A stretch of DNA of 60,450 nt, the filler included, from Hausera hauseri (Eukaryota), in NCBI GenBank assembly GCA_046269625.1. It is 11 parts of 11 records of this genome, joined end to end, with 100 filler letters (N's around TTAATTAATTAA, not from the genome) between each part and the next. Parts side by side here need not be neighbours in the genome. Positions count along the whole stretch, not along the records: positions 24,324 to 28,403 come from JBJURY010774425.1; 10 more parts are not named here. One strand, given 5' to 3'. Below the pieces are notes generated by a model. That model had not been told where the DNA came from. It did not search any database and was given only the letters and a program-made list of their open reading frames with translations. Below, one piece after another: positions 1 to 60,450 of the stretch (positions within the stretch are counted from its first letter, which is position 1; every line of letters begins with the position of its first letter). The position numbers and the translations under genes are program-made.

Positions 1-558
1 TTTTCGGTAGAATAAGTCATTTTGTTTATGCATGATGGAATTATTTTACGCGATCATTTGTCACAGAACTCCTATATAAGCAGTGATTTTATTTGCCAAA
101 ACAGAACAAAAATTGATTTCCATCTTATGAAATGAGTTCACGTAAGCATAATATTGTTGATCTATACGTTTGATTGTTGAATTATTTTATTTTTTTAATA
201 TTATTTTTATTGAGTAATAATACGTATTTGATAAGAGTTCTCGTTGTGGTTTATCAAGTAATATAAATAATTAAGTAATTTCATAATTAACGTGGATAAA
301 TTCTTCGTCCAGGTTAAAACTACCTGAGGGAAGCCAAAATAATTTCTAAATAAAGTATAGGATATTAATCAGTAAGTGAGTAAGTGAGTAATTGACATCG
401 GTGTAATTACTTTCCTTGTAACATATTACTTTCGTACAGCTAGGTAAGAACTACCATAATCTATCCCAGGAATAAAAGAAAGAATTGTTCTACTCATTAA
501 TTGACAAAGGCACGATTTTAATTGTAGTTATAAGGATTACATTAGTGAGTACTGAACA
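1..558 (+). repeat. 5' LTR (5'-truncated) of Gypsy-type element A
   Basis: AT-rich non-coding stretch with TATATAAG near 73. It ends in ...CTGAACA (558), 3 nt before a PBS and upstream of gag. Confidence 0.6.
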
Positions 559-561
559 AAC

Positions 562-574
562 TGGTGCCGTGACC
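562..574 (+). promoter_or_regulatory. Primer-binding site complementary to tRNA-His 3' end
   Basis: TGGTGCCGTGAC is the reverse complement of the conserved tRNA-His end GTCACGGCA-CCA, positioned between the LTR CA and gag. Confidence 0.85.
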
Positions 575-708
575 CCGGAGCAATTTAATTAATAGGCCCT
601 TAGATTACCGGTAGCAAGATAACGACAAGAAAAGGATCAGTGTACCAACCAGAATAAAACGTACCCTTTGGATTAGAGTATATACGAAATTTAAGCGAAG
701 AAGAACCC

Positions 709-1974
709 ATGTCAAACCACAATGTGGAGCAGGTTATTTAGTCAAAGGCGGACTTCACCTTACCCACAAAGAAGTTTTCAGGAAAAGAAGATATACAAGA
801 TTTCATGATGGAATACGAGGTATATTCCAAAAGTTTTGGCTGGGACGACAAGCAAAGAATGGAAAGATTACCACTTCATTTAAAAGTAACGGCTCTCATG
901 ATCTATTTCCAAATGCCCGAGGAAGACAGGAAGGACTGGAAAGGGATTAAAGAAAAGCTGTCTCAAAAGTTTCTGATAGATCCCTCAAGAAAAGGGAGAA
1001 TCGAAGAATTTATAAGAAGGAGGCAACGTAAAGACGAAACAGTCCAGGACTTTGTCTGCACATAGGAGAAACTTGCAGCGAGAGCATATCTTGACGTTAC
1101 GATACAAAACAATGCATTGTTAACCCAGTTTCAATACGGATTAGAGGAAAGATTAAGGACGATAATCTCACAAGCAGACCCACGTACCTTTCAGAAAGCA
1201 ATAAGAAAGTCGCGAAAAGCCGAACGGGATGCGGAATTGCATAGGTGGAATAAGTCTAAAAGTAATAATAATAGCTACGATAAAAGAAGAAAAAACAGTA
1301 CGCAAAAATATCAACGTTATGAAAGAAATAGAAACCCCTCACAAACGTCAGCCACCGAAGCTGAATCAGATGGAGAAAAGAAAGTGAGATTCAATTTACG
1401 GAACGATGGAGAAAAAGCAAGTTAAAAGAAGAAATATAAGAAAGATGGAAGATCTCTACCGAATATAGATTCCGAAGGAAGATTAAAATGTTTTAATTGC
1501 AATAAATGTGGACATATAGCTAAATCATGTAGATCACGTAAAAGGGACTCCTCAAAACCAAGTAATAAGAGTAAGAAAATGAAGGATAATGTATCAGCTA
1601 CGTTGGACGAATCATCCGACAGAGAATACGAAAAGGAGGATAGTGCTAGTGAACAAAAAGTTAAAAAGAAAGATAAGAAGAAAGAAAGTACTAACTATAT
1701 AAATGATTCACTACCCCCACATATGAAGAATCAATTAGAAATAGAAATGAAGGAGTATAAAAGACAACAACAAAGGTTGAAAGAAAGTAATATCTACATG
1801 GTAGGAGATCAACCGGAGAAACAGACATCTCGTAAAGGAAGAAAGAAAAGTAATAAGAAAATAATCGACATAGATGTCGAGTTAAGAGAGACGTCGACAG
1901 AAAGGGAAGAAGTAGGAAAGGGAAAAAGAAGAGGAAGAAAGAAGAGTAATCTCAGTACACCTTCCCTTAGTTAG
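709..1974 (+). pseudogene. gag: Ty3/Gypsy gag with CCHC zinc knuckle, interrupted by in-frame stops
   Basis: Single frame: PTKKFSGKEDIQDF..GWDD..L, RRQRKDETVQDF, QFQYGL and knuckle CFNCNKCGHIAKSC (1489-1530). Stops at 739, 1063 and 1423. Confidence 0.85.
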
Positions 1975-3233
1975 GAGGAAACCGAAGCTTCACCAATTTT
2001 CGATGCTACGATATTGGACCAAGTAATAAGGAATCCTGGGGTAGACTTAGACGAAGAAGATGATATTATAGAAGCTGTAATGATCATTGATCCCAATAAT
2101 ATAGTTGACGTAGACAAAACAACCACGACGATATTAAAAATAATTACCAGCAATATAACGGCGGAAAGAATAAAGGAAATTTTACCTCAATTGGTATTAT
2201 TAGCCCAAGATATCAGTCATGTGAAAGAGATAGCCAGAACGGTTTTAGCCAAAGCGGCTGAAGAAGAGAAAAGAAGAAATGAAGCTATCAGGGTAACGAT
2301 AAAAGAAGGAAATCAAGATATGAGGGTCATCCGGATGAACGAAATCGATGACATACAAACATTAAGAGAAAGGATATAGGAGCTGGAACCATTTTATCAA
2401 GGCAGTCCTTATGGATTAAGTTATTGCGGCAGAACAGTAAATGGTTACGATAGACTACTGAAAATTGGATGCAGAAGTGAGAAGTATAATCCGATAAATA
2501 TAACTGAAATACATCCAGAGGTAAGAGCGCAAGCAACAGTGGAAGATATCATAAGAGAACTAGAACGGTTGGAAGTAGAAAACCCCATGGGTGGTACACA
2601 AGACGTCACGGTCCAAACGGAAGCCAAGAGAAGAGGCAGGCCAAGAGGAACGAAAATAAGCGATATTCGCAACAGAAAACATAAAAATGAAGAAATAGTA
2701 AGACGTTTATTACTAGCAGGAACAGATGGTACTCCCGAATCGGTGGACATAGATCTATTATTAAGAACGTTATTGGCTAAGATGCATACATCATTTGCCT
2801 CGTTTGACATGCAAGCAATAATCCCAGATGAAGTATTCAATACATTAAGTAATAGTATGCTCCGAATAAACAGACAATTTTATGAGAATCTGGAGGAAGA
2901 AAGGATAAACGAGCTACACGAATTAGATATTCTGGAAAAAATGCTTGCTTCAGGATTTACACGAGAAAAAGCTCAAACGGCTATATTTTATTTATTATAT
3001 AAGATAATAGTAATTAACCATCAGACCCAAATTTAGAGAAGATCGAACTAAATATCAAGACAGTCGTGAAGATTTTGAAAGATACTTTGGGAAATTGGGC
3101 TCAATGTAGATGTGGCTGGCTGAACAATTTGATGACTAATGTGACGATGACAGAAGAACGAGAAAGAATAATAAATAGACCAGTTAGAACCCAACCAACC
3201 ACTACCAGATCGGGTATAACAGGCACGTCAATA
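1975..3233 (+). pseudogene. Unknown ORF2 between gag and env, with AT-hook-like KRRGRPRG
   Basis: Same frame as gag to 3036 with one stop (2377), then an apparent shift into the env frame (LEKIELNIKTVVKILK...). No protease, RT, RNase H or integrase motif seen. Confidence 0.55.
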
Positions 3234-4931
3234 ATGGAGATTATACAAATTTTATTGATAACATCATTGCTGATGCCAAAAGCCGTAGGTATAGTGGCGT
3301 ATAATTGCTCTAAACCCAGTGAGGGACAAAAGTATTCTCTAGATGACTTAGAAAAATGCATAAATGCTGATCCAGAACAGTTAATAACTACTAGTGGCCT
3401 TACATATTGGGTGTACCAAGAGTCCGAATTCATAAAAACAAAAATTAGGGAATGTTACGTGAAAAGATCGTTCTTTCTATTTTATTGTAACTACTATTCG
3501 GGAAATTCGGCCATAATTGAGCCTACAACGCCTTTTGAGCCCATAATAATATCTCGAGCAGAGTGTCAAGATGCTTTTAAGATTGGCATTATAACTATAC
3601 AAAATGCACACATACCGGCAGTGAGGAATAGAATAAAGTACAAAGGGATTTTCAGAGCGAGAAGGATAGACAAAACAATGGAAGGAACCTGTAAAGGAGT
3701 GGATTATGATGTCGGAGGTACCATTGCGCCTAGAACAGTAGCCATAGAAGATTATCAGGTACAACTGGAAGAATATGAAGGATTATTTGATTCTCAGACA
3801 AAGTTAATGACAACTTTGAGTGACTGCGAATACGACAATGGTGAATGTGATACAGGAGAGTCAAAAATGACATGGGAGACTCTAGCAAGTAAATGCCAAT
3901 TGACACTGTTAAAGGAAGGCAAGTTTAACAAGACAGTGGGAAAGACAGGGGAAAAAGAAACGGCGATGTATAAAGAAGGAACAAAGGAAGTCAAGATGAC
4001 AGAAGTAGCTACAATTGTATACTCAGGAAATCCCGAAGGAATGATGAGATTTAAAGTTACGGGCGTGACAAATAAGTGTGGAGAAGAAATATCCAAGACC
4101 AATTATAAAGGTATCTTCATATCGAGAAAAGAAATACCCGGAGCGAAAACGAAAATAGAAAAAAAGGATATCAAGTTGACCCAATATTTCGATAACAAGA
4201 TCGATTTTCTGATTAATTACATAAGAAAGGAAATTAGGGATTTATATCGGGAGATTATAATGAACGAATGCAAGCTGAACTATGAAATAATGCGTAATAA
4301 AATGGCATTGGTGATAACAAACCCGGATATGATAACGCCAATACTACCCTTCGGTGATGGAGTTATTGGAAGAGTGATGGGAGAGGTTTTGATAACAATA
4401 GAATGTAAGAAGGTAAAAGTAGCAATCAGACCCACGAAAGAATGCACAATGGACCTACCTGTCGTTTACCAATCAGAAGCACGGTATGTTACGCCAGTGA
4501 CAAGAATACTTCTCGATGTTAACATAAAACCCACTTCACTCTACAATTGTACTTTTAATATGTCACCAATGTTCAAAATTGATAATGATAAATGGATAAG
4601 GATGCCGAAAAGAGAACCAGTGTCGAAACCGGAGACATTAAGTTTGATTAACTTACAAAGGAATCATAAGTTCGAGTCATTAACAGGAATATCACAGGAA
4701 GGAATTTATACCCAACAAAATTTGGAAGATTATAGACGGATGTTGTTATTTCCACAGCAAGGACAGCCAGTAATAACCGAATTAACGCGGAGAGTAATGT
4801 GGGACGGTGAAGGGTCCCCACAGTGGAAAAACCTGATGGGCAAGGACTATCAAAAGAAAGTAACACAAAACGTGATGGGAAAAATGTGGGGAAGGTTCCT
4901 ATATTACGGAATACAGCTTTTGGGTTTCTAG
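3234..4931 (+). CDS. env: Chuvirus (Jingchuvirales)-like envelope glycoprotein; TM region disrupted
   Basis: Signal peptide MEIIQILLITSLLMPKAVG followed by IVAYNC. Cys-rich ectodomain. Block YFDNKIDFL..LY....ECKL..GEVL...C..V.V.IR...C..DLPV....YVTPVTRIL resembles chuviral G/EVE proteins. Open to 4931. Confidence 0.8.
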   Translation: MEIIQILLITSLLMPKAVGIVAYNCSKPSEGQKYSLDDLEKCINADPEQLITTSGLTYWVYQESEFIKTKIRECYVKRSFFLFYCNYYSGNSAIIEPTTPFEPIIISRAECQDAFKIGIITIQNAHIPAVRNRIKYKGIFRARRIDKTMEGTCKGVDYDVGGTIAPRTVAIEDYQVQLEEYEGLFDSQTKLMTTLSDCEYDNGECDTGESKMTWETLASKCQLTLLKEGKFNKTVGKTGEKETAMYKEGTKEVKMTEVATIVYSGNPEGMMRFKVTGVTNKCGEEISKTNYKGIFISRKEIPGAKTKIEKKDIKLTQYFDNKIDFLINYIRKEIRDLYREIIMNECKLNYEIMRNKMALVITNPDMITPILPFGDGVIGRVMGEVLITIECKKVKVAIRPTKECTMDLPVVYQSEARYVTPVTRILLDVNIKPTSLYNCTFNMSPMFKIDNDKWIRMPKREPVSKPETLSLINLQRNHKFESLTGISQEGIYTQQNLEDYRRMLLFPQQGQPVITELTRRVMWDGEGSPQWKNLMGKDYQKKVTQNVMGKMWGRFLYYGIQLLGF

Positions 4932-4937
4932 CTATAT

Positions 4938-5101
4938 AGTAGGGGGAAAATGGCGGTTCTGGCCCACGCCGGGGGGGGTGTAATCGATAAATCGATTTCG
5001 CACATGTGCCGATCGATGGTGCACACTGTGCCTTATCGATCCATAAAGTGCCTAGCAACGGTGCCGCTAGGCACTGTTGCTAAGGGCACTTTTGCACTTT
5101 T
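4938..5101 (+). mobile_element. Maverick/Polinton-type terminal inverted repeat inserted at the end of env
   Basis: Starts AGTAGGGGGAAAATGGCGG. Homologous to the reverse complement of 20665-20828. AG-start termini are typical of Polintons. Confidence 0.6.
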
Positions 5102-5201
5102 NNNNNNNNNNNNNNNNNNNNNNNNNNNNNNNNNNNNNNNNNNNNTTAATTAATTAANNNNNNNNNNNNNNNNNNNNNNNNNNNNNNNNNNNNNNNNNNN
5201 N
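5102..5201. other. Artificial scaffold linker (also 9212-9311, 14339-14438, 19205-19304, 24224-24323, 28404-28503, 36723-36822, 41153-41252, 48901-49000, 55686-55785)
   Basis: Identical 100-nt N44-TTAATTAATTAA-N44 with stops in all six frames. Confidence 0.99.
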
Positions 5202-6019
5202 GGTCATTTCGCATGTACATTCCTGCATTTGGACATTAATTTTCAAAATTTGTTACTGTTAATTCTTAGAGTGTACTTCTGTAGGTATTTGTGTATCAAC
5301 AGACTAGCTTAGCCTTTTTAAAACCTTTTGTCCTTCGCTACCTTGACCTGACATAAATCATAGCTGTCCTTTGTACAGACAATTCTTACACATCGTAACA
5401 ATGAGCCAAAAACCGTTTGTCAAACCGCAATGGCACTCGCAGCATAAAGCCATGACACGTAGCTTGAAAATAGGTAGAATAAAAATAATATGACATGTAA
5501 AGGGAGACAGCCAAAACAAATACATAATTATATCTAATTAATCCCATCTTGTCCACACATCAATAAAAATAATAAATGAAATATGAAAGTTAGAATATAA
5601 TGTACATTTGCGTAAATATTTAAACCCTGAGCAGAGTTACCTGATAAGTATCCATGCGTGACGTGCTTGACAAATCTATCTTCTTTTCGTGTTTCCCTTC
5701 AGTTCTCTTACACATCAAAGGAGAACATATTTAACAAAAGCTAACCATCTCTACTTTTGTTTCGGTATTAAATTTAAGACAACAATTTTAAAACATTTGA
5801 TACAGTATTGTGAAAAAGAAATACGGGAGAGGTAACTCAAAACGTGAACGCGTTTGTAAGCAAAAACAAATATAAGTCCAGTATAATCATTAAATAAATA
5901 AGTGAACCCAGGCTCACAAGACCTGGGATATAATTAAATTCTCTCAACTCATTGTTCCAACAGCGAGTGTAGCGTGTTCACGCTTAAAGCCAAATAACAT
6001 TATTGCCGTAATGGAACAA

Positions 6020-6237
6020 AGTGTTAGTGTAGTCAGTTTACTTGGTTTTCAGCTTGTTATGAGTGGAGACACTATCGCCCTTCCAGGCAGCTCTACTTTC
6101 CCAAGTTGTACTCCGGTACCCATTTCAGGCAGACTGAACCGAATATCGATCGTCTGGAAACAAACACAATTCTCTGGGAATTGAACCCCCATAACTGGTT
6201 CGGCTGGTGATTGCACAAACCACTATGCCACCGCGGC
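6020..6237 (-). mobile_element. tRNA-derived SINE with Nin/Deu-like core
   Basis: Minus strand: A-box GGTGGCATAGTGGTT (6232-6218), B-box GGGTTCAATTCCC (6188-6176), then GAAATGGGTACC (6126-6115), resembling the conserved Nin/Deu SINE motif. Confidence 0.7.
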
Positions 6238-7021
6238 ACACTACGCGAGTTCCGGCTCACGGTCTCAATAATTCTATTTTGCCTTTCCTTTGAGAATGCA
6301 GCTTTGTTTCTTCACCGTTTTCTCGCACAACTCCATTATTCTAAGGCAGCTTATTCGGTCTTATCTTCGCCACTGAATCTCTCAGACAAAACGACGACAC
6401 AACTGACATGTGATTGTGTAGGGTGAGTTCAGGGTGTCCAGTGGGGAAGATATCCATTACAAATGCCTCGTAGATCCAGCGAAATGACCAGAGAATGTAA
6501 GGTGCTATTACAAGTTGATTGCCGTTAGCTAGGGATAGAAATCAACAATCTTATTGTCTTATCGGAAATCTGTGTGGACAACCAAAGGATAAGCAAGTAA
6601 GCCCTACATAATGCCCGCTGAAGTAATGTTCACCATACCCTTAGTACAAAGTAATAAACAGAAGTGCAAAGCAAGTGCCGCTCATACGTTCATTTCCTCC
6701 AGAAATGCCAATTATACGAGACAATCAGACCTGTGATAAAGTTCATCCCAAGCTCACCGCCAATGTAAGAGAAACTGATTTCGATATGTGAGTGAAAGAC
6801 GAAGAAGAAGCCAAGACAATGTGAGGTCTCTTGTACTTTCGCAAAGCTACAGTCTCTGCAACTACCGGAGAAATGGTTCGTCGCTATGGAGGCGATTATA
6901 AACTAATACAAATATACATTCCGTTTCCAAAAGAATAAGTTTATCGTTGCTTGATTTAATTTAGTTTATTGACCATCATTAATGTGAATCGAATCCATTC
7001 CATTAAGTAATAGGACCATCT

Positions 7022-9211
7022 TGGTAGCAGTCTTATGGATATTGGTGACGTCCACGAACTGCGTAGCACCGTCAGTTTAATTTTTCTCAAGCATTTTATC
7101 ACCACAATTTACACCTGGACGCAGATTCGCTATTTTCCTCTTTCCAATTGCCGGAGGATTTATAATGTTGGAAAATTTTACTGGGAAAAGTTCGACTAAG
7201 ACACCAAATGTAGATATACCATTTGCTGCAGAATTTTACTCAATCAAAAATTAAAAGAAACCTTCGAAACTTTGGAATACGTTGTCAAACAAGCAATATG
7301 AAGAAAAATCTCTGATAGATTATAAACCGAATGTAATTATCTCCGGTCCATCAGCTAATGCAACATCAATTAAAGAACAAACATTCTTAACAGAAAATTC
7401 TCAGTCAAGGAAATCGCCAAAACCACCATCCAAAGCCGAGAACCCGAATATTTCCGTCTCGGGTGAGTCAAATGTTTTAGTCGATATCGTATTCTCAAAA
7501 GCACAGGTGAACAGCAAACCAAGAAGATCCACTGAATCAAAAGAATCGACAGATCATTCATCATTCGAATACAAATCCATATGTCACAGAATAAAAAACC
7601 AAACGTTTTGCCAAACTTACTCAAAACAAAATGCATCATAAAGCGATTTGTTTAGACAATGATGATTGAGTTGAAAATTAGTAAAAATCCATTATCGAGA
7701 CCGTATTCGATGGAAAAGAAAATGACAAAACTTTTCGAGGATCCAGAATTGAATACTCATAACTGGCATGGTGCCATAAAGAAGGCCAAAAAATGATCGT
7801 AGAAATCGTTTAATTGATTATAAGTGTGAACATCGATAGTGGTACAAGGGATATGGTCGAAATTGTAGCGATTCTAGGTGAATTGACGAACGAACTGTTG
7901 AGAACTTGTGCACTGGTGGTGTCTGTTACACTGAAAACGAATTCTCTGAATTTAATTTGTATAGAAGTCATCGAGGAAACCATAACTGACATAATGAAGC
8001 GAAATGCAACTTTAATGCTCTATCAAATACAAATGATCGTACAAACTGCCCCTTTATCAAACAGCAGTGTCAAAGTTCTAAATGAAACTCAAATCACAAA
8101 TTACGAAGGGTATATATTTAAATTCAAACTCAATGTGGATTTAATGAGACATCTTATTATGGACCAATCAATGAATAATATGCTTCGGCACCGGAAAACG
8201 AATCGGGATTTTGTTGGAAGACTTGAGAAAAATGTAGCAGATTTACAAAACACTGTTGACAAATTGTTTCAAAAGCAAAAGTGTTTCTGTAGTAAGACGA
8301 TTGAACGTCGTCTGAAACCGATAGCTCAACGAATTAGATCAAAATTATTCGAAGAATTCTGTGAAAAAGTAAAGGAAATTGTGAGATTAACAATACAAAG
8401 CAGTTTGGCTTTGGACAATACTGTGAGAGCTTGCAGTTTTTACGAAAATGACAATCTTGGTTTAAGTGACACTTTATTGGAGTTTATTGAAAAATCGAAT
8501 CAAACCTGTGACAATTTTGATTGCTATGTCAATAAAACAGCGGTCATAAATAAAGCTATTAGCGCATTTCAGAGAATGTCTTCGGATGACCTGGATATGG
8601 CCGACTTTGCATTTGCAAATAACGGAGGGCAGGTGTTAGAATAACTTACCAGTCCTTCACTTTTCAGTAAGATAATTTTGGATGATAAAAAACTCCCAGA
8701 ACGAAGTTACTTTGTTTGGAACATATTTTTATCAGACTTTAAAAAGTGGGTCAAAAGTTTAAATTTTATTCACAAAAGAAAACTACACCCTGCGGTCTGT
8801 TGGAAATTCTACGGAAGTCGTGGATTTACAGTTTTGAAATTTGCTAGCAATATTCGGATTACTTTTATAACACTTAAACACATGCACTCAACAATTTCGA
8901 ATAAACTTGATTTTCCACACGCAGTAAAGGACTTTGAAATATTGAATCTTCAAAATAATCTTTCGGACAATCTTCAAAAGTCAGTTGCAACCTATACAAT
9001 TCCTTCATTAACAAAATTGACAATGGGAGATTTAAGACAAGAGATCAGCAACGTATCCGATGAGTACGAATCAATGATAAATGACATTGTTTTTACTAAA
9101 CACACGATAAAGAATGTTCGTAAAACTTTGCAATAACTGAAAGAAAAATTTCGAAGAACCAGATTGCATACAGAATTAGCTCATGGTTCGGCAGCTCAAT
9201 TTCATCCTTCT
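7022..9211 (+). pseudogene. Degenerate long ORF of unknown function, possibly ORF1 of an LTR element
   Basis: ORF pieces 7282-7641, 7814-8644 and 8678-9136 (the last two in one frame). Preceded by CA..TGGTAGCAG (7022-7030), a short match to the initiator-Met tRNA PBS. Confidence 0.35.
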
Positions 9212-9311
9212 NNNNNNNNNNNNNNNNNNNNNNNNNNNNNNNNNNNNNNNNNNNNTTAATTAATTAANNNNNNNNNNNNNNNNNNNNNNNNNNNNNNNNN
9301 NNNNNNNNNNN

Positions 9312-12300
9312 AAATATTCTGTAGGATGTATCGGGCACTGCAATTTGTCTACAGGATGATGTTAGATAAGAAAATTCTTCTTTCCCTGGATATGGTATTA
9401 AAGTTGTTCTAAACGATTTCTATTGTTCTGGGACGTCTAATTTTCTCATTATGTGGTTGAACATCTTGGTCAGTGCTCCAAGGGTTGGGTCCAACGATTT
9501 TCATTGTGCATATCTGATTGAGTCTTCTCCTGGGCTGCTTTCTTTCGAGCTCTTGAATGCTCTTTTTACTTCTATTGTGATTTGTCAGTTGGTAAAGTTA
9601 TCCTGCGTTTCTGTTACTTTGAGGAAAGCATAAGATGGGTCAGGTGTTTCAGGCTCAACCTGTGTATAGTGCTTGATGATTTCGTTTTTCGATGGCAGTG
9701 CAACTGCTACAGCTGGATTTATGATTCTTTGATAGGTTAGTTTTGGACTTTTTTGGTAAGCCATTCTGAGCTTCCATTCGTTTTCTTCCTTTTCTGTGTT
9801 TTGTCGTCAGATGTCGTATATTTTTTGTTTTATCCGGAAACATTTCTTTCTTTGCTCGTTCGGCTTCATTCAGCAAGTGCGTGGTTCCCATTCCAGGCTC
9901 ATCGAGGTATAACATGGCTCGCTCGATGAGTGGATGGGTTTTCTTTTCTGGTATAGGTGGTTGTGTTTTTTGATTTATATATTGCAGAACGAGATTTTTG
10001 GTGTCACTTCTCATGTCTTTAGGATTGCAAATCTTGAAACGGCAGACTTTTTGTTGCAGGTATTGTCTTGCATAGTTTATTATGTATACACCCGCGTCCG
10101 CCGAGTTTTCTTGAGTTGGGTAGGTGTTTACCTGTACCCTCTTGATTTTCAGGTCCCATGTGGGGTATGAGAAGTGGTAAAGCAACTCCGTGAGTTTGTC
10201 AGCAATTGTTTTGTGTTTTGTTGAAATGCTGATTGTTGCAGGGTGAAATATTAGAATTTATTCGCTTCTTTTTGTCTACAATAAATAGTAACCAGTGTCT
10301 GTTCTCCACGTGTATCGGTCACAGTGATATTGTCCAGTTATGAAGAGCTGAGAAAGGGAAGTCTATATAACGTGTTTTAAGGTCAGAGTTTAACAGGGCA
10401 TGGCTGAGAGTGGGTTAGTGAACATTATCTCCGGATTTCGAATCACGCAATAAAAGCGGAGGCACAACTCTATGACCCACTCCGATAGTCAATCACTATC
10501 CGCGTCTTTTTTCGTAACTGGTAGGTTTAAGTTGTATATATCCAGTGGGAAGTCAATTTTGAATGTGTGGTAGTCTATACAGTGTCTATTGATGTTGCCT
10601 ATCGGAACTTCTGTGTCGCATATTTTACATTCTATTTTGTTGTTCTGTTTAATTCTACAGTGTTTTTTAGTTTATAAGTGTTGTTAAATTTTAGGCTCAA
10701 ATTTATTGGTGTCTGTGTTGAATAGCGACTCAAATCCACATTCTGGGAGTTTGCATTGTATTTTTATTAGGTTGTTCGCACTATCCTTTACTATGTTGAA
10801 GGGAAATGTCGTCGGGTTGTGTTGTGCTTCGGCCCTTATTATGTCCTTATTGTTAGACGTTTGTGGAGTGTCCTTTTGCATTGTCTGCTTCCTGATTTCT
10901 TGGGCGCCTACTCGGAGGTAATGGGCTCCGTTTGTTAGTTCACACCTATAGCCGCACATATATGGGCCGCAGTCATCGTTGTTTTCTGGTGGTTGGTTGT
11001 CTTGGTTTTGTCATAGTCCCCTGTATTGTAAGTTTAGAATATTGAATATTGCCTTAAATGCCTCCATACTAAGGTTTATTAATTCGCTTACTGCTTTCTC
11101 CCTAACGAACTTCTTATATGGGTCTAATAGGTTTAATCAATTTTCCTCCATATTAATATAGATTAGGAGCCAGTGATGTTTATGCCATACAGACATGAAA
11201 ATATTTTGCTCTGTTTTAGATAGTACCGCATCTGTGGGGGCCATATATAGATGGGCCGTGGCTGCAGTTCCATCTGGAATAGGAAGGAGAAGTCATCCCA
11301 TGATATGAATAGGGAGTCGCCATTCATCATGACCTACTTACCCCAATGGTTAATCTGTTCTGTGGTAAACCACAGTTTTTCCTTAAGGGAGTTAATCTGG
11401 TCTTGTTTGGTTTGGGGATCATTTTTGTTATTACTTTATCAAATAGCTGAGTGAAGTTAATTGAACCTATAGAGTTTGTGGTCGCCTGAGTTAAGCTAAT
11501 GGTAGAGTGCTCATTGGCACTATTGGTCGATAATGGTATCGTATTCTTTACCAATTGTGCGAAAGTTTTATTAATTATATGTGAATTTTCTGAATTTTCG
11601 CATTTAGAATTTTTAGGGGTAGATGTCGCTATGTATTTAGGTGTCTTATTTAGAGCTGGCTCTGTGAGTTCTTGGCCTGTTTTAAAGATATTGTTTTGGG
11701 GTGGTGTTAGGATTATTAGATCAAACGGATCACTCGGTCTACTCAGCTCATACTGCTCTACATTGGCCTCTGTTTGTCTCGTTATTTTATTGTCCTTGAT
11801 CGATTTCTTCATCTTGCCATTGATTCTGCTTTTATTATATTGTTCAGTTCCTGAGGTATTAGATGATTCATTCTGTGACATGTTGTTTTTCTGTTGCTTT
11901 TCTTTGACGATATCAATGGACTTCTTGTCTCTGAGCGCATCGTATTTCTTAGTTATTGATGAGTTAAATAGGTTCTTTTGTTTGGGTAGGTTCTCTTGAC
12001 CCTGTCTAGTGTTGGTCTTCCCTGCGAGTTTTTCTGATATATATTTGCTATTTGATTCTTCCTGTCGGTTAGGACTTTTCTTTGGTAGTAGTTTTCTTGG
12101 TTTGGATATGGCTTGGTTTGACACACTGATTTTGTCTCGTGTTTGGTGTAGTTTCGTCCAGTTTCTTCGTCGACTGCGTCTGTTGTTCTCCTGTTGCCAG
12201 ATGGTGTCCTCCGGTCTTGTTTTGTTTCTGGAGAAGCTCTCCATTATTGGCAGATACAAGCCAAGTGAGGGATTGAGTTGAGCCTGATATAGCGCCGTCT

Positions 12301-12485
12301 GGTTTGGGATGCCAAATTGATTGAAGTTATTTGGTACATCCTGGGGTACCAGAAGTGGGGTATAATTTGGGAGTAGCCGCCTCTAGTCAAGGCTGATGTA
12401 ACCCTAGTGATATGTTGGTTCCTACAGTATTTTTTTTACAAAGTGTACGTACAGTAAAAGTATTCTGGTTTTTAAAGTGCCCATA
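9312..12485 (-). mobile_element. NeSL/Utopia-like (R2 superfamily) non-LTR retrotransposon, 5' part: N-terminal region, two Ulp1/C48 protease domains, start of RT
   Basis: Ulp1 motifs KHHWLLIY..D..NNDDCGPY (about 11180-10955) and PIHVENRHWLLFIVD..QENSADAGVY (about 10318-10085). RT start KSSPGED..FRTTLIP..R.IAV.DTSYRIF (about 9540-9315). Many stops. Confidence 0.8.
12109..12468. repeat. ~360-bp repeat (element 5' region), copy 1; copy 2 at 13375-13734
   Basis: High-identity direct match from TGGCTTGGTTTGACACACTG to AAGTATTCTGGT. Confidence 0.9.
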
Positions 12486-12564
12486 ATACTTGCACCGCTA
12501 CCGCCGAGATGTGAATGCATGAGCGAGCTTTGGGTATCTCTTGCTTCGCGGAATTCTCTGAGCT

Positions 12565-12669
12565 GGGAAGGAGTATTTACTGAAACCGAAGTTTCGGGCA
12601 TTTCCATGCCGTTACCGGCGTAGCGCACGGTATCAAAACCTCGACTCAAGGCAGTGTTGTCTCCTTCCC
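12565..12669 (-). ncRNA. Predicted multi-branched RNA structure in the 5' UTR of the non-LTR element
   Basis: Closing helix GGGAAGGAG/CTCCTTCCC encloses hairpins CCTTG/CGAGG, TACCG.GCG/CGC.CGGTA, GGCAT-GGAA-ATGCC and GAAAC-TTCG-GTTTC. Confidence 0.55.
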
Positions 12670-12719
12670 CTGATTTTTCTCGTCGGTCGCATCCTTTGGC
12701 GATATCTAAGACAATATAA

Positions 12720-13734
12720 CAATGTATAAAAGTAGGAAAATCACAAACCGCACAGCTCGGAGAGCTGTGCAACTTAATTCTGTCCGATACCGTCGAGTTT
12801 TAAAGTGACATCCTGGCAACGCCCCTTTCCGGAATCCTCCCGCGGTCCGCAATAGGCGAGTTTCGGACTTGCACAGAGTTCATCCGGTTGTACGGAGTGG
12901 GTCTGTATCTGCTGCGTCCGGTATCTCTACCATTCTTCTTTATAAGTGCCGTGCAATTGGTGAAGAAAGTTTGTAGTACCTGCATGCTTGGATTGCTACA
13001 GAAGTCTTTGAGAAGAACTGTGGTGCGATTGTATGGCAATACTCGGATGGCTTTATTGAGTATGTGGAACAATCGGCATATTATGTTAGAGTTTTGAATC
13101 GGACTGGCCGGATTTTTGCTTCTCCCTGATGTGTCTTAGCCGGCTCATTACGTTCTCGGAGTTTTTGATGAGTTCTGTTTTATATTCTTTTTTTAGTCGG
13201 TCCCTGGGGCATGCAATCCAAGAGCATGTGGATTCCTTAATGAACAGTGCCATGTCCACAGCCATTCCGTATGCAACCTTTAGGTAGTGTGTTTTGGTGC
13301 TTTCGTTGTGAGTGATTCCCTTGAATCTGTTTGTGTGCCTACAGTCCTGGTAGTTTTTGCGTTGAAGGTATGTGTGGCTTGGTTTGACACACTGATTTTG
13401 TCTCGTGTTAGGTGTAGTTTCGTCCAGCTTCTTCGTCGACTACGTCTGTTGTTCGCCTGTTGTCAGATGGTGTCCTCCGGTCTTCTTTTGTTTCTGGAGA
13501 AGCTCTCCATTATTGTCAGATATGAGCCAAATGAGGGATTGAGTTGAGCCTGATATAGCGCCGTCTGGTCTGGGATGCCAAATTGATTGAAGTTATTTGG
13601 TACATCCTGGGGTAGCAGAAGTGGGGTATAATTTGGGTGTAGCCGCCTCCAGTCAAGGCTGATGTAACCCTAGTGATATGTTGGTTCCTAAAGTATTTTT
13701 TTACAAAGCGTACGTACAGTATAAGTATTCTGGT
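12720..13734 (-). mobile_element. Internally deleted copy of the same non-LTR element (5' region joined to C-terminal Zn-knuckle region and 3' UTR)
   Basis: Repeat copy 2 followed by C-x4-C-G..HMLLDC (about 13280-13215) and a perfect hairpin GCACAGCTC-nnn-GAGCTGTGC (12750-12770). Confidence 0.5.
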
Positions 13735-14338
13735 GAGCATGTTCGTTTGGGTATCGGAGGACCTGTTCCTTTAGGGCTATAAGAGTGAAGTTGTTTTCGG
13801 CACATGCGTTAGGGGCTCCTATGGCTTTCTGTAATGCGTGTAGTAGTTCCCCTGAAGATATCCAGTCAAGTACCCTCTGGTTTAATATTTTGATGAAGAT
13901 TCTATAAGACGTGTCCAAGACTGCAATGGGCCGCAAGGAGGAGACAAGATATGAGTATTCTTCTTTGCCAGGTTTGGGAATAAGTGTGGTTCTAAAAGAT
14001 TTCCATTGAGTAGGAATGTCCTGATTGGTCATTATGTGGTTGAAGAAAGTTTCTAAGGCTGTAAAGTTAGGGTCTAGGGCTTTCCAGTGGCTGTACTCAA
14101 TATCGTTTTCCCCGGGACTACTTTTCTTGCAATTATTCAATGTTTTTTCTATTTCATTAGAGGTAATTGGGAGGTAGGTGAAAGAATCCTCGATACAAGG
14201 TACTTTAAGGAAGGAGTAGTTCGGGTCCGTTATTTTTGGTGTTTGTTGGGTGTAATGTTCCTCGACAGCTTTCCTTGTTGGGAGAGACACAGCCATAGCC
14301 GGGTTGGTAATTCTGTTATATACAATTTTAGGTGCCCG
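13735..14338 (-). mobile_element. Non-LTR reverse transcriptase N-terminal fragment (same family as 9312-9650)
   Basis: KKSSPGENDIEY..W, IPTQWKSFRTTLIPKPG, LRPIAVLDTSYRIF.KIL..R, QKAI...CAENNF. Confidence 0.85.
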
Positions 14339-14438
14339 NNNNNNNNNNNNNNNNNNNNNNNNNNNNNNNNNNNNNNNNNNNNTTAATTAATTAANNNNNN
14401 NNNNNNNNNNNNNNNNNNNNNNNNNNNNNNNNNNNNNN

Positions 14439-14570
14439 TGTCTCCTATCTCCGTCATATTAATCGTGTATGTGTGTATCATTTTTTCTATCCCATGACTC
14501 ATCCGCGAACCACATTAATTTTTCCTCCGCGGGGGGGGGGGTTGGTGCCATGTGCTCACTTCCCCCTACT
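14439..14570 (-). mobile_element. Related Maverick-type terminus
   Basis: Reverse complement starts AGTAGGGGGAAG...CCCC..CGGAGGAA, as at 4938 and 20828. Confidence 0.45.
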
Positions 14571-15019
14571 GCTAGAAATACAAATCTGTTGTTTTATCGA
14601 AATGTTTTTTGGGTCACGTGATTGTCAATAAAACAGAACATATTGCGTACTAAAATAATAACATTGTAAATGGAAACAAAAATATATAACAATGATAAAT
14701 TTAAAATAATTGCAAATAAAACTAGAATTTGTAAAAATATATTAAAGACTTTCCAATTGAATATTTTTACAAAACACCAAGTATGAAATATTATTTTCAC
14801 ATACGTGGTCTGTTCAATAAATAAGCAGACTAAGGTCAAAAACTTTATTTTACAAAATTTAGGCAATATCAATTTTGTCCCCTTCACAATACTCTCCGTT
14901 CGTTGCTATGCACTTCTCCCATATTCTTTCCCATTGCTCAAATCACTTCGTCGTTTCTTGTTTTATTGTTTCCATATCTTCCCAGTGTTGTCCCTCATCA
15001 CCATTTTGCATTTCGAGAA

Positions 15020-17880
15020 AAGAAAAAATTCACAGGGAGCGAGATCTGGATAAAATTCAGGCCGAAGTAGATGCACAGTCCATATTAACTATACCATCTC
15101 AAAATCGAATTAACAAAGTAAAAAATGACGGGATGGTCCAGACCATGAATCCGCAAAACCAAATGTTGGATGATAATATAATCGTGTTTTCAAAAGACAT
15201 CAAAAATGGGTATCCAGATAAAAACAAAGACAGCGTTAAACAGCGACAGACAAATTTCCATTCAGTTCATAAGAATAAAGAATTCAACTCCTTCAGAGAA
15301 ATATTGTTACGTAGGATACAGAAGATCCAATCCATGTTGTAAAATACCGATTGATCACGAATTTAAAACTTTTAGATCTATATAAAATTCGGCTCGGTAA
15401 ATCGAGCATTCACCTAAGGAGTAACTATCCGAAAGAAGACCAACTATTGTTTCAAGTACTACTACTAATATCTTCACTTCGAGTAAAATGTCCAAGATAG
15501 AATTAGAAGATATACCTATTAAGTATTTGACTCACCATCGTAAAATCGTGTTTTTCATAGAAAGATAAATTAAATTACGATGTTAAAACAACTATACTAG
15601 TCAAGTAGGTAATCATGAGATCGATTGTAAATTATTACCATCACAATACGACTATGTCATTCAAGCTCCTGAAGAAGACAAAGAAGATAAGACTTTTACG
15701 CTACAAAAATTGAGCAAAATTCACACGCACAACGCTCAATATACTTTCACAGAAAATACAATTGCAAATGAAAACTCAACAGCATTAACAACTTTAGCAA
15801 TTTTACCGATTGAGTTTATCAATGTTCGTTCTCATAATGTTAATTGTGACTATTCTTATAGTTACCGAAAATTGTCCTAAGTATCGTAAAAATAACAATG
15901 GAGAAGTAAGGGTAAAGAGGTTCCAGGACAATATTTATGATAGGATCACCTGACAATTACAGATCCGATTATCCTATCATCAGACAGAGAAAATGTTTTA
16001 CTCTAAAACAAACATCTGTCTTAGGCTTAACCCTTATTTCTTTTATTTTAGAAACAGTGTAAGAATGGCAGCATAGACGAAAACAACCTGACAAGATCAA
16101 ATCCAAATAAAAGACTGATGAATTTTTTCAAGAGAACTTGACCGTATTAACTTCACCTTTAAAAATATTTTTCGAAAAATCTGTGAAGAACTCAAAATTA
16201 AAACCTACGTGGAATTCAATTAGGAAGGCAAGATCCCGAACGGTTTAAATTGGGTTACGGAAGAGAATACGATAATTCGGATTTATGCGATAAAACGCGC
16301 ATCAGATGTACATATATACTCGATAAGGGAACTGATCCCATACGACGTCGGATTCCATCAACAGATATATATTCATTTGGCTGAAGGAAAAATTCAGTAC
16401 CGAATTGCCAGTCAACCCTGGAACATCAACAAGGGTCAACAATTTTAGCACGTACCAAGTGTGCAGCTTCAGTCTCTTCAAGTACGCATTAGAATTCCGA
16501 ATAGGTGGTCTCTCCACTAAAATGATGATTGAAATGACCTACCGAACAAAGACAATGCACCCATTACCATCATTAGAATACAGAAACAGGCCAACGGAAG
16601 AAGATATTGAGAAATGCAAGGAATCATTTAGACTAGTTCCAGACGGCAGAAACACAAGAATCATTGCAGTCAACTATGGCAAAAATGAAGACGGATGGAA
16701 TGTTCAAATCGAAGTCTCTGTTAGAGATATAAACGGAAACAAAATAATAAACAAATTAAACTAACCTAGAGTAAAGATATGGGACAGATTTAACCGGAAT
16801 TAAAAGAGAACACCTAGGAAAGGTAAAGATATCTTGGAAATTCTAGATGTATGTTACTGTTTGTATGGATATATCATAGTCGGCTACGGGACGCAGAGAA
16901 TCTTGACGGAAATCGGAATCAAACAAAGATATATAGCTGAAATTCGAAAAATAGAACAAAATCCTGCAGTCACAAGTCAAATTAATCGATTGCTATCTCG
17001 TAAAACAACTACTTGCTTCCATTCGCTACAGAAGGATCCTGCTTCAAACTAATGCTAGAAGCAATGAACGGAGAATATTTCAGTTTACCCAGACTGTTAA
17101 CCGCAAGCCAGCGAAAAAATATTTGCGAGATATCTATGTATCATTACGTTGGAATATCGAATGGACGCAGGAAAACCCAGCACAGAACCTTACAAAGAAC
17201 AGTAATCTAGACCCGCTAAAGCAAAAGTTCCGACAAGGATTTCGCAAACAAATCAGTCAAACAATTCAGCCCGAAAGAAAACAACCAATATCAATGTGAC
17301 TATTCAATCTTCGAAAAAATCCACTACAAATATTGAAACAAATAAACTTCAAAAAACGATCGGAACAAACTAACTCGCTAACATAATAAAACCTATAAAA
17401 CAGAAGGCAAAGGATCCAACAGAAAAGAAACCAAAACAGAAAACAAAGATGTCATTGTACGACCTTATAACAAAGAAGAAACCCAAAACGGATGCGAAAG
17501 ATTCCACAAAAGGAAAGCTATTGTTAACTGAAATAAATGTCTCCAGTAAGGAAAAGACTTCGGAGCATAAATACGACGTAACAACCAAAAAAACAACTGA
17601 ACTTGATCAAATAGTAGAACTTCGTAAAATTGTCATTACAGCAGAATACTATAGTAAGGGAAAGATCAAGGATGCCNNNNNNNNNNAAACGCGTACGCAC
17701 GAAAAGATCCAGATCTAGGGAGATACCTAATACCGATACTTCAATCGAAAATTAGGAGTAAGAGATTGACCGTTCCCGTAGACACAAATGTTAGAATACA
17801 ATTAAAACGGCAATACAAAAGGATGGGCGTACCAGATTTAGATAAAGACCAATCAGTATAATGGACACTGCTCTCCGTGT
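15020..17880 (+). pseudogene. Degenerate ORF(s) of unknown element; possible DEDDh-exonuclease-like segment at about 16650-16930
   Basis: Colinear ORF pieces. EVSVRDINGNKIINKL..P.V...GYIIVGYG resembles the REXO-type pattern, but the catalytic D-x-E is not seen. Confidence 0.3.
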
Positions 17881-18255
17881 TTGACTAATGAATCGCAAAA
17901 TTGCCGGTTTAAAAGTGTTCTGAAACGGGATATTTTATGTCACGTTTCAATAAAAACATCTGTTGTTTTCTGATTTACTTTCAATATCGTCACAAAGATA
18001 ATCCAAACGAGAACCGTGATGGGATCATTTAATAGAAATTTTAGGTTATTTGCAATTATTGTTATGTTTCGTTTTTTACTAATAAGATATTTTTTCTACA
18101 TGTTGGTTTACAAGGTGAACACGCAAAAGTCAAGAAGGAGACGATTTTTACTGTAAATCTGGGGTTTTTATAACAAATAGTCAAATAGATGCAAAATATA
18201 ATCTGAAAAAATTGTTTGCCAAGAAAGCTAAAATAAAGCATTTGGGGCCTTTAAA

Positions 18256-19135
18256 TGTAACAGTATTTTGCACTTGTTCAAATCTTTCCCATTGTTTAGA
18301 AATTTTGAATTTTTACAATGTGAGGAGAACTGAAATTCTAAATTTAAATTAGAAACATTTTTAAATTTTAAAAATTCGATCATGAATTTAAATTAAAAAT
18401 GTAACATTAAAAGTATAATTTAATTTTGGAATTTTTGAAAAATTTGTTTCAAAATGAGTATTTTGAGATACAATAACATTTTCAACAATTGGTGTTAACT
18501 TTTCAATGAGTAACTACAAACGATCCAATTCCGCTTCTGCGGACATACCAGGAGGCGTGAATTTTCCAAACCTACCCAAGTTCGGCGACGAGGTGGACGG
18601 CGTGGATGCGTCCGCGGCCAACATGGCGACTTACGCCATAATGGGCATTTTCGCAAATCAAATGGTGCCCAACAAATTCAGGAAAGGCGACGACGTGGAG
18701 AAGTTCATTAAAGGATGTGAAACATTCTTTAAATATATGGACACCCCGGCGGCGAAGCGGGAAATCATGATTGAATGCCTCTTGGAGGAAGAAGCACAAG
18801 AAAGATACAAGGCAGTAGATGAGAAAATAATTTCATATCAAAACCGACTACGGAAGGCTTTCGCCCGATCCTCAACGATGTGCGAAGATCCGAAAGAGGC
18901 GCTCGAGTACAGAATAAATAGAGCGGAACCGGAGGCTTACTTCAAGTCAATAGAAATCGATGAGATCATCCGAAACCTATGGGAAAACGACATTATCAAG
19001 CCATGTAACTCAACATTTAATACACCAATGATATGCGTAATGGAAGAAAGACAAGAAAAATGTCAGAATATGCCTGGACTTCAGACAGCTAAATCTTAAA
19101 ACGGAACGGCAAGCCTTCCTCATGCCTAACAAAAT
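18256..19135 (+). mobile_element. Gypsy element (family K): 5' LTR 18256-18487, gag start, deletion fusing gag to RT
   Basis: TGTAACA...TTCAACA then TGG. gag MSNYKRS..PNKFRKGDDVEKFIKGCE joined to IDEIIRNLWENDIIKPCNS.FNTPMICV. Homologous to 57213-59110. Confidence 0.85.
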
Positions 19136-19304
19136 ACTTCTATACATCAATATATTAATTTGGGCCTTAAGTGGTTTAATTATATCAATTACCAATTACC
19201 ATATNNNNNNNNNNNNNNNNNNNNNNNNNNNNNNNNNNNNNNNNNNNNTTAATTAATTAANNNNNNNNNNNNNNNNNNNNNNNNNNNNNNNNNNNNNNNN
19301 NNNN

Positions 19305-20194
19305 GTATGGATCTGATAGATGAAACTATCAGTATCCATATACATCAGCTGCATGGACTTGAACTTGGGGACCATGATGTCGTAGTGGAAATAATACATA
19401 AGGGTCTTTGACAGGTCGAGGATTGCCATACCCACATATATGGGCTTGTTGAATACCAGGGATGTTTTCAGCATATGGATGCTGACCAAGTTCTCAGCAT
19501 ATATAATGCTACTGTGAAAGTTGGGCTTGGCAATAAGCTTTTTTGCCCGCTTCCAGTCACATACTAGCTTGATGTTGATCCTGTTGCGGATATTCTACAT
19601 GGTCTTGCCAAAAACGCTGTTATTATATAGTTTGAATTAGGCTTTCTCTAAGTCGTTCTTGGCATTAGTTCGCAGCTTCGTATTGAGATCTATGTATGAC
19701 TGCAGCCACATGAACTGGTTGAGCTGCAGGGCTCTATGGATCTTGGTAAAAAGAAGTCCATGTCTAACAGCTTGCTGGAGATTGATGTAATAGACTACAT
19801 ACCTCTCCCTATTACCCACATAACATAGCAGCTTTCTCTGCTTTCCATGGGACGGAGGCCTGCTCTCAGGGAGGAAAGGCAGCTGTTGATGCCTTGTGTG
19901 GATAAAAGCCGGATATTTCACATCCACATTCAGTATGTAGCCCGTATCTCCAGTGGGATTCAGGTCCAATATAGGGATGTTTTCAAGATTTTCGACTCAT
20001 TTGAAGTTATCATATGGCAATGGGGTGCTCATTGCACATCCATACAAGTTGTTGGCATCCAGGTATGATATATGAGTATTCCTTGGATGGATAATACTTG
20101 GCCATATACTTGTTGTTGGCCACGTTATACCGGTGAATGGCCTGGCATATTCCGCCTTTAGTGCCTCTCTCAATTATAAGGATCATATCGTAAT
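19305..20194 (-). pseudogene. Maverick protein-primed DNA polymerase B, C-terminal part
   Basis: GGICQA, YLDANNLYG.AM, LPFLPE, KLYNNSVFGKTM, PIYVGMAILDLSK, YMDTDSF. Confidence 0.9.
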
Positions 20195-20315
20195 TGTGAG
20201 GAGAAATTTAAACGAATATTAATGTTTAAATTCAATTCAAAGTTAAATCAATAAACAGCCAATATAAAGTCAGGAAATTCAAAAAAGGATGGTAGAAACG
20301 CGATCCACTAACAGT
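20195..20315 (+). repeat. TG-starting terminal repeat shared with 44296-44530
   Basis: TGTGAGGAGAAATTTAA...GTAGAAACGCGATC. Carries a ~115-bp deletion relative to the 44296 copy. Confidence 0.8.
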
Positions 20316-20319
20316 GTCC

Positions 20320-20828
20320 ATTCAATTTAACATTGATTTTTGATACCTTAGTGTAGAAAAACCTATGGGCATTCTCCACCACCTGACCTTCGAATAGATA
20401 TTATTCGAAAATAACCCAACAGATTTAAATTCTAATTGCACATTCGTATAGAGAATCTTTTTTCACATTGAATACACCCGGTTACATGCGCTAATCAACA
20501 ATATTGGAATTATTGGAAATCCGATATTATTGATTTACACACACTTGCACATGTGCAGTGCACATGCACAGTGCAGAGATCGATGCATCTTGATGAGCAC
20601 TATCAATCAATGCTTTGTGCTAATCGATTTGATCAATACTGTAATGTGCAACGATCGATTTGTGGAATGTGTAAAAGTGTGCATAGCAATGATGCCTAAT
20701 GGCACCGTCGCCATGAATGTGTTGATGGATAGTGCACCGGGTGTATTATCGATTATCACATGTGCCGTATATGTTTATCGTTTACCCTTCCTCCGGGGGT
20801 GAAACAAAACCGTCATTTTCCTCCTACT
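20320..20828 (-). mobile_element. Maverick-type terminal repeat (~500 bp)
   Basis: Ends ...TTTTCCTCCTACT. Homologous to 4938-5101 and to 25480-25850. Confidence 0.65.
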
Positions 20829-20829
20829 G

Positions 20830-21605
20830 GCCACATTTACCAATGTTGATGGCAAAGAATAAATTAGGGCATTCAAGAATAAATATAGGCCGATATTGGA
20901 AACCACCAATATTTCAGAATGGCTGCATAAAGAACAGGCAAAGCTGATCCATGAAGCTGAGGACAGCCAAAACAAGAAGAGTGGATGGACTCTGGCAACC
21001 ATAAAGAGATGTGTTTTTCACAAGTACTATTATATGCAGGGCAGCTCCTATATACAGCTTCCTGAATGGATCGCTAAGAAATCATGCATCAATGGCTTTA
21101 ATGATGATGTAATGTGTTTCAAATACTACATTCTATGAAAACTCATACCGGATAAAATCATACATATCGAGTTTGGCTATATAATGACCTACAGCACAAT
21201 GTATTACGTTCTCACCATCCTTAGATGAAGTCAAAAAATTTGGGCGACTCAACAATATATCTATCAAAATCTTTGGATTGGAGAAAGATAAATTCTATCC
21301 GCTACAAATGTGCGATACTGAATTGGAAGATCATAGGGATCTGCTCCTGGTAGACGATGGCAGAAAGAAACATTTCGTTTGGATCTAAAACTTTGAGCGT
21401 CTAGTAAAATTTCAAATAACAACAAATCATGGAAGAATTGAATTCTGTAAAAGATGTTTGTCCCATTTTGGTGGCGATGTACCTATTGAGAAGCTGAATG
21501 AGCACACGATGTACTGCAACGACAATTATTGTATCAGAACTGAATTTTCCAAGGAGGTTTATACAGAATTCAAAGGATTTGTAAAGAAACTTAAGGTTCC
21601 AATAA
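20830..21605 (+). pseudogene. Maverick pPolB N-terminal region
   Basis: SGWTL, GSSYIQLPEWI..K..IN..NDD..CF.Y, DLLL....HFVWI, FCKRCLSHF. Frameshifted. Confidence 0.85.
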
Positions 21606-23920
21606 ACGGTGGCTGGATGATATGAATCATGAAAACAAAGTTTTTCGACGTCCGTTTGTGGAGCTATGTGAATTATTCTTAACAGTATATGTCAGAATTA
21701 TGTAAACTGATTTCAAACGAAAAAGGGGAACCAATCGTCGGACGAAGAAGCTATAATATGGTTTAAAACGACGTTTATGAGGAAGGTGAACCCTATCGAT
21801 GAAGTAATCGAATTGGCCGACATGTGTCAGAAAGAAAGAGAAGACTTTTTGACATTAGAAATCAGGGGGCGCCATGCAATGGACAAAGTTTTTGAGTTGA
21901 ACGAAGGAGAATTTGTTCAAGAAGTTCTGAGAAAACGGATAAGCTTAAAAGTGCAAAGAGAACAGTTTGTTTTCAAACCCAAAAATGATGATGGAAGAGA
22001 TGAGGAAACAGGTAAAAATTTAGGAAGATAGCCAAACTGTAGAACAGTAAAGAGAAGTGGCTCCAGTGAAGAAATCCTTCGGGGTGTAGTAAAGGCTCCC
22101 AATAGAAATTTCGAAAAAACAACATAGGTGAAACCCAAAGAATATGAGAGAAAACCGTTCATACGTAACAGTGTAACAGAATATCCAAAAAATAAAGGTT
22201 TGAAAAAAGATCGATGAACAACAACATTACTCAGGTTAAGAAACCACCTTTCCGTGTGATCACAGAGAAGAGAGGACAGGCTACAACGCACTCTGCCTAT
22301 CATGATGCCAGTAAGTTCTACTGCTGCGAAAAATTGTTACAATCGCCGAAAGCTAAAGTGCTATCTAAGGATGATTGTTATTGCCGTTAAAAACATGGAC
22401 ACATTAGAAGAAAGTGCCCTTTAAACAACATATGTTTAATATGTGGAAAAGTGGACACGGAATTAGAAACTGTTTCAAATTACGACAGGTAAATCCGATG
22501 TATGTGGAAGAAATGTATGAAGACCATGGGGTGAAATTGCACACTACGAAGACGACATGTAGAAAACTTGAAATACCAGAAACTCTGCTGTAAGCATTAC
22601 GTCAGTGGAGTTGGCGTAAACAATTTACAAAATCGAGATGCAGCAATGGTAGTGGGGAAAGACGGACGGTGATGGAGTAAAGTAAAGTTGAACAAGTGTA
22701 GAATAGAAATTTTGTTGGATAGTGTAGCAGTACTCTGCCAACAAATAGGAAATGAAGAAAAGGTAGTAGAGTATGCATCTAAAACACTCTCATCTTTTGA
22801 GAGTTACAAGAAAGGAACTGTTGGCATTACAGGAGTTTATGTTGCATTTTAAACAATATGTGTATGGTAAGCACTTCATGTCTAGAACTCATCATAAAGC
22901 GTTGTAATATATAAAAACCGCCACAAAACCAGTAACACCGCAATTCCAGACGTGGCTTAAAAACATGGCAGATTTTAATTTTACACTATACTATAGGAAG
23001 GGTGAACAGCAGGAAAATGCAGATGGATTATCGCGATTTTATGAAGATATATGTGCTCAGTGCCAAACAAGACGCGCTAATCCGAAAAAGGGCGCGTGTA
23101 AAGCATATTGATTTATTTTTGGTCATGTCAACCTTTCAATGGATAAAAGACGAGTAAGAAAAATGTACAGAAATACAACAAGTAAAACGTCGATTAGACG
23201 GCTCAATAGTGCAAAACGTACAAATTACGAAGGGAATTCTCAGTATAATCGATAAATTGGAAATGACGGACGGTTTCCTGGTATATAAAGATCTGAACCA
23301 CAGATTACCAGTTGTTCCAAAAATATGCGTAAAGATTTCATCCGGAAGATACATGTGGATTTATGCCATCTGGTTATGAGGAAGACAAAACGTATATTCA
23401 GCATCACTTCGCAGGCCCGGGTTTATCAAAAGAAGTAAATTTCATTGGAAATTGTGAAGAATGCTTATGTCCGAAAATCTCAAGAAAAAAGACAAAAGAA
23501 AAGTTCATTCCTATTAATGGTGATAATTTTCTGGACCAATTGGTAATGTATGTTGAGTAAATTGGAGAAAAAATAGAATGTATTTGTATATTTTGATTAT
23601 TATTGATCAACTTTCGAAATTGGTGAGTTTAACAAAAATACGGACGCCGAAGTGAAATGGACTCACAGAATTGGAAAGCCGAAGTGAATCTTGATTGATA
23701 ACGGAAGCAAATTTGGAGTTTTGCAAAGAATAGGGAATTAAACAAATATTCAGCAGTCCGATTCAACATCAATCTAACGGTTTGGCAGAAAGGGTCATCC
23801 GGACTGTTTGGGATATGCAGGTAACAAGTGCAGCAGGAACGTTGCGTACAGCATGCTGGAAATCACTACCGAAATTGGAATTTTCGATAAATGCCACGAG
23901 TAGTTGTAAAATGACTGGAT
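21606..23920 (+). mobile_element. Highly decayed Gypsy element (gag remnants, RNase H, integrase)
   Basis: VVEYASKTL, KELLAL, YRKGEQQENADGLSR, SP.QHQSNGLAERVIRTV. Confidence 0.8.
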
Positions 23921-24323
23921 GGGGCCGGCCCTTCATTTTTTTAAAAAATTTTCATTCGTTCGCCACCGTTTACTCATGAAATTTTTTTAAATTTTGAAAA
24001 ACCGACCCCATTCAGTCATTTTACAACTACTGTCAACACTTCAATTATATGTGAATGGGAAACTCGATTGAAGAAATTTAAAGTGTATATTAATTGTTAA
24101 CATAATTTGAATATTATAAAAATGGCGTTTCAGTTAAATGAAAGCAAACAAAAAAATCAAAATAAAATTGATGAAATTTAAATTATATATTAATTATTAA
24201 GATAATTTAAATTTTATAAAAAGNNNNNNNNNNNNNNNNNNNNNNNNNNNNNNNNNNNNNNNNNNNNTTAATTAATTAANNNNNNNNNNNNNNNNNNNNN
24301 NNNNNNNNNNNNNNNNNNNNNNN

Positions 24324-24695
24324 TTCTCCAGTGGAAAATGCCGAATAATGGGATATAAGAAGCCCATTGATCCGTGTAGTTTGCCCTACAATATATCAAT
24401 TGTGGGAATACAATCAGTTACAGTTACATGCGATTTTTGCAAGCCAATAGATCTAAATACATTGGCTCAGAAAAATCCAAGGTGTCTCTATGAGCCAAAA
24501 TTATTTCCGGCACTAAGATTAACTTCTTATAATCCCCTATGCGTAAATGTGTTTCATACGGGTAAAACTGTTATTACCCGTTTAAAGGATTTAAATTATA
24601 ATGATTTTGTTAGTTATGTTCTAGATAATATATTATTATCGACTTATGACTCTTCAAAAAGTAACACGTATACAAAAACAACTATAATAACATAA
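24324..24695 (+). CDS. Divergent TATA-binding-protein-like protein (5'-truncated by scaffold start)
   Basis: Frame open from 24324: FSSGKCRIMG (end of repeat 1), then CD....IDLNTLA....CLYEPKLFPAL.......VNVFHTGKTVIT, compared with TBP YEPELFPGL..LIFVSGKVVLTG. Confidence 0.8.
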   Translation, partial: FSSGKCRIMGYKKPIDPCSLPYNISIVGIQSVTVTCDFCKPIDLNTLAQKNPRCLYEPKLFPALRLTSYNPLCVNVFHTGKTVITRLKDLNYNDFVSYVLDNILLSTYDSSKSNTYTKTTIIT

Positions 24696-24708
24696 AAACA
24701 ATAACAAG

Positions 24709-24957
24709 CTATACCAACTGTACATGATCAATCTTGTACATCACCTTACTCTTCCTCTTCTTCAATAATATTGATTTTAATTTCGTCTTCACCACATTCA
24801 CTGTGTCGACAATATTCGCAGCAGTCCTCAATTCAGTATCTTCAATCTGATTAGCTGCATCAAATTGAATACATGTATATTCTGCAACATTTTCAAAATA
24901 CTCATCAGCCTGTTTGCTCATATCAGTTATTGGTTTATTGTCCATTATGTAGGTCAT
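24709..24957 (-). CDS. Small hypothetical protein convergent with the TBP-like gene
   Basis: 82-aa ATG-initiated ORF ending 13 nt from the TBP-like stop. Basic C-terminus (KKRKSK). Confidence 0.4.
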   Translation of the reverse strand: MTYIMDNKPITDMSKQADEYFENVAEYTCIQFDAANQIEDTELRTAANIVDTVNVVKTKLKSILLKKRKSKVMYKIDHVQLV

Positions 24958-25479
24958 GTTCTATACTTAGCAATAGTTTATACACCAAATTTTAATGCGC
25001 TTTTGTTTTAATGCATCAATTAAAGTCAATATATGGCGACGCCAAATTTAATGTTCTCAACCATGGGGAATCGAATGGTGTCATTAGATTCTTCGAATAA
25101 TGCATGCTTGACCGAGTTTTCGAGTTCGAGTAGCTAAGTATTCGACTTGTAAGCTCGAATTCAAGTATCTCATGCCATATTCCGATTCGGCATACATGAC
25201 TTCCTATCGCGCCCCGCTTATAGATTTATCGATTTCCGCTTCACTGGGCTTTAAATGCACATTTTGCTTAATTCGAAATATTGATTTTGTACCTATATAT
25301 CACATTTTCATTGAATAACTTTAATGCATAAGAGGGTATTCGGACATGGCAAATCGATTGCCGTTGTTAGATTTTTCGAAACGTTCGATATTTGAGCCAA
25401 AAAGTTTTCGAATTTCGAATATTCGACTCGATATTCGAGATATCCATACTCGAGTTCCTATCTGTCCCCGCTAAATGTT

Positions 25480-25850
25480 ATATCAAATTTTGACTCCTTA
25501 GGACCTAAAAATACTATGGGAAGTCTGCGCCAGTTGCACTTTGGATCGATATTATTCAAAATCCACTCGATCGATTTAAAATTTAATTGCACATTCACAT
25601 AGTGCACCGTATTTCCAATCGATTGCATCCAGTCACATGTGCTAATCATCAATATTGGAAGTACCGGAAAACCGATATTATTGATTTTTGAACACTTAGA
25701 CATGTGCTCCGCATCTGCACAGTGCATAACAAGATGCATCTCTACATGTTCTATCCATTAGCACTTGCCAGACCGATTCCATCAATCCTAGATCGTACAG
25801 CTACCAAAATGTGAAACGTGTAAAAGTGCCATGGCAACAGTGCCCAAGGG
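25480..25850 (-). mobile_element. Maverick-type subterminal repeat (outermost ~120 bp missing)
   Basis: Aligns with 20335-20705, e.g. ATATTGGAA..CCGATATTATTGATTT and GTGTAAAAGTG. Confidence 0.65.
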
Positions 25851-26701
25851 TGTTTGACGTCTAAACGGGAATGGAAAGAAGTTTTTACACCAGTAGAAGC
25901 CATTGATAAACTAGTTAGTCAATTTCGTGAAAATTCGCCACATATTTGGCAATCAAATTCCGCCATCAATTTTGATAATATGTACATGAAAGTTAAATTA
26001 TTCCAATTTGTTGATTTGCATTATTTGAATGCCAAAAAATATTGTTTTGAAAGTAACAAAAGTTGGATATCCGAGATTTATCGGTGGATATTTATGGATT
26101 TCTCAGTCTCGTTGATTTGAATCATCCATGTGCCATTTCCAAACATTTGATTGTTTATGAATCATCACCGATATTATTAATATTATAAACTTGGTCTTCG
26201 TAAAGGCATCAACGTTTTGATTTGTTTTAATATTCAATAAACTTTTTCGACTTTAAAATTGTAAACTTTTTCTAGCCATATTTGATGTAGAAATGTTTTG
26301 ATGTATACTCGTGATTATCAAATTGGAATTTTCTCAGTTTTGATTTTTACCTAAACGACATTGAAACTTTACAATTACAATTTCAATTTCTATGCGACTT
26401 TTGGTTTCTTCTCCGGATTTACAACCCTTTTTTATGATGATGGAAAATTTGGTGACTGAATACAGAACAAAGAAGAGACACCTGTCTACTCAAAGAAACT
26501 AATAAAGTGACTCCTGCATTTTGCTTCGTCAGTAGCATATCCACCCAACAATGGTGTTAGAAAATATACCAGTTTATTTCGTGCCGCACTGACAAAGATT
26601 TTTTCACGAAGGTAACATTTTTTTTCCATTGCAAATTTTAAACAATTGATCTGCACGTTAGACGGTCTTTACAAAACCATTGTTTTATAATTGCATGTAC
26701 A

Positions 26702-27290
26702 ATGAGTAAAGCTACAAAAAACGACGATAATCTTTTTTCCATTGCTGTTTTAATCGATGAGTTAAGAAACGATGATAGTCAAACGCAATTAATAAGTATT
26801 AAAAAGCTTCCTACTGTTGCGTTGGTCCTTGAAATGGAAATGCCAGGACAGAGTACGATTGAAGCAGACCCAGAATCGACTGGATCTATTGAGTCATTCA
26901 GTAATAAGTCGATATCTACACTGTTAAGTGAGAACAAAAATGAACCACAAATGTTGTATTCGTTATGATCTAATAGAGCTGCGGTCGAATCATTTAGTTT
27001 TGGTGCAACATCCGGACATACTGGAAACACAATATTGACACAAATGTCTCCTGAAGTTATTGAACATGAAGTAAAGACTTGGCTGGTCAGTCGGTCGCAA
27101 TCATCTGAATTTCACGAGTACAAGTCATTTATAAGACCCATTTCCCATTATCAAACATTAATGTTATTGTTGCCAATCAAAAAGGAAACATTCCGATTAA
27201 ACAATGCAAAAATGCTACTAAATATCCTGGCGCGCATGTTCTCGATGATTCTGCGTGGGTTTAACGTAGCCGCAGTGGCACCATCAAGAA
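26702..27290 (+). pseudogene. PPP2R1: PP2A scaffold (A/PR65) subunit fragment
   Basis: [34 protein letters not shown] compared with [34 protein letters not shown]. Disrupted afterwards. Confidence 0.8.
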
Positions 27291-27459
27291 AAGTTCAAAT
27301 GTCAAGTGAATGTAACCAAATAAATTCCAAAACATAATTTTCATTAGAAGAGGAATTAAACAATTTCAGAATTCAGCTTTTGGTTTTATTGAAAACGAAC
27401 GTAAACCATAGAATAATCTGGTAAAAGCGTGCAAACAATTCCCCATTGAGAATCGGAAA

Positions 27460-27830
27460 TTGGAATATTTTGAAATTTCCGATAAGTACGGGCCCATCGT
27501 TAAAAATTACACCACAAAATTACGGAATGTAGTCACAAGTGTCAGCAGTGAGGAGGTAAAGGTGTTGCTTATTGGACAATACAATGTCGGTAAATCAACG
27601 ATCATCAAAGCCATGCTTAGTAACAGATTGGTCACCGTGTACAATGGGACGACAACCAGTTGCTTCGTTGGTATTCAGCAGTCTCAGAAACTGGAAGTGT
27701 TACGGCAATGAGGAGGAAGTGTTCAACAAAGTGGGAGGGAGTGAATTGGAATTTATTAGAATGCAAAGGAATCGTAATATTTGCCCAGGTATGTTTGTAT
27801 TTATGAATCAATGTGACAAATTGACGGCGA
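27460..27830 (+). pseudogene. Dynamin-superfamily (mitofusin-like) GTPase fragment
   Basis: P-loop KVLLIGQYNVGKSTIIKAML...GTTTSCF and later G4-like FVFMNQCDKL. Internal deletion and frameshift. Confidence 0.65.
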
Positions 27831-29002
27831 CGACGACAAGTATGATTATTGTTATTTTCCGAAACATGTTTCGTCACCAAGTCACATGGTACATCAACAC
27901 TGTCCGATTTAATGCTGAATGGATTCAATGAATACAACGAAAGGAGCTTGTTCGTTGACCGACACATGTCACCGAAGTCATAATGTTTTATCCGAATCGA
28001 CTTTCAGAATGTTGAGCTCTTCATCATTCTTATTATTCCATTCGTCATTTTCCAAGAACATTTTCAGCAGGTATTATGCCATTCTCTATTCGATAATTTG
28101 GTTGAAATTCGCGCAAAAATCTGGATGATTTAATAATGTATTGTTTGTGAATCTGTGAACGTCACTTATTAAACATAAAACAATTCCACTTTCTTTTTCA
28201 ATCGGATTTGGTAACGTTTGATTCAACATGAGAGCTGAAAAATATTTGTACAAAACGGAATATCGAACGCCACTTGAACTTGTGGATGCATTTTCTTTAT
28301 TGTAATAATTTGCAATATTGTTGTATACGTCACCAAACCGAACAGACTGATTATGGGACTCTTTAACGAATGATTTCAGAACATCATGTATAAATAGATT
28401 AGGNNNNNNNNNNNNNNNNNNNNNNNNNNNNNNNNNNNNNNNNNNNNTTAATTAATTAANNNNNNNNNNNNNNNNNNNNNNNNNNNNNNNNNNNNNNNNN
28501 NNNAAGTTGTCATATTTCAATTTATAGTATTTATAACTTAATATAAAACATTTATTTTATTTTGTTTTCCATTCAGAAGTGTACTAATTATCCAATGTAC
28601 TGCGTCTCGCACATACATGCGGAGCAGAAGCAGTGCCATCAGCAGATGGCTAAATATTAAACCGTTGGCACGGACTCATATTTGTGCCAAACGCGCGGTA
28701 GTATTTCGGCCCCTTGTCAATTTCCCGACTTTTATGCGATGCACATACATCAACTTGGCCCGTTTACGCGTGCAAAGGTGATAGTTGTGCATTGTCCCAC
28801 ATACCCGCGATACGGTAGTAGTAGAGTTCATGACGTTGATGGTTGCCAGTGTAATTTAGTACTATGGCGCCACAACGGTGCACGGTAAACAGGCCTACGT
28901 TTGTCCCGGTTGTTCAATAGTTGATAAAATCAACTATGAACAATTTTATAACCAGCACAAGGACCACTTGAACCAGTTTCAGCAGTCCAAAAAGGAAATA
29001 GT

Positions 29003-30630
29003 GATGGCGACAAGAAAAACCAGTATCCCCTCAACAAGCATGAAACGTCAGGCCTCAAGAAGTCTTGACGAATGCATCCGAAACAGTACCGAACAGCAGC
29101 TGATGAAACAGCAGGAACCTTCCATTACTGTCAAGTACGATCTAAACAAATCGTACGTGGACTTGAAAGTAAACATGTCGGGTACAACAACACTACAGCT
29201 GAGACATGTTCCGTCCGGTGTGCACAGCCGGTTGGAATTAGAGGTGGAGAAATTCAAACGCAACAACTGCAAGGTGCAATATTATGCACTTGCAGAATTT
29301 GAAAACGTTGTAGGTGGCAGGAAACAATGTATCTGTCACATCGAGCCGTACCGTATTCGGAAGATTTTATTGCCGATGTAGGCGAAAAGTTGGATGAGAC
29401 AATAGCCAACTATACCGAAAAGGGTAGTGGATGGCGAATTGTACGAATTGTCACACTCGGCTTTATCGTAACAAAGTCAAGTGACGTGGTATATTTGTTT
29501 GGCCGGTCATTTATGCCGACATCATCTCTAAAGCAGTCTGTGGCGTTAGTGAATGTACAAAATACTGACAACGAATACTGTTTTTTGTACAGTATTTTGG
29601 CTGTATTGAAGTACAGCAAAGTGAACAGATATGTAAATCGGCAGTATTTTTCCGAATTGCAATTTGATGCATGTACATAACTTATCGCAGTCGGAACCAG
29701 AATGGATGCTAGGTAAATTTGTTGCTGTTGGAACAGGCCGAGAAATTTCATTACGTGGCAGTGACAAATCTGGATAGACTGCTGAACATGGAACATGACC
29801 AGTTTATCAGAAAGCGAATACGATGCAAATGGTTTTCTGTGTCTGCATGGATTTAGGTCAAAAACATGGGAGAAGCACGTGACACTGCAAGCAGCATTCA
29901 ACGGGAACAACCATGTGCGTCATGCCACTCAAGGGGCCCCGATTCAGTGACTGGTCGAAAACGGAGAGTCCGGCATATGTCGTATATGCCGATATTGAGG
30001 CAATTCTACCACTGCGCATGTATGATCAAAAACACGTTCTAATCGCCGTTGGTATGTTGGTTGTCCCAATAAAAGTGGTCGGTCAGTCGCAGTATTACGC
30101 CTTTCACGGCTGGAACTGTACGTGATTTCCTGCAGCAGTTGAAAATTATAGCCAAAACTGAAATCGCACCCTGGTACAATAGAAGTAGCAATAACCCTTG
30201 ATGTGGACGGGTGAAGATGAACGCCTGACGTTTGCAGTCACAGATGAATTGTACCTGTGCCGCACTGGAACGGCTCGTACCGGATCACGATCATTTTACT
30301 GGTCGATATTTCGGAGCAGCATGTAATTCATGCAATTTGGCAAGGCGTGTGCGGCCATTCTTACTGGTGGTATTTCATAACTTCAGGGGTTATGATTGTC
30401 ACCATGTACTGAAATGGGCCATTAATAGATTTCCCCACTGGGAACTGTCAGTAATCCCAACAAAAATAGAGAAATACCTGTCTCTGTCGGCACGTATAAA
30501 CCGGTTCCAGGTACGCTTCCTTGACTCATTGTAATTTCTTAATGGGTCTCTAGCAAAACTCGTAAATGTCTTGCCGGATGTGCCGATAACATTGACGCAA
30601 TTTCCTACATTGCGTTTAGCAAAGGCTGGT
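29003..30630 (+). pseudogene. Maverick pPolB N-terminal/exonuclease region with endonuclease VII-like motif
   Basis: EKGSGW, NVQNTDNEYCFLYSIL, YVVYADIEA, DHDHFTGRYFGAACNSCNL, VVFHNFRGYD, RFLDS. Confidence 0.9.
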
Positions 30631-30769
30631 AAAACAACATTGCTGTTTCGTTGAACTTTAAGCCCATGTTTAATTGACTTAAAGTATTACCGAGTTTTGC
30701 AACATTTTCACTCGATAGCTGCTTTACACGATAACTGTATATTCAACAACACCGGATTATTTAAAGAAA

Positions 30770-31300
30770 TCTGTACGGGCATTTGCAGATAATGCATTTC
30801 ATACTTTCCAAAACGTTGCGTCGGTAAAAATGTCGGTGTTTGATGCATGGGCTTTAATTTTCGTTTCTGTATTCCATTAGTCATTCGCACTTGTTTTAAT
30901 TTAGGCATTTCTAATTGTTGGACAGGTTCTATTTTCGGTTCCAGACTGTTGACATTAGAATTGTTGCCACCAAGCACTCGTGACAAATCGGAACACTCAT
31001 CATCATCACCATTGAGTATTATCGCTCTATCTTCATCTGACATGCGTTTACCACCAATAGTTCTCCCTTGCCGTTTTAATATCCGTTTTACTAATTGTTG
31101 GGCAGGGTTCGGTTCCAGGCATTTGACATTGTTATTCTTGTCAACCAATTTGTACTTTCGTCATTGTCAGAATTATTATTGAGCAGAATCGTTTTATCGT
31201 TGTTTTTCATCGTAGTAATGTCTGAGCGAATGAGAATGATATTTATAGTCCATTGGCCAGAGTATATTACTTTGATTCAGTAAAACACTTATGTGGTGTT
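30770..31300 (-). pseudogene. Opposite-strand Maverick accessory ORF region replacing the pPolB C-terminus
   Basis: ORF 30708-31148 lies on the minus strand between the truncated pPolB and the ATPase. Confidence 0.35.
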
Positions 31301-31762
31301 TAATTTGATTAATAGTCGTCTCTTAGTTTATTGACCGAATCCCCAATACGACAATTATTCCACTGCTAAACACTGACAAAGCGGGCGAAAGTGTTAGTCG
31401 CAGTGCAGGAAACAGTTCGCGCTCAAGTACATTCGGTAACCATTGCTAATTTGTACAGATTAATTGATGGTGGTGGGGGTGGTGAGCAATTTAACTGAGT
31501 CGTTGCCGTTATTAATTGAATTTGGTCATGACAATTCCGAATGGTAGATGTCTATAATTTGTGATTGGTTTGCGACAACTCATAATACGACAATTTCCCG
31601 ATGGAAATATGATGCATGTAATATTCGGTGGACATTTGTGGACATACTGCCTCGACTTCCATTGATTAAACGGCAGTGTATTAATACACTCAGTAACATG
31701 TCCGTGGTAGTTAATATTGGCTATTCATGCTGCACCTATTTGTGTTTGTGATTATAAGCAAA

Positions 31763-32390
31763 ATGTATGAGAAATGCATTAGCAACGACATGAAGCTGCA
31801 TAATAGTGCCATTCTCCAGATTGTAGACCCCAGTGGAAGTGGCAAAACGCATTTTGTTTGCAAATTGCTGCAGAACTACCGTGACATTCCAGTCACCGCT
31901 GTTCAATCACATTTACTGTCCTCAGGGCAGTGGTGATGATGGAGAGTCCGGTTTGACACATCGGGAATTTTGTAAACTGAAATCGATAACGATAATTGAT
32001 GGGTTTGATGAGAACTGGTCTGAGCGATTACGCAACGGTGACGTTATTGTCATTGACGATTTATTTCAAGAGGCAACGAAACAAACCTGTTCACGAAGAT
32101 TGCACGCCACCACGGTGTGACGGTTATTTTCATTACGCAAAACATGTTCCATCAGGGCGGACAGCATTGAACATGAAATCTTAACGTATACTATTAGCTG
32201 TTCAAAAATACCCGTGATCAGACTTTCATTTATTATGTTACACGACAAGCCTTTCCTCACAATTGAGCCTACTTGTTAGATGCGTGTTATGATGCCACCA
32301 ACAAGGCGCATGGATATCTGTTTATTGACATTACACAACAGTATCCCAATGACATGCGTGTACGAACAGACATTTTCAATCAGAAAGGTG
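31763..32390 (+). pseudogene. Maverick packaging ATPase (A32/FtsK-like)
   Basis: Walker A-like IVDPSGSGKTHF, Walker B VIVIDDL, YDAT...HGYLFID. Confidence 0.9.
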
Positions 32391-32627
32391 TGTCTAAACA
32401 AATTCGAAATCGACATAATTATGATAAAAATGAAAATTTTCCGAAAAACGATTGTTAAACGTAAACCTACCAAGCGGATGTCCGGCAAGAAACGTGTCAA
32501 AACGAACCACTACGGTCAAGCGATGGATTTTGTGCTTCGAACAACAGCAGCAGCAACTAGACGCAAATTACCGTCAGTGGCAACGGTTATAAACAACTAC
32601 GTCTCATCAGCATCAATACGTCCAAAA

Positions 32628-32937
32628 ATGCGATTTAAACGTAGTCAGCCGTACTTTATTGCTTTGCTCAAGGCACCTACAAGACATGCGAAACAAGCTA
32701 CGATCATTCCCGCAATTTGTAGTAGACGATTTGATGGAAATTTTGTACAATATTGTTGTGGGTCACGTTGACATTGGTAGTGGAAAGCGGAATTTACTAA
32801 AGTATCGAAAACGACTCATGGGCCTTGCCAACGCTCGTAGTAAACGACTGAAACGATAGGTCATGTACCAGCAAGACGGAGGATTTCTTGGTGCAATTCT
32901 GTCGATTGTCACGTCAGTACTGCTGCAGCATAGTATA
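32628..32937 (+). pseudogene. Maverick small virion protein with QxGGFL motif
   Basis: EILYNIV.GHV....L.KY+..L..LA followed by QQDGGFLGAIL. Confidence 0.6.
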
Positions 32938-33039
32938 AATAATGACAGTATGTTGTGATTTTTGATATGGGTGCATGGTTTTCATCTTTCTGCCCCAGTT
33001 TACCGAATCTTTCATTTATGTTTCGTTCAAATTGTTGTA

Positions 33040-34100
33040 ATGCAAGCAAAACCGGCACCATTGACAACACCAACGGCAACGATGGGTGCCGTGTGGTTCG
33101 ATGCGCGTCATCCCGTCGGGTATAGTAGCGTCAACAATCTGACAAAGACTGTCAAACAGACTCGGCAACAGACCCAACGTTGGCTCGGGAAGCAGTTAGC
33201 ATACAGCCTAAACAAACCGATATGAAGGTGGTTTAAAACTCGTGCATACCGTTCTGCCGCTGTAAAGAACGTATGGCAAATGGATCTGAGGGAAATGATT
33301 CTGTACGGCAGCATCAATGATGGGTATCGGTACGTGCTGACATGTATTGATGTGTTTAGTCGTTTTGCACGTTCAATTGCCGTGAAATCTAAATCCGGTA
33401 AAGAGATTGCCGTCGCTATCTAGACACATACAACAACAACCGAAGCAATTACAAACTGATTCGGGTAAGAAATTCTACAACGCCCACGTAGCAGCGGTCT
33501 TGAAACGGTTCGGTGTAAACCACTACTCCGTGTTTTCCAAATACCAGGCTGCACTCGTTGAACGATTTAATCGAACATTGCGCGGTCGCCTAAACAAATT
33601 CTTTACGAAGCAAGGCAACAAGCGCTGAGTACATGTACTGTCGGTATTATTAATTCATATAATCATTCGACATATCGTGGCATCAATGGATTACGGCCGC
33701 TTGACGTAATCGATGATTTGGACACGCGGCTTTATCAAAACCGAACACAACGACAGGCAATTAAATGCCAAAAGTATAAAATCGATACTTACGTTCGTAT
33801 TTCAAAAATAAGTACGACGCCATTCATTAAGAATTTCAGTCAGAACCGGAGCGACGAGGTTTTCTGCATTTCGGCAATCAACACAAAACAAGCACCTGTA
33901 ATGTAAGTTTTAGAGGATGAAAGTGGTGGGGAAATACGCGGTAATTCTATGAACAGGAACTGCAGGTACTGCCCGAAAAACCCGATGTATATCGTATTCA
34001 GGAAATTCTACGTTCACGTGCCAAAGGTTCGAATAAACATCTCGTCAAGTGGCACGGTTACACTGCACCGAGTTGGATTTTTGCATCACAGATTCAATGA
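33040..34100 (+). pseudogene. Maverick retroviral-like integrase with C-terminal chromodomain-like region
   Basis: WQMDL, YVLTCIDVFSRFA, LQTDSGKKFYN, AALVERFNRTL, LVKWHGY...SW. Confidence 0.92.
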
Positions 34101-35105
34101 GCAGCAGCAGCATTTTCTTGGTACTTTATAATAACAGATCATAATAATGATAATACCATTAAACAGTTTACCATGCACTTGGATTAACCGGTCGATTTAC
34201 GCCAGGGAGCTTGGGAAGTGGCTTTGACGTAATTCACATTTACATTTTCACCAATGACAATACGTCAGAAACGTACCCGATTTCAAGTCGTTTGCGAACA
34301 ATCTGACGCAATAAACGATATATTTTTTGCAATTATTCGCGAGAAAATTTCTCGGTTTATGCTTATTTTTTAAACTACCGTATGAATCTAATGCATCGAA
34401 ATCCCATTGAAATGCAGTTTAATTATATAGCTGATGCTCAGGCATGGGGTTTTCAATCAGTCAATATACACTCAGAATGTCTACGGCTAGGTGGACGTTA
34501 TAATTGGTGAAAAATTGGACCTTTCATCCAATGCGGAATCCGACATAGTAAAGTGGACTAAGTCAGAATCAGTCTTCCTCTTATATATTACACCACACGA
34601 TTTATTAATGGAAACGAAACTGGAATTGTGTGAACACGTCAAGAAAACGGCTACATTTGCTGTAAAGACATGTGAAATAAACGCAGATGGTCATATTTCG
34701 ATTATACTACATGACAATGTTACATATTTTGTCTTTGATGAATTATTGCCTCGGAATTTGGGTTTTTAAAACGCGAATTCTATCAAAACATTGTTGAACG
34801 ATCTATTGTTGCCAAATACAAACCACAACTCTGGAGCATTTCATGGAATCAACCTTTTAACGAACTTAACCGAATCCACACTCGTTGGTGGAGAACGTAA
34901 ATAACTACCGGCTTCTATCGAACTGGATTCTGACACGTACAAAACATCGGGTGAAACTTTTTGCGTTAATATGCTCAGACCCATGTACTTATCACTGTCT
35001 CAATATTGTGCACAGTATTTCCGTGTATATGCTTGATAAATTTTGGGAACCCATTAGATTTCTGGGTCAACGACACATTTGACGTTACATTTTCGACGTC
35101 GTCGT
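34097..35105 (+). pseudogene. Maverick minor capsid (penton-like) paralog 1
   Basis: Starts at an ATGA overlap with the integrase stop. DNTI..FTMHL..PVDL..GAWEVAL at the N-terminus and ISVYMLD.F.EPIRF at the C-terminus. Confidence 0.6.
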
Positions 35106-35162
35106 TAATAAACAAACTGCTTCATCACTATCATCATCATCATTATCATCATCATCGAGTTC

Positions 35163-36150
35163 ATGAGTATTTACATGGTGTTGCCGAACAACAGGTGTCC
35201 GACCACTCGTTCGAACAATTCAGCCAGTGAATACGTTGCAGATCGGATCAATCCTTTGGATTTATCTGGAAAATGGGAGGTTGCCCTGACGGAATTAACT
35301 TTCCTTACGTACCAGTGACATTGAAAGGTAGTATGAAAATAACGTACAACAAGACTGTTACTGAAACCAAAACATTCTTGTCCTCTGACACTTATTTACA
35401 ATAAAATAACAGTTGGAGAATCGGGCATTTGCACGACGGAAACAAATTACGGTTCACACGGCAAAATCGTTTTCTTATTTTAGAACAAATCTTACATTTT
35501 ATGGCAGATTTTGAATTTACCGTTACCTTTGAATCCTATGAGATGGCACTGAAATTTGTATTCAAAAATACAGAGTACAAAGGTAAACATTAAAAGTGAA
35601 TATATAGTTGGTCAAAGATTAATTACCAGACAACGGTGAAATTTACCTACACAGCCCAAAGGTGTCAACATCATATGTATCGATTGGAGACAATGTCTAT
35701 TGCGAATCTGTAACACATCTCTGTCAACACGTTTTTTCAAATGAAAAGTAGAGTCAAACTTGAACTGGCTAAGGATATTGTCGATATATCATTGGACAAA
35801 GCTTTAGCCATGGTATTGGGTTTGAAAAACCGCGGTTTGAGGCATCGACGGCGGCTGCGGTGGCGGCACATGTTACAACCCTTAAACCCAAACTGAAAAC
35901 TAGTCTAAGTCAAATATACATTTACGTGAACGTCACCGAACCTATTTTGGTGGGTGGAGTACGTGTACCGCTACTCCGTGCAATTTATCCGGAAAGCAGC
36001 AAGTATACTGCTAACGACAATGTCACTGTCAAGCTCGATAATCCAATGTACCTACCTGTGACAAATACATCTATAAACAATGTTGAAGTGAATATCCGAT
36101 GTGACGCGAGCTTCCTTATTGAATTTCCGTACAGTAACACAACCTAGTTC
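35163..36150 (+). pseudogene. Maverick minor capsid (penton-like) paralog 2
   Basis: YMVLPNN....NNSASEY....PLDLSGKWEVALTELTF ... IYIYVNVTEPILVG..VPLLR....PMYLPV....INNVEVNIR. Confidence 0.8.
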
Positions 36151-36184
36151 TTCATTTCCGTCGAATCCAACAACAACAACAACA

Positions 36185-36543
36185 CTATTGATTCTCAAGT
36201 TGTATCCATTTACAGTACACTTCATCAGGGCGGTGAACCGCCGTATTTCGTCGGCAAACAGTACGGTTCTGAATGGTTGTGTACATTGGCACGTTTAGCA
36301 TTTCCGGTGTTGAAGCGTATTGGAGCCGTGGCATCAAAAACGGCACAGAATGTGTTGTATGAAAACAAGCCGATTCTACCATCGTTGAAGGAACACGCCT
36401 TGTCAGGAATAAAAAGCGCTACACCGGGAGTCGTTCAATCATTCAAAAAACAAGTTGCTGGCAGTGGCTTGAGAAAACGCCGTAGAGCATCATCGAGCTC
36501 ATCAACTATAAACAAACGTCGTCGTTGTACGATTTTCAATTGA
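36185..36543 (+). pseudogene. Maverick basic core protein (pX/pVII-like)
   Basis: QYGS....TLARLAFPVLKRIG ... GSGLRKRRR, located directly before the MCP. Confidence 0.6.
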
Positions 36544-36550
36544 CAGACAA

Positions 36551-36722
36551 ATGGCATCTGCAAAATCTGAATTGTGTATATTTGACAAAGGCTCACCACA
36601 AGTTGTTATTGACAATGCGGCATTTGAAGAAATCTACCTCGTTAGTTCGGTTTCAACGGACGATAACATTGACATTCAATTCAACATTATGGCATCGGAC
36701 AATGAATACCTGGATTTGAACG
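36551..36722 (+). CDS. Maverick major capsid protein N-terminus (truncated by scaffold end)
   Basis: AKSELCIF....PQVVI.....EIY..SS......IQFNI....EYLDLN matches the Polinton MCP start (KSELDLF..P.TQ). Confidence 0.85.
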
Positions 36723-37332
36723 NNNNNNNNNNNNNNNNNNNNNNNNNNNNNNNNNNNNNNNNNNNNTTAATTAATTAANNNNNNNNNNNNNNNNNNNNNN
36801 NNNNNNNNNNNNNNNNNNNNNNTTTTCATGGTTGAAGGTAAAAATTAGCATGCCATGTCTAAGTGTCCTATAAAATGACATCCCTGAGGATGGAAGATTT
36901 CAGAAAGAGATAAATGGTCAAATTGATACATACTGTGCAGAATGGAATTCATTCTGATGAATGTATTGTTATTTCTAACAATAAATATAATTGACTACTG
37001 ATGTAATTGTCAGTAGTATATACTGAATTCGGGTATTTATTGATCAATCCTTATCAGACACGAAATATTTACCGCATCACTTTTTAATAGTATGTATGAA
37101 CAAATGATCGTAATTGAACCAATGATGAAATACAATACCATATTAGTTGTTCCACGAACAGCTAAGGTGAGGTCGTTAATTCAAAACCATTATCCCGAAG
37201 CACGGGAAATAGTTCTCTTTAATCGAAACGGAATAATCGAAACAGAAGAATTCGTATCTAATCGATATTTCTACGGGATTTTCTGGAAGTCTGGTGTAGT
37301 TCCATTGATATGGTATTTATCTGTGTTTGTAG

Positions 37333-38227
37333 TTTGGAGAATGTTGCCATTCGAAAAAATGTTGGCTGTGGTAGTTTTGGATCGATCGTTCAGGCTAATA
37401 TTAACGGTCGACTAAATTCATTTGCACTAAAAGGAATTCCTCGTGAGGCTGGAAAACTGAAAGTCGATTTCGTATCCGAAATTATAGTTCTAGCCATAAT
37501 CGGATCCCATCCATACATTGTTCCATATACCCGTCTCTATGACAACGGGTCATTTGTCTATATAAGCATGCCGTTAATGAAGGTATTGTAATGAGTATTT
37601 GTCAATGGGAATTATGTTCCATAGGCGAGTCTTTGGTCGTTCATGGACTTGCGGGGAAAACAATCGAAAACAAGGGGTAAGAGAAAATGTTGTAGGGCAC
37701 TAGGAGAAAATGAAATCTACATTTATTCTGAACAAATGTTGTCGGGTCTGTATTTCCTGCATAAACATAAAATCGTTCATATGGATTTGACCAGTAAAAA
37801 TGTTTTAATGGAATCGGAATACAAAGTCAAACTTGCGGATTTCGGACTGTCAAAATATCTGTCTCAACCTTCCATTTTGCATCCTGGTCGAAATCGATAC
37901 ATGGCACCGGAGGTTTTGAACGACAAGCCGGCTGAATTTAAGTCCGATATTTGGTCATACGGTGCGGTGATTGTAGAAATGTTGACCGGTATAATTTTAT
38001 TGTGATAGATATATTTAACCTGGTCAGGGAAGTTGCCTCATCCTACTCTTAACTCAGCAGCAGTCATAAAACATGTTATAGATAACAAATGCCTGAAATA
38101 TGAGCCACCATACTACGTGTCCGATGAATTACGATCAATGATTGATTGGTGCTTACAGTCTAACCCGATTGATCGACCTTCATGTATTGATCTGATGACT
38201 CATCGATTTTTCTGCAGAGATTATTAA
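37333..38227 (+). CDS. Ser/Thr protein kinase domain (STE/MAP3K-like), spliced; 5' exons unresolved
   Basis: GCGSFG, FALK, HMDLTSKN, DFG, YMAPE, SDIWSYG, DRPS. GT-AG introns 37583-37624 (42 nt) and 37989-38027 (39 nt) splice in frame. AATAAA downstream. Confidence 0.9.
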
Positions 38228-39452
38228 CTTAGTTGGTATTGCTCATGATTTTCAATAAATTATTAGTTGGTTTTGGATTATCCGAATGATCATGTGGGTT
38301 GTATGGAGGGATCTACTATCTAGACCGGATCAAGATCACTTTATGCTGTCTTGTCTCATATTCTGGTCGTTTTTCGTACAATGCTCGGCTCAAACATTTG
38401 TTGTTGGTACAGATCCCTGGTGACTGTTTGACCAGGTTTAAGTATCTCATAATATATCACACCCTTCTAGTCCCACCAAATACAGAACGTGGCCTTCTTC
38501 CCATAAATATTTCGTTTTGGCGTCAATGTTAATGGTTGACCTGGGTCGCAAATGGTTTCTCGGCGTTTGGGGTTCTTTGTCTGTCACAATTCGATGCAAA
38601 AGCCCCCTTTCTTTTTCGGAGACGGTTTTTCGCCTTTGGGTGTCTTTTTTTCAGCTCATATGGCACCCATCTTGCTTTCCTTGTATACATTTCCCATATT
38701 TTACGGGAATTGCACCTCACAATAGCATTTGTGCGTTTGATATCATCGCAAGGAGGGACAAAAACGTCTAATTTGCATGCGTCGAATTGGTTTTAAGAGA
38801 GGGTGGATTTATTCGAATGATGATGTGACTGAAAAATTGAATAAAAGATCTCGTTCACATGGGTTGGGTCGGGGTTTGCCTGGGATAGGAAGAATGAACG
38901 AGGGGACAACATGATAATAGTCGATAAACAGTATCGTCGTAAGAAGTCATGGGAAGGACTGTTTAGTAAACTTCACGAAAGTCAGTTGAACCCCACGATT
39001 TTACGATCAGCGATCCGAATGCCATTAGACAAAGGAGGTTGCGGGGAAGCCCCTATAGACCGCGGAATGTCGGAAGTGGATAACCGTTCAGGTGAGAGTT
39101 ATCATACATTTCAAAAAAGATACAAAAGTACATTTGCATAATACTACAAAATTTCCTGCACAATTACTTTCCCAAGAATATACACGAAATATTTGCAACT
39201 CTTCGTAATATACACGCACACACAGTCTACCCATTAGTAATTGGTAGTTTCATTCCAACATTATCGGATATTGATTAACTCATGCAAAATGTGAGGGGTT
39301 CATGGAATGCGTCCATTTTGCCTCAGTTAGTAATTATAAATTGCCAAATGATGATATTGAGACAATATCGATCAATTATCTACATATATATATTTTCTAT
39401 TCCATTATATATCCAGTCCATATTTGAATCAACGATCAAACCCAATTACTAT

Positions 39453-40751
39453 ATGTACTCATCATATCGTAATGTACAGAATTGCCAGAACAACAGTTCA
39501 GTCCAGTTGCCTCAATCCACAATCCCAACACCAAATTTCACAAACAACGACATTAAACAACTGGATGATGACGTATCAAACATGGAATCACTTTCTCTGG
39601 AACTTCAGAGAATCCCACGAAACAAGATCAAAGCATTTAAAGTCTTCCGAAATTCAACATTCAAACTTGTTCGTCGGGATCATCTAAATTCAGAGGTATT
39701 ATGCCTGTCCAATTATTGTCTGGAATTAACTCGACCGTACTCCTCAAAGGGAGTCATTAAGTACAACAATTTATTACTCAACCAAACGAGTAAGGCTCTT
39801 ATACTCCAAAAAATTGCGCAATTAACAACCAACAGTGCGCGATGTTCAAAATCATTTGTTCGGTTGATCCCCCATCCGATCTTTGATGAGGAAGTTTTTA
39901 AATCAGAACTAAAAGACATTTCAAAAGATGTTTATCAGATTAAATGTATAGAGAACTGGAGTAATTTACCATTTCTACCACACATAACTAATTTTACCAG
40001 TTTACAGGATTTTGATGAGTATGAAATATTCTTAGAAAACAACTTGAGACAATTGAGGAGGATGAAGAGATTATCAAATGCCATCCAGATTTTACACGAG
40101 AACTCTCGGAACTTACCACAGATTAAGAACAACAACAACAATATTGATATCGATGAGCCCGACTCGGATGAGTCCGATGAAGATCTAATCCCGGTGATCA
40201 AGGAAATCGAAATCGATCCTGATATTCCAGAGAAATTCGTTCACACCGTCATCCGACAGGCCCAAAATGAAATCACCGCAAGTCCCTGCAATGATTATTC
40301 ATCCACCAATCAAGATATAACGTTCATCACCGAGCTAACATCAAATCGAGACAGTGATCGTGTGGATCTATCAAAGACTGTCAATCTTAAGACTAGTTTC
40401 TCTGAATCCAAACCGATTGTCCTGAACGTTTATGAAGTCCTTATTGAAGAGAAGGAAAGCACATCAACTGAAAGCACGAAAAAGCCAATCAGTTGTCAAG
40501 AAGGACCAAATGATTACATTCCACTCTATTTCAAAGCCAGCTGTGGTACGAAACTGAAGTTTAAAGTCCGATACTACAGCCGACTTTACCAGGCAATCAA
40601 AGCGTTCTGTGAAAGAATGGGCATACAGATTATATCGGAATTTCAATTTACGGCACCATCAGGGGAGACTGTGACAAATGGCGATACGCCCCAGAGTCTA
40701 CAGTTGAAACCCTACGACATTATCACCGTGTCCAATATCCTCCAAGGTTAA
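39453..40751 (+). CDS. Protein with C-terminal SUMO-like domain (Rad60/Esc2/NIP45-like)
   Basis: Long open frame with an acidic stretch. C-terminus KFKVR..SRL.....AFCERMG.....F....G..V...DTPQSLQL...DIITV resembles SUMO/SLD2. No di-Gly. Start codon uncertain. Confidence 0.7.
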   Translation: MYSSYRNVQNCQNNSSVQLPQSTIPTPNFTNNDIKQLDDDVSNMESLSLELQRIPRNKIKAFKVFRNSTFKLVRRDHLNSEVLCLSNYCLELTRPYSSKGVIKYNNLLLNQTSKALILQKIAQLTTNSARCSKSFVRLIPHPIFDEEVFKSELKDISKDVYQIKCIENWSNLPFLPHITNFTSLQDFDEYEIFLENNLRQLRRMKRLSNAIQILHENSRNLPQIKNNNNNIDIDEPDSDESDEDLIPVIKEIEIDPDIPEKFVHTVIRQAQNEITASPCNDYSSTNQDITFITELTSNRDSDRVDLSKTVNLKTSFSESKPIVLNVYEVLIEEKESTSTESTKKPISCQEGPNDYIPLYFKASCGTKLKFKVRYYSRLYQAIKAFCERMGIQIISEFQFTAPSGETVTNGDTPQSLQLKPYDIITVSNILQG

Positions 40752-42559
40752 TTGAGGAAATATGGAACTTTTTCTACGTACATGAATTTTTATTTAATTT
40801 CCCAATTGAACATTTGATATAAATGCGTTCAAGAAAAATTTGTGAAAATTTCCACGAGACGTTGGGGAAACCCATTGCGCTTTGATGTGGAAGCGTCTTG
40901 ATTTGTACATCTTCTGTTGAAGTATTCTTTAACATATTTATATTTTGTTGATATATTCGTCTTTGATGTTTTTTCAACAGCACCAAAACTGGGACATATA
41001 CATATAAAACTCGTTGGATTTTTTGTGTGGAGACAAATGTGTTCAATTGAGGGAAATTTCGGCACCGAAATGGTGTAGAAATGTGCCATACTACTAAAGG
41101 GTTTTTAGTAGTTTTTCAAACAACAAAAAAATAAAGAATTACTTTTAAACAGNNNNNNNNNNNNNNNNNNNNNNNNNNNNNNNNNNNNNNNNNNNNTTAA
41201 TTAATTAANNNNNNNNNNNNNNNNNNNNNNNNNNNNNNNNNNNNNNNNNNNNTCATAATATGCATTTGATGGAATTTTTATATACCGCACAAAAAAGTTT
41301 GAGTGTGTGTCAGTTTATTGTACCTCAAATCCAATCTGAAAAAATCACCAAATTCCCCCCAAAATTATCGTCCAACAAAAAAATCCTAAGGAGCAAATAA
41401 ATTCACAATTAATTATATTTGGAGATAACTATCGAAAAAAAGCCATTTACGTCTTACAAATATTTTTTCCCTCGAAAACTTGCTAAATTTCCCATCGAGA
41501 ATGTATATCGCATGGAATATTCCAGTGAAGAAAAACTGAGCACAAATTTCAATCCAATTGACTAGTCAAGTAAAAAATCTAATGTAGCCGAATCACTAAG
41601 AATTCAATGGCCCTTTGAGAGAAAGTGGAAATTGTGTATGAGAGAAAAATCTATGGAATTTATCTGATGACATTAGGGGTTTTGAATTTTTTCATTTTTT
41701 TGGATAACGATTTTTCTACTGAATTAGTCTGCTTCAATTTTTTGCTTGATATCGCTTCGGAGTAGTTGTGAATTAAGGGAGAGTACGGATTGAAGGAGTT
41801 CTGGTAAATCATCCTGGTAATTTTTTTTCTTTGCAGCAGCAATTAGTACGTGTTTTTAGTGGACAAATTAATTAGTTGTACTCTGCAATATTTAATAGGA
41901 CCTATCGTTCTCGTTGCGGCATCTTCGTTTCTCGACTCTGCTGTAATATTAATGTTGTGCTATGTTACGTAGGTATAATGTCACTATTATGAGGTTTATA
42001 CTAACTCATACAAATTTCGGAGAGTTCATTTTGTTGATATGAAACACAGCAAGGGCGTTGGAGCTGATCTTTATATGTATTTAAGACCAGGTACCCATCT
42101 AAATGACAAAAAGTATGTTATCGTGAAGGAACCATGCAAATAGTTGGCTAACCCTACTCAATCAAAACTGTATTCAAAATGTATTACCATGATAATGGAG
42201 GTAAAGTTCATTCGAAACAACTTAAAAGTAATTTAACAGCCAAACTTGCATTGTATATATACAGTGGGGAAAATGTGCTGACTAATCAGTTAACCCCCCG
42301 TACAACCACCCGTTTATTCATCAATCACGAAAACCTTTACCACATCAGACATTAGATATTACATTTTACTGATTCTACGAAGAGAGTAAATTTCCAAAAC
42401 ATTCGATTTACTTTAATTCTTGCAAAAGGAAGAAAAGACTTGAATAAATAAAATGTTTGGATACGAAATTGACTTTTGGATTAGTAATGGAGTATCTTTG
42501 GAACAAATATACCTTGTGGAGATGCCAGGAAAAATCCAATATAACGAACAATTTATTCT

Positions 42560-43500
42560 AACACGTCTTCATTTTGTTACACAATGAACCAGTGATGGAA
42601 TGTCATTAACATAGAAAACAGGTTGGCCTTGTTTGATAAGCAGAGCTATTGTAGCAATTGAACAATGGGGCTTGATTCTGGAATAATTTTCGGACCAATA
42701 AGCATTCATTGCATGATTTCTGAGATCGGTTTTGATTGGAGTCTTGAAAGTTTCATTTGAAAGGCCAAAAGAACCCTAACGGAAGAGCAACAGCAAAACC
42801 TACAACCAGCGCCAGCTTTAGCACAGTCCTGATGTCGTCGTTTTTGTCTTGACTGCACCCATGACCGCGGCACTACATCATCCTCACGTAGCAAAGTTAA
42901 GACTATAAAGAAGAAAATAAAGATAGAAAATTGTAAGAAAGGAAAAAAGTGTTGTACCTATTCGGTTTTGGTATGTATCAGACGGAGTATTTCATCTATG
43001 AATTTCTGTCACTTTGCGTGGCCTATTAGATGTTGTTGGTGCTTGCTGAATTGTTTGAGGGAGAAATGTTGTAGACTTTGTAATATTTTGGGAGAATGCA
43101 TGCTGAGGAGGGGAAAGTGGAGTAGAAGCTGAAAATAAAAGAAATTAAACGCCGAATTAGAAACTAGTGATGGGCGCGAAGCAAGCGATGAAGGAACAGT
43201 AGACGATGAAGGAAGTGAAGAGAAATGATCATGAATTAAGAGTAATTGCTGTGACAGAGCAAAATCATTGAGGAAATTAGATGATGAAATTAGATGACAG
43301 GAGAGAAGGTAGAGTTAGAATTAGAAACAGAGTTAGAATCCTGATTGTCGTCAACGAAGAATGCTGGCATAAGATTGGAAATGTGGGCATCTGGAGGTTT
43401 GCCCTTACGTAAAATGATAGCGGTGTGCGAAGAAAGACTGAGTACAGGTTGATTCGGAAAAAGTTGCTTTTTTGGATTAATTTATTCAGGGTTGATTTCA
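42560..43500 (-). mobile_element. Possible decayed LINE remnant
   Basis: Weak RT-like (FYVNDI) and endonuclease-like pieces. Heavily degenerate. Confidence 0.3.
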
Positions 43501-43689
43501 CTCTTCATTTTATTTAATGGACAACAATACATAGGTATTTTTGGTTGATTCGAATAAAATTGCGTTTTTTAGCTAAAATTTAATGATTAATTCCTTCCTT
43601 AACTACAACAAATATTTATAGTTAAATGAGTAAGAGCTATATTTACAAAAACGACTAAGTGTTGAATAAATGTTTGTCCAACTGTTAAA

Positions 43690-44290
43690 TGTAATTTCCA
43701 TCTTATCAATGATGTTACGTAGATGGACTTACAGCAACTAATGGAGCATTATTTTGTCGCTTGACAACTGTTTATTTAAGATGTTTCTAAGATTTTGTGC
43801 CGAATCAAAGGGCATTCCACATTGTTTCATTTCTAATTTTGGAAACACCATACGATCTAGGATGTTTATATCAGGAGAATACCGGCTCTGCTTCACAGTG
43901 CGACAATACTTGCCTTCAAGAAACTTACGTATTGCACCTGACACATGTGGGGGAGCATTGTCGTGTCTTAATATACAATTTTCCCACGGTACATTTCTTC
44001 TTTGCACGACAACATCATAATTATTAAAAGCAGTGAGAACTTCGTCAAGAAAGTTTATATAACATTTGGAATTGACTCTTTCTCCATTTTCAAAGAATTT
44101 GAAATCAGACAATCACCTAAAATTGACCGCAACCAAGCAGTGAAACTTTATAATCAGCTTTTCTTCGTGACATTTCAGTCCTGTCACCATAAGGCGGGAC
44201 CCAAGCCTTCCTTGTGATGTGATTCCCGATCGGATAAGCATAAAAATCTTTCTAATCCGTAACTACCAGATACCGTGTAATATTTCTGTT
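43690..44290 (-). mobile_element. Tc1/mariner transposase C-terminal fragment
   Basis: GERVNSKCY, HDNAPPH, YSPDINILD motifs. Confidence 0.85.
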
Positions 44291-44295
44291 GTGTT

Positions 44296-46620
44296 TATGA
44301 GGAGAAATTTAAGCGAATAATAATGTTTAAATTCAATTCAAAGTTAAATCAATGAACAAACAATATAAAGTCAGGAAATTCAAAAAGGGATAAAAAGAAG
44401 AATCATTTAATGAGTGAAGGAGATAATTGTTATACAAAACTTTTATAATAAATTTCTTATGCAGAATTCAATCTTACAATCATCGAATGACGTTGAGGTC
44501 GGAATAGTAGAAACGCGATCTACTGACAATTTTAATACCACATATATCACCCTTAAAATAATGTACTTTGTCTATTAAAATGTTAACCATATGCAACAGC
44601 TCCCTACTGAGCCCGAATACTCTTGAATTTAATTCCCAGAATAATTTATCTCCAGTTAATTTTCCTCTCACTATTAATTTATTTAAGTTTACAATTAGCT
44701 TATTTCGGTGGGTACATATTATCATTCTTGTGGTGTATTGATCTTTAAATTGGTTCCCTAATACCTTCATTTTAACCCTTTCGAATATACACGCAATTCC
44801 CCCACAACACAGTCCACACCAGCATTCGGGGAATCGAATTCACGAACACACTCTTTAACATTCTTATTAAACTTAATCTTACTAAAATCAACGTCATACC
44901 TCTCATAGAAACAACGGAGACAATGCCAATATTTCACGTAAAACTTGTAAACCCAAAATTCTAATCGTTTCAATTCATAGGGTAAAAACTGACGATTGAT
45001 TAGAGTCTGATTAGCAGCACCACTGTTAATATTGTCCATGAAAATGAACTCTAAACAGGGAAATTCCCTTGTTTAATGAGATTTCGATAATGTTACAATA
45101 AGAGCAGATTTTATTACATTCTTCATTCTGATAATATAGTTTCGCAGATCGTAGCATAGAACGAGAAAATTTCGATGTAGATTTACTTTTACATGCAGTA
45201 TTGGTTGTATGTTAAATGGGACTTCAAAAATGTAATTTGACTTCGAAAACAACTCAGACCCGTGTGTAATAAAACAGTTTCGACATTTAATAATTGGTTT
45301 CATCATTCTATTCTTCCTTATAATCGTCAACTGCATTCGGTCTTTAGTATTATACATTATATCATACGAAACTGGTGGTGGAAAACAGGGTAGACAATTC
45401 GACTCCGTCCGAAGTCTTACAACTATTGTATTTAACGTTAAATCTTTGATTGGGTTCATTTTGTCCAATCTTGAATTTTTCCCAGTTACCATCACGTCTC
45501 CAACTTCAATTTCATCAAGCATGTCATAAACCAGAATTCTACTTTGCATTCTGCAGTGGTTTGATAATATTTCTTCTCGATCTAATTCCTCATCGTACGT
45601 CTTTTCATTTTATTCTTTATTCTCTAAACCTGACAAATACTAGTGAACAACAATTTCCTAGATTGAATTCCAAATCCACGATAATATTCAACGATAGTTT
45701 TTTGAATTTAAAATTTCAATCTTTATTTATTATCGAAATATTTTACATTTGTATCCCGTGGTTTACATTTAACATCTAATATGAATTAATAGATATTGAT
45801 ATGTAGTCTTAAATATTGCTTTTGATTACTTCATACGGATGACCCACTTGATATTTGGATGAGACGCAAGTTCTGATGATTTCATTAATTGTTTATTAAC
45901 CTCAGAAAAAACAATATTATTTTGATATATCTTTGCGTTGGTTTTGCTACAACTTCTAAGAGCTATTGTGGAAGTTGCCTTTGAGTTATTTAGCAAATAT
46001 TTGGTCTGAAGATATACTGATTGGTTGAATGTCTTGCGTTGATGTCTCTATTAGTGCTGTTTTCCATTTTCCCGAATTATTTTTTAATTTTTCGAGAATT
46101 AGTCCGGTTTCGTTTTAGTAGCGGAGTAATTCTTGCACTATTATTAGACTCAATAAGTCTCTGTAATTTATCAATAGCATTTTGACACTTGTCGGTTAAT
46201 TTACCAACATCAAACGATTGCCTAACGTCTGCTCGAAAATCTCTGGCAGTCGATCGGTTGGGCTTCTTTTCAATTTCGCAATTAATAATTTTATGCTTGG
46301 TATGCTTGAAACGATCCTTTTTAGGACTATCGAAACTTGAACACTTACTAAGACTTGTTCTCGATATTGTAAGAGCTGACCTATTTTTTCCGAAATCATT
46401 TTCATGTTTTCTTAATGAAAATTTTGTTGATCTTATGTTATATTTATTAGATAATAATTGCGGTTTTTCGTAATTTTGATGGGTTAGATTTTGAACTTTA
46501 GAGTTATTATTACTATTAAAACAATTTGATATATTTAAATTTTTCTCTCCAGATAAATCTTTGCAGCATCAATTTGACCGTCCGAATAAATAGTCTCAGC
46601 TAATTTATCATAGTTCCTAA
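44296..46620 (-). mobile_element. Unclassified insertion with terminal repeat and tandem small ORFs (44480-44770, 44767-45039, 45073-45549) plus a degenerate longer ORF
   Basis: Lies between the mariner and tubulin fragments. The terminus is repeated at 20195. ORFs are compact and co-oriented. Confidence 0.45.
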
Positions 46621-46624
46621 TTAA

Positions 46625-47410
46625 CGTTTGTAGTATTTCCAGAAATCATACATAAAGCAGTATTTCCTAAAGCTTGTGCGCACTGAGGAACTTGAATAGG
46701 CGGAGATGAATTAATGCCTATTTTGAATCCTGTGGGACACCATTCAACAAAATTTATATTTCTGGTCGTTTTGATTTTTGCAATTGCATCAAATATCGGT
46801 TTTGGTGAAACACATCCACGATACAACATACAACACGACATATACTTATTTCCCCGAAAGTCACATAACAAACATGATTATCGTTTTCAAAAGTTTCATT
46901 TGTAAGTTGACCGCATGTAGTTGGTTCATGAAATTGATCTTCAGCGGAAAGCATAGGTTCATATGCCATTATCGGAAAATGTATTCTGGGCCATGGCACT
47001 AAATTTATTAACAATTCAGTTGCACCAGCATGTTGTGAACCGAAAACTGATATAACTTTCAATTTCGTTAACGCTTTTTCTTTTTCTTTTTTTATATATA
47101 GATTCATTGTCAAAACTTATTGTACAATCTTCGTAATTCAGATTAATATGCGTGTGAAGAACTATATTATACGACTCCACTGTTATCTCAGACATTCTAG
47201 GTGATGGAAAAACTCCAAGGCCAAATTTATACTTTCTATCGTAAAGATCACTGATTCCTTCAACTAACAGTTTGCCGAACTCAGAACTTGTTCCTCCACT
47301 AAAGGAATTTAACAAACTAAAGGTATTTAAACCATCGCATTTTTCTAGTTCCTTTTAGATTCTATAAAGGATTTTTTTCGATGAATGGTCTGCTTTATGT
47401 ATAGCAAATC
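46625..47410 (-). pseudogene. TUBA: Alpha-tubulin pseudogene fragment
   Basis: SFSGGTSS, FPSPRMSEITVESYN, FDNESIY, NLVPWPRIHFP, KYMSCCMLYRG, FVEWCPTGFKIGIN. Frameshifts and deletions. Confidence 0.9.
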
Positions 47411-47506
47411 ATCCCTAACCCAAGTTTCTTCAACTATTTCAATTCCTTTAAAATTTCTCTAAGTTTTCCATTCAAATTTTCTACAAACTCCATCCTTTTA
47501 ATTCGT

Positions 47507-48073
47507 TGTTGCCACAAACGTGTCGTATTGTCCCCAGAGGTCCTCCTCGTACCGTACAAATGAACACTCTTGTTATATAGTTTTGTAATTGGACCTAGCA
47601 TTACTTTTGAATTGAACGCAGTTGTTCTAGCTTCACCTGGAGATAGTATAGCTTACATAGTCGTAGCAATAGACTGCCAATAACTTCATTATCTAGCTCA
47701 CAATAAAGCTATTACGGCGAAAATGATAATAATCTAATAGCGATTGCCTCTGCTCTCCGGTTCCCCGAATGCTGACAGGAATCATGTCACACTTACATAT
47801 TATTACATCACATTGTTCTTTTTTATATTTTCACCTATTTTACATATTCAAGCACGCAGATTTCTTGCGAACAGGCTCAATCCCATAAATTTAACATAAT
47901 AAACCTAAAATATTTGTAAAATCTCTATATATAACGTCAACATTAGCTCACTCCATTCTATACATATACACACACATGCCCACACACATACCTTTATATA
48001 TACTTTATATACATCTTTCTTATATATACCTCATGTCTTCCGGATTACCCAACTAGTCAGTCAGGTTCCAACA
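47507..48073 (-). repeat. 3' LTR (567 bp) preceded by a polypurine tract at 48086-48074
   Basis: Minus strand AAGGAGGGGGAAA then TGTTGG...GGCAACA (TGTTG/CAACA ends). Confidence 0.75.
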
Positions 48074-48180
48074 TTTCCCCCTCCTTGGGGTAATCCGGTC
48101 TTTAAATACACCACCATCTACCCAATCTTCTGCATGCTGCAAAAATATTTGGGTTTTCTTCAATCTACCAATGATTTCTG

Positions 48181-48798
48181 CTAACTTGGTATTCTTTCGT
48201 GCAAGTTTAGAGTTTTTGGCACAACTGCAATTACAATGTAATTATGCCACTCCATTGCTAATATCCATCGAAAGAATTCTTCAACAGGTGGTGGTGCACA
48301 GGAAAATTTAGCGGAATTAAATTCTGGATTTGGAATGTATTCCTCACAAAGTTTTAGTATAACCGGAACTGGAATGTCGCCTTTATCATACTTTGGTAAA
48401 TATAACCAAAACCGTAGATCATTTAACAGCTTTGTTTTAGAGTTTGGTATATTTCTCATACTTTCGGGTTCGTCAGTAAATTCCTTAGTTTGTGACAAAC
48501 TCTCCGGAGAAGTACCTTTCTCTTTATGCAATCCAGTGCCTTGTGATTTATCCTCTAAATACAAAATACTACTACTTTCTAAAGTGTTTTCGTCTAGTTT
48601 GCCTAAATAATTTCGATTTGGTTCGATATTGTTTTTGCCTAAGTTTTTATTAATTGCTTGACAAACAAAATGTCCTTCCTTTTCGTATACACTCTCCTTC
48701 AACTGACTGGTAGCATTAATCATTAGTCTTTCTAAATTATCATTTTCTGCCTTACTTAGAGTTTTATGCTGAGTTTGAAGCATTTCATTCTCAGACAT
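48181..48798 (-). CDS. Unknown ORF at the 3' internal end of an LTR element
   Basis: 205-aa ATG ORF ending about 95 nt upstream of the PPT. Confidence 0.4.
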   Translation of the reverse strand: MSENEMLQTQHKTLSKAENDNLERLMINATSQLKESVYEKEGHFVCQAINKNLGKNNIEPNRNYLGKLDENTLESSSILYLEDKSQGTGLHKEKGTSPESLSQTKEFTDEPESMRNIPNSKTKLLNDLRFWLYLPKYDKGDIPVPVILKLCEEYIPNPEFNSAKFSCAPPPVEEFFRWILAMEWHNYIVIAVVPKTLNLHERIPS

Positions 48799-49729
48799 TA
48801 TGTTATAAAAAAACCACTATCGATTATTGCCGAGACAGTGACAGTCCAGGTGTTGATTTACATGTAAATTTGTAAATATTAAATGTAGTTTGCATGCATT
48901 NNNNNNNNNNNNNNNNNNNNNNNNNNNNNNNNNNNNNNNNNNNNTTAATTAATTAANNNNNNNNNNNNNNNNNNNNNNNNNNNNNNNNNNNNNNNNNNNN
49001 AGCAAGCACATAAATAGCATCTCGACTACCGCGCGATCGATCGAGACGTATCGACCAATTTTAAGGAAACCAAAAACTAATTTGAATTTCCGTAACAATA
49101 TTTCATTTCGTAAATTTTTAAATAATAATATTGATATTCAATCGAGGTTCGATGTCACCAATTGTGGTACTGTCTGTAATTCTGTCGATAATGTTTACAT
49201 AGGTTAAACGCTAACAGAGTCAAGTTGAGGATGATAATTCCAAAAAAATGAATCTAAGTTTCCAAAAGAGCACACTACGTACAAAGTTTATTTTCAACAT
49301 ATATAATGTGAATTGTTATATACAGAATAATTCAAAACTTAATCAATCATTAGTCATCAATCATTTCAATTCATGAATTTATTCAATGCTATGCACGATC
49401 CAAATGCAAACAAATAATGAGACATTATGGATTCGGCTTCACCAGTTTTACTTGTCAAAAACAATTGGAGTAAACTTGCAACAGATTCGAAATAAAAGAA
49501 AAAGTCCAAAATAACTCAATAAACAAGAAAGAAATGTTCATGCTTTACCAAAATGTTTTGACAAAAAAGAATTTGAAATTGTTCACACACAGTTAAGCAT
49601 TCAATAGTAACTTTTGCAAAATGTTTGAACAAATACTGTTGGCATACCTTTATCTAAGATGACAACTTTTGTGTTGTATAGTTACATGGTGGGGAAAAAC
49701 CTTTCACAGATCCGACAGCATCAACCAAT

Positions 49730-52700
49730 GTAACCACATCCTAGGCACTACACTGTCACCAGCGTTAATTCACTCGACAAAATCACTTCATTTAACACCT
49801 TTACAATTCTACCATTCTGCACCAAATACCAATTGACTTTACATCAGCAAACAATTCACAAATTGCATCTGCTACTACTCAAGCTGTTTCACCATCATCA
49901 CCGAATCCCTCACAGTTGCCTACAACTTTGCAGCAATTCGTCAACACATCATGTTCACGAGTACTTAAAAAAGATCGTACGTTTACTCCTGCAAACAGTA
50001 CTTTACACCACATAGTTACACAGCATGAACGACCAATACGCCAAAAGGTACGACCACTGTTATCTCGTCGTAGGCAGGCCGTAGAAGCCGAATTTCTTGA
50101 AGTAGAACGTTCCGGCATCGTACGCCGTTACAAATTTCCTTGGTAGTCACCTTTACATGTTGTACTAAAAATGGCGGCATTTTTAGACCATGTGGTGACT
50201 CCCGACAGTTGAACAATTTGACTATCATGGATGCGTACCCCCTGCCACTCATCAAGGATATATTGTATTGCTTTAATTCAACCGCAATTTATTCGACCAT
50301 CGATTTGACCAAAGAATATCACCAAATACCGGTGGCACCCGAAGACATAGAAAAAAACTGCTGTCACCACTCCTTTTGGTCTCTACGAATACGTGTTTAT
50401 GGTATTCGGTTTGCGAAATGCCGCACAAACATTTGAGCGGAACATCGATTCAATTCTCTCAGATTTCCCGTTTGCGCACCCTTACATTGATTATATTCTG
50501 ACCGTTTCGTCTTCAGCCAAACAACACGAGGAACAAATCCGCGCAATAGTCCAACGCCTCAACCACCATAATCTCCAAGTCAATTTTGTCAAATGCCATT
50601 TCTTCGTAAAGCGCATCAACTTTTTGGGCCACGTTATTCCACCAGATGGCCACTCTCCCCAACCAGACCAAGTTGAAGCCCTTAAGAATATCCAGCTACC
50701 ACATACGACCACTGAAACGCAAAGCTTCCTTGGTACGCTACACTTTGTACATAAATATGTTCCATATTGTTCTGATATTATAGCACCATTTGCACACTTA
50801 AGTGGCGGCAAAAAAAATTTGATAAGCTACGCGAAGGAATTAAGACTGTCGACATTTTCGCTTTCTCCAAGCCTGACGAGGAATTTATCCTTACCACAGA
50901 CGCTTCAACCACTGCGGTAGGTGCTCTGCTTCACCAAATCTACAAGGGAGAAAATAAACCGCTAACTTTTTCTCTCGTAATCTAACATCCCCTGAAACTA
51001 GATATTCAACGTCCGATCAAAAATTATTAGCCATCGTTCTCGCTTTAAAGCATTTCTACCACCTACTTGTCGCTTGCCATTTTACCATACATACAGATCA
51101 CAAAACCTTACTTAACATCATGACTATGAAACATCCTTCCACACGCCAAGAACGACACATATCATATTTGTCGACATTTAACTTCGACATAAGATATATC
51201 AGTGGAGTTAATAATTTGGTTGCCGATTTTTTATCTACGCCGGTTAGTTCGATTAATTTTTACGCAAGCTCAACTTTATCAGAACCAGTTACCTCAGGAC
51301 ATGCTTAAGTCTTTCAAGTCTTGCACAATTGTTGAAGGCGTGGCTTTAGACACCTCCAAACCAGGTCATTCCGTAATAATTCTTGCACATCGTTGCAAAA
51401 GCAAGCATTTAACAATGTACATTCGCTGCACCACCCCGGTGCTAAAGCTACTTTTCGTTTACTCCACCGACAAGTAGTTTGGCCATCAATACGTTCCGAT
51501 GTACATGCATGGGTTAAGGAATGTGTGGCTTGCCAAAAATACAAAATAACTAAGCATTTAAAACCACCGTTTCAAATCCGTGCATGTTGACATCGTCGGC
51601 CGTCTTCCTCCAGACAACGATCACCAATTCATTCTCACCATGATGGACCGTTCCTCGCGATGGCCAGAAGTCATCCCTCTGCGGAGCACAAATACCGACA
51701 CTATAGCTGACGTTTTCATTCGTACATGGATTAGCAGGTTTAGATCACCTCGCTCAATCATCACGGACCAAGGTCCACAGTTTGAATCCAACTTGTTCAA
51801 ATTCATTGCTAACCGATCTGGATCCATCACATACATACTAAGCCTTACCATCCCAATCGAATGGCCTTTTAGAGAGTTTCCACCGAACAGTGAAAACGTC
51901 ACTAAGAATCCAAGCAGAGTCCAACGGTAGTTTGACGAACCTTCTTCCCTTTGTTCTGCTTGGCTTGCGAACACTTTATCTACTTCTACAGGATGCTTAC
52001 CTACTGAAGCCTTATTCGGAGCCCCTGTACAATTATTATTCGAACTAACTGCTCTAGACGACAACCCTAAAGATGAAGCGATACGAGCGGCTCAAAATCA
52101 CTTTTTACGGTCAGCAGGGATTCATTCTGCAGGTTAATTCACAAAAACAAAACATATTTATCCGAAGACTTGTATTCGGCAAAATTCGTATAGCTAAAAA
52201 ATCAAACGTCGTGCGGTTTCCATCCGCGGTATCTGGGGATATATAAACGGCTATAGCTGCATTCGCACAACTCTATTATCTCTAAAGACGGCAAGGAACT
52301 TACAGTACATATTACCAACTTAAAGCCCGCCTTCTTTGTCGACGACACTTTACCAATCGACACATAAACCTCTTTTCTCACTCCTACACTTTCTACTACT
52401 CCTATATCCATTGCTACATATGTTCCACCTTCTCCTTCTGCTCCTAGTTTTAGTTCATTATTTTCCGCACATTCTATTTCCATTCCTATCTCTCCCCTTA
52501 TCTCCACCACTACCTCTGTTTCATTTTCTACCTCTACCCTTTCGCCTAATTCAATTCAAATTCCTACTCCTATTTCCGTCTCTCCTTCTCCATCCGTCAC
52601 TACGTCCTCTACAAATCCCTCATCTTCTGAAATTCTCTTGAACACCTTCTTTTATCCACCTTCAACAATCTGTCTTCCTCCTTCACTTTCTTTTTCTCTT

Positions 52701-52960
52701 CTTTCTGACCCGTCTTTGCATAACACAACACCCATGAAAAAATCTGACAATTTTCCCCAACTTCAAGCTCTGCAAGCAAACATATCGCATGCAGACAAAA
52801 AACGCAGAGTCATACTCAATATGTATAGCAGGGAAAAATCAGTAGACGGCACCCAACGTCTCGTTCAAACTAAGACCAGCTGACACAGACACTTTTTCGT
52901 TTGGCGATTTTTCTTTCTGTCTATTTTGCTCTTTTATAGTTTTAAACTTGCCATGGGGGT
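49730..52960 (+). mobile_element. pol: Decayed Gypsy pol (RT, RNase H, integrase) with S/P/T-rich tail and PPT-like GGGGG at about 52955
   Basis: RPCGD.RQLN, YP LP, IDL...YHQIP, FGLRNAAQTF, TTDAS..AVG, TDHK, HVDIVG.LP, ITDQGPQFES. Confidence 0.9.
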
Positions 52961-53339
52961 GATGTGTTGCCCACCGCGGCCGGTGCCCTTCGGCCCATTT
53001 GGTTGGGCACGGCATGGCGTCCGTTATCACAGCGTCTGATCAATAGGCAGGCCCGACTCTTCGCTCTGAGAATTTAATCCGTCGGATTGGACGAGAAGAT
53101 CATCAAAAACTTAATGGCATCTCTAAAACTGAACATAATATCGGTCGTTTGTCGTCCAAGGAAAAAAATGTGCTAATTGCAAATGAACATTGAAGAGTCA
53201 AACGATAAAGTGCAATTTAAAGTCATGGGTGCTGCTTCCATTTCTTCTTCTAGTCCTCCAGAATTAAACATAAATTCCTCTCCCGCATCTCAGAAACAAT
53301 CAACCGAAAACCCAATCACACAATCGGGTACAACGATAT

Positions 53340-54285
53340 AGGAATTATTCAAGGATTTCAAAGTGACAACCGATGCGGCATTTAACTTGAACAGGGCGAA
53401 TTTTAATTACCGTGTCCAGGAGAAATTTAAACTGAAGAAAGCGGAAACTACAGATTTATCAGAAAATCAAGAGCTGGAATTATTCTCTAATGCTTGCCAG
53501 GAAACCGTTGAGGAGTACGTTTCTGCGGTCGCCCCATGTTTCTCTCAGGAAATCTGGGATGATTTCAATTCATCTTTCTATACCACTTCCTGGCTGCTTC
53601 TGACTAGCGATTTAAATGTTCCGAATGCCGCCTACAAACGGCAAGAAACTTATTTACGTTCACAGATTCGACAATGGGAAAACGATCAGGGCATGAATTC
53701 ATTCAAACGACAGAAAAAAGTGGATCGGTTTAATACTTTGACTGAGCGATTGAAAGAGGAACAGAAACGAAGTGAACAGTACGTGAAAATAGTGGATTAT
53801 TGGCTGAATGCGGTGAAATCGAAATGGTTGTGAAAACGCGAGATGAATCAGAAAAAGCCATTGTGATGACCCGCTTCATTGAGTTGTGCATGTCTCCACG
53901 TGTCCGTTTTTTATCGAATAATGCCTTGTTCGTTGACCTCCAAATTACACCGAATAAAGTAGTTATCATTTTCTGCGCTAATTTGTTTGGATAGAATTTT
54001 CAACGACATTACTTTGATGATCACTGCATGTAGCGAAAACGAAGCCAGACGATATGGTCGATTCTTAGATTCAATGTTAACACTGACAATAAAATGGCAC
54101 TCGTCAAGAGAAGTATTCAACGATGAATGCATTACCCACCCGGGATAGCAATAACAAAGCCGATCAGTTAACGTACGAAAACTACCGACACGTACTTCAC
54201 AAATGGCATTATCGCGTTACGAAATCAATCGTTGCCTGCTTTGAATCGGAAAATTACGTTCAAATTCGAAATTTGTTAATTGTGT
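53340..54285 (+). pseudogene. THOC2: THO complex subunit 2 fragment
   Basis: WDD....[46 protein letters not shown]....C.E..NY..IRN.LIV. Frameshifts. Confidence 0.88.
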
Positions 54286-54367
54286 CGGATTTACTGATCC
54301 TTTCTTTTATATGTCATTTATTGTGACATTTTTTGTTTAAATAATACACAATTTGTAGTTCAATTGA

Positions 54368-54445
54368 ATCTTGTTTTACCATTTTGAAGAATTTGTTTTT
54401 CAGTTTTAATTTTCAGATTTTAATATCAAATCGCTTACAAATGAG
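54368..54445. repeat. ~77-bp direct repeat, second copy at 55609-55685 (scaffold end)
   Basis: ATCTTGTTTTACCATTTTGAAG...CGCTTACAAATGA occurs twice. Confidence 0.85.
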
Positions 54446-54899
54446 TGGATTTAAAAGTTCTTTATGCGTTGATATTTTAACTATTGATCGGCTTTTGTGC
54501 GCTTCATCCATTTATTACACGTTGCTTTGCACAATGATGGAAATTTCGGATTATCTATTCGGCTATCCAATTCAGTTTGACCAGCTATCTTCGGTACCCA
54601 AATTTGAAACCGAAGAGAGAATTCTACTTGCGGCAGATTTATTTGGAACTATGTCATGTGTATTTGATTTGTTTTTTATGGAAAAGCGAACAAAACACGG
54701 TTTTGACTGTGCTTGTACAATTAACAATAGAAACAATAACGAGGCTCTCATTTTGTCTTTCTGTAAATCGTACTTGTTCGTTTCTGTCCCGAAACATTTC
54801 CTTATTTATGAACCTCCATACATTTTCCTCTGTTCTTTCCTTAATTTTTTCATTACCTTGTAAATTTCTTTGAATATTTTGGGAGTCTTTGGGTTTGTT

Positions 54900-55600
54900 T
54901 AAAATAAAGCCCCGACTGGCTACACTTCTGAGGCTCTGCCTTTAGGGTTGTCGACTCTGTGATAGATTCTTCATAATCTTCATAAATATTAAAACGTATA
55001 GATGCATGCTGTTCAACCCTTCTCTACATATTTTCTGACCATACTCCATCCTTTTGAAATTGTCGTATACGTATTTAGTTCTCTTCTTCTCTTGTCCAAT
55101 TTTCTATAATATTCTTCTTCCCTGTGCCCTCTATTATGACATCTATTGCGTTTTATGTTTATGCAGTTTCGTCTTAGGTGTCCTTGCTGACCGCACCCAT
55201 AGCATATTATAAGTTTCCTTTCCGGGCAATTCCTGTTAATGTGACCTTCTTTTCCGCCACCAAAACATCTTGGTACTTGTTGTAGGTTGCATGTCCGGCT
55301 TGTATGCCCGTCTTTCTCTATTTTCTCTTTGATTTCTTCGACGCCTTTTCGGCAATGCGGTAGACTTCCTTTCTCATCTCTGGATTGGCGCATCAGTGGA
55401 TCATCAATTCTTTTGTTAGCGTTTCCAGTGTTAGAGAATGCTCTTCGACAGCTGTCCAATTTTGTTGAAGTAGGCGTCCGGTTCTGTCCCCCCCCCTCAT
55501 TATGTAGTTCAAGGCCTCATGCATATCTTCGCACAGCGTTGTGGGTTTTGAAAATGCTTTTCGCAACCGGTTTTGATACCCTTTTACCTTCTGGCTCACC
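54900..55600 (-). mobile_element. Gypsy family-K gag fragment
   Basis: YQNRLRKAFSK, CYGCGQQGHLRRNC. Homologous to 57600-58340. Confidence 0.8.
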
Positions 55601-57212
55601 AGATTTGTATCTTGTTTTACCATTTTGAAGAATTTGTTTTTCAGTTTTAATTTTCAGATTTTAATATCAAATCGCTTACAAATGANNNNNNNNNNNNNNN
55701 NNNNNNNNNNNNNNNNNNNNNNNNNNNNNTTAATTAATTAANNNNNNNNNNNNNNNNNNNNNNNNNNNNNNNNNNNNNNNNNNNNTATAAAAGTGACATA
55801 GACAATTAAAAAAAGGTTTACCGGATCAACTTTTGACAGCATATAAAGAAGATCTTTGAAATCAGTAAGTTTGGCAATAAAGCGTGTTTCAACAATCGTT
55901 TTAACAAATGTGACCAACTTAACAGATACTCGATCACGGTAGTATGGAATAGTCTGACAACTGGTACTGCTTATTTCAATTAATTGTGTCACACCAGACG
56001 GACTTTTCACGATACGTTCCAATCTATCCAATACCGGATGTTCAGATCCATTGATACCGGTGACGATTTTTCGAACCGATCCTCGAAAATTTTGACAAAT
56101 ATCAAAATCATCACAGATTTTCGGACAGGCCGGAAGATATACAAAACTCTTTCGCTGTCTTATCGATTCCAAAACATTCTTTCTCCATCTTTTAAAGTAT
56201 ATGCTTTTCTTCGAAAGAATAACAATCTCCTCTTCGCGCTGTTTCTTTTGCACATATAATTCCATATTCTTGAGTAACGACGCTGATTAGTAGTAATGTT
56301 ATACGTGAAATATACTTGAAAGAAGTCGTCAAGAACTTCAGAGGTAATGTTGGTACATAATTCACCGGATACAATAGTCTTACATTCTGTAATGTGATCA
56401 TGAACAATACGAACTACGCACTAAAAACGATTAAGTATGCAGGAAAAGAAATTTGGAATTTTTACATGTCGCAAAACATCTGCAAAAATCTTATTTTTAA
56501 TTTCTCTACACTGCTGGTCTTTAATTTGTTCAACTTTAACGATCTTTTCAACTTGAGATACTCCCTCCGATTCAATGTCATTTATTAAATCCTCCAATAC
56601 ATCACATGACATCTCTTCAATATCTTCTTCTGTGGGCTGATACTAAAGTTGGAAATGAAAATAAAATGTTTTATACAAAAATTTTTATATTTTAGATCGT
56701 TCTTCGATATAAGCAATCCTCTAAAAAGTTAATAATATAAATTTGGTGAGGTGACATTTTCGATGATTTTGAAATTATCTCGTATAAAATATGCAGAATA
56801 ATATGATAATATAGAAGCGTATGCATTGGTAGACAAAATAATGGAATGGAAATATTCAAAAACTGTTCGCTTGGAACTTGTTCAATTTCCTCCCATATGT
56901 AAAGTATCATAATGGAGTTTTATTAAATGTTCGGCCATTTTTTGACTAATTTCCGACTAATATCGCTTTATGTGCCGTTTGTGTAACTTGTACAAATGTG
57001 TGCGTGTTTAATTGGTCAAATCTGTAATATGTAGTATTATTAAAACCAGCATTCAATAATTTTGTTGTGAGAATTTTGATTCCGAGTAAAACTTCATTAA
57101 ATCCACATGGGCTTTTATATGAAATAGGCAGAAACATACAAATATAATGCTGATTAATAATACAAAAAACTTTTCCTAACAAAGTTAGAATAATACAATT
57201 AGAGTTTTGAAA

Positions 57213-60200
57213 TGTGACATTTTTTCGCACTTGTTCAAGTCTTTCCTCGCCACGTTTAGGAATTTTGAACTTTAACAATGTGAGGATATAATCGAGACAT
57301 GAAATTCTAAAATTAAATTAGTATTTGGAGAAACAATAAAATTTTCAACAATTGGTCTCACTTTGCAATGAGTAATTACAAACGATCAAATTCTGCTTTA
57401 GCGAACATACCAGGGGGGGCGGGGATTTTCCAACCCATAATAGACATTTTCACGAACCAGTTGTTCCCAAACAAATTCAGGAAAGGCGACGACGTGGAGA
57501 GGTTCATTAAGGGATGTGAAAATTCTTTAAATATATGAACACTCCGCGTCGAAGCGAAAAATCATGGTTGAATGCCTCTTGGAGGAAGAAGCACTAGAAA
57601 GATACGAGGCAGTAGATGGAAGGATAACAGGATATCAAAACCAACTACGGAAGGCTTTCGCCCGATCCTCAACGCTGGGCCAAGATCTGAAAGAGGCGCT
57701 CGAGTACAGAATGAATGGAGCGAAACCGGAGGCTTACTTCGAGGCAATCGCGAAACTTCTGGATTAAGTCATGAAGCACAATCTTTCACGCGAGGCTCTG
57801 AAAAAGGAACTATTGTTCCAATGTTGTAACAATAGAGAGATGAGAAGAGAGATATGCTTCAGTGACAAACGAGACGCGGAAACAATAAAGGAGAAAATAC
57901 GGAAGATACATGAGGTAAAGATTAAGAAGTCAACACGGTTAAGGAGTATCCGGGAGTCGGTATAAGAAGCTACCAGGAAGTGGCAGCACAAAATATCAGG
58001 AAACCCTTTCTTAGAATCAAGACGACGCCAACTAGACCGCCAAATGGTGGATTAAAGTGTTGGACATGCCAGAAGGAGAGACATATGAGCAGAAATTGCA
58101 CCACACGAAGATCGATTAAATGTTTTGGATGCAGAAAAGAAGGACACGTACGCGGGCAGTGTCCAGAAAGAAAGCCAGTAAGATGCTACGGATGTGGTCA
58201 GCTAGGGCACATCAGACGAAATTGTACAAACCTTAGCTGTGCAAGATGTCACCATAGGGAACATACCGAAAAGGAATGCTACACCAGATTGGAGGGGGAA
58301 AGGAACCGGGATGGAATATATACAACGTCAAAAGAAGGTACAAGGATAATCTGAACAGCAGACGGGGGGGAAGTCGCAAATGTAGAAGAAGAAGAAACAG
58401 AATCGGAACAGGAGTCATTTGCCCCAAAAGGCAGCTCCTCGATAGAAGTGGAGAAAATCGGAGCACTACAATAGATGCAGTCCACACTACGATGTGCGAA
58501 CGATAGCCCCTTAGATAGCTTGGGCACACTGACAACAGACGTAGAAATCAAGGGTCTAAGGAGACGTGTGACATTCCTGGTAATGTCGGAATTACGGCCA
58601 GAAATAATAGGTGGTATGGAACTGCAAAAGGCATTTAAAATAGAACTGGAGTGGAAACGCACGGAAACGGAAACATTACAGCAAGATATATGCAATCTGG
58701 AAGCCAAGTTCGGCTGTAAGGTGACTAACCAAGAATGAGTCAAACAGGGCGAAGGAAGCTCTTCAGGTGAGTAACAACAAAGAGCTACTCAACATTATAC
58801 AGAAATACCCAGATGTATTCATGGCCGACATGTGGGACATAGGGTGCACATCTCTTATAAAACACCAAATAGACACGACAGGAGCGCCAATTAGTATCAA
58901 ACCTCACAGGCAACCAGTAAACCTAGAAAAAATATCGACGAGACCATCTGAAACCTATGGGAAAACGACATTATCAAGCCATGTAACTCTGCATGGAATA
59001 CAACAATGATATGCGTATGGGAAAAAGACAAGAACGATGTCAGAATATGCCTTGACTTTAGACAGCTGAATCTTATAACGGAACGGCAGGTCTTCTCCAT
59101 GCCTAACGTGGTAGAGATATTGGACATGTTATACGGGACCAAATTTTTCACGTCAATCGACCTAGGGAATACATACTACCAAGTCGAGCTAGAGGAAGAC
59201 CCCAAACTGAAGACGGCGTTTTCAATGAAATTGGGGCAGTTCTGTTTTAACAGGATACCATTCGGTATAGCAGCAGCTCCGGGCATCTTCCAAAAAATAA
59301 TGAATCAAGTACTAGGGGACATTTAATAAACAGTGGTATACCTAGATGACATACTAATCTTTTCTGAGATTCTAGAAGAGCATTATAGGATACTAGAAAA
59401 GGTATTTCAGCGGATAAGGGAAGCAGGTCTCAGAGTAAGCTCAGAAAAATGTCATACCCTAAAGAAAGAAATAAAATTTTAGGGCACATGGCGAATGACA
59501 AGGGAATACAGACAGACCCATCAAAACTGGGAGCAATTAAGTCCTTTGAGAAACCAAAATGTGTCAAGAATTTGAGAAGCTTCTTAGGGATCTTCAACTA
59601 TTACAGAAGATTTATCCAGGGTTACGCAGCAAAGGCCAAGACTTTGGAGCAACTATGCGGTTTGAATAACAAAAAACTAATACGGACCGAGCAATGTAAC
59701 GAGGCTTTCAAGTCAATGAAAGAGCCTTAGCCATACCCCCAATACTAGGTTTTCCTGATTTCAACAGAGAATTTATCCTCCATACGGACGCAAGCTTCGA
59801 CACAATTGGAGCGGTACTGCCACAGAAGGATACTTTGGGACGCGAGAGAGTGATTGCATACGGATCATACGCAATGAACAACCATGAAAAAGGTTAGTGT
59901 ATAACTCGAAAGGATCTACTGGCCATGTATTATTTCTGTCAACATTTCAAGCATCACCCATACGGGAAACGGTTCACATTGAGAACGGACCACAAGGCAA
60001 TAACGTTCATGGTAAAGACAAAAAAACGATAACGGCCCAATTTCAGACGTGGATCAATTACCTAGCCAGTCTAGACATCAACCTGGAGTACAGAAAAGGC
60101 ACAGATCACGCGAACGCAGATATGCTATCTCGCACGAGTTGCGAAACATGCAGAGAATGTCTACAACAACATAACGACGCTAAAGTGCAGAAAAGCAAGA

Positions 60201-60450
60201 CTCGGCGGATAAACGTCGTAGAAACAGCAGAAACATACAAATACCGGAAGGACATCAAAGAAATCGAAGAAATAAAAGAAAGCATTGCCCGAAGAAAGCA
60301 AGAAAGATTTATACTAGAAGATGGAATAATAAAAACACGAACAGGTAAGATTTGGATACCAACGAACAGACGGGTAGAAATGATAACGCATAACCATGTC
60401 ATGCTGTCCCACGCAGGATCAGAAAAGGTAACAAAATACATTGACAGTAA
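57213..60450 (+). mobile_element. Gypsy element (family K): shortened 5' LTR 57213-57350, gag with four CCHC knuckles, RT, RNase H, start of integrase
   Basis: CWTC/CFGC/CYGC/CARC knuckles, RICLDFRQLN, PFGIAAAPG, YLDD, TDASF, RTDHKA, HANADMLSR. Stops and frameshifts. Confidence 0.93.

Follow-up and report, generated by a model that had tools for sequence, protein, structure and literature searches.

Planarian Burro/GYPSM1 elements are giant gypsy elements in which gag, Ubi/SUMO, BCL2, env, and PR sequences are described as lying in frame in that order; the same paper describes decaying Burro fragments with stops and frameshifts in Dugesia japonica, and holds that tinkering with the host by these domains has still to be confirmed by experiment (PMC6431247). 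GAG-ENV-POL 'errantiviruses' of HSV/gB type, with configuration C1a, have been described from Platyhelminthes (PMC13524379). Anakin denotes mosquito BEL/Pao elements that carry a chuviral glycoprotein (PMC7642597; PMC10084718).

We analyzed a window of 60,450 nt from Hausera hauseri made up of 11 short contigs joined by linkers, the element considered here lying on the contig at 1-5101. It is very probably a broken Ty3/Gypsy element, represented by its 5' half, whose relatives encode gag, a ubiquitin-like domain, a probable Bcl-2-like domain, a chuvirus-like env, and pol in one frame, with pol likely absent only through a cut at the env anchor, likely by another repeat, and through the end of the contig. 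Truncation accounts for the absence of pol better than a satellite lifestyle does.

Table 1. Features of the element and its flanks, in window positions.
Feature	Coordinates	Strand	Basis and remarks
Likely 3' part of 5' LTR, start beyond contig end	1..558	+	AT-rich, AATAAA at 471, ends CA; putative LTR by its place ahead of the primer-binding site
tRNA-His(GUG) primer-binding site (PBS)	562..573	+	12/12 nt
Ty3/Gypsy gag	709..1533	+	Capsid about 754-1236, CCHC knuckle 1486-1533; stops at 739, 1063, 1423
Charged low-complexity linker	1534..2055	+	Sequence, alignment to P0010; stop at 1972
Conserved small helical domain directly ahead of ubiquitin-like domain	2056..2280	+	Alignment; L003 homologue model helical, pLDDT about 81-93
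Ubiquitin/SUMO-like domain, without terminal di-glycine	2281..2511	+	Profile matches, fold of L003 homologue; stop at 2377
Probable Bcl-2-like domain, split by frame change near 3018-3024	2740..3140	+	Weak profile matches, alignment
Chuvirus-like fusion glycoprotein (env), C-terminally incomplete	3234..4931	+	PF24664 profile, frame analysis, relatives
Start of different dispersed repeat (less likely polypurine tract and 3' LTR)	4938..5101	+	71% identical copy at 20828(-)

The tRNA-His primer-binding site claimed for this locus in an earlier note was recovered, following a likely LTR end. Over its 12 nt the site is fully complementary to the 3' end of tRNA-His(GUG), as judged against the table in supplement 1 of PMC13524379, and it starts 3 nt after the CA at 557-558. 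No second copy of the putative LTR was found elsewhere in the window, nor was a matching LTR pair, the two ends of contig 1-5101 sharing no match.

Matches of the gag capsid region to the Pfam families Retrotrans_gag (E 3e-4) and Ty3_capsid (E 1.4e-3) fell short of the Pfam cut-offs, and a 4-row gag profile matched the dArc2 capsid (E 6e-9). Together with the CCHC knuckle (E 0.015), these matches bear out the Gypsy gag of the earlier note, and an N-terminal gag of this type with a knuckle is a feature of membership in the Burro-like, GAG-ENV-POL group. The note had named a grouping of gag with BEL/Pao as evidence that would count against its proposal; the gag proved to be of Gypsy type, and BEL-type gag/pol domains (DUF1759, Peptidase_A17) were absent from it and from the 15 top env relatives scanned; they do occur in P0155, a BEL/Pao-type relative. 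Where pol was present among those 15 relatives, it consisted of Gypsy-type RT_RNaseH and Integrase_H2C2.

Between gag and env, about 400 residues had been taken for an unrecognised protein, ORF2. This region is colinear with the single-ORF relative P0010 (30% identity over 780 columns, E 3e-88), which parallels the element from gag into env. Judged by this alignment, ORF2 is an accessory part of a gag-env-pol polyprotein and not a separate ORF. A ubiquitin-like identity for the domain at 2281..2511 is supported by profile matches to ISG15, UHRF1-Ubl, and ubiquitin (best E 0.002) and by the model of the L003 homologue, which has a ubiquitin-like fold (Z 12.6, rmsd 1.5 A, 76 residues aligned). 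The domain just ahead of env is probably Bcl-2-like, based on a weak profile match to Bcl-2 (E 0.03) that ranked beneath designed helical repeats and on weak Pfam Bcl-2 matches at a consistent position in relatives (P0003, E 9.6e-4; P0010, E 0.055). The ubiquitin domain took up the fold-search lists, and the Bcl-2-like and small helical domains were folded only within larger models, so that their absence from those lists carries no weight. An Atlas search with P0010 600-760 gave no usable match, the whole-protein profile A3 had no match in the PDB, and a homologue search with the gag-ORF2 region of P0010 returned only P0010 itself among 7998 candidates.

Gag and ORF2 do share one frame, as the earlier note stated, but five in-frame stops had been missed (739, 1063, 1423, 1972, and 2377), and the polyprotein changes frame near 3018-3024, ahead of env. 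Env itself matches PF24664 (Monjiviricetes_fusion) with E 1.2e-72 and 245 bits against a cut-off of 27, spanning model positions 4-549 of 653. The chuviral similarity that the note had proposed to examine over 3234-4931 is thereby established, with HSV gB reached by sequence at E 0.8 only. A single-sequence AlphaFold model of env had a pLDDT of 31; the class III (gB-like) fold is a prediction taken from PMC13524379. The note's description of a glycoprotein led by a signal peptide needs amendment on two points. The open env frame starts at 3018, and over its first 70 codons it carries on the ORF2 homology past the frame change, so the hydrophobic stretch at 3234, which has an in-frame ATG ahead of it, is an internal signal of the polyprotein. 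In addition, env stops 14 residues past a WGRF motif, where 11 of 15 relatives run on into a helix of hydropathy 1.8-2.5, and no transmembrane helix was found in its C-terminal part (best hydropathy 0.66). With its stops, its frame change, and an env lacking a transmembrane helix, the copy at 562-4931 is dead.

No protease, RT, RNase H, or integrase motif was found in six frames of 1-5101, and tblastn with the pol domains of 15 relatives gave no match on this contig, in agreement with the earlier note. The note's reading of this absence, as a gap between gag and env, did not survive comparison with relatives. Most of the 17 top env relatives (all at E 4.5e-45 or better) are long ORFs, and 15 of the 17 were included in a domain scan. 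Pol domains lay 3' of env in 10 of the 15 (E <= 1e-3), five of these having RT-RH and four of the five also integrase; an eleventh, P0011, had a weak pol match after env (E 0.0018), and the remaining four end within env or within about 70 residues past the last shared motif. A pol domain upstream of env was seen in 0 of 15. Among four fetched loci, pol follows env in one ORF in three (L001, L002, L004) and the fourth ends within env. L002 is a complete gag-Ubl-env-pol frame of 3703 codons, and env follows gag in one polyprotein in both P0010 and L002. Given that relatives encode pol past env within one ORF, the gag-ORF2 junction is not where it should lie. In the env tree, the env of contig 1-5101 nests among gag-env-pol polyproteins. 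The nearest pol-bearing relatives are 35-38% identical in env, the closer P0008 (73%) and P0010 (47%) being fragments.

Searches for env homologues yielded 0 of 5764 candidates of near length, 2 of 4133 longer proteins, 0 of 46 pattern matches among genome contigs, and 0 of 75 among viral contigs, while a metagenome scan listed at least 593 stretches. Pol was seen in no sequence of this copy or of its own subfamily. Remnants of gypsy pol at 50006-51810 and 58749-60184 were considered and rejected as the pol of this element, as they lie on other contigs and are 24-41% identical to the pol of the relatives.

The contig ends 170 bases past env, so pol downstream of env is not visible for this copy. 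The contig's last base lies inside the repeat that begins at 4938, 164 bases on. The 71% identical copy of this repeat starts at the same base, at 20828(-), and the flanks of the two copies are unrelated. The repeat does not match 1-561 and shows neither a clear terminal inverted repeat nor a clear target duplication. At 4972-4984 a G-run followed by TGTAAT resembles a polypurine tract and LTR start. Cover was 51 in X1, which may be the source sample, and 0 in X2 at 4906, and 340 at 3186; over 4931-5100 it was 417,884 in X1, versus 2,909-24,201 in internal bins. As these are not copy numbers, we set the depth figures aside as evidence and make no finding of the dips. In the 15 of 53 joints listed, none skips more than 315 bases.

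That G-run and TGTAAT would fit another history, in which a one-off internal deletion in the same family removed the stretch between the env anchor and the polypurine tract; sequence from 4979 onward would be the element's own 3' LTR, and the copy would be dead and pol-less. Burro LTRs are kilobases long, elements exceeding 30 kb in total against up to 25 kb internally (PMC6431247), and with LTRs of such length the two contig ends could share no sequence. We nevertheless regard this deletion as unlikely. The homology at 20828(-) starts 41 bases ahead of the TGT, exactly where the flanks turn unrelated; that copy lacks the TG, and a further 360 bases of it do not match 1-561. One contig also joins 439 to 4945 on opposite strands, a weak point given that it is a single contig with a 39-base side.

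The earlier note had favored a multi-copy, non-autonomous gag-env satellite family borrowing Pol in trans. In both runs, related but divergent records numbering in the thousands span all 30 bins, which places the gag-ORF2-env part in a multi-copy family, and contig 1-5101 has no pol. The multi-copy signal is, however, equally expected of an autonomous gag-env-pol family. A satellite of this kind requires an intact gag and a membrane-anchored env; with stops in gag and no anchor on env, this copy could supply neither. Given also that pol sits after env in relatives and that no LTR pair was found, we judge the proposal highly improbable. A variant in which a Burro-like lineage spawned a multi-copy pol-less subfamily ending at the env anchor, spreading with a helper's Pol and encoding a secreted class III ectodomain behind the ubiquitin-like and Bcl-2-like domains, seems to us very doubtful. 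Host co-option of env, secreted in its anchor-less form (as a receptor blocker, for instance) during the decay of gag, would account for the 0 stops in 637 env-frame codons versus 5 in gag-ORF2 (P about 0.04-0.07) and for the ATG ahead of the signal. Yet in a rough test on the 40 best-supported of 1790 differences from other copies, a listing that favours conserved sites, differences at codon positions 1+2 were not depleted in env (16, or 8.4 per kb) relative to gag-ORF2 (12, or 5.2 per kb), and such co-option appears extremely improbable.

Under the preferred reading of a truncated gag-env-pol element, intact relatives would produce a single polyprotein from an LTR-driven RNA, with reverse transcription primed by tRNA-His. 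Env would enter the ER by way of the internal signal; once the transmembrane helix had brought the chain back to the cytosol, PR-RT-RH-IN would be made there. Signal peptidase and the element's own protease would then cut the polyprotein. Env, a predicted class III fusogen, may serve spread from one cell to the next, and a delay of host cell death is a possible role of the Bcl-2-like domain. On this reading the host would likely be a flatworm of planarian type.

With this locus, the Burro-like gag-env-pol retrotransposons gain one divergent family primed by tRNA-His, and a trap is illustrated: because pol follows env in this lineage, a fragment from the 5' side seems to lack pol. The wider group, whose single-polyprotein elements bear an envelope together with apoptosis and ubiquitin modules, is of interest. 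For the question of host tinkering, this dead copy offers no better test than the intact elements already published. By its domain matches this is a Gypsy and not a BEL/Pao element, with a chuvirus-like, predicted class III env that stands apart from that of the sole BEL/Pao-type relative found (P0155, with PF05380/PF03564/PF18701), which is 23% identical and branches on the opposite side in the env tree. The earlier note's reading as a Gypsy element with a chuvirus-like env stands, but it is not new: the layout is already published for Burro/GYPSM1 (PMC6431247) and for the GAG-ENV-POL errantiviruses (PMC13524379). Like Anakin, the element is an LTR element carrying an env of the same Pfam family, but in a different superfamily. 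With Burro/GYPSM1, where these parts lie in frame ahead of pol, it shares a Gypsy gag with CCHC followed by Ubi/SUMO-like, probable BCL2-like, and mononegavirus-like env sequences; it differs in having one knuckle instead of 2-3, a shorter pre-env part, and no MATH, BIR, or ankyrin match in this 5 kb. With the GAG-ENV-POL errantiviruses it shares the order of gag and env, its relatives having pol after env, and by eye 8/8 domain I-II cysteines and shared motifs match six Schmidtea rows (PMC13524379, supplement 2). Those elements are intact and multi-copy with no PBS called, whereas the present copy is defective and does have a PBS, for tRNA-His.

We conclude that the element on contig 1–5101, one of the 11 short contigs joined by N-linkers in the window, is very probably the 5' remnant of a dead Gypsy element of the Burro-like gag-env-pol type, based on its parts and lesions, observed directly, and on the gene order of its relatives. 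The earlier note had treated as telling the absence of pol from between gag, ORF2 (its name for about 400 unrecognised residues) and the glycoprotein. The absence itself is borne out, as a six-frame scan of 1–5101 detected no pol motif. To place pol in relatives, the window env was compared by phmmer with 1.84 billion representatives, giving 1010 matches at E ≤ 0.001; among the 150 of these that were listed, the 17 top matches were mostly long ORFs. Fifteen of the 17 were scanned with Pfam, leaving out the env-only fragments P0012 and P0014. Pol domains were found downstream of env in 10 of the 15 (E ≤ 1e-3), with RT and RNase H in five and integrase too in four of the five; an eleventh, P0011, has a weak protease match (E 0.0018), and four terminate within env or just past its anchor. 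None of the 15 carries a pol domain upstream of env, and none carries BEL/Pao domains; the pol domains present are Gypsy-type. Six lower-ranked matches that were scanned consist of env alone. A metagenome pattern scan with at least 593 matches yielded at least four loci with env relatives (L001–L004). PR-RT-RH-IN follows env in the same ORF in L001, L002 (a single 3703-codon frame from gag to integrase) and L004; L003 terminates within env. Because the relatives carry pol after env, pol is not to be expected between gag and ORF2.

Several further features of these relatives were observed. Separate downstream ORFs encode a DEDDh-type exonuclease (PF00929) at L001:10617–12107 (E 1e-5) and L002:12085–13473 (E 1e-3). 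Several aspartic-protease-like repeats occur per polyprotein in P0153 (up to seven stretches), P0005, P0007, L001 and L002. A long tail past integrase, membrane-anchored-looking by eye, is found in P0153, P0005, L001 and L002; P0007 ends before RT. P0009, a 2627-aa Burro-like polyprotein, is labelled by its source as a Flavobacteriaceae hypothetical protein; it probably stems from animal DNA that was binned with bacteria.

At the 5' end, the proposed tRNA-His primer-binding site holds: 12 nt are exactly complementary to the tRNA-His(GUG) end in supplement 1 of PMC13524379. The Gypsy gag was likewise recovered. The N-terminus of the first frame matches Ty3/Gypsy capsid (Retrotrans_gag E 3e-4, Ty3_capsid E 1.4e-3, both below the curated Pfam cut-offs), a four-row profile matches the dArc2 capsid at E 6e-9 and also dArc1, PNMA2 and Arc, and a CCHC knuckle lies downstream. 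Gag and ORF2 do share one frame as claimed, but it is not intact, being interrupted by five internal stops.

Features of the element and of the rest of the window
Feature	Position	Remark
CA	557–558	3 nt before primer-binding site
Single frame, gag and ORF2	709 (ATG) to 3036
Internal stops of this frame	739, 1063, 1423, 1972, 2377
Second frame, open	3018–4931
Further copies of 4938 repeat	20308–20828(-), 25458–25850(-)	69–71% identical
tRNA-His-like gene	6167–6251(-)	next contig; ARAGORN; possibly tRNA-derived repeat
490-codon intronless frame	39279–40751(+)	SUMO-like domain at end (PF11976, E 0.017)
Further decayed remnants of gypsy gag or pol	50006–51810, 55013–55516(-), 58749–60448, 18467–19130	separate contigs
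TBP-like host-type gene fragment	24324–24692	E 6e-14
Dynamin-like GTPase host-type gene fragment	27412–27708	E 4e-6
Tho2 host-type gene fragment	53342–53833	E 1e-12

ORF2 does not stand as a separate protein. From gag to the end of ORF2, the single-ORF relative P0010 aligns colinearly with the window (30% over 780 columns, E 3e-88). It then runs on without a change of frame into sequence whose counterpart in the window lies in the env frame, starting at about 3024, which indicates a frame change in the window near that point. A profile of 2056–2511 (five rows, including L001–L003) matched 78 PDB sequences at E ≤ 1 (best E 0.002), the best 60 of which are all ubiquitin-like. A model of the L003 homologue built from a 12-row alignment had a pLDDT of about 81–94 across its first 150 residues and matched ubiquitin-like folds (Z 12.6, rmsd 1.5 Å, 76 residues). 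These data make a good case for a ubiquitin-like domain in ORF2; it lacks a terminal di-glycine and is thus unlikely to act as a conjugated or cleavable tag. Segment 2740–3140 aligns with a helical region closing in a W-x(4)-GGW-like motif. Its profile matches Bcl-2 at E 0.03, five designed helical proteins scoring above, and Pfam Bcl-2 is found in P0003 (E 9.6e-4) and P0010 (E 0.055), so a Bcl-2-like domain probably precedes env. In the unbroken pieces of the window sequence itself, Pfam matched neither ubiquitin nor Bcl-2. A helical domain of about 70 residues, which may resemble a TFIIS N-terminal-like bundle, precedes the ubiquitin-like domain in the window (2056–2280), L003 and L002, the last of which carries the two domains together twice (1663–2100 and 2374–2859).

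The chuvirus-like glycoprotein is confirmed from ATG 3234 (PF24664, E 1.2e-72, model positions 4–549 of 653), but it is not led by its own signal peptide: since P0010 continues the ORF2 homology in one frame across about 3024, the hydrophobic stretch past 3234 is a signal internal to a polyprotein. All eight domain I–II cysteines are shared, by eye, with the Schmidtea rows of PMC13524379, which suggests a planarian-type host. A hydrophobic helix (1.8–2.5, 19-residue Kyte-Doolittle window) follows a WGRF motif in 11 of the 15 tested relatives, the other four stopping earlier or failing the pattern there; the window env ends 14 residues past WGRF, with a best C-terminal hydropathy of 0.66.

A repeat starts at 4938, seven bases past the env stop. 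At 20828(-), in unrelated flanking sequence, a copy with 71% identity starts at the same base, runs for about 520 bases and matches the third copy at 25458–25850; it does not match 1–561. Fragments flanking the copy at 20828(-) gave no Pfam match and may resemble a Polinton-type DNA polymerase. We take the repeat to be a second element lodged in env, before whose end the contig breaks off. Less probably, the 3' end is the PPT and 3' LTR of the element itself, an arrangement that a G-run and TGTAAT at 4972–4984 would fit. On either reading, pol was lost through damage to the window copy. With pol following env in the relatives, the proposal of a satellite-like Gypsy element that supplies Gag and Env and borrows Pol in trans is not supported. 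Taken as a whole, the earlier note is confirmed in part in its observation and supported in part in its interpretation. Co-option of env by the host might be suggested by the position of the five stops, all outside env (P 0.04–0.07), but it is unlikely because, among the 40 rows listed of 1790, changes at codon positions 1 and 2 are no sparser in env than in gag-ORF2.

Two public sequencing runs contain 24,255 and 2,358 related records, most less than 95% identical, with all 30 bins covered in both, showing a diverged multi-copy family; the records are 200–400-base pieces, too short to reveal what follows env in other copies. One of the runs, X1, may be the sample of origin. Of 127 env stretches that span 400 or more query residues, 52 went into a tree (quick IQ-TREE, SH-aLRT only, midpoint root) and 75 were left out. 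The 52 are all 16 from ORFs of at least 990 aa, the window, three shorter top matches and the first 32 stand-alone proteins; P0008 and P0010 were too short to enter. The window env falls inside an 11-row group (SH-aLRT 95) nested in a 19-row group (94) to which all 15 long ORFs of Gypsy type belong. A branch with support 99 separates the polyprotein side from P0155, the BEL/Pao-borne sequence, and from 31 of the 32 stand-alone proteins; the remaining one, the long-branch P0138, groups with the polyproteins. We draw no donor virus or capture direction from the tree.

Judging from their anatomy and from general polyprotein topology, intact members would make one Gag-Ubl-Bcl-2-like-Env-Pol chain. 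Its internal signal would direct Env into the ER lumen, and past the transmembrane helix the chain would re-enter the cytosol with Pol. The parts would be cut free by signal peptidase together with the element's own protease, tRNA-His would prime reverse transcription, and Env would permit cell-to-cell spread. The window copy is capable of none of these steps.

The closest published likeness is planarian Burro/GYPSM1, described in PMC6431247 as carrying gag, Ubi2/SUMO-like, BCL2-like and env parts and then PR in one ORF, with an env matching arthropod and fish mononegavirus glycoproteins; the paper presents it as the first case of an env placed in frame between gag and pol, and it records decayed fragments in Dugesia japonica. 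Flatworm elements with the GAG-ENV-POL order are described in PMC13524379. BURRO1 is expressed upon loss of SMEDWI-2, according to PMC8532177, and PMC10084718 states that no clear Gypsy capture had been found in insects as of 2023. Like Burro/GYPSM1, the window element has a ubiquitin-like part and then env after gag; a Bcl-2-like part before env is probable.

Follow-up and report, generated by a model that had tools for sequence, protein, structure and literature searches.

The window analyzed here, a stretch of 60,450 nucleotides, strings together short contigs of eukaryotic DNA with N spacers between them, and the structured RNA that is our subject sits on the piece at 9312–14338. Read along its minus strand, this piece carries a reverse transcriptase (RT) fragment (14338–13735), a short broken open reading frame (ORF; 13734–13086), approximately 600 non-coding bases and a decayed element (12484–9312). 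The RT fragment is from a second, more distant copy and matches P0001 and P0152 at 56–58%. The short unit that follows has a zinc-finger-like N-terminal part and a C-terminal part without a known family, and the first 360 bases of its ORF are 95% like 12469–12109. No protein relatives were found for the N-terminal frame or for the end of the short ORF. A candidate reading of 13375–13086 as an endonuclease end was rejected.

The decayed downstream element begins with a zinc-finger-like part and continues through a long frame of low complexity into two Ulp1-like protease domains and the first part of an RT. Its closest complete protein, P0152, is 75–82% identical to the downstream copy and has Peptidase_C48 and RVT_1 domains that both score above the Pfam cut-off. 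At its C-terminus, P0152 also has what we take, from a motif spotted by eye, to be a zinc knuckle and a restriction-like endonuclease; Pfam matches to these are sub-threshold only, and that part falls off the window's contig. As read through P0152, the element has its Ulp1 protease N-terminal to the RT, an arrangement described as the mark of NeSL and of one Utopia family (PMC4640811). The provisional designation NeSL-type used here rests on this architecture. The preliminary description had placed the host in the R2 superfamily (restriction-like endonuclease) and the RNA on its sense strand, and both assignments are supported. No U2 or spliced-leader target was seen for the host element. Judging by which elements occur here, the organism is probably an animal. 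Protein-based locus scans with a wide alignment returned 58 and 74 loci; L001 and L002 are the only close ones among them, and both stop short of the 5′ end. A narrow alignment returned no loci in metagenomes, and a scan of viral contigs also gave none.

Other elements were observed at the relative loci and in the window. Utopia-like RT elements lie beside U2 snRNA copies at L059, L060 and L070, as host DNA in a bacterial genome bin. A bacterial genome bin also holds a Tx1-like element (L089, 6986–12525, and L097), which in both loci occupies one and the same site within a tandem array of U5 snRNA (436-bp unit). Its 1178-aa frame opens with what is presumably an AP-endonuclease-like motif, and its reading as a restriction-endonuclease type was rejected. 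Tx1 families are already recorded as having a U5 target (PMC4494074). Elsewhere in the window we identified a 621-aa ORF (3066–4931, plus strand), an endogenous viral or env-like gene that matches the Pfam family of Monjiviricetes fusion glycoproteins (E 1e-72), and an 85-nt tRNA-His (6167–6251, minus strand; ARAGORN). The window also has two related copies of an LTR-type retroelement (18207–19130 and 57164–59107; 75–91% alike), the second with a zinc knuckle, and an intronless, broken THOC2-like stretch (53363–54280, plus strand) followed by a SYS1-like frame (54384–54863), which are probably processed pseudogenes.

The host frame is interrupted by an in-frame TGA followed by CTA (10491–10489, minus strand). 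The same tryptophan position of Ulp1, opening the second protease domain, is a TGA in L001 (168–170, followed by CTT) and L002 (762–764, followed by CTA). It is the only stop in the L001 and L002 frames, which have 15 and 17 TGG codons, and the three TGA-bearing elements are approximately 33% alike. UGA-CUA is a readthrough context. Furthermore, all 11 of the close proteins listed start within the second protease domain. The lone TGA is likely a site of programmed readthrough that would join the zinc-finger ORF to the protease-RT-endonuclease. The sequence after the UGA has no conspicuous stimulatory structure (the best z, −2.6, occurs in one of the three elements), and no report of readthrough in such elements was found in the literature by title and abstract start. 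Its conservation suggests gag-pol-like readthrough in a non-LTR element.

The structured RNA domain (12669–12565, minus strand) lies in the non-coding stretch between the short ORF and the decayed element. Its 105 bases fold with an energy of −46.4 kcal/mol (z −6.49), and none of 200 shuffles was equally stable. The plus strand reaches −39.6, which bears out the minus strand chosen in the preliminary description. In an unbiased local scan of the whole window, 133 non-overlapping structures reached z ≤ −3; the domain (z −5.55) was the eighth of them by z and, of the structures with at least 80 nt, the third by energy. Five other scan structures that we folded are simple single or double hairpins. 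Fixed 105-nt windows at a step of 35 each missed part of the domain; the best of those overlapping it reached only z −1.67, and z −3 was passed by 4 of the 141 windows that lay elsewhere on the contig. The domain's signal thus depends on its borders. Two further structures in the window are a long AT-rich hairpin (23910–24019, z −10.4), probably the terminal inverted repeats of a small element, and a GC-rich double hairpin at a contig end (5006–5098, plus strand, z −8.4).

The pieces of secondary structure first noticed by eye are all present on the minus strand. A 9-bp helix pairs 12669–12661 with 12573–12565, ACUG (12655–12652) is complementary to CAGU (12582–12579), and two 5-bp stems carry the tetraloops, GGAA at 12610–12597 and C-UUCG-G at 12595–12582. 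Drawn together as the four-hairpin fold of the preliminary description, they reach −39.3 kcal/mol, 7 kcal/mol above the optimum, with a probability of 4e-6 in the window copy. The optimum in this copy is instead a rod with a three-way junction, in which a 14-bp rod replaces the UUCG hairpin (probability 0.004 in the ensemble). The start codon said to lie about 80 nt downstream at 12485 is at 12484–12482, where it starts a frame of 20 codons, and a nearer in-frame ATG lies at 12520. The copy in the window has decayed and is possibly inactive.

Related copies point to a different fold for the family. These copies are contigs from two public runs (X1 and X2) of two studies, the run search having listed no RNA data set with the family, and the differences scored are those listed (40 rows, with 165 further rows beyond them). 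An X2 contig over 12525–12661 has 14 differences, five of them listed and four of these inside the domain; four more changes come from an 8-letter loose end at 12645, the low-depth form. The eight listed changes break the rod at three of eight positions and the fold of the preliminary description also at three, whereas the corrected fold is broken at none: three mismatches are repaired, three pairs are kept and two changes are unpaired. Two of the kept pairs are of the wobble type and hold on the sense strand only, and none of the differences listed is a two-sided compensatory change. As for the concern that family copies might disrupt the helices, the listed changes do so in the fold as drawn and not in the corrected one. 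With the low-depth letters, the optimum flips to the closing helix and four stacked hairpins (−52.2; UUCG hairpin probability 0.98), so the four hairpins first counted are probably right for living copies, with a first hairpin that differs from the one drawn. The rod remains the optimum with the four listed high-depth letters. Of the 2835 possible four-letter changes in the hairpin a stretch, 3 complete this hairpin with Watson-Crick pairs only, 24 do so when wobbles are allowed and 22 reach that energy; 98 create some perfect 8-bp helix anywhere in 321 bases. These fold tests mix letters from different copies and rest largely on one loose end. We infer the corrected fold with most weight on one low-depth copy. 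One low-depth contig skips or replaces 12575–12676.

As modeled, the corrected fold is cloverleaf-like, with four hairpins (a to d) inside a closing helix. The 5′ strand of the 9-bp closing helix is at 12669–12661, where a low-depth contig differs by small indels, and its 3′ strand is at 12573–12565, where the related copies' change at 12567 turns a G-C into a G-U pair. Hairpin a (12658–12635) has 8 bp (12658–12651 with 12642–12635) and an 8-nt loop; six of its eight pairs form in the window copy and all eight are Watson-Crick with the letters of the low-depth copy. Hairpin b (12634–12611) has 7 bp plus 3 bp and, in the window copy, a break at 12612 that is repaired in all covering contigs of both runs; its loop resembles the SL4 of twister-sister with an insertion. 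Hairpin c (12610–12597; 5 bp) has the GGAA loop of the GNRA type and a pair probability of 0.97. Hairpin d (12595–12582; 5 bp) carries the C-UUCG-G loop and competes with the rod in the window copy. An A-rich linker (12581–12574) is single-stranded, and the fold has no ACUG/CAGU helix, which is broken by the related copies' change at 12579. The strand after the closing helix (12564–12558) has two weak and mutually exclusive readings, as the pseudoknot partner of the hairpin a loop or as a twister-sister-like cleavage strand with a site at 12560/12559.

The domain lies within a 275-nt block (12799–12525, minus strand) that is kept among family copies, as seen from joints at 12525 and 12799, loose ends and contig pieces; in contigs of both runs, the sequence differs on both sides of it. 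One X2 contig bridges 13146 to 12799 and another 12525 to 12433, and the deepest family form of this run has 675 other letters between 12525 and 12433, where the window has 91 nt. In X1 contigs, the zinc-finger region (12109/12111) runs into 13374/13376. Together, the bridges, which in the window concern 13734–13086 and 12799–12142, give a path that closes on itself at approximately 1.6 kb and comprises the RNA block, the 675 letters, the zinc-finger region, the end of the short ORF, about 100 letters and the RNA block again, with no RT. We infer from it a putative non-autonomous, RT-less unit that is tandem or circular, two forms that contigs alone cannot separate; a dispersed element with terminal repeats could also give such a path. 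The deepest form has 34 letters between the two sides of the joint at 13286, which suggests a short ORF longer than the window's. In a contig that spans the ATG region, the 146 letters on the upstream side of 12529 are unlike those of the window. The RNA and the ATG are thus not always together, and the tie between them that had been described is specific to some copies.

The order in the window is short ORF, terminal hairpin, RNA domain and next element. A 15-pair hairpin with a U-rich run (12776–12735, minus strand; loose ends at 12734 and 12737) is the probable 3′ end of the upstream unit. An X2 contig departs from the window sequence at 12737 into 255 unlike letters, and L001 ends in a hairpin and then a U/A-rich tract, approximately 290 bases past its stop. 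These observations favor the domain as the start of the next unit, and it is likely the first structure (5′ position) of that unit. The 3′ region of L002 (4133–4339) folds as three long hairpins, with a z of about −3 at the end.

None of 4227 Rfam families matched the domain at the gathering threshold, and the 5 and 2 matches at E ≤ 10 are at chance. This Rfam comparison, suggested in the preliminary description as a check, included snRNA, SL RNA, tRNA, SRP and RNase P and offers no family-model match to a known host non-coding RNA among the catalogued families, although an SL RNA outside the catalogue may have escaped it. No tRNA is present, and the sense strand has no Sm-site pattern. Single-sequence covariance models of two folds matched the window only, among 98/132 distant-relative loci (the 98-locus search left out short and duplicate loci). 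Patterns of the domain DNA gave no match in viral contigs and then 26 short exact matches, with a best model score of 15.4 bits (chance), and phage records gave no match to the domain. We conclude that a real, family-kept and uncatalogued RNA lies at the seam of NeSL-type head-to-tail units.

Descriptors of known ribozymes were also without matches, consistent with the earlier remark that no HDV or hammerhead consensus was obvious. The HDV descriptor required a 3-bp P3 closing an L3 with CC, P1′, P1.1 GG, J4/2 C and a P2 of at least 5 bp, with helix sizes from PMC3774820. Between 13090 and 12400 (minus strand, window copy only), it gave no strict and no relaxed match, the relaxed form being one that 31 of 40 shuffles match. 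J1/2 and P4 are reported to vary widely in R2 ribozymes (PMC3774820), so the domain could be an insert of a decayed HDV core. For the hammerhead, whose core combines CUGANGA and GAAA with three stems and NUH, neither strand has a CUGANGA and no type I fold has one core mismatch or fewer. The twister and hairpin ribozymes had no Rfam match, and their motifs are absent or isolated. By-eye readings of the domain as a hairpin ribozyme, twister, degenerate hammerhead, tRNA arm or U1-like RNA were all dropped.

By analogy with related elements, we tentatively propose that the domain is a self-cleaving boundary RNA at the unit start of an NeSL-type head-to-tail family. A read-through transcript would run from one head-to-tail unit into the next, and the domain would fold in it as a five-way junction of the closing helix, four stacked hairpins and the A-rich linker. 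With the strands that flank the closing helix, it would cut the transcript at or near the seam, and the unit-length RNA so released would be translated and also copied by the RT of the element. The RNA block would serve the approximately 1.6-kb RT-less unit as well, which would borrow the RT. There is precedent for such a role: in R2, R4 and Dong, an HDV-like ribozyme releases the element RNA from a co-transcript (PMC3774820), superfamily elements are described as using 5′ ribozymes to define unit-length RNA (PMC3774820, PMC6765202), and non-autonomous R2 SIDEs, like tandem retrozymes, rely on a ribozyme (PMC3414825, PMC7229834). The domain's position, strand and constraint suit a self-cleavage role, and the fixed link to an ATG expected of an IRES is missing here. 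Against this proposal stand the empty searches (none of 4227 Rfam families, no HDV or hammerhead match), the failure of twister-sister G5, C6 and P1, a pseudoknot at chance level and the rod, which still wins in the window copy and with the four listed high-depth letters. It is rather unlikely that the domain is a new self-cleaving class or a five-way relative of twister-sister that would also drive a coding, RT-less tandem or circular satellite of approximately 1.6 kb.

Nearly as likely as self-cleavage, the domain could be a non-catalytic 5′ module that binds protein at insertion or recruits ribosomes to an uncapped RNA, as in Bombyx R2. It is on the sense strand upstream of two different ORF starts, and its multi-hairpin fold has stable tetraloops and no catalytic core that we could find. 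The 5′ RNA of R2Bm, with five hairpins and a possible CUUCGG pseudoknot, positions protein for second-strand cleavage (PMC2346776), and R2 proteins are reported to be translated without an obligatory AUG (PMC13580325). However, the distance from the domain to the coding sequence is not kept (91 nt versus 675 other letters), and the R2Bm element is inside the coding region whereas the domain is outside it.

The domain is unlikely to be the last 3′ UTR structure of the upstream unit, to which the RT would bind in order to begin target-primed reverse transcription. This role would suit its distance from the stop codon (approximately 420 nt in the window, with a shorter distance in the deepest family form), the divergence of sequence directly after it, at 12525, and a cut at 12560/12559, which would leave the domain on the 3′ end of the monomer. 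Yet the terminal-looking hairpin and U-rich run precede the domain, and a contig leaves at 12737 into its 255 unlike letters. Furthermore, no similar domain is found in the 3′ regions of L001, which has no strong structured domain (best z −0.97), or L002, which ends 200 nt past the match.

An absence of current function, with a GC-richer stretch of an amplified repeat folding well by chance, is quite improbable. The domain has a GC content of 0.52 in a contig of 0.41, seven other loci in the window have a lower z, three folds compete and eight changes were scored. Chance would nonetheless have to account for the 200 less stable shuffles, the two canonical tetraloops, the pair-keeping changes that hold on one strand only and the completion of hairpin a (3 of 2835 changes, or 98 for any 8-bp helix). 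Very unlikely is a host RNA gene or satellite, either the site at which the element inserts or a sequence picked up through a template jump. In its favor, snRNA, spliced-leader and tRNA genes are targets of related clades (PMC4640811), U2 lies beside RT elements in L059, L060 and L070, and the sequence differs on both sides of the block; against it, the domain has no Rfam match even at E 10, no tRNA and no sense-strand Sm-site, and on either side of the block the bridging contigs continue into element sequence.

At stake is the way in which elements of the NeSL/Utopia type set their 5′ ends and initiate translation. By title and abstract start, we found no ribozyme described in NeSL or Utopia elements, in a literature from which subscription journals are mostly absent. 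Within the literature searched, a self-cleaving boundary RNA would be the first ribozyme tied to elements of this type. An uncatalogued, family-conserved RNA at a unit seam is a cheap and direct test case. Cleavage would add a ribozyme type, and a new host in which one occurs; binding of the protein would give a template rule for a clade that is being mined for genome writing.

Among known ribozymes, the four-way twister-sister (PDB 5Y87, PMC5660989) is like the domain in the order of its arms, in the G-U-G-C … G-Y-C loop of the second arm, in the G59-C60-U61-C62-A63 after the closing helix and in A8 and G9, which are in register. The 3′ strand of L1 (G59-C60-U61-C62^A63-U64) matches at five of six positions (12563–12558), preceded by a single additional base, and SL4 (G29-U30-G31-C32-A33-A34-G35-U36-C37) fits at its two ends. 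In contrast, the 5′ strand of L1 (G5-C6-A7-A8-G9) matches at two of five positions (A8 and G9), with A for G5 and U for C6. According to PMC5660989, G5A nearly abolishes cleavage, and minimal twister-sister-like ribozymes also keep G and C at those positions (PMC11620745). Five other bases, which form a small hairpin, replace A33-A34, in a region that a bridging high-depth contig covers without a gap relative to the window, and four of five register positions of P1 below L1 are unpaired. The junction is five-way rather than four-way, and the helices are longer. With G5, C6, A33-A34 and P1 failing, the domain is not a member of twister-sister. A post hoc twister-sister-like descriptor found six places in 1,683,638 bases (the domain, three loci of one contaminated genome bin and two others) and matched 2 of 20000 seam shuffles.

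Look-alikes of this kind are cheap, as these bases also allow a partial pistol to be drawn. The pistol features given in PMC6154101 are a 6-bp pseudoknot, purine 32, G33-C41, G40, G42 and a 2-nt P2–P3 junction. Like pistol, the domain has a hairpin loop able to pair just downstream of the second helix, an A-rich linker and a purine-G ahead of the pseudoknot strand. Unlike pistol, it would need a circular permutation, G33-C41 (C41 failing) and G42 are absent, the P2–P3 junction is not 2 nt, and its pseudoknot is at chance level (2226 of 20000).

The HDV-like ribozymes of R2-superfamily elements share with the domain the element superfamily, the place at the unit start and the need to free a unit, whereas the window copy lacks the P3/L3/P1.1 core, so that the domain could at most be a peripheral insert of a core that is decayed or hidden. 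The 5′ protein-binding RNA of R2Bm is likewise a sense-strand RNA of several hairpins, close to the 5′ end of a retroelement with a restriction endonuclease, although that RNA lies in the coding region of a 28S-specific element of the Myb type. R2 SIDEs and animal non-LTR retrozymes resemble the approximately 1.6-kb unit in that non-autonomous units keep a terminal RNA and retrozymes are tandem; they are non-coding and use HDV or hammerhead ribozymes, while the unit here has an apparent short ORF. As in the NeSL/Utopia clade with an Ulp1 protease, the host element has the protease before the RT and, putatively, a C-terminal zinc knuckle and an endonuclease, and it differs from this clade in having two protease domains, with an in-frame UGA in the second.

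Follow-up and report, generated by a model that had tools for sequence, protein, structure and literature searches.

A contig-truncated and probably decaying minimal TBP gene of Maverick type in Hausera hauseri, and a candidate late-promoter role for its intact relatives

We describe a TBP-like gene of Hausera hauseri which we read, with moderate confidence, as a probably decaying copy of a minimal TBP gene borne by Mavericks, the intact protein of which would be the late-gene promoter factor of the element. Membership in a family of short TBPs, a predicted TBP fold, linkage of the family to Mavericks, repetition of the gene, and the position and strand of a short DNA motif, YATAAAC, are established. 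The value of the case lies in the family and in its testable promoter logic, not in the truncated copy.

Results

The TBP-like gene and its convergent neighbour

The window, meaning the whole stretch of 60,450 nucleotides that was analysed, consists of 11 contigs of 4-8 kb that were joined artificially with N44-TTAATTAATTAA-N44 spacers. One such spacer (24224..24323, unstranded) abuts and cuts the TBP-like gene; position 24324 is base 1 of a 4,080-nt contig (24324-28403). In frame +1 this contig is open for 123 codons from 24324, with the stop at 24693-24695, and Pfam, relatives and the tree identify this portion (24324..24695, plus strand) as the 3' part of a minimal TBP gene, covering family residues of about 39-147. 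The frame matches Pfam TBP with an E-value of 6e-14, scoring 52 bits where the cut-off is 22.9; among solved TBP sequences, 35 match it at E-values of 3.6e-6 or lower. It opens in the final strands of the first TBP repeat and includes the entire second repeat, and the FSSGK, LFP and VFHTGK motifs are all within it, so that the TBP-fold ORF with Phe motifs reported in an earlier note on this DNA is real. The contig edge cuts into the gene, so that of its about 147 codons the first 38 are lost and the 3' three quarters are left. The same note had called the ORF intronless, which holds for the portion present and does not extend to the 5' quarter that the contig end cuts off.

The copy in the window is truncated by its contig and, judging from its residues, probably decaying. 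It departs from the family consensus at 2 of the 25 columns that are conserved in at least 85% of 130 proteins, with residues seen in none of these 130 members; for scale, 22 of the 130 deviate at two or more of these columns. Both deviant codons contain places where most of the depth disagrees with the window (24498 and 24579), one of them in the stirrup predicted to touch TFIIB. The frame also extends about 13 codons beyond the stop of its best match. Within 24324-24660, the 20 places among those listed where most of the depth differs from the window fall on third, first and second codon positions 11, 5 and 4 times, respectively (binomial p 0.04; 15 further rows of the table lie outside this count).

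A convergent ORF of 82 aa (24709..24957, minus strand) lies in the same highly repeated stretch, and the two stops are separated by 13 nt, which bears out the tight convergence described before. No homologue was found for it in a word search covering lengths of 45-144 aa, and it has no Pfam match. It is probably a small late gene of the element.

A family of short TBPs

In a word-seeded search, 133 of 134 candidates passed an E-value of 0.001, mostly with lengths of 144-165 aa and with a best identity of 73%, while an exhaustive search returned 477 proteins at E-values of 0.001 or lower, the short forms ranking first. The typical family length is about 145 aa. Members with a source name are labelled TBP or hypothetical, or have a database flag alone. 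A scan of the IMG/VR collection of viral contigs returned no member of the family.

An AlphaFold2 model of member P0002, made with a 41-row alignment, has a pLDDT of 95 and a pTM of 0.84; against the PDB, all 44 entries among the matches listed (E-value of 0.001 or lower) are TBPs, with TM values of up to 0.79. In the first repeat of the model, strands S1, S3, S4 and S5 are present, there is no helix of four or more residues, and H1, S2 and H2 are missing. The family thus differs from the canonical architecture of two repeats of about 90 aa, each with H1 and H2: its first repeat is about 10 and about 13 residues shorter at the helices, from median landmark spacings in 112 proteins of 46 versus 56 and 47 versus 60 residues when compared with the yeast-like TBP of locus L072. 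An hhalign comparison likewise opens a gap of 14 residues at helix H2.

In a quick tree of 80 rows, both TBP copies of the window (the second is described below) fall within one 36-row clade of short TBPs with an SH-aLRT support of 95, while eukaryotic and archaeal-like TBPs are separated from it at 98, with P0190 and L078 in between; group labels in this tree come from motifs, and its rows do not include TRF2/TLF or named large-virus (NCLDV) sequences. The frame is therefore far from canonical TBP, as had been proposed, and it groups with the short TBPs and not with the eukaryotic TBP that a host gene would be expected to join.

Two longer members, in L019 (9986-10492, 169 aa) and L022 (2940-3434, 165 aa), apparently keep both N-lobe helices, as judged by length, and loss of these helices is thus not universal in the family. 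Both carry the changed DNA-face residues discussed below and are the earliest branches in the clade, so the changes in specificity may predate the loss of the helices.

Linkage to Maverick genes

The metagenome scan gave 80 loci, of which 25 (L001-L024 and L031) belong to the family; the other 55 hold ordinary or two-repeat TBPs and were excluded from the tallies. A Maverick core gene is present in 9 of the 12 family loci of at least 2.3 kb and in none of the 13 shorter ones. The ATPase is found in L002, L004, L014, L019 and L022 (with Pfam Pox_A32 on the first three), the integrase in L004, L014 and L019 (with rve and chromo domains in the last two), the protease in L009, L010 and L017, and the major capsid gene in L009, L014, L017 and L019. 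Locus L019 has pPolB on the same contig as its family TBP (Pfam 2e-21), while L020 is tallied solely through a putative minor capsid gene. A sequence-profile search for the major capsid protein gave no match; its assignment comes from a low-confidence model of the L014 protein (pLDDT 49), which matches the double jelly-roll capsids of mavirus, Sputnik, iridovirus and PBCV-1, the best being mavirus with an E-value of 2.6e-9 and a low TM of 0.27. Upstream of the major capsid gene, four loci have a conserved gene of 360-510 aa with no Pfam match, which is a putative minor capsid (penton) gene.

The window itself provides a second case of linkage. The contig next to the TBP-bearing one (28504-36722) is a decayed Maverick with remnants of pPolB, ATPase, integrase and capsid genes and a broken minimal TBP gene. 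The last of these (31281..31724, minus strand) has in-frame stops and a frame change and lies back to back with the remnant of the packaging ATPase (31793..32395, plus strand; 60-70% identity to the ATPases of L002, L004 and L014). The other remnants, all on the plus strand, are a broken protein-primed PolB (29749..30600), recognised by tblastn to the L019 PolB and the Pfam match of the latter; a broken RVE integrase (33058..34079), which matches related loci; and a stretch (35166..36721) covering remnants of the putative minor capsid gene, another small gene that is conserved, and the first part of the major capsid gene, the capsid fold being taken from the L014 homologue.

We therefore hold with high confidence that the TBP gene is of Maverick origin. 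That a Maverick-type element carries its own TBP, as the earlier note had inferred, is supported by relatives standing amid pPolB, ATPase, integrase, protease and capsid genes; the linkage comes from these related loci and from the copy at 31281-31724, as no Maverick core gene was found on the contig 24324-28403.

Beside the minimal TBP gene, 10 of the 25 family loci have a conserved gene of 100-250 aa (L002 2024-2389, L004 641-1015, L013 943-1713 and others). It gave no Pfam or PDB match; to our eye it resembles an OB-fold single-strand binding protein, which we take as a putative assignment.

A different arrangement was seen in L078 (281-2309), where a full two-repeat TBP of 172 aa lies between a PC4 co-activator gene and a 76-aa piece which, from similarity, we take to be the start of a Maverick integrase; Pfam gave no match for this piece. 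The locus represents a second kind of TBP-bearing element, and no plus-strand YATAAAC was found in it.

Terminal repeats and repetition

The stretch from 25488 to 25850 (363 nt, unstranded) begins 793 nt past the TBP stop and is the inner part of a terminal-repeat family, forming the right boundary of the repeated stretch. It is 70% identical over 367 nt to 20338-20702, which belongs to a fuller copy of the same terminal repeat with its AGTAG end (20338..20828, minus strand) on another contig, between two pPolB remnants. The outer end of the family, AGTAG...AAAATG, is also seen on a further contig (4938..5101, plus strand). AGTAG ends thus occur at 4938 and 20828, and no contig has both ends of one element. 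These AGTAG starts resemble the Maverick end motif (AGT)2 given in the available part of PMC8097293. As the copy beside the TBP gene is without the outer 126 nt that hold the AGTAG end, there is no actual terminus in that contig: the TIR-family repeat placed about 0.8 kb from the gene in the earlier note is found at that distance, whereas the terminus itself is missing. Because 25488-25850 holds a 93-aa ORF, we also considered that it might be a decayed gene. This was rejected, since the differences between copies are spread over the codon positions as 27, 23 and 18 (chi-square p 0.41), and codons with non-synonymous differences are more numerous than those with synonymous ones in each of the six frames; the repeat thus behaves as non-coding sequence.

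In the public run X1, 32,669 contig records fall on the contig 24324-28403. Over 24324-25819 their depth sums to between 3e4 and 4e5, dropping to about 1,100 in the bin that follows; from 25956 on, 17 of 18 bins stay between 10 and 204, with 26636-26771 as the exception. Summed depth is not copy number, and X1 is possibly close to the source of the window. A second public run, X2, has the same depth shape. Between the convergent ORF and the repeat, a subterminal stretch (24983..25487, unstranded) that is apparently non-coding reaches a summed contig depth of 1e5 to 4e5 in X1. The TBP gene, the small ORF and the repeat are clearly one highly repeated unit, and 24324-25850 is highly repeated in both runs, so that this is no single-copy gene; nor is the family, from the loci above, one that is never linked to Maverick genes.

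DNA-binding and regulator-binding surfaces

Residue numbers here are those of yeast TBP, with the yeast-like TBP of L072 as the sequence on which they were counted. The family keeps the equivalents of F116, F190, F207, N69, P191, E186 and E188. Three of the four DNA-intercalating phenylalanines are retained (128-130 of the 130 proteins), while the F99 column, which was placed by motif register, is Pro in 124 of 130; a loop Phe present in 109 of 130 might replace the one that is missing. Near-fixed changes were found from V71 to N, V122 to R, T124 to M, N159 to S, I194 to R and L205 to N, in columns which we take to be DNA-facing in TBP. The I194 column is Arg in 126 of 130 and the L205 column is Asn in all 130; the V203 column is Cys only with an ungapped reading of the strand, as hhalign moves it by one residue. 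According to the available part of PMC1636458, I194, V203 and L205 are the three positions behind the altered specificity of yeast TBPm3, and the first and last of these are thus near-fixed as R and N in the minimal TBPs.

The accessible text of PMC7221094 assigns TFIIB binding to two stirrup glutamates, and the binding of TFIIA, TAF1, Brf, Mot1 and NC2 to a basic patch mainly on N-lobe helix H2; in large-virus TBPs, by the same text, both signatures are absent. As read from its alignments, the minimal TBP family has mostly lost the N-lobe regulator signature and has kept the TFIIB glutamates: both C-lobe stirrup glutamates are retained in 128 of 130 proteins each, and the window copy deviates at one stirrup column.

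The 130 proteins were selected by motifs that overlap several of the counted columns, and the counts are inflated at columns within those motifs; the columns of I194, N159 and the glutamates lie outside them. The same invariants appear in A2, a 41-row alignment drawn from the higher-ranking hits with no filtering by motif.

The YATAAAC motif

The word TATAAAC occurs in 25 of 77 upstream stretches, compared with 1.4 on average over 200 shuffles. YATAAAC stands no more than 100 nt before the start in 17 of 22 genes of the packaging, capsid, protease, pX-like and PLA2-like classes, compared with 1 of 19 TBP genes (Fisher 3.6e-6), and before 3 of 3 integrases at the same distance. The loci on which the motif was counted are also those from which it was defined, and several are close kin (L009/L010 and L019/L022); as the tally covers TBP-bearing loci, a dependence of the motif on the minimal TBP is presumed. 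As a control, IMG/VR was queried with capsid, ATPase, integrase and PolB for Mavericks lacking a TBP, and nothing was found in that collection.

The motif is also strand-biased, with counts of 45 versus 5 for TATAAAC and 21 versus 1 for CATAAAC, in contrast to 31 versus 30 for TATAAAA and 17 versus 16 for AATAAAC. Three of the six minus-strand sites sit 32-37 nt ahead of minus-strand ORFs of 117-147 aa. Past the TBP stop, YATAAAC is present in 7 of 10 loci whose following gene runs in the same direction and in 0 of 6 whose following gene is convergent (one-sided p about 0.01), six loci with no next gene being set aside. In the window, a TATAAAC word (24976..24982, minus strand) begins 25 nt ahead of the convergent ORF's ATG and is a candidate late-promoter motif. 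The closest locus, L001, has the same arrangement, with the motif 32 nt before its convergent ORF. The decayed Maverick contig of the window has 4 plus-strand sites where 2.0 are expected, which we count against the motif reading.

An origin of the motif as a poly(A) signal or stop-codon artefact was mostly rejected: AATAAAC is unbiased, the motif is missing after TBP genes that face a convergent gene, and although 13 of the 66 sites overlap the stop of an upstream ORF, the other 53 are not stops of long ORFs.

As a separate observation, L016 (1618-1971) and L018 (1307-1843) contain related ORFs which, by eye, have a signal-peptide-like start and leucine-rich-repeat-like text, each behind a YATAAAC.

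Discussion

Proposed role and alternative explanations

We propose that the minimal TBP gene would be transcribed early by host TBP, and that its product would then bind YATAAAC by means of its altered DNA face, bringing in host TFIIB and Pol II via the two retained glutamates, so that the structural genes are switched on. Being without N-lobe H2, the protein may escape control by TAF1, TFIIA, Mot1, NC2 and Brf. The early step is thinly supported, since a canonical TATA box lies within 100 nt of only 5 of the 19 TBP genes. In its widest form the proposal is tentative, and we stop somewhat short of even confidence in it: a widespread Maverick lineage with a two-stage programme, in which host TBP gives way to an orthogonal TBP of 145 aa, which reads a private YATAAAC box and, with TFIIB and Pol II supplied by the host, turns on the genes for capsid, packaging and integrase; such a TBP would have shed the surfaces that host regulators bind. 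The earlier note supposed that the TBP serves to redirect host transcription; the evidence favours the element's own late genes over host genes as the probable target.

The protein might instead be a regulation-proof stand-in for host TBP with unchanged specificity, which would simply raise the supply of TBP, YATAAAC being a TATA box for either protein. The TATAAA core is still present in TATAAAC and might be read by host TBP; three of the four phenylalanines, N69 and the stirrup are kept; and loss of the N-lobe regulatory patch is general among viral TBPs, by the part of PMC7221094 that was accessible. This reading is nevertheless unlikely, as it sits poorly with the near-fixed polar changes on the DNA face, with a motif in which the final C is fixed and C is also tolerated at the first place, and with the avoidance of the motif by the TBP gene itself (1 of 19). 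The retention of the TFIIB-binding glutamates together with the loss of co-activator surfaces would equally suit a host shut-off or decoy protein that sequesters TFIIB or blocks host TATA boxes, which is nearer to the redirection of host transcription originally suggested. We regard such a decoy as improbable, because it leaves unexplained both the element-specific motif positioned as a promoter before structural genes and the strong conservation of the changed DNA face.

Virophages share promoter motifs with their giant viruses, and YATAAAC could by analogy serve a helper large DNA virus as its late promoter, the minimal TBP working with the polymerase of the helper. A helper would normally bring its own promoter factor, and the glutamate pair typical of contact with cellular TFIIB is kept here, whereas it has diverged in large-virus TBPs as far as the available text of PMC7221094 goes; we consider this explanation very improbable. 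There is hardly any room left for a host TBP paralogue or processed pseudogene of TRF/TLF type that merely lies near a repeat. It would fit the lack of a Maverick core gene on the contig 24324-28403 and the broken host gene fragment of PP2A-A 2 kb away, and it is already largely refuted by the 73% identity to short TBPs from metagenomes, their separate clade, the Maverick linkage, and repetition that is continuous with the terminal repeat.

Relation to known systems

The elements that carry the family resemble Mavericks/Polintons of the adintovirus type (PMC8502044; PMC4028283; PMC8097293), as the related loci share pPolB, an RVE integrase with chromodomain, an A32-like ATPase and a C5 protease, together with a double jelly-roll capsid and pX-like and PLA2-like genes. 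The published list of conserved Polinton genes does not include TBP, in agreement with the earlier statement that it is outside the standard Maverick core set. The accessible text of PMC8502044 (Starrett 2021) describes the adintovirus-like gene set as apparently restricted to animals, on which basis the host is probably an animal, and has a TBP label in one figure legend to which the accompanying text adds nothing. In the available parts of PMC11131425, PMC10748475, PMC11071308, PMC8097293, PMC4028283 and 10.1101/2024.03.25.586562, no TBP or TATA passage was found by term. In the literature searched we found no description of a minimal Maverick TBP family or of a YATAAAC late-promoter word, and the gene may be named in figures, bioRxiv supplements, GenBank feature tables or most subscription papers.

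Cellular TBP (PF00352) shares its saddle fold with the minimal TBP model and has a core of 179 aa, compared with about 145 aa here. The TBPs of large DNA viruses (Nucleocytoviricota and mirusviruses) are likewise without the eukaryotic N-lobe regulatory signature, according to the portion of PMC7221094 that was available; PMC10132985 describes TBP as a core gene of mirusviruses. The model has fold matches in BFVD, with identities of 10-19% at E-values of 0.001 or lower. By the same part of PMC7221094, large-virus TBPs are often paired with a viral TFIIB and their TFIIB glutamates have diverged, whereas the minimal TBP keeps both; no TFIIB gene was found among the 34 of 160 locus ORFs that were scanned. 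The TBP mimics of beta- and gammaherpesviruses (ORF24, BcRF1, UL87) offer a functional parallel, as in the part of that literature available to us a viral TBP fold reads a private TATA-like late-gene word with host Pol II, and the minimal TBP is proposed to work alike. These mimics are large proteins that act in a six-member viral complex and bind Pol II directly, unlike a stand-alone protein of 145 aa with a predicted use of TFIIB, and the fold match to BcRF1 is weak (TM 0.38).

A dedicated promoter factor with a matching DNA word would be a measurable handle on Maverick late genes, bearing on the timing of capsid genes and on the existence of a real viral cycle. If the proposal is true, these elements, whose viral life cycle is unproven, have a late switch made of one protein, and this protein is a natural, minimal and orthogonal TBP of altered specificity in which the TFIIB contact is kept and the regulatory helix dropped. 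The copy in the window, truncated and probably impaired, adds one more host genome in which the gene is present in many copies.

Other repeats and gene fragments in the window

Several further features were noted on the contigs of the window. A palindromic element of 133 bp (23899-24031) has AGTAGT...ACTACT ends and the word AAAATGAC, which it has in common with the larger termini; no 6-bp duplication was found in its flanks, and it looks like a miniature Maverick-derived element. A 97-bp repeat with 93% identity is present on two contigs, at 20194-20290 and at 44295-44391, the latter copy preceding three minus-strand ORFs (44480-45549) without Pfam matches. The PP2A fragment mentioned above (26702-26968, E-value 6e-9) comes from a broken gene for the scaffold (A) subunit, and both X1 and X2 show separate high repetition in the bin 26636-26771. 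In 19305-21700, two pPolB remnants on opposite strands lie on either side of the terminal repeat, which suggests nested or rearranged Maverick insertions. Finally, an ORF of 599 aa (3132-4931) matches the Pfam family Monjiviricetes_fusion with an E-value of 1e-72 over profile positions 3-549 of 653. It ends 6 nt before the repeat at 4938, and was probably shortened by the insertion of the terminal-repeat element.
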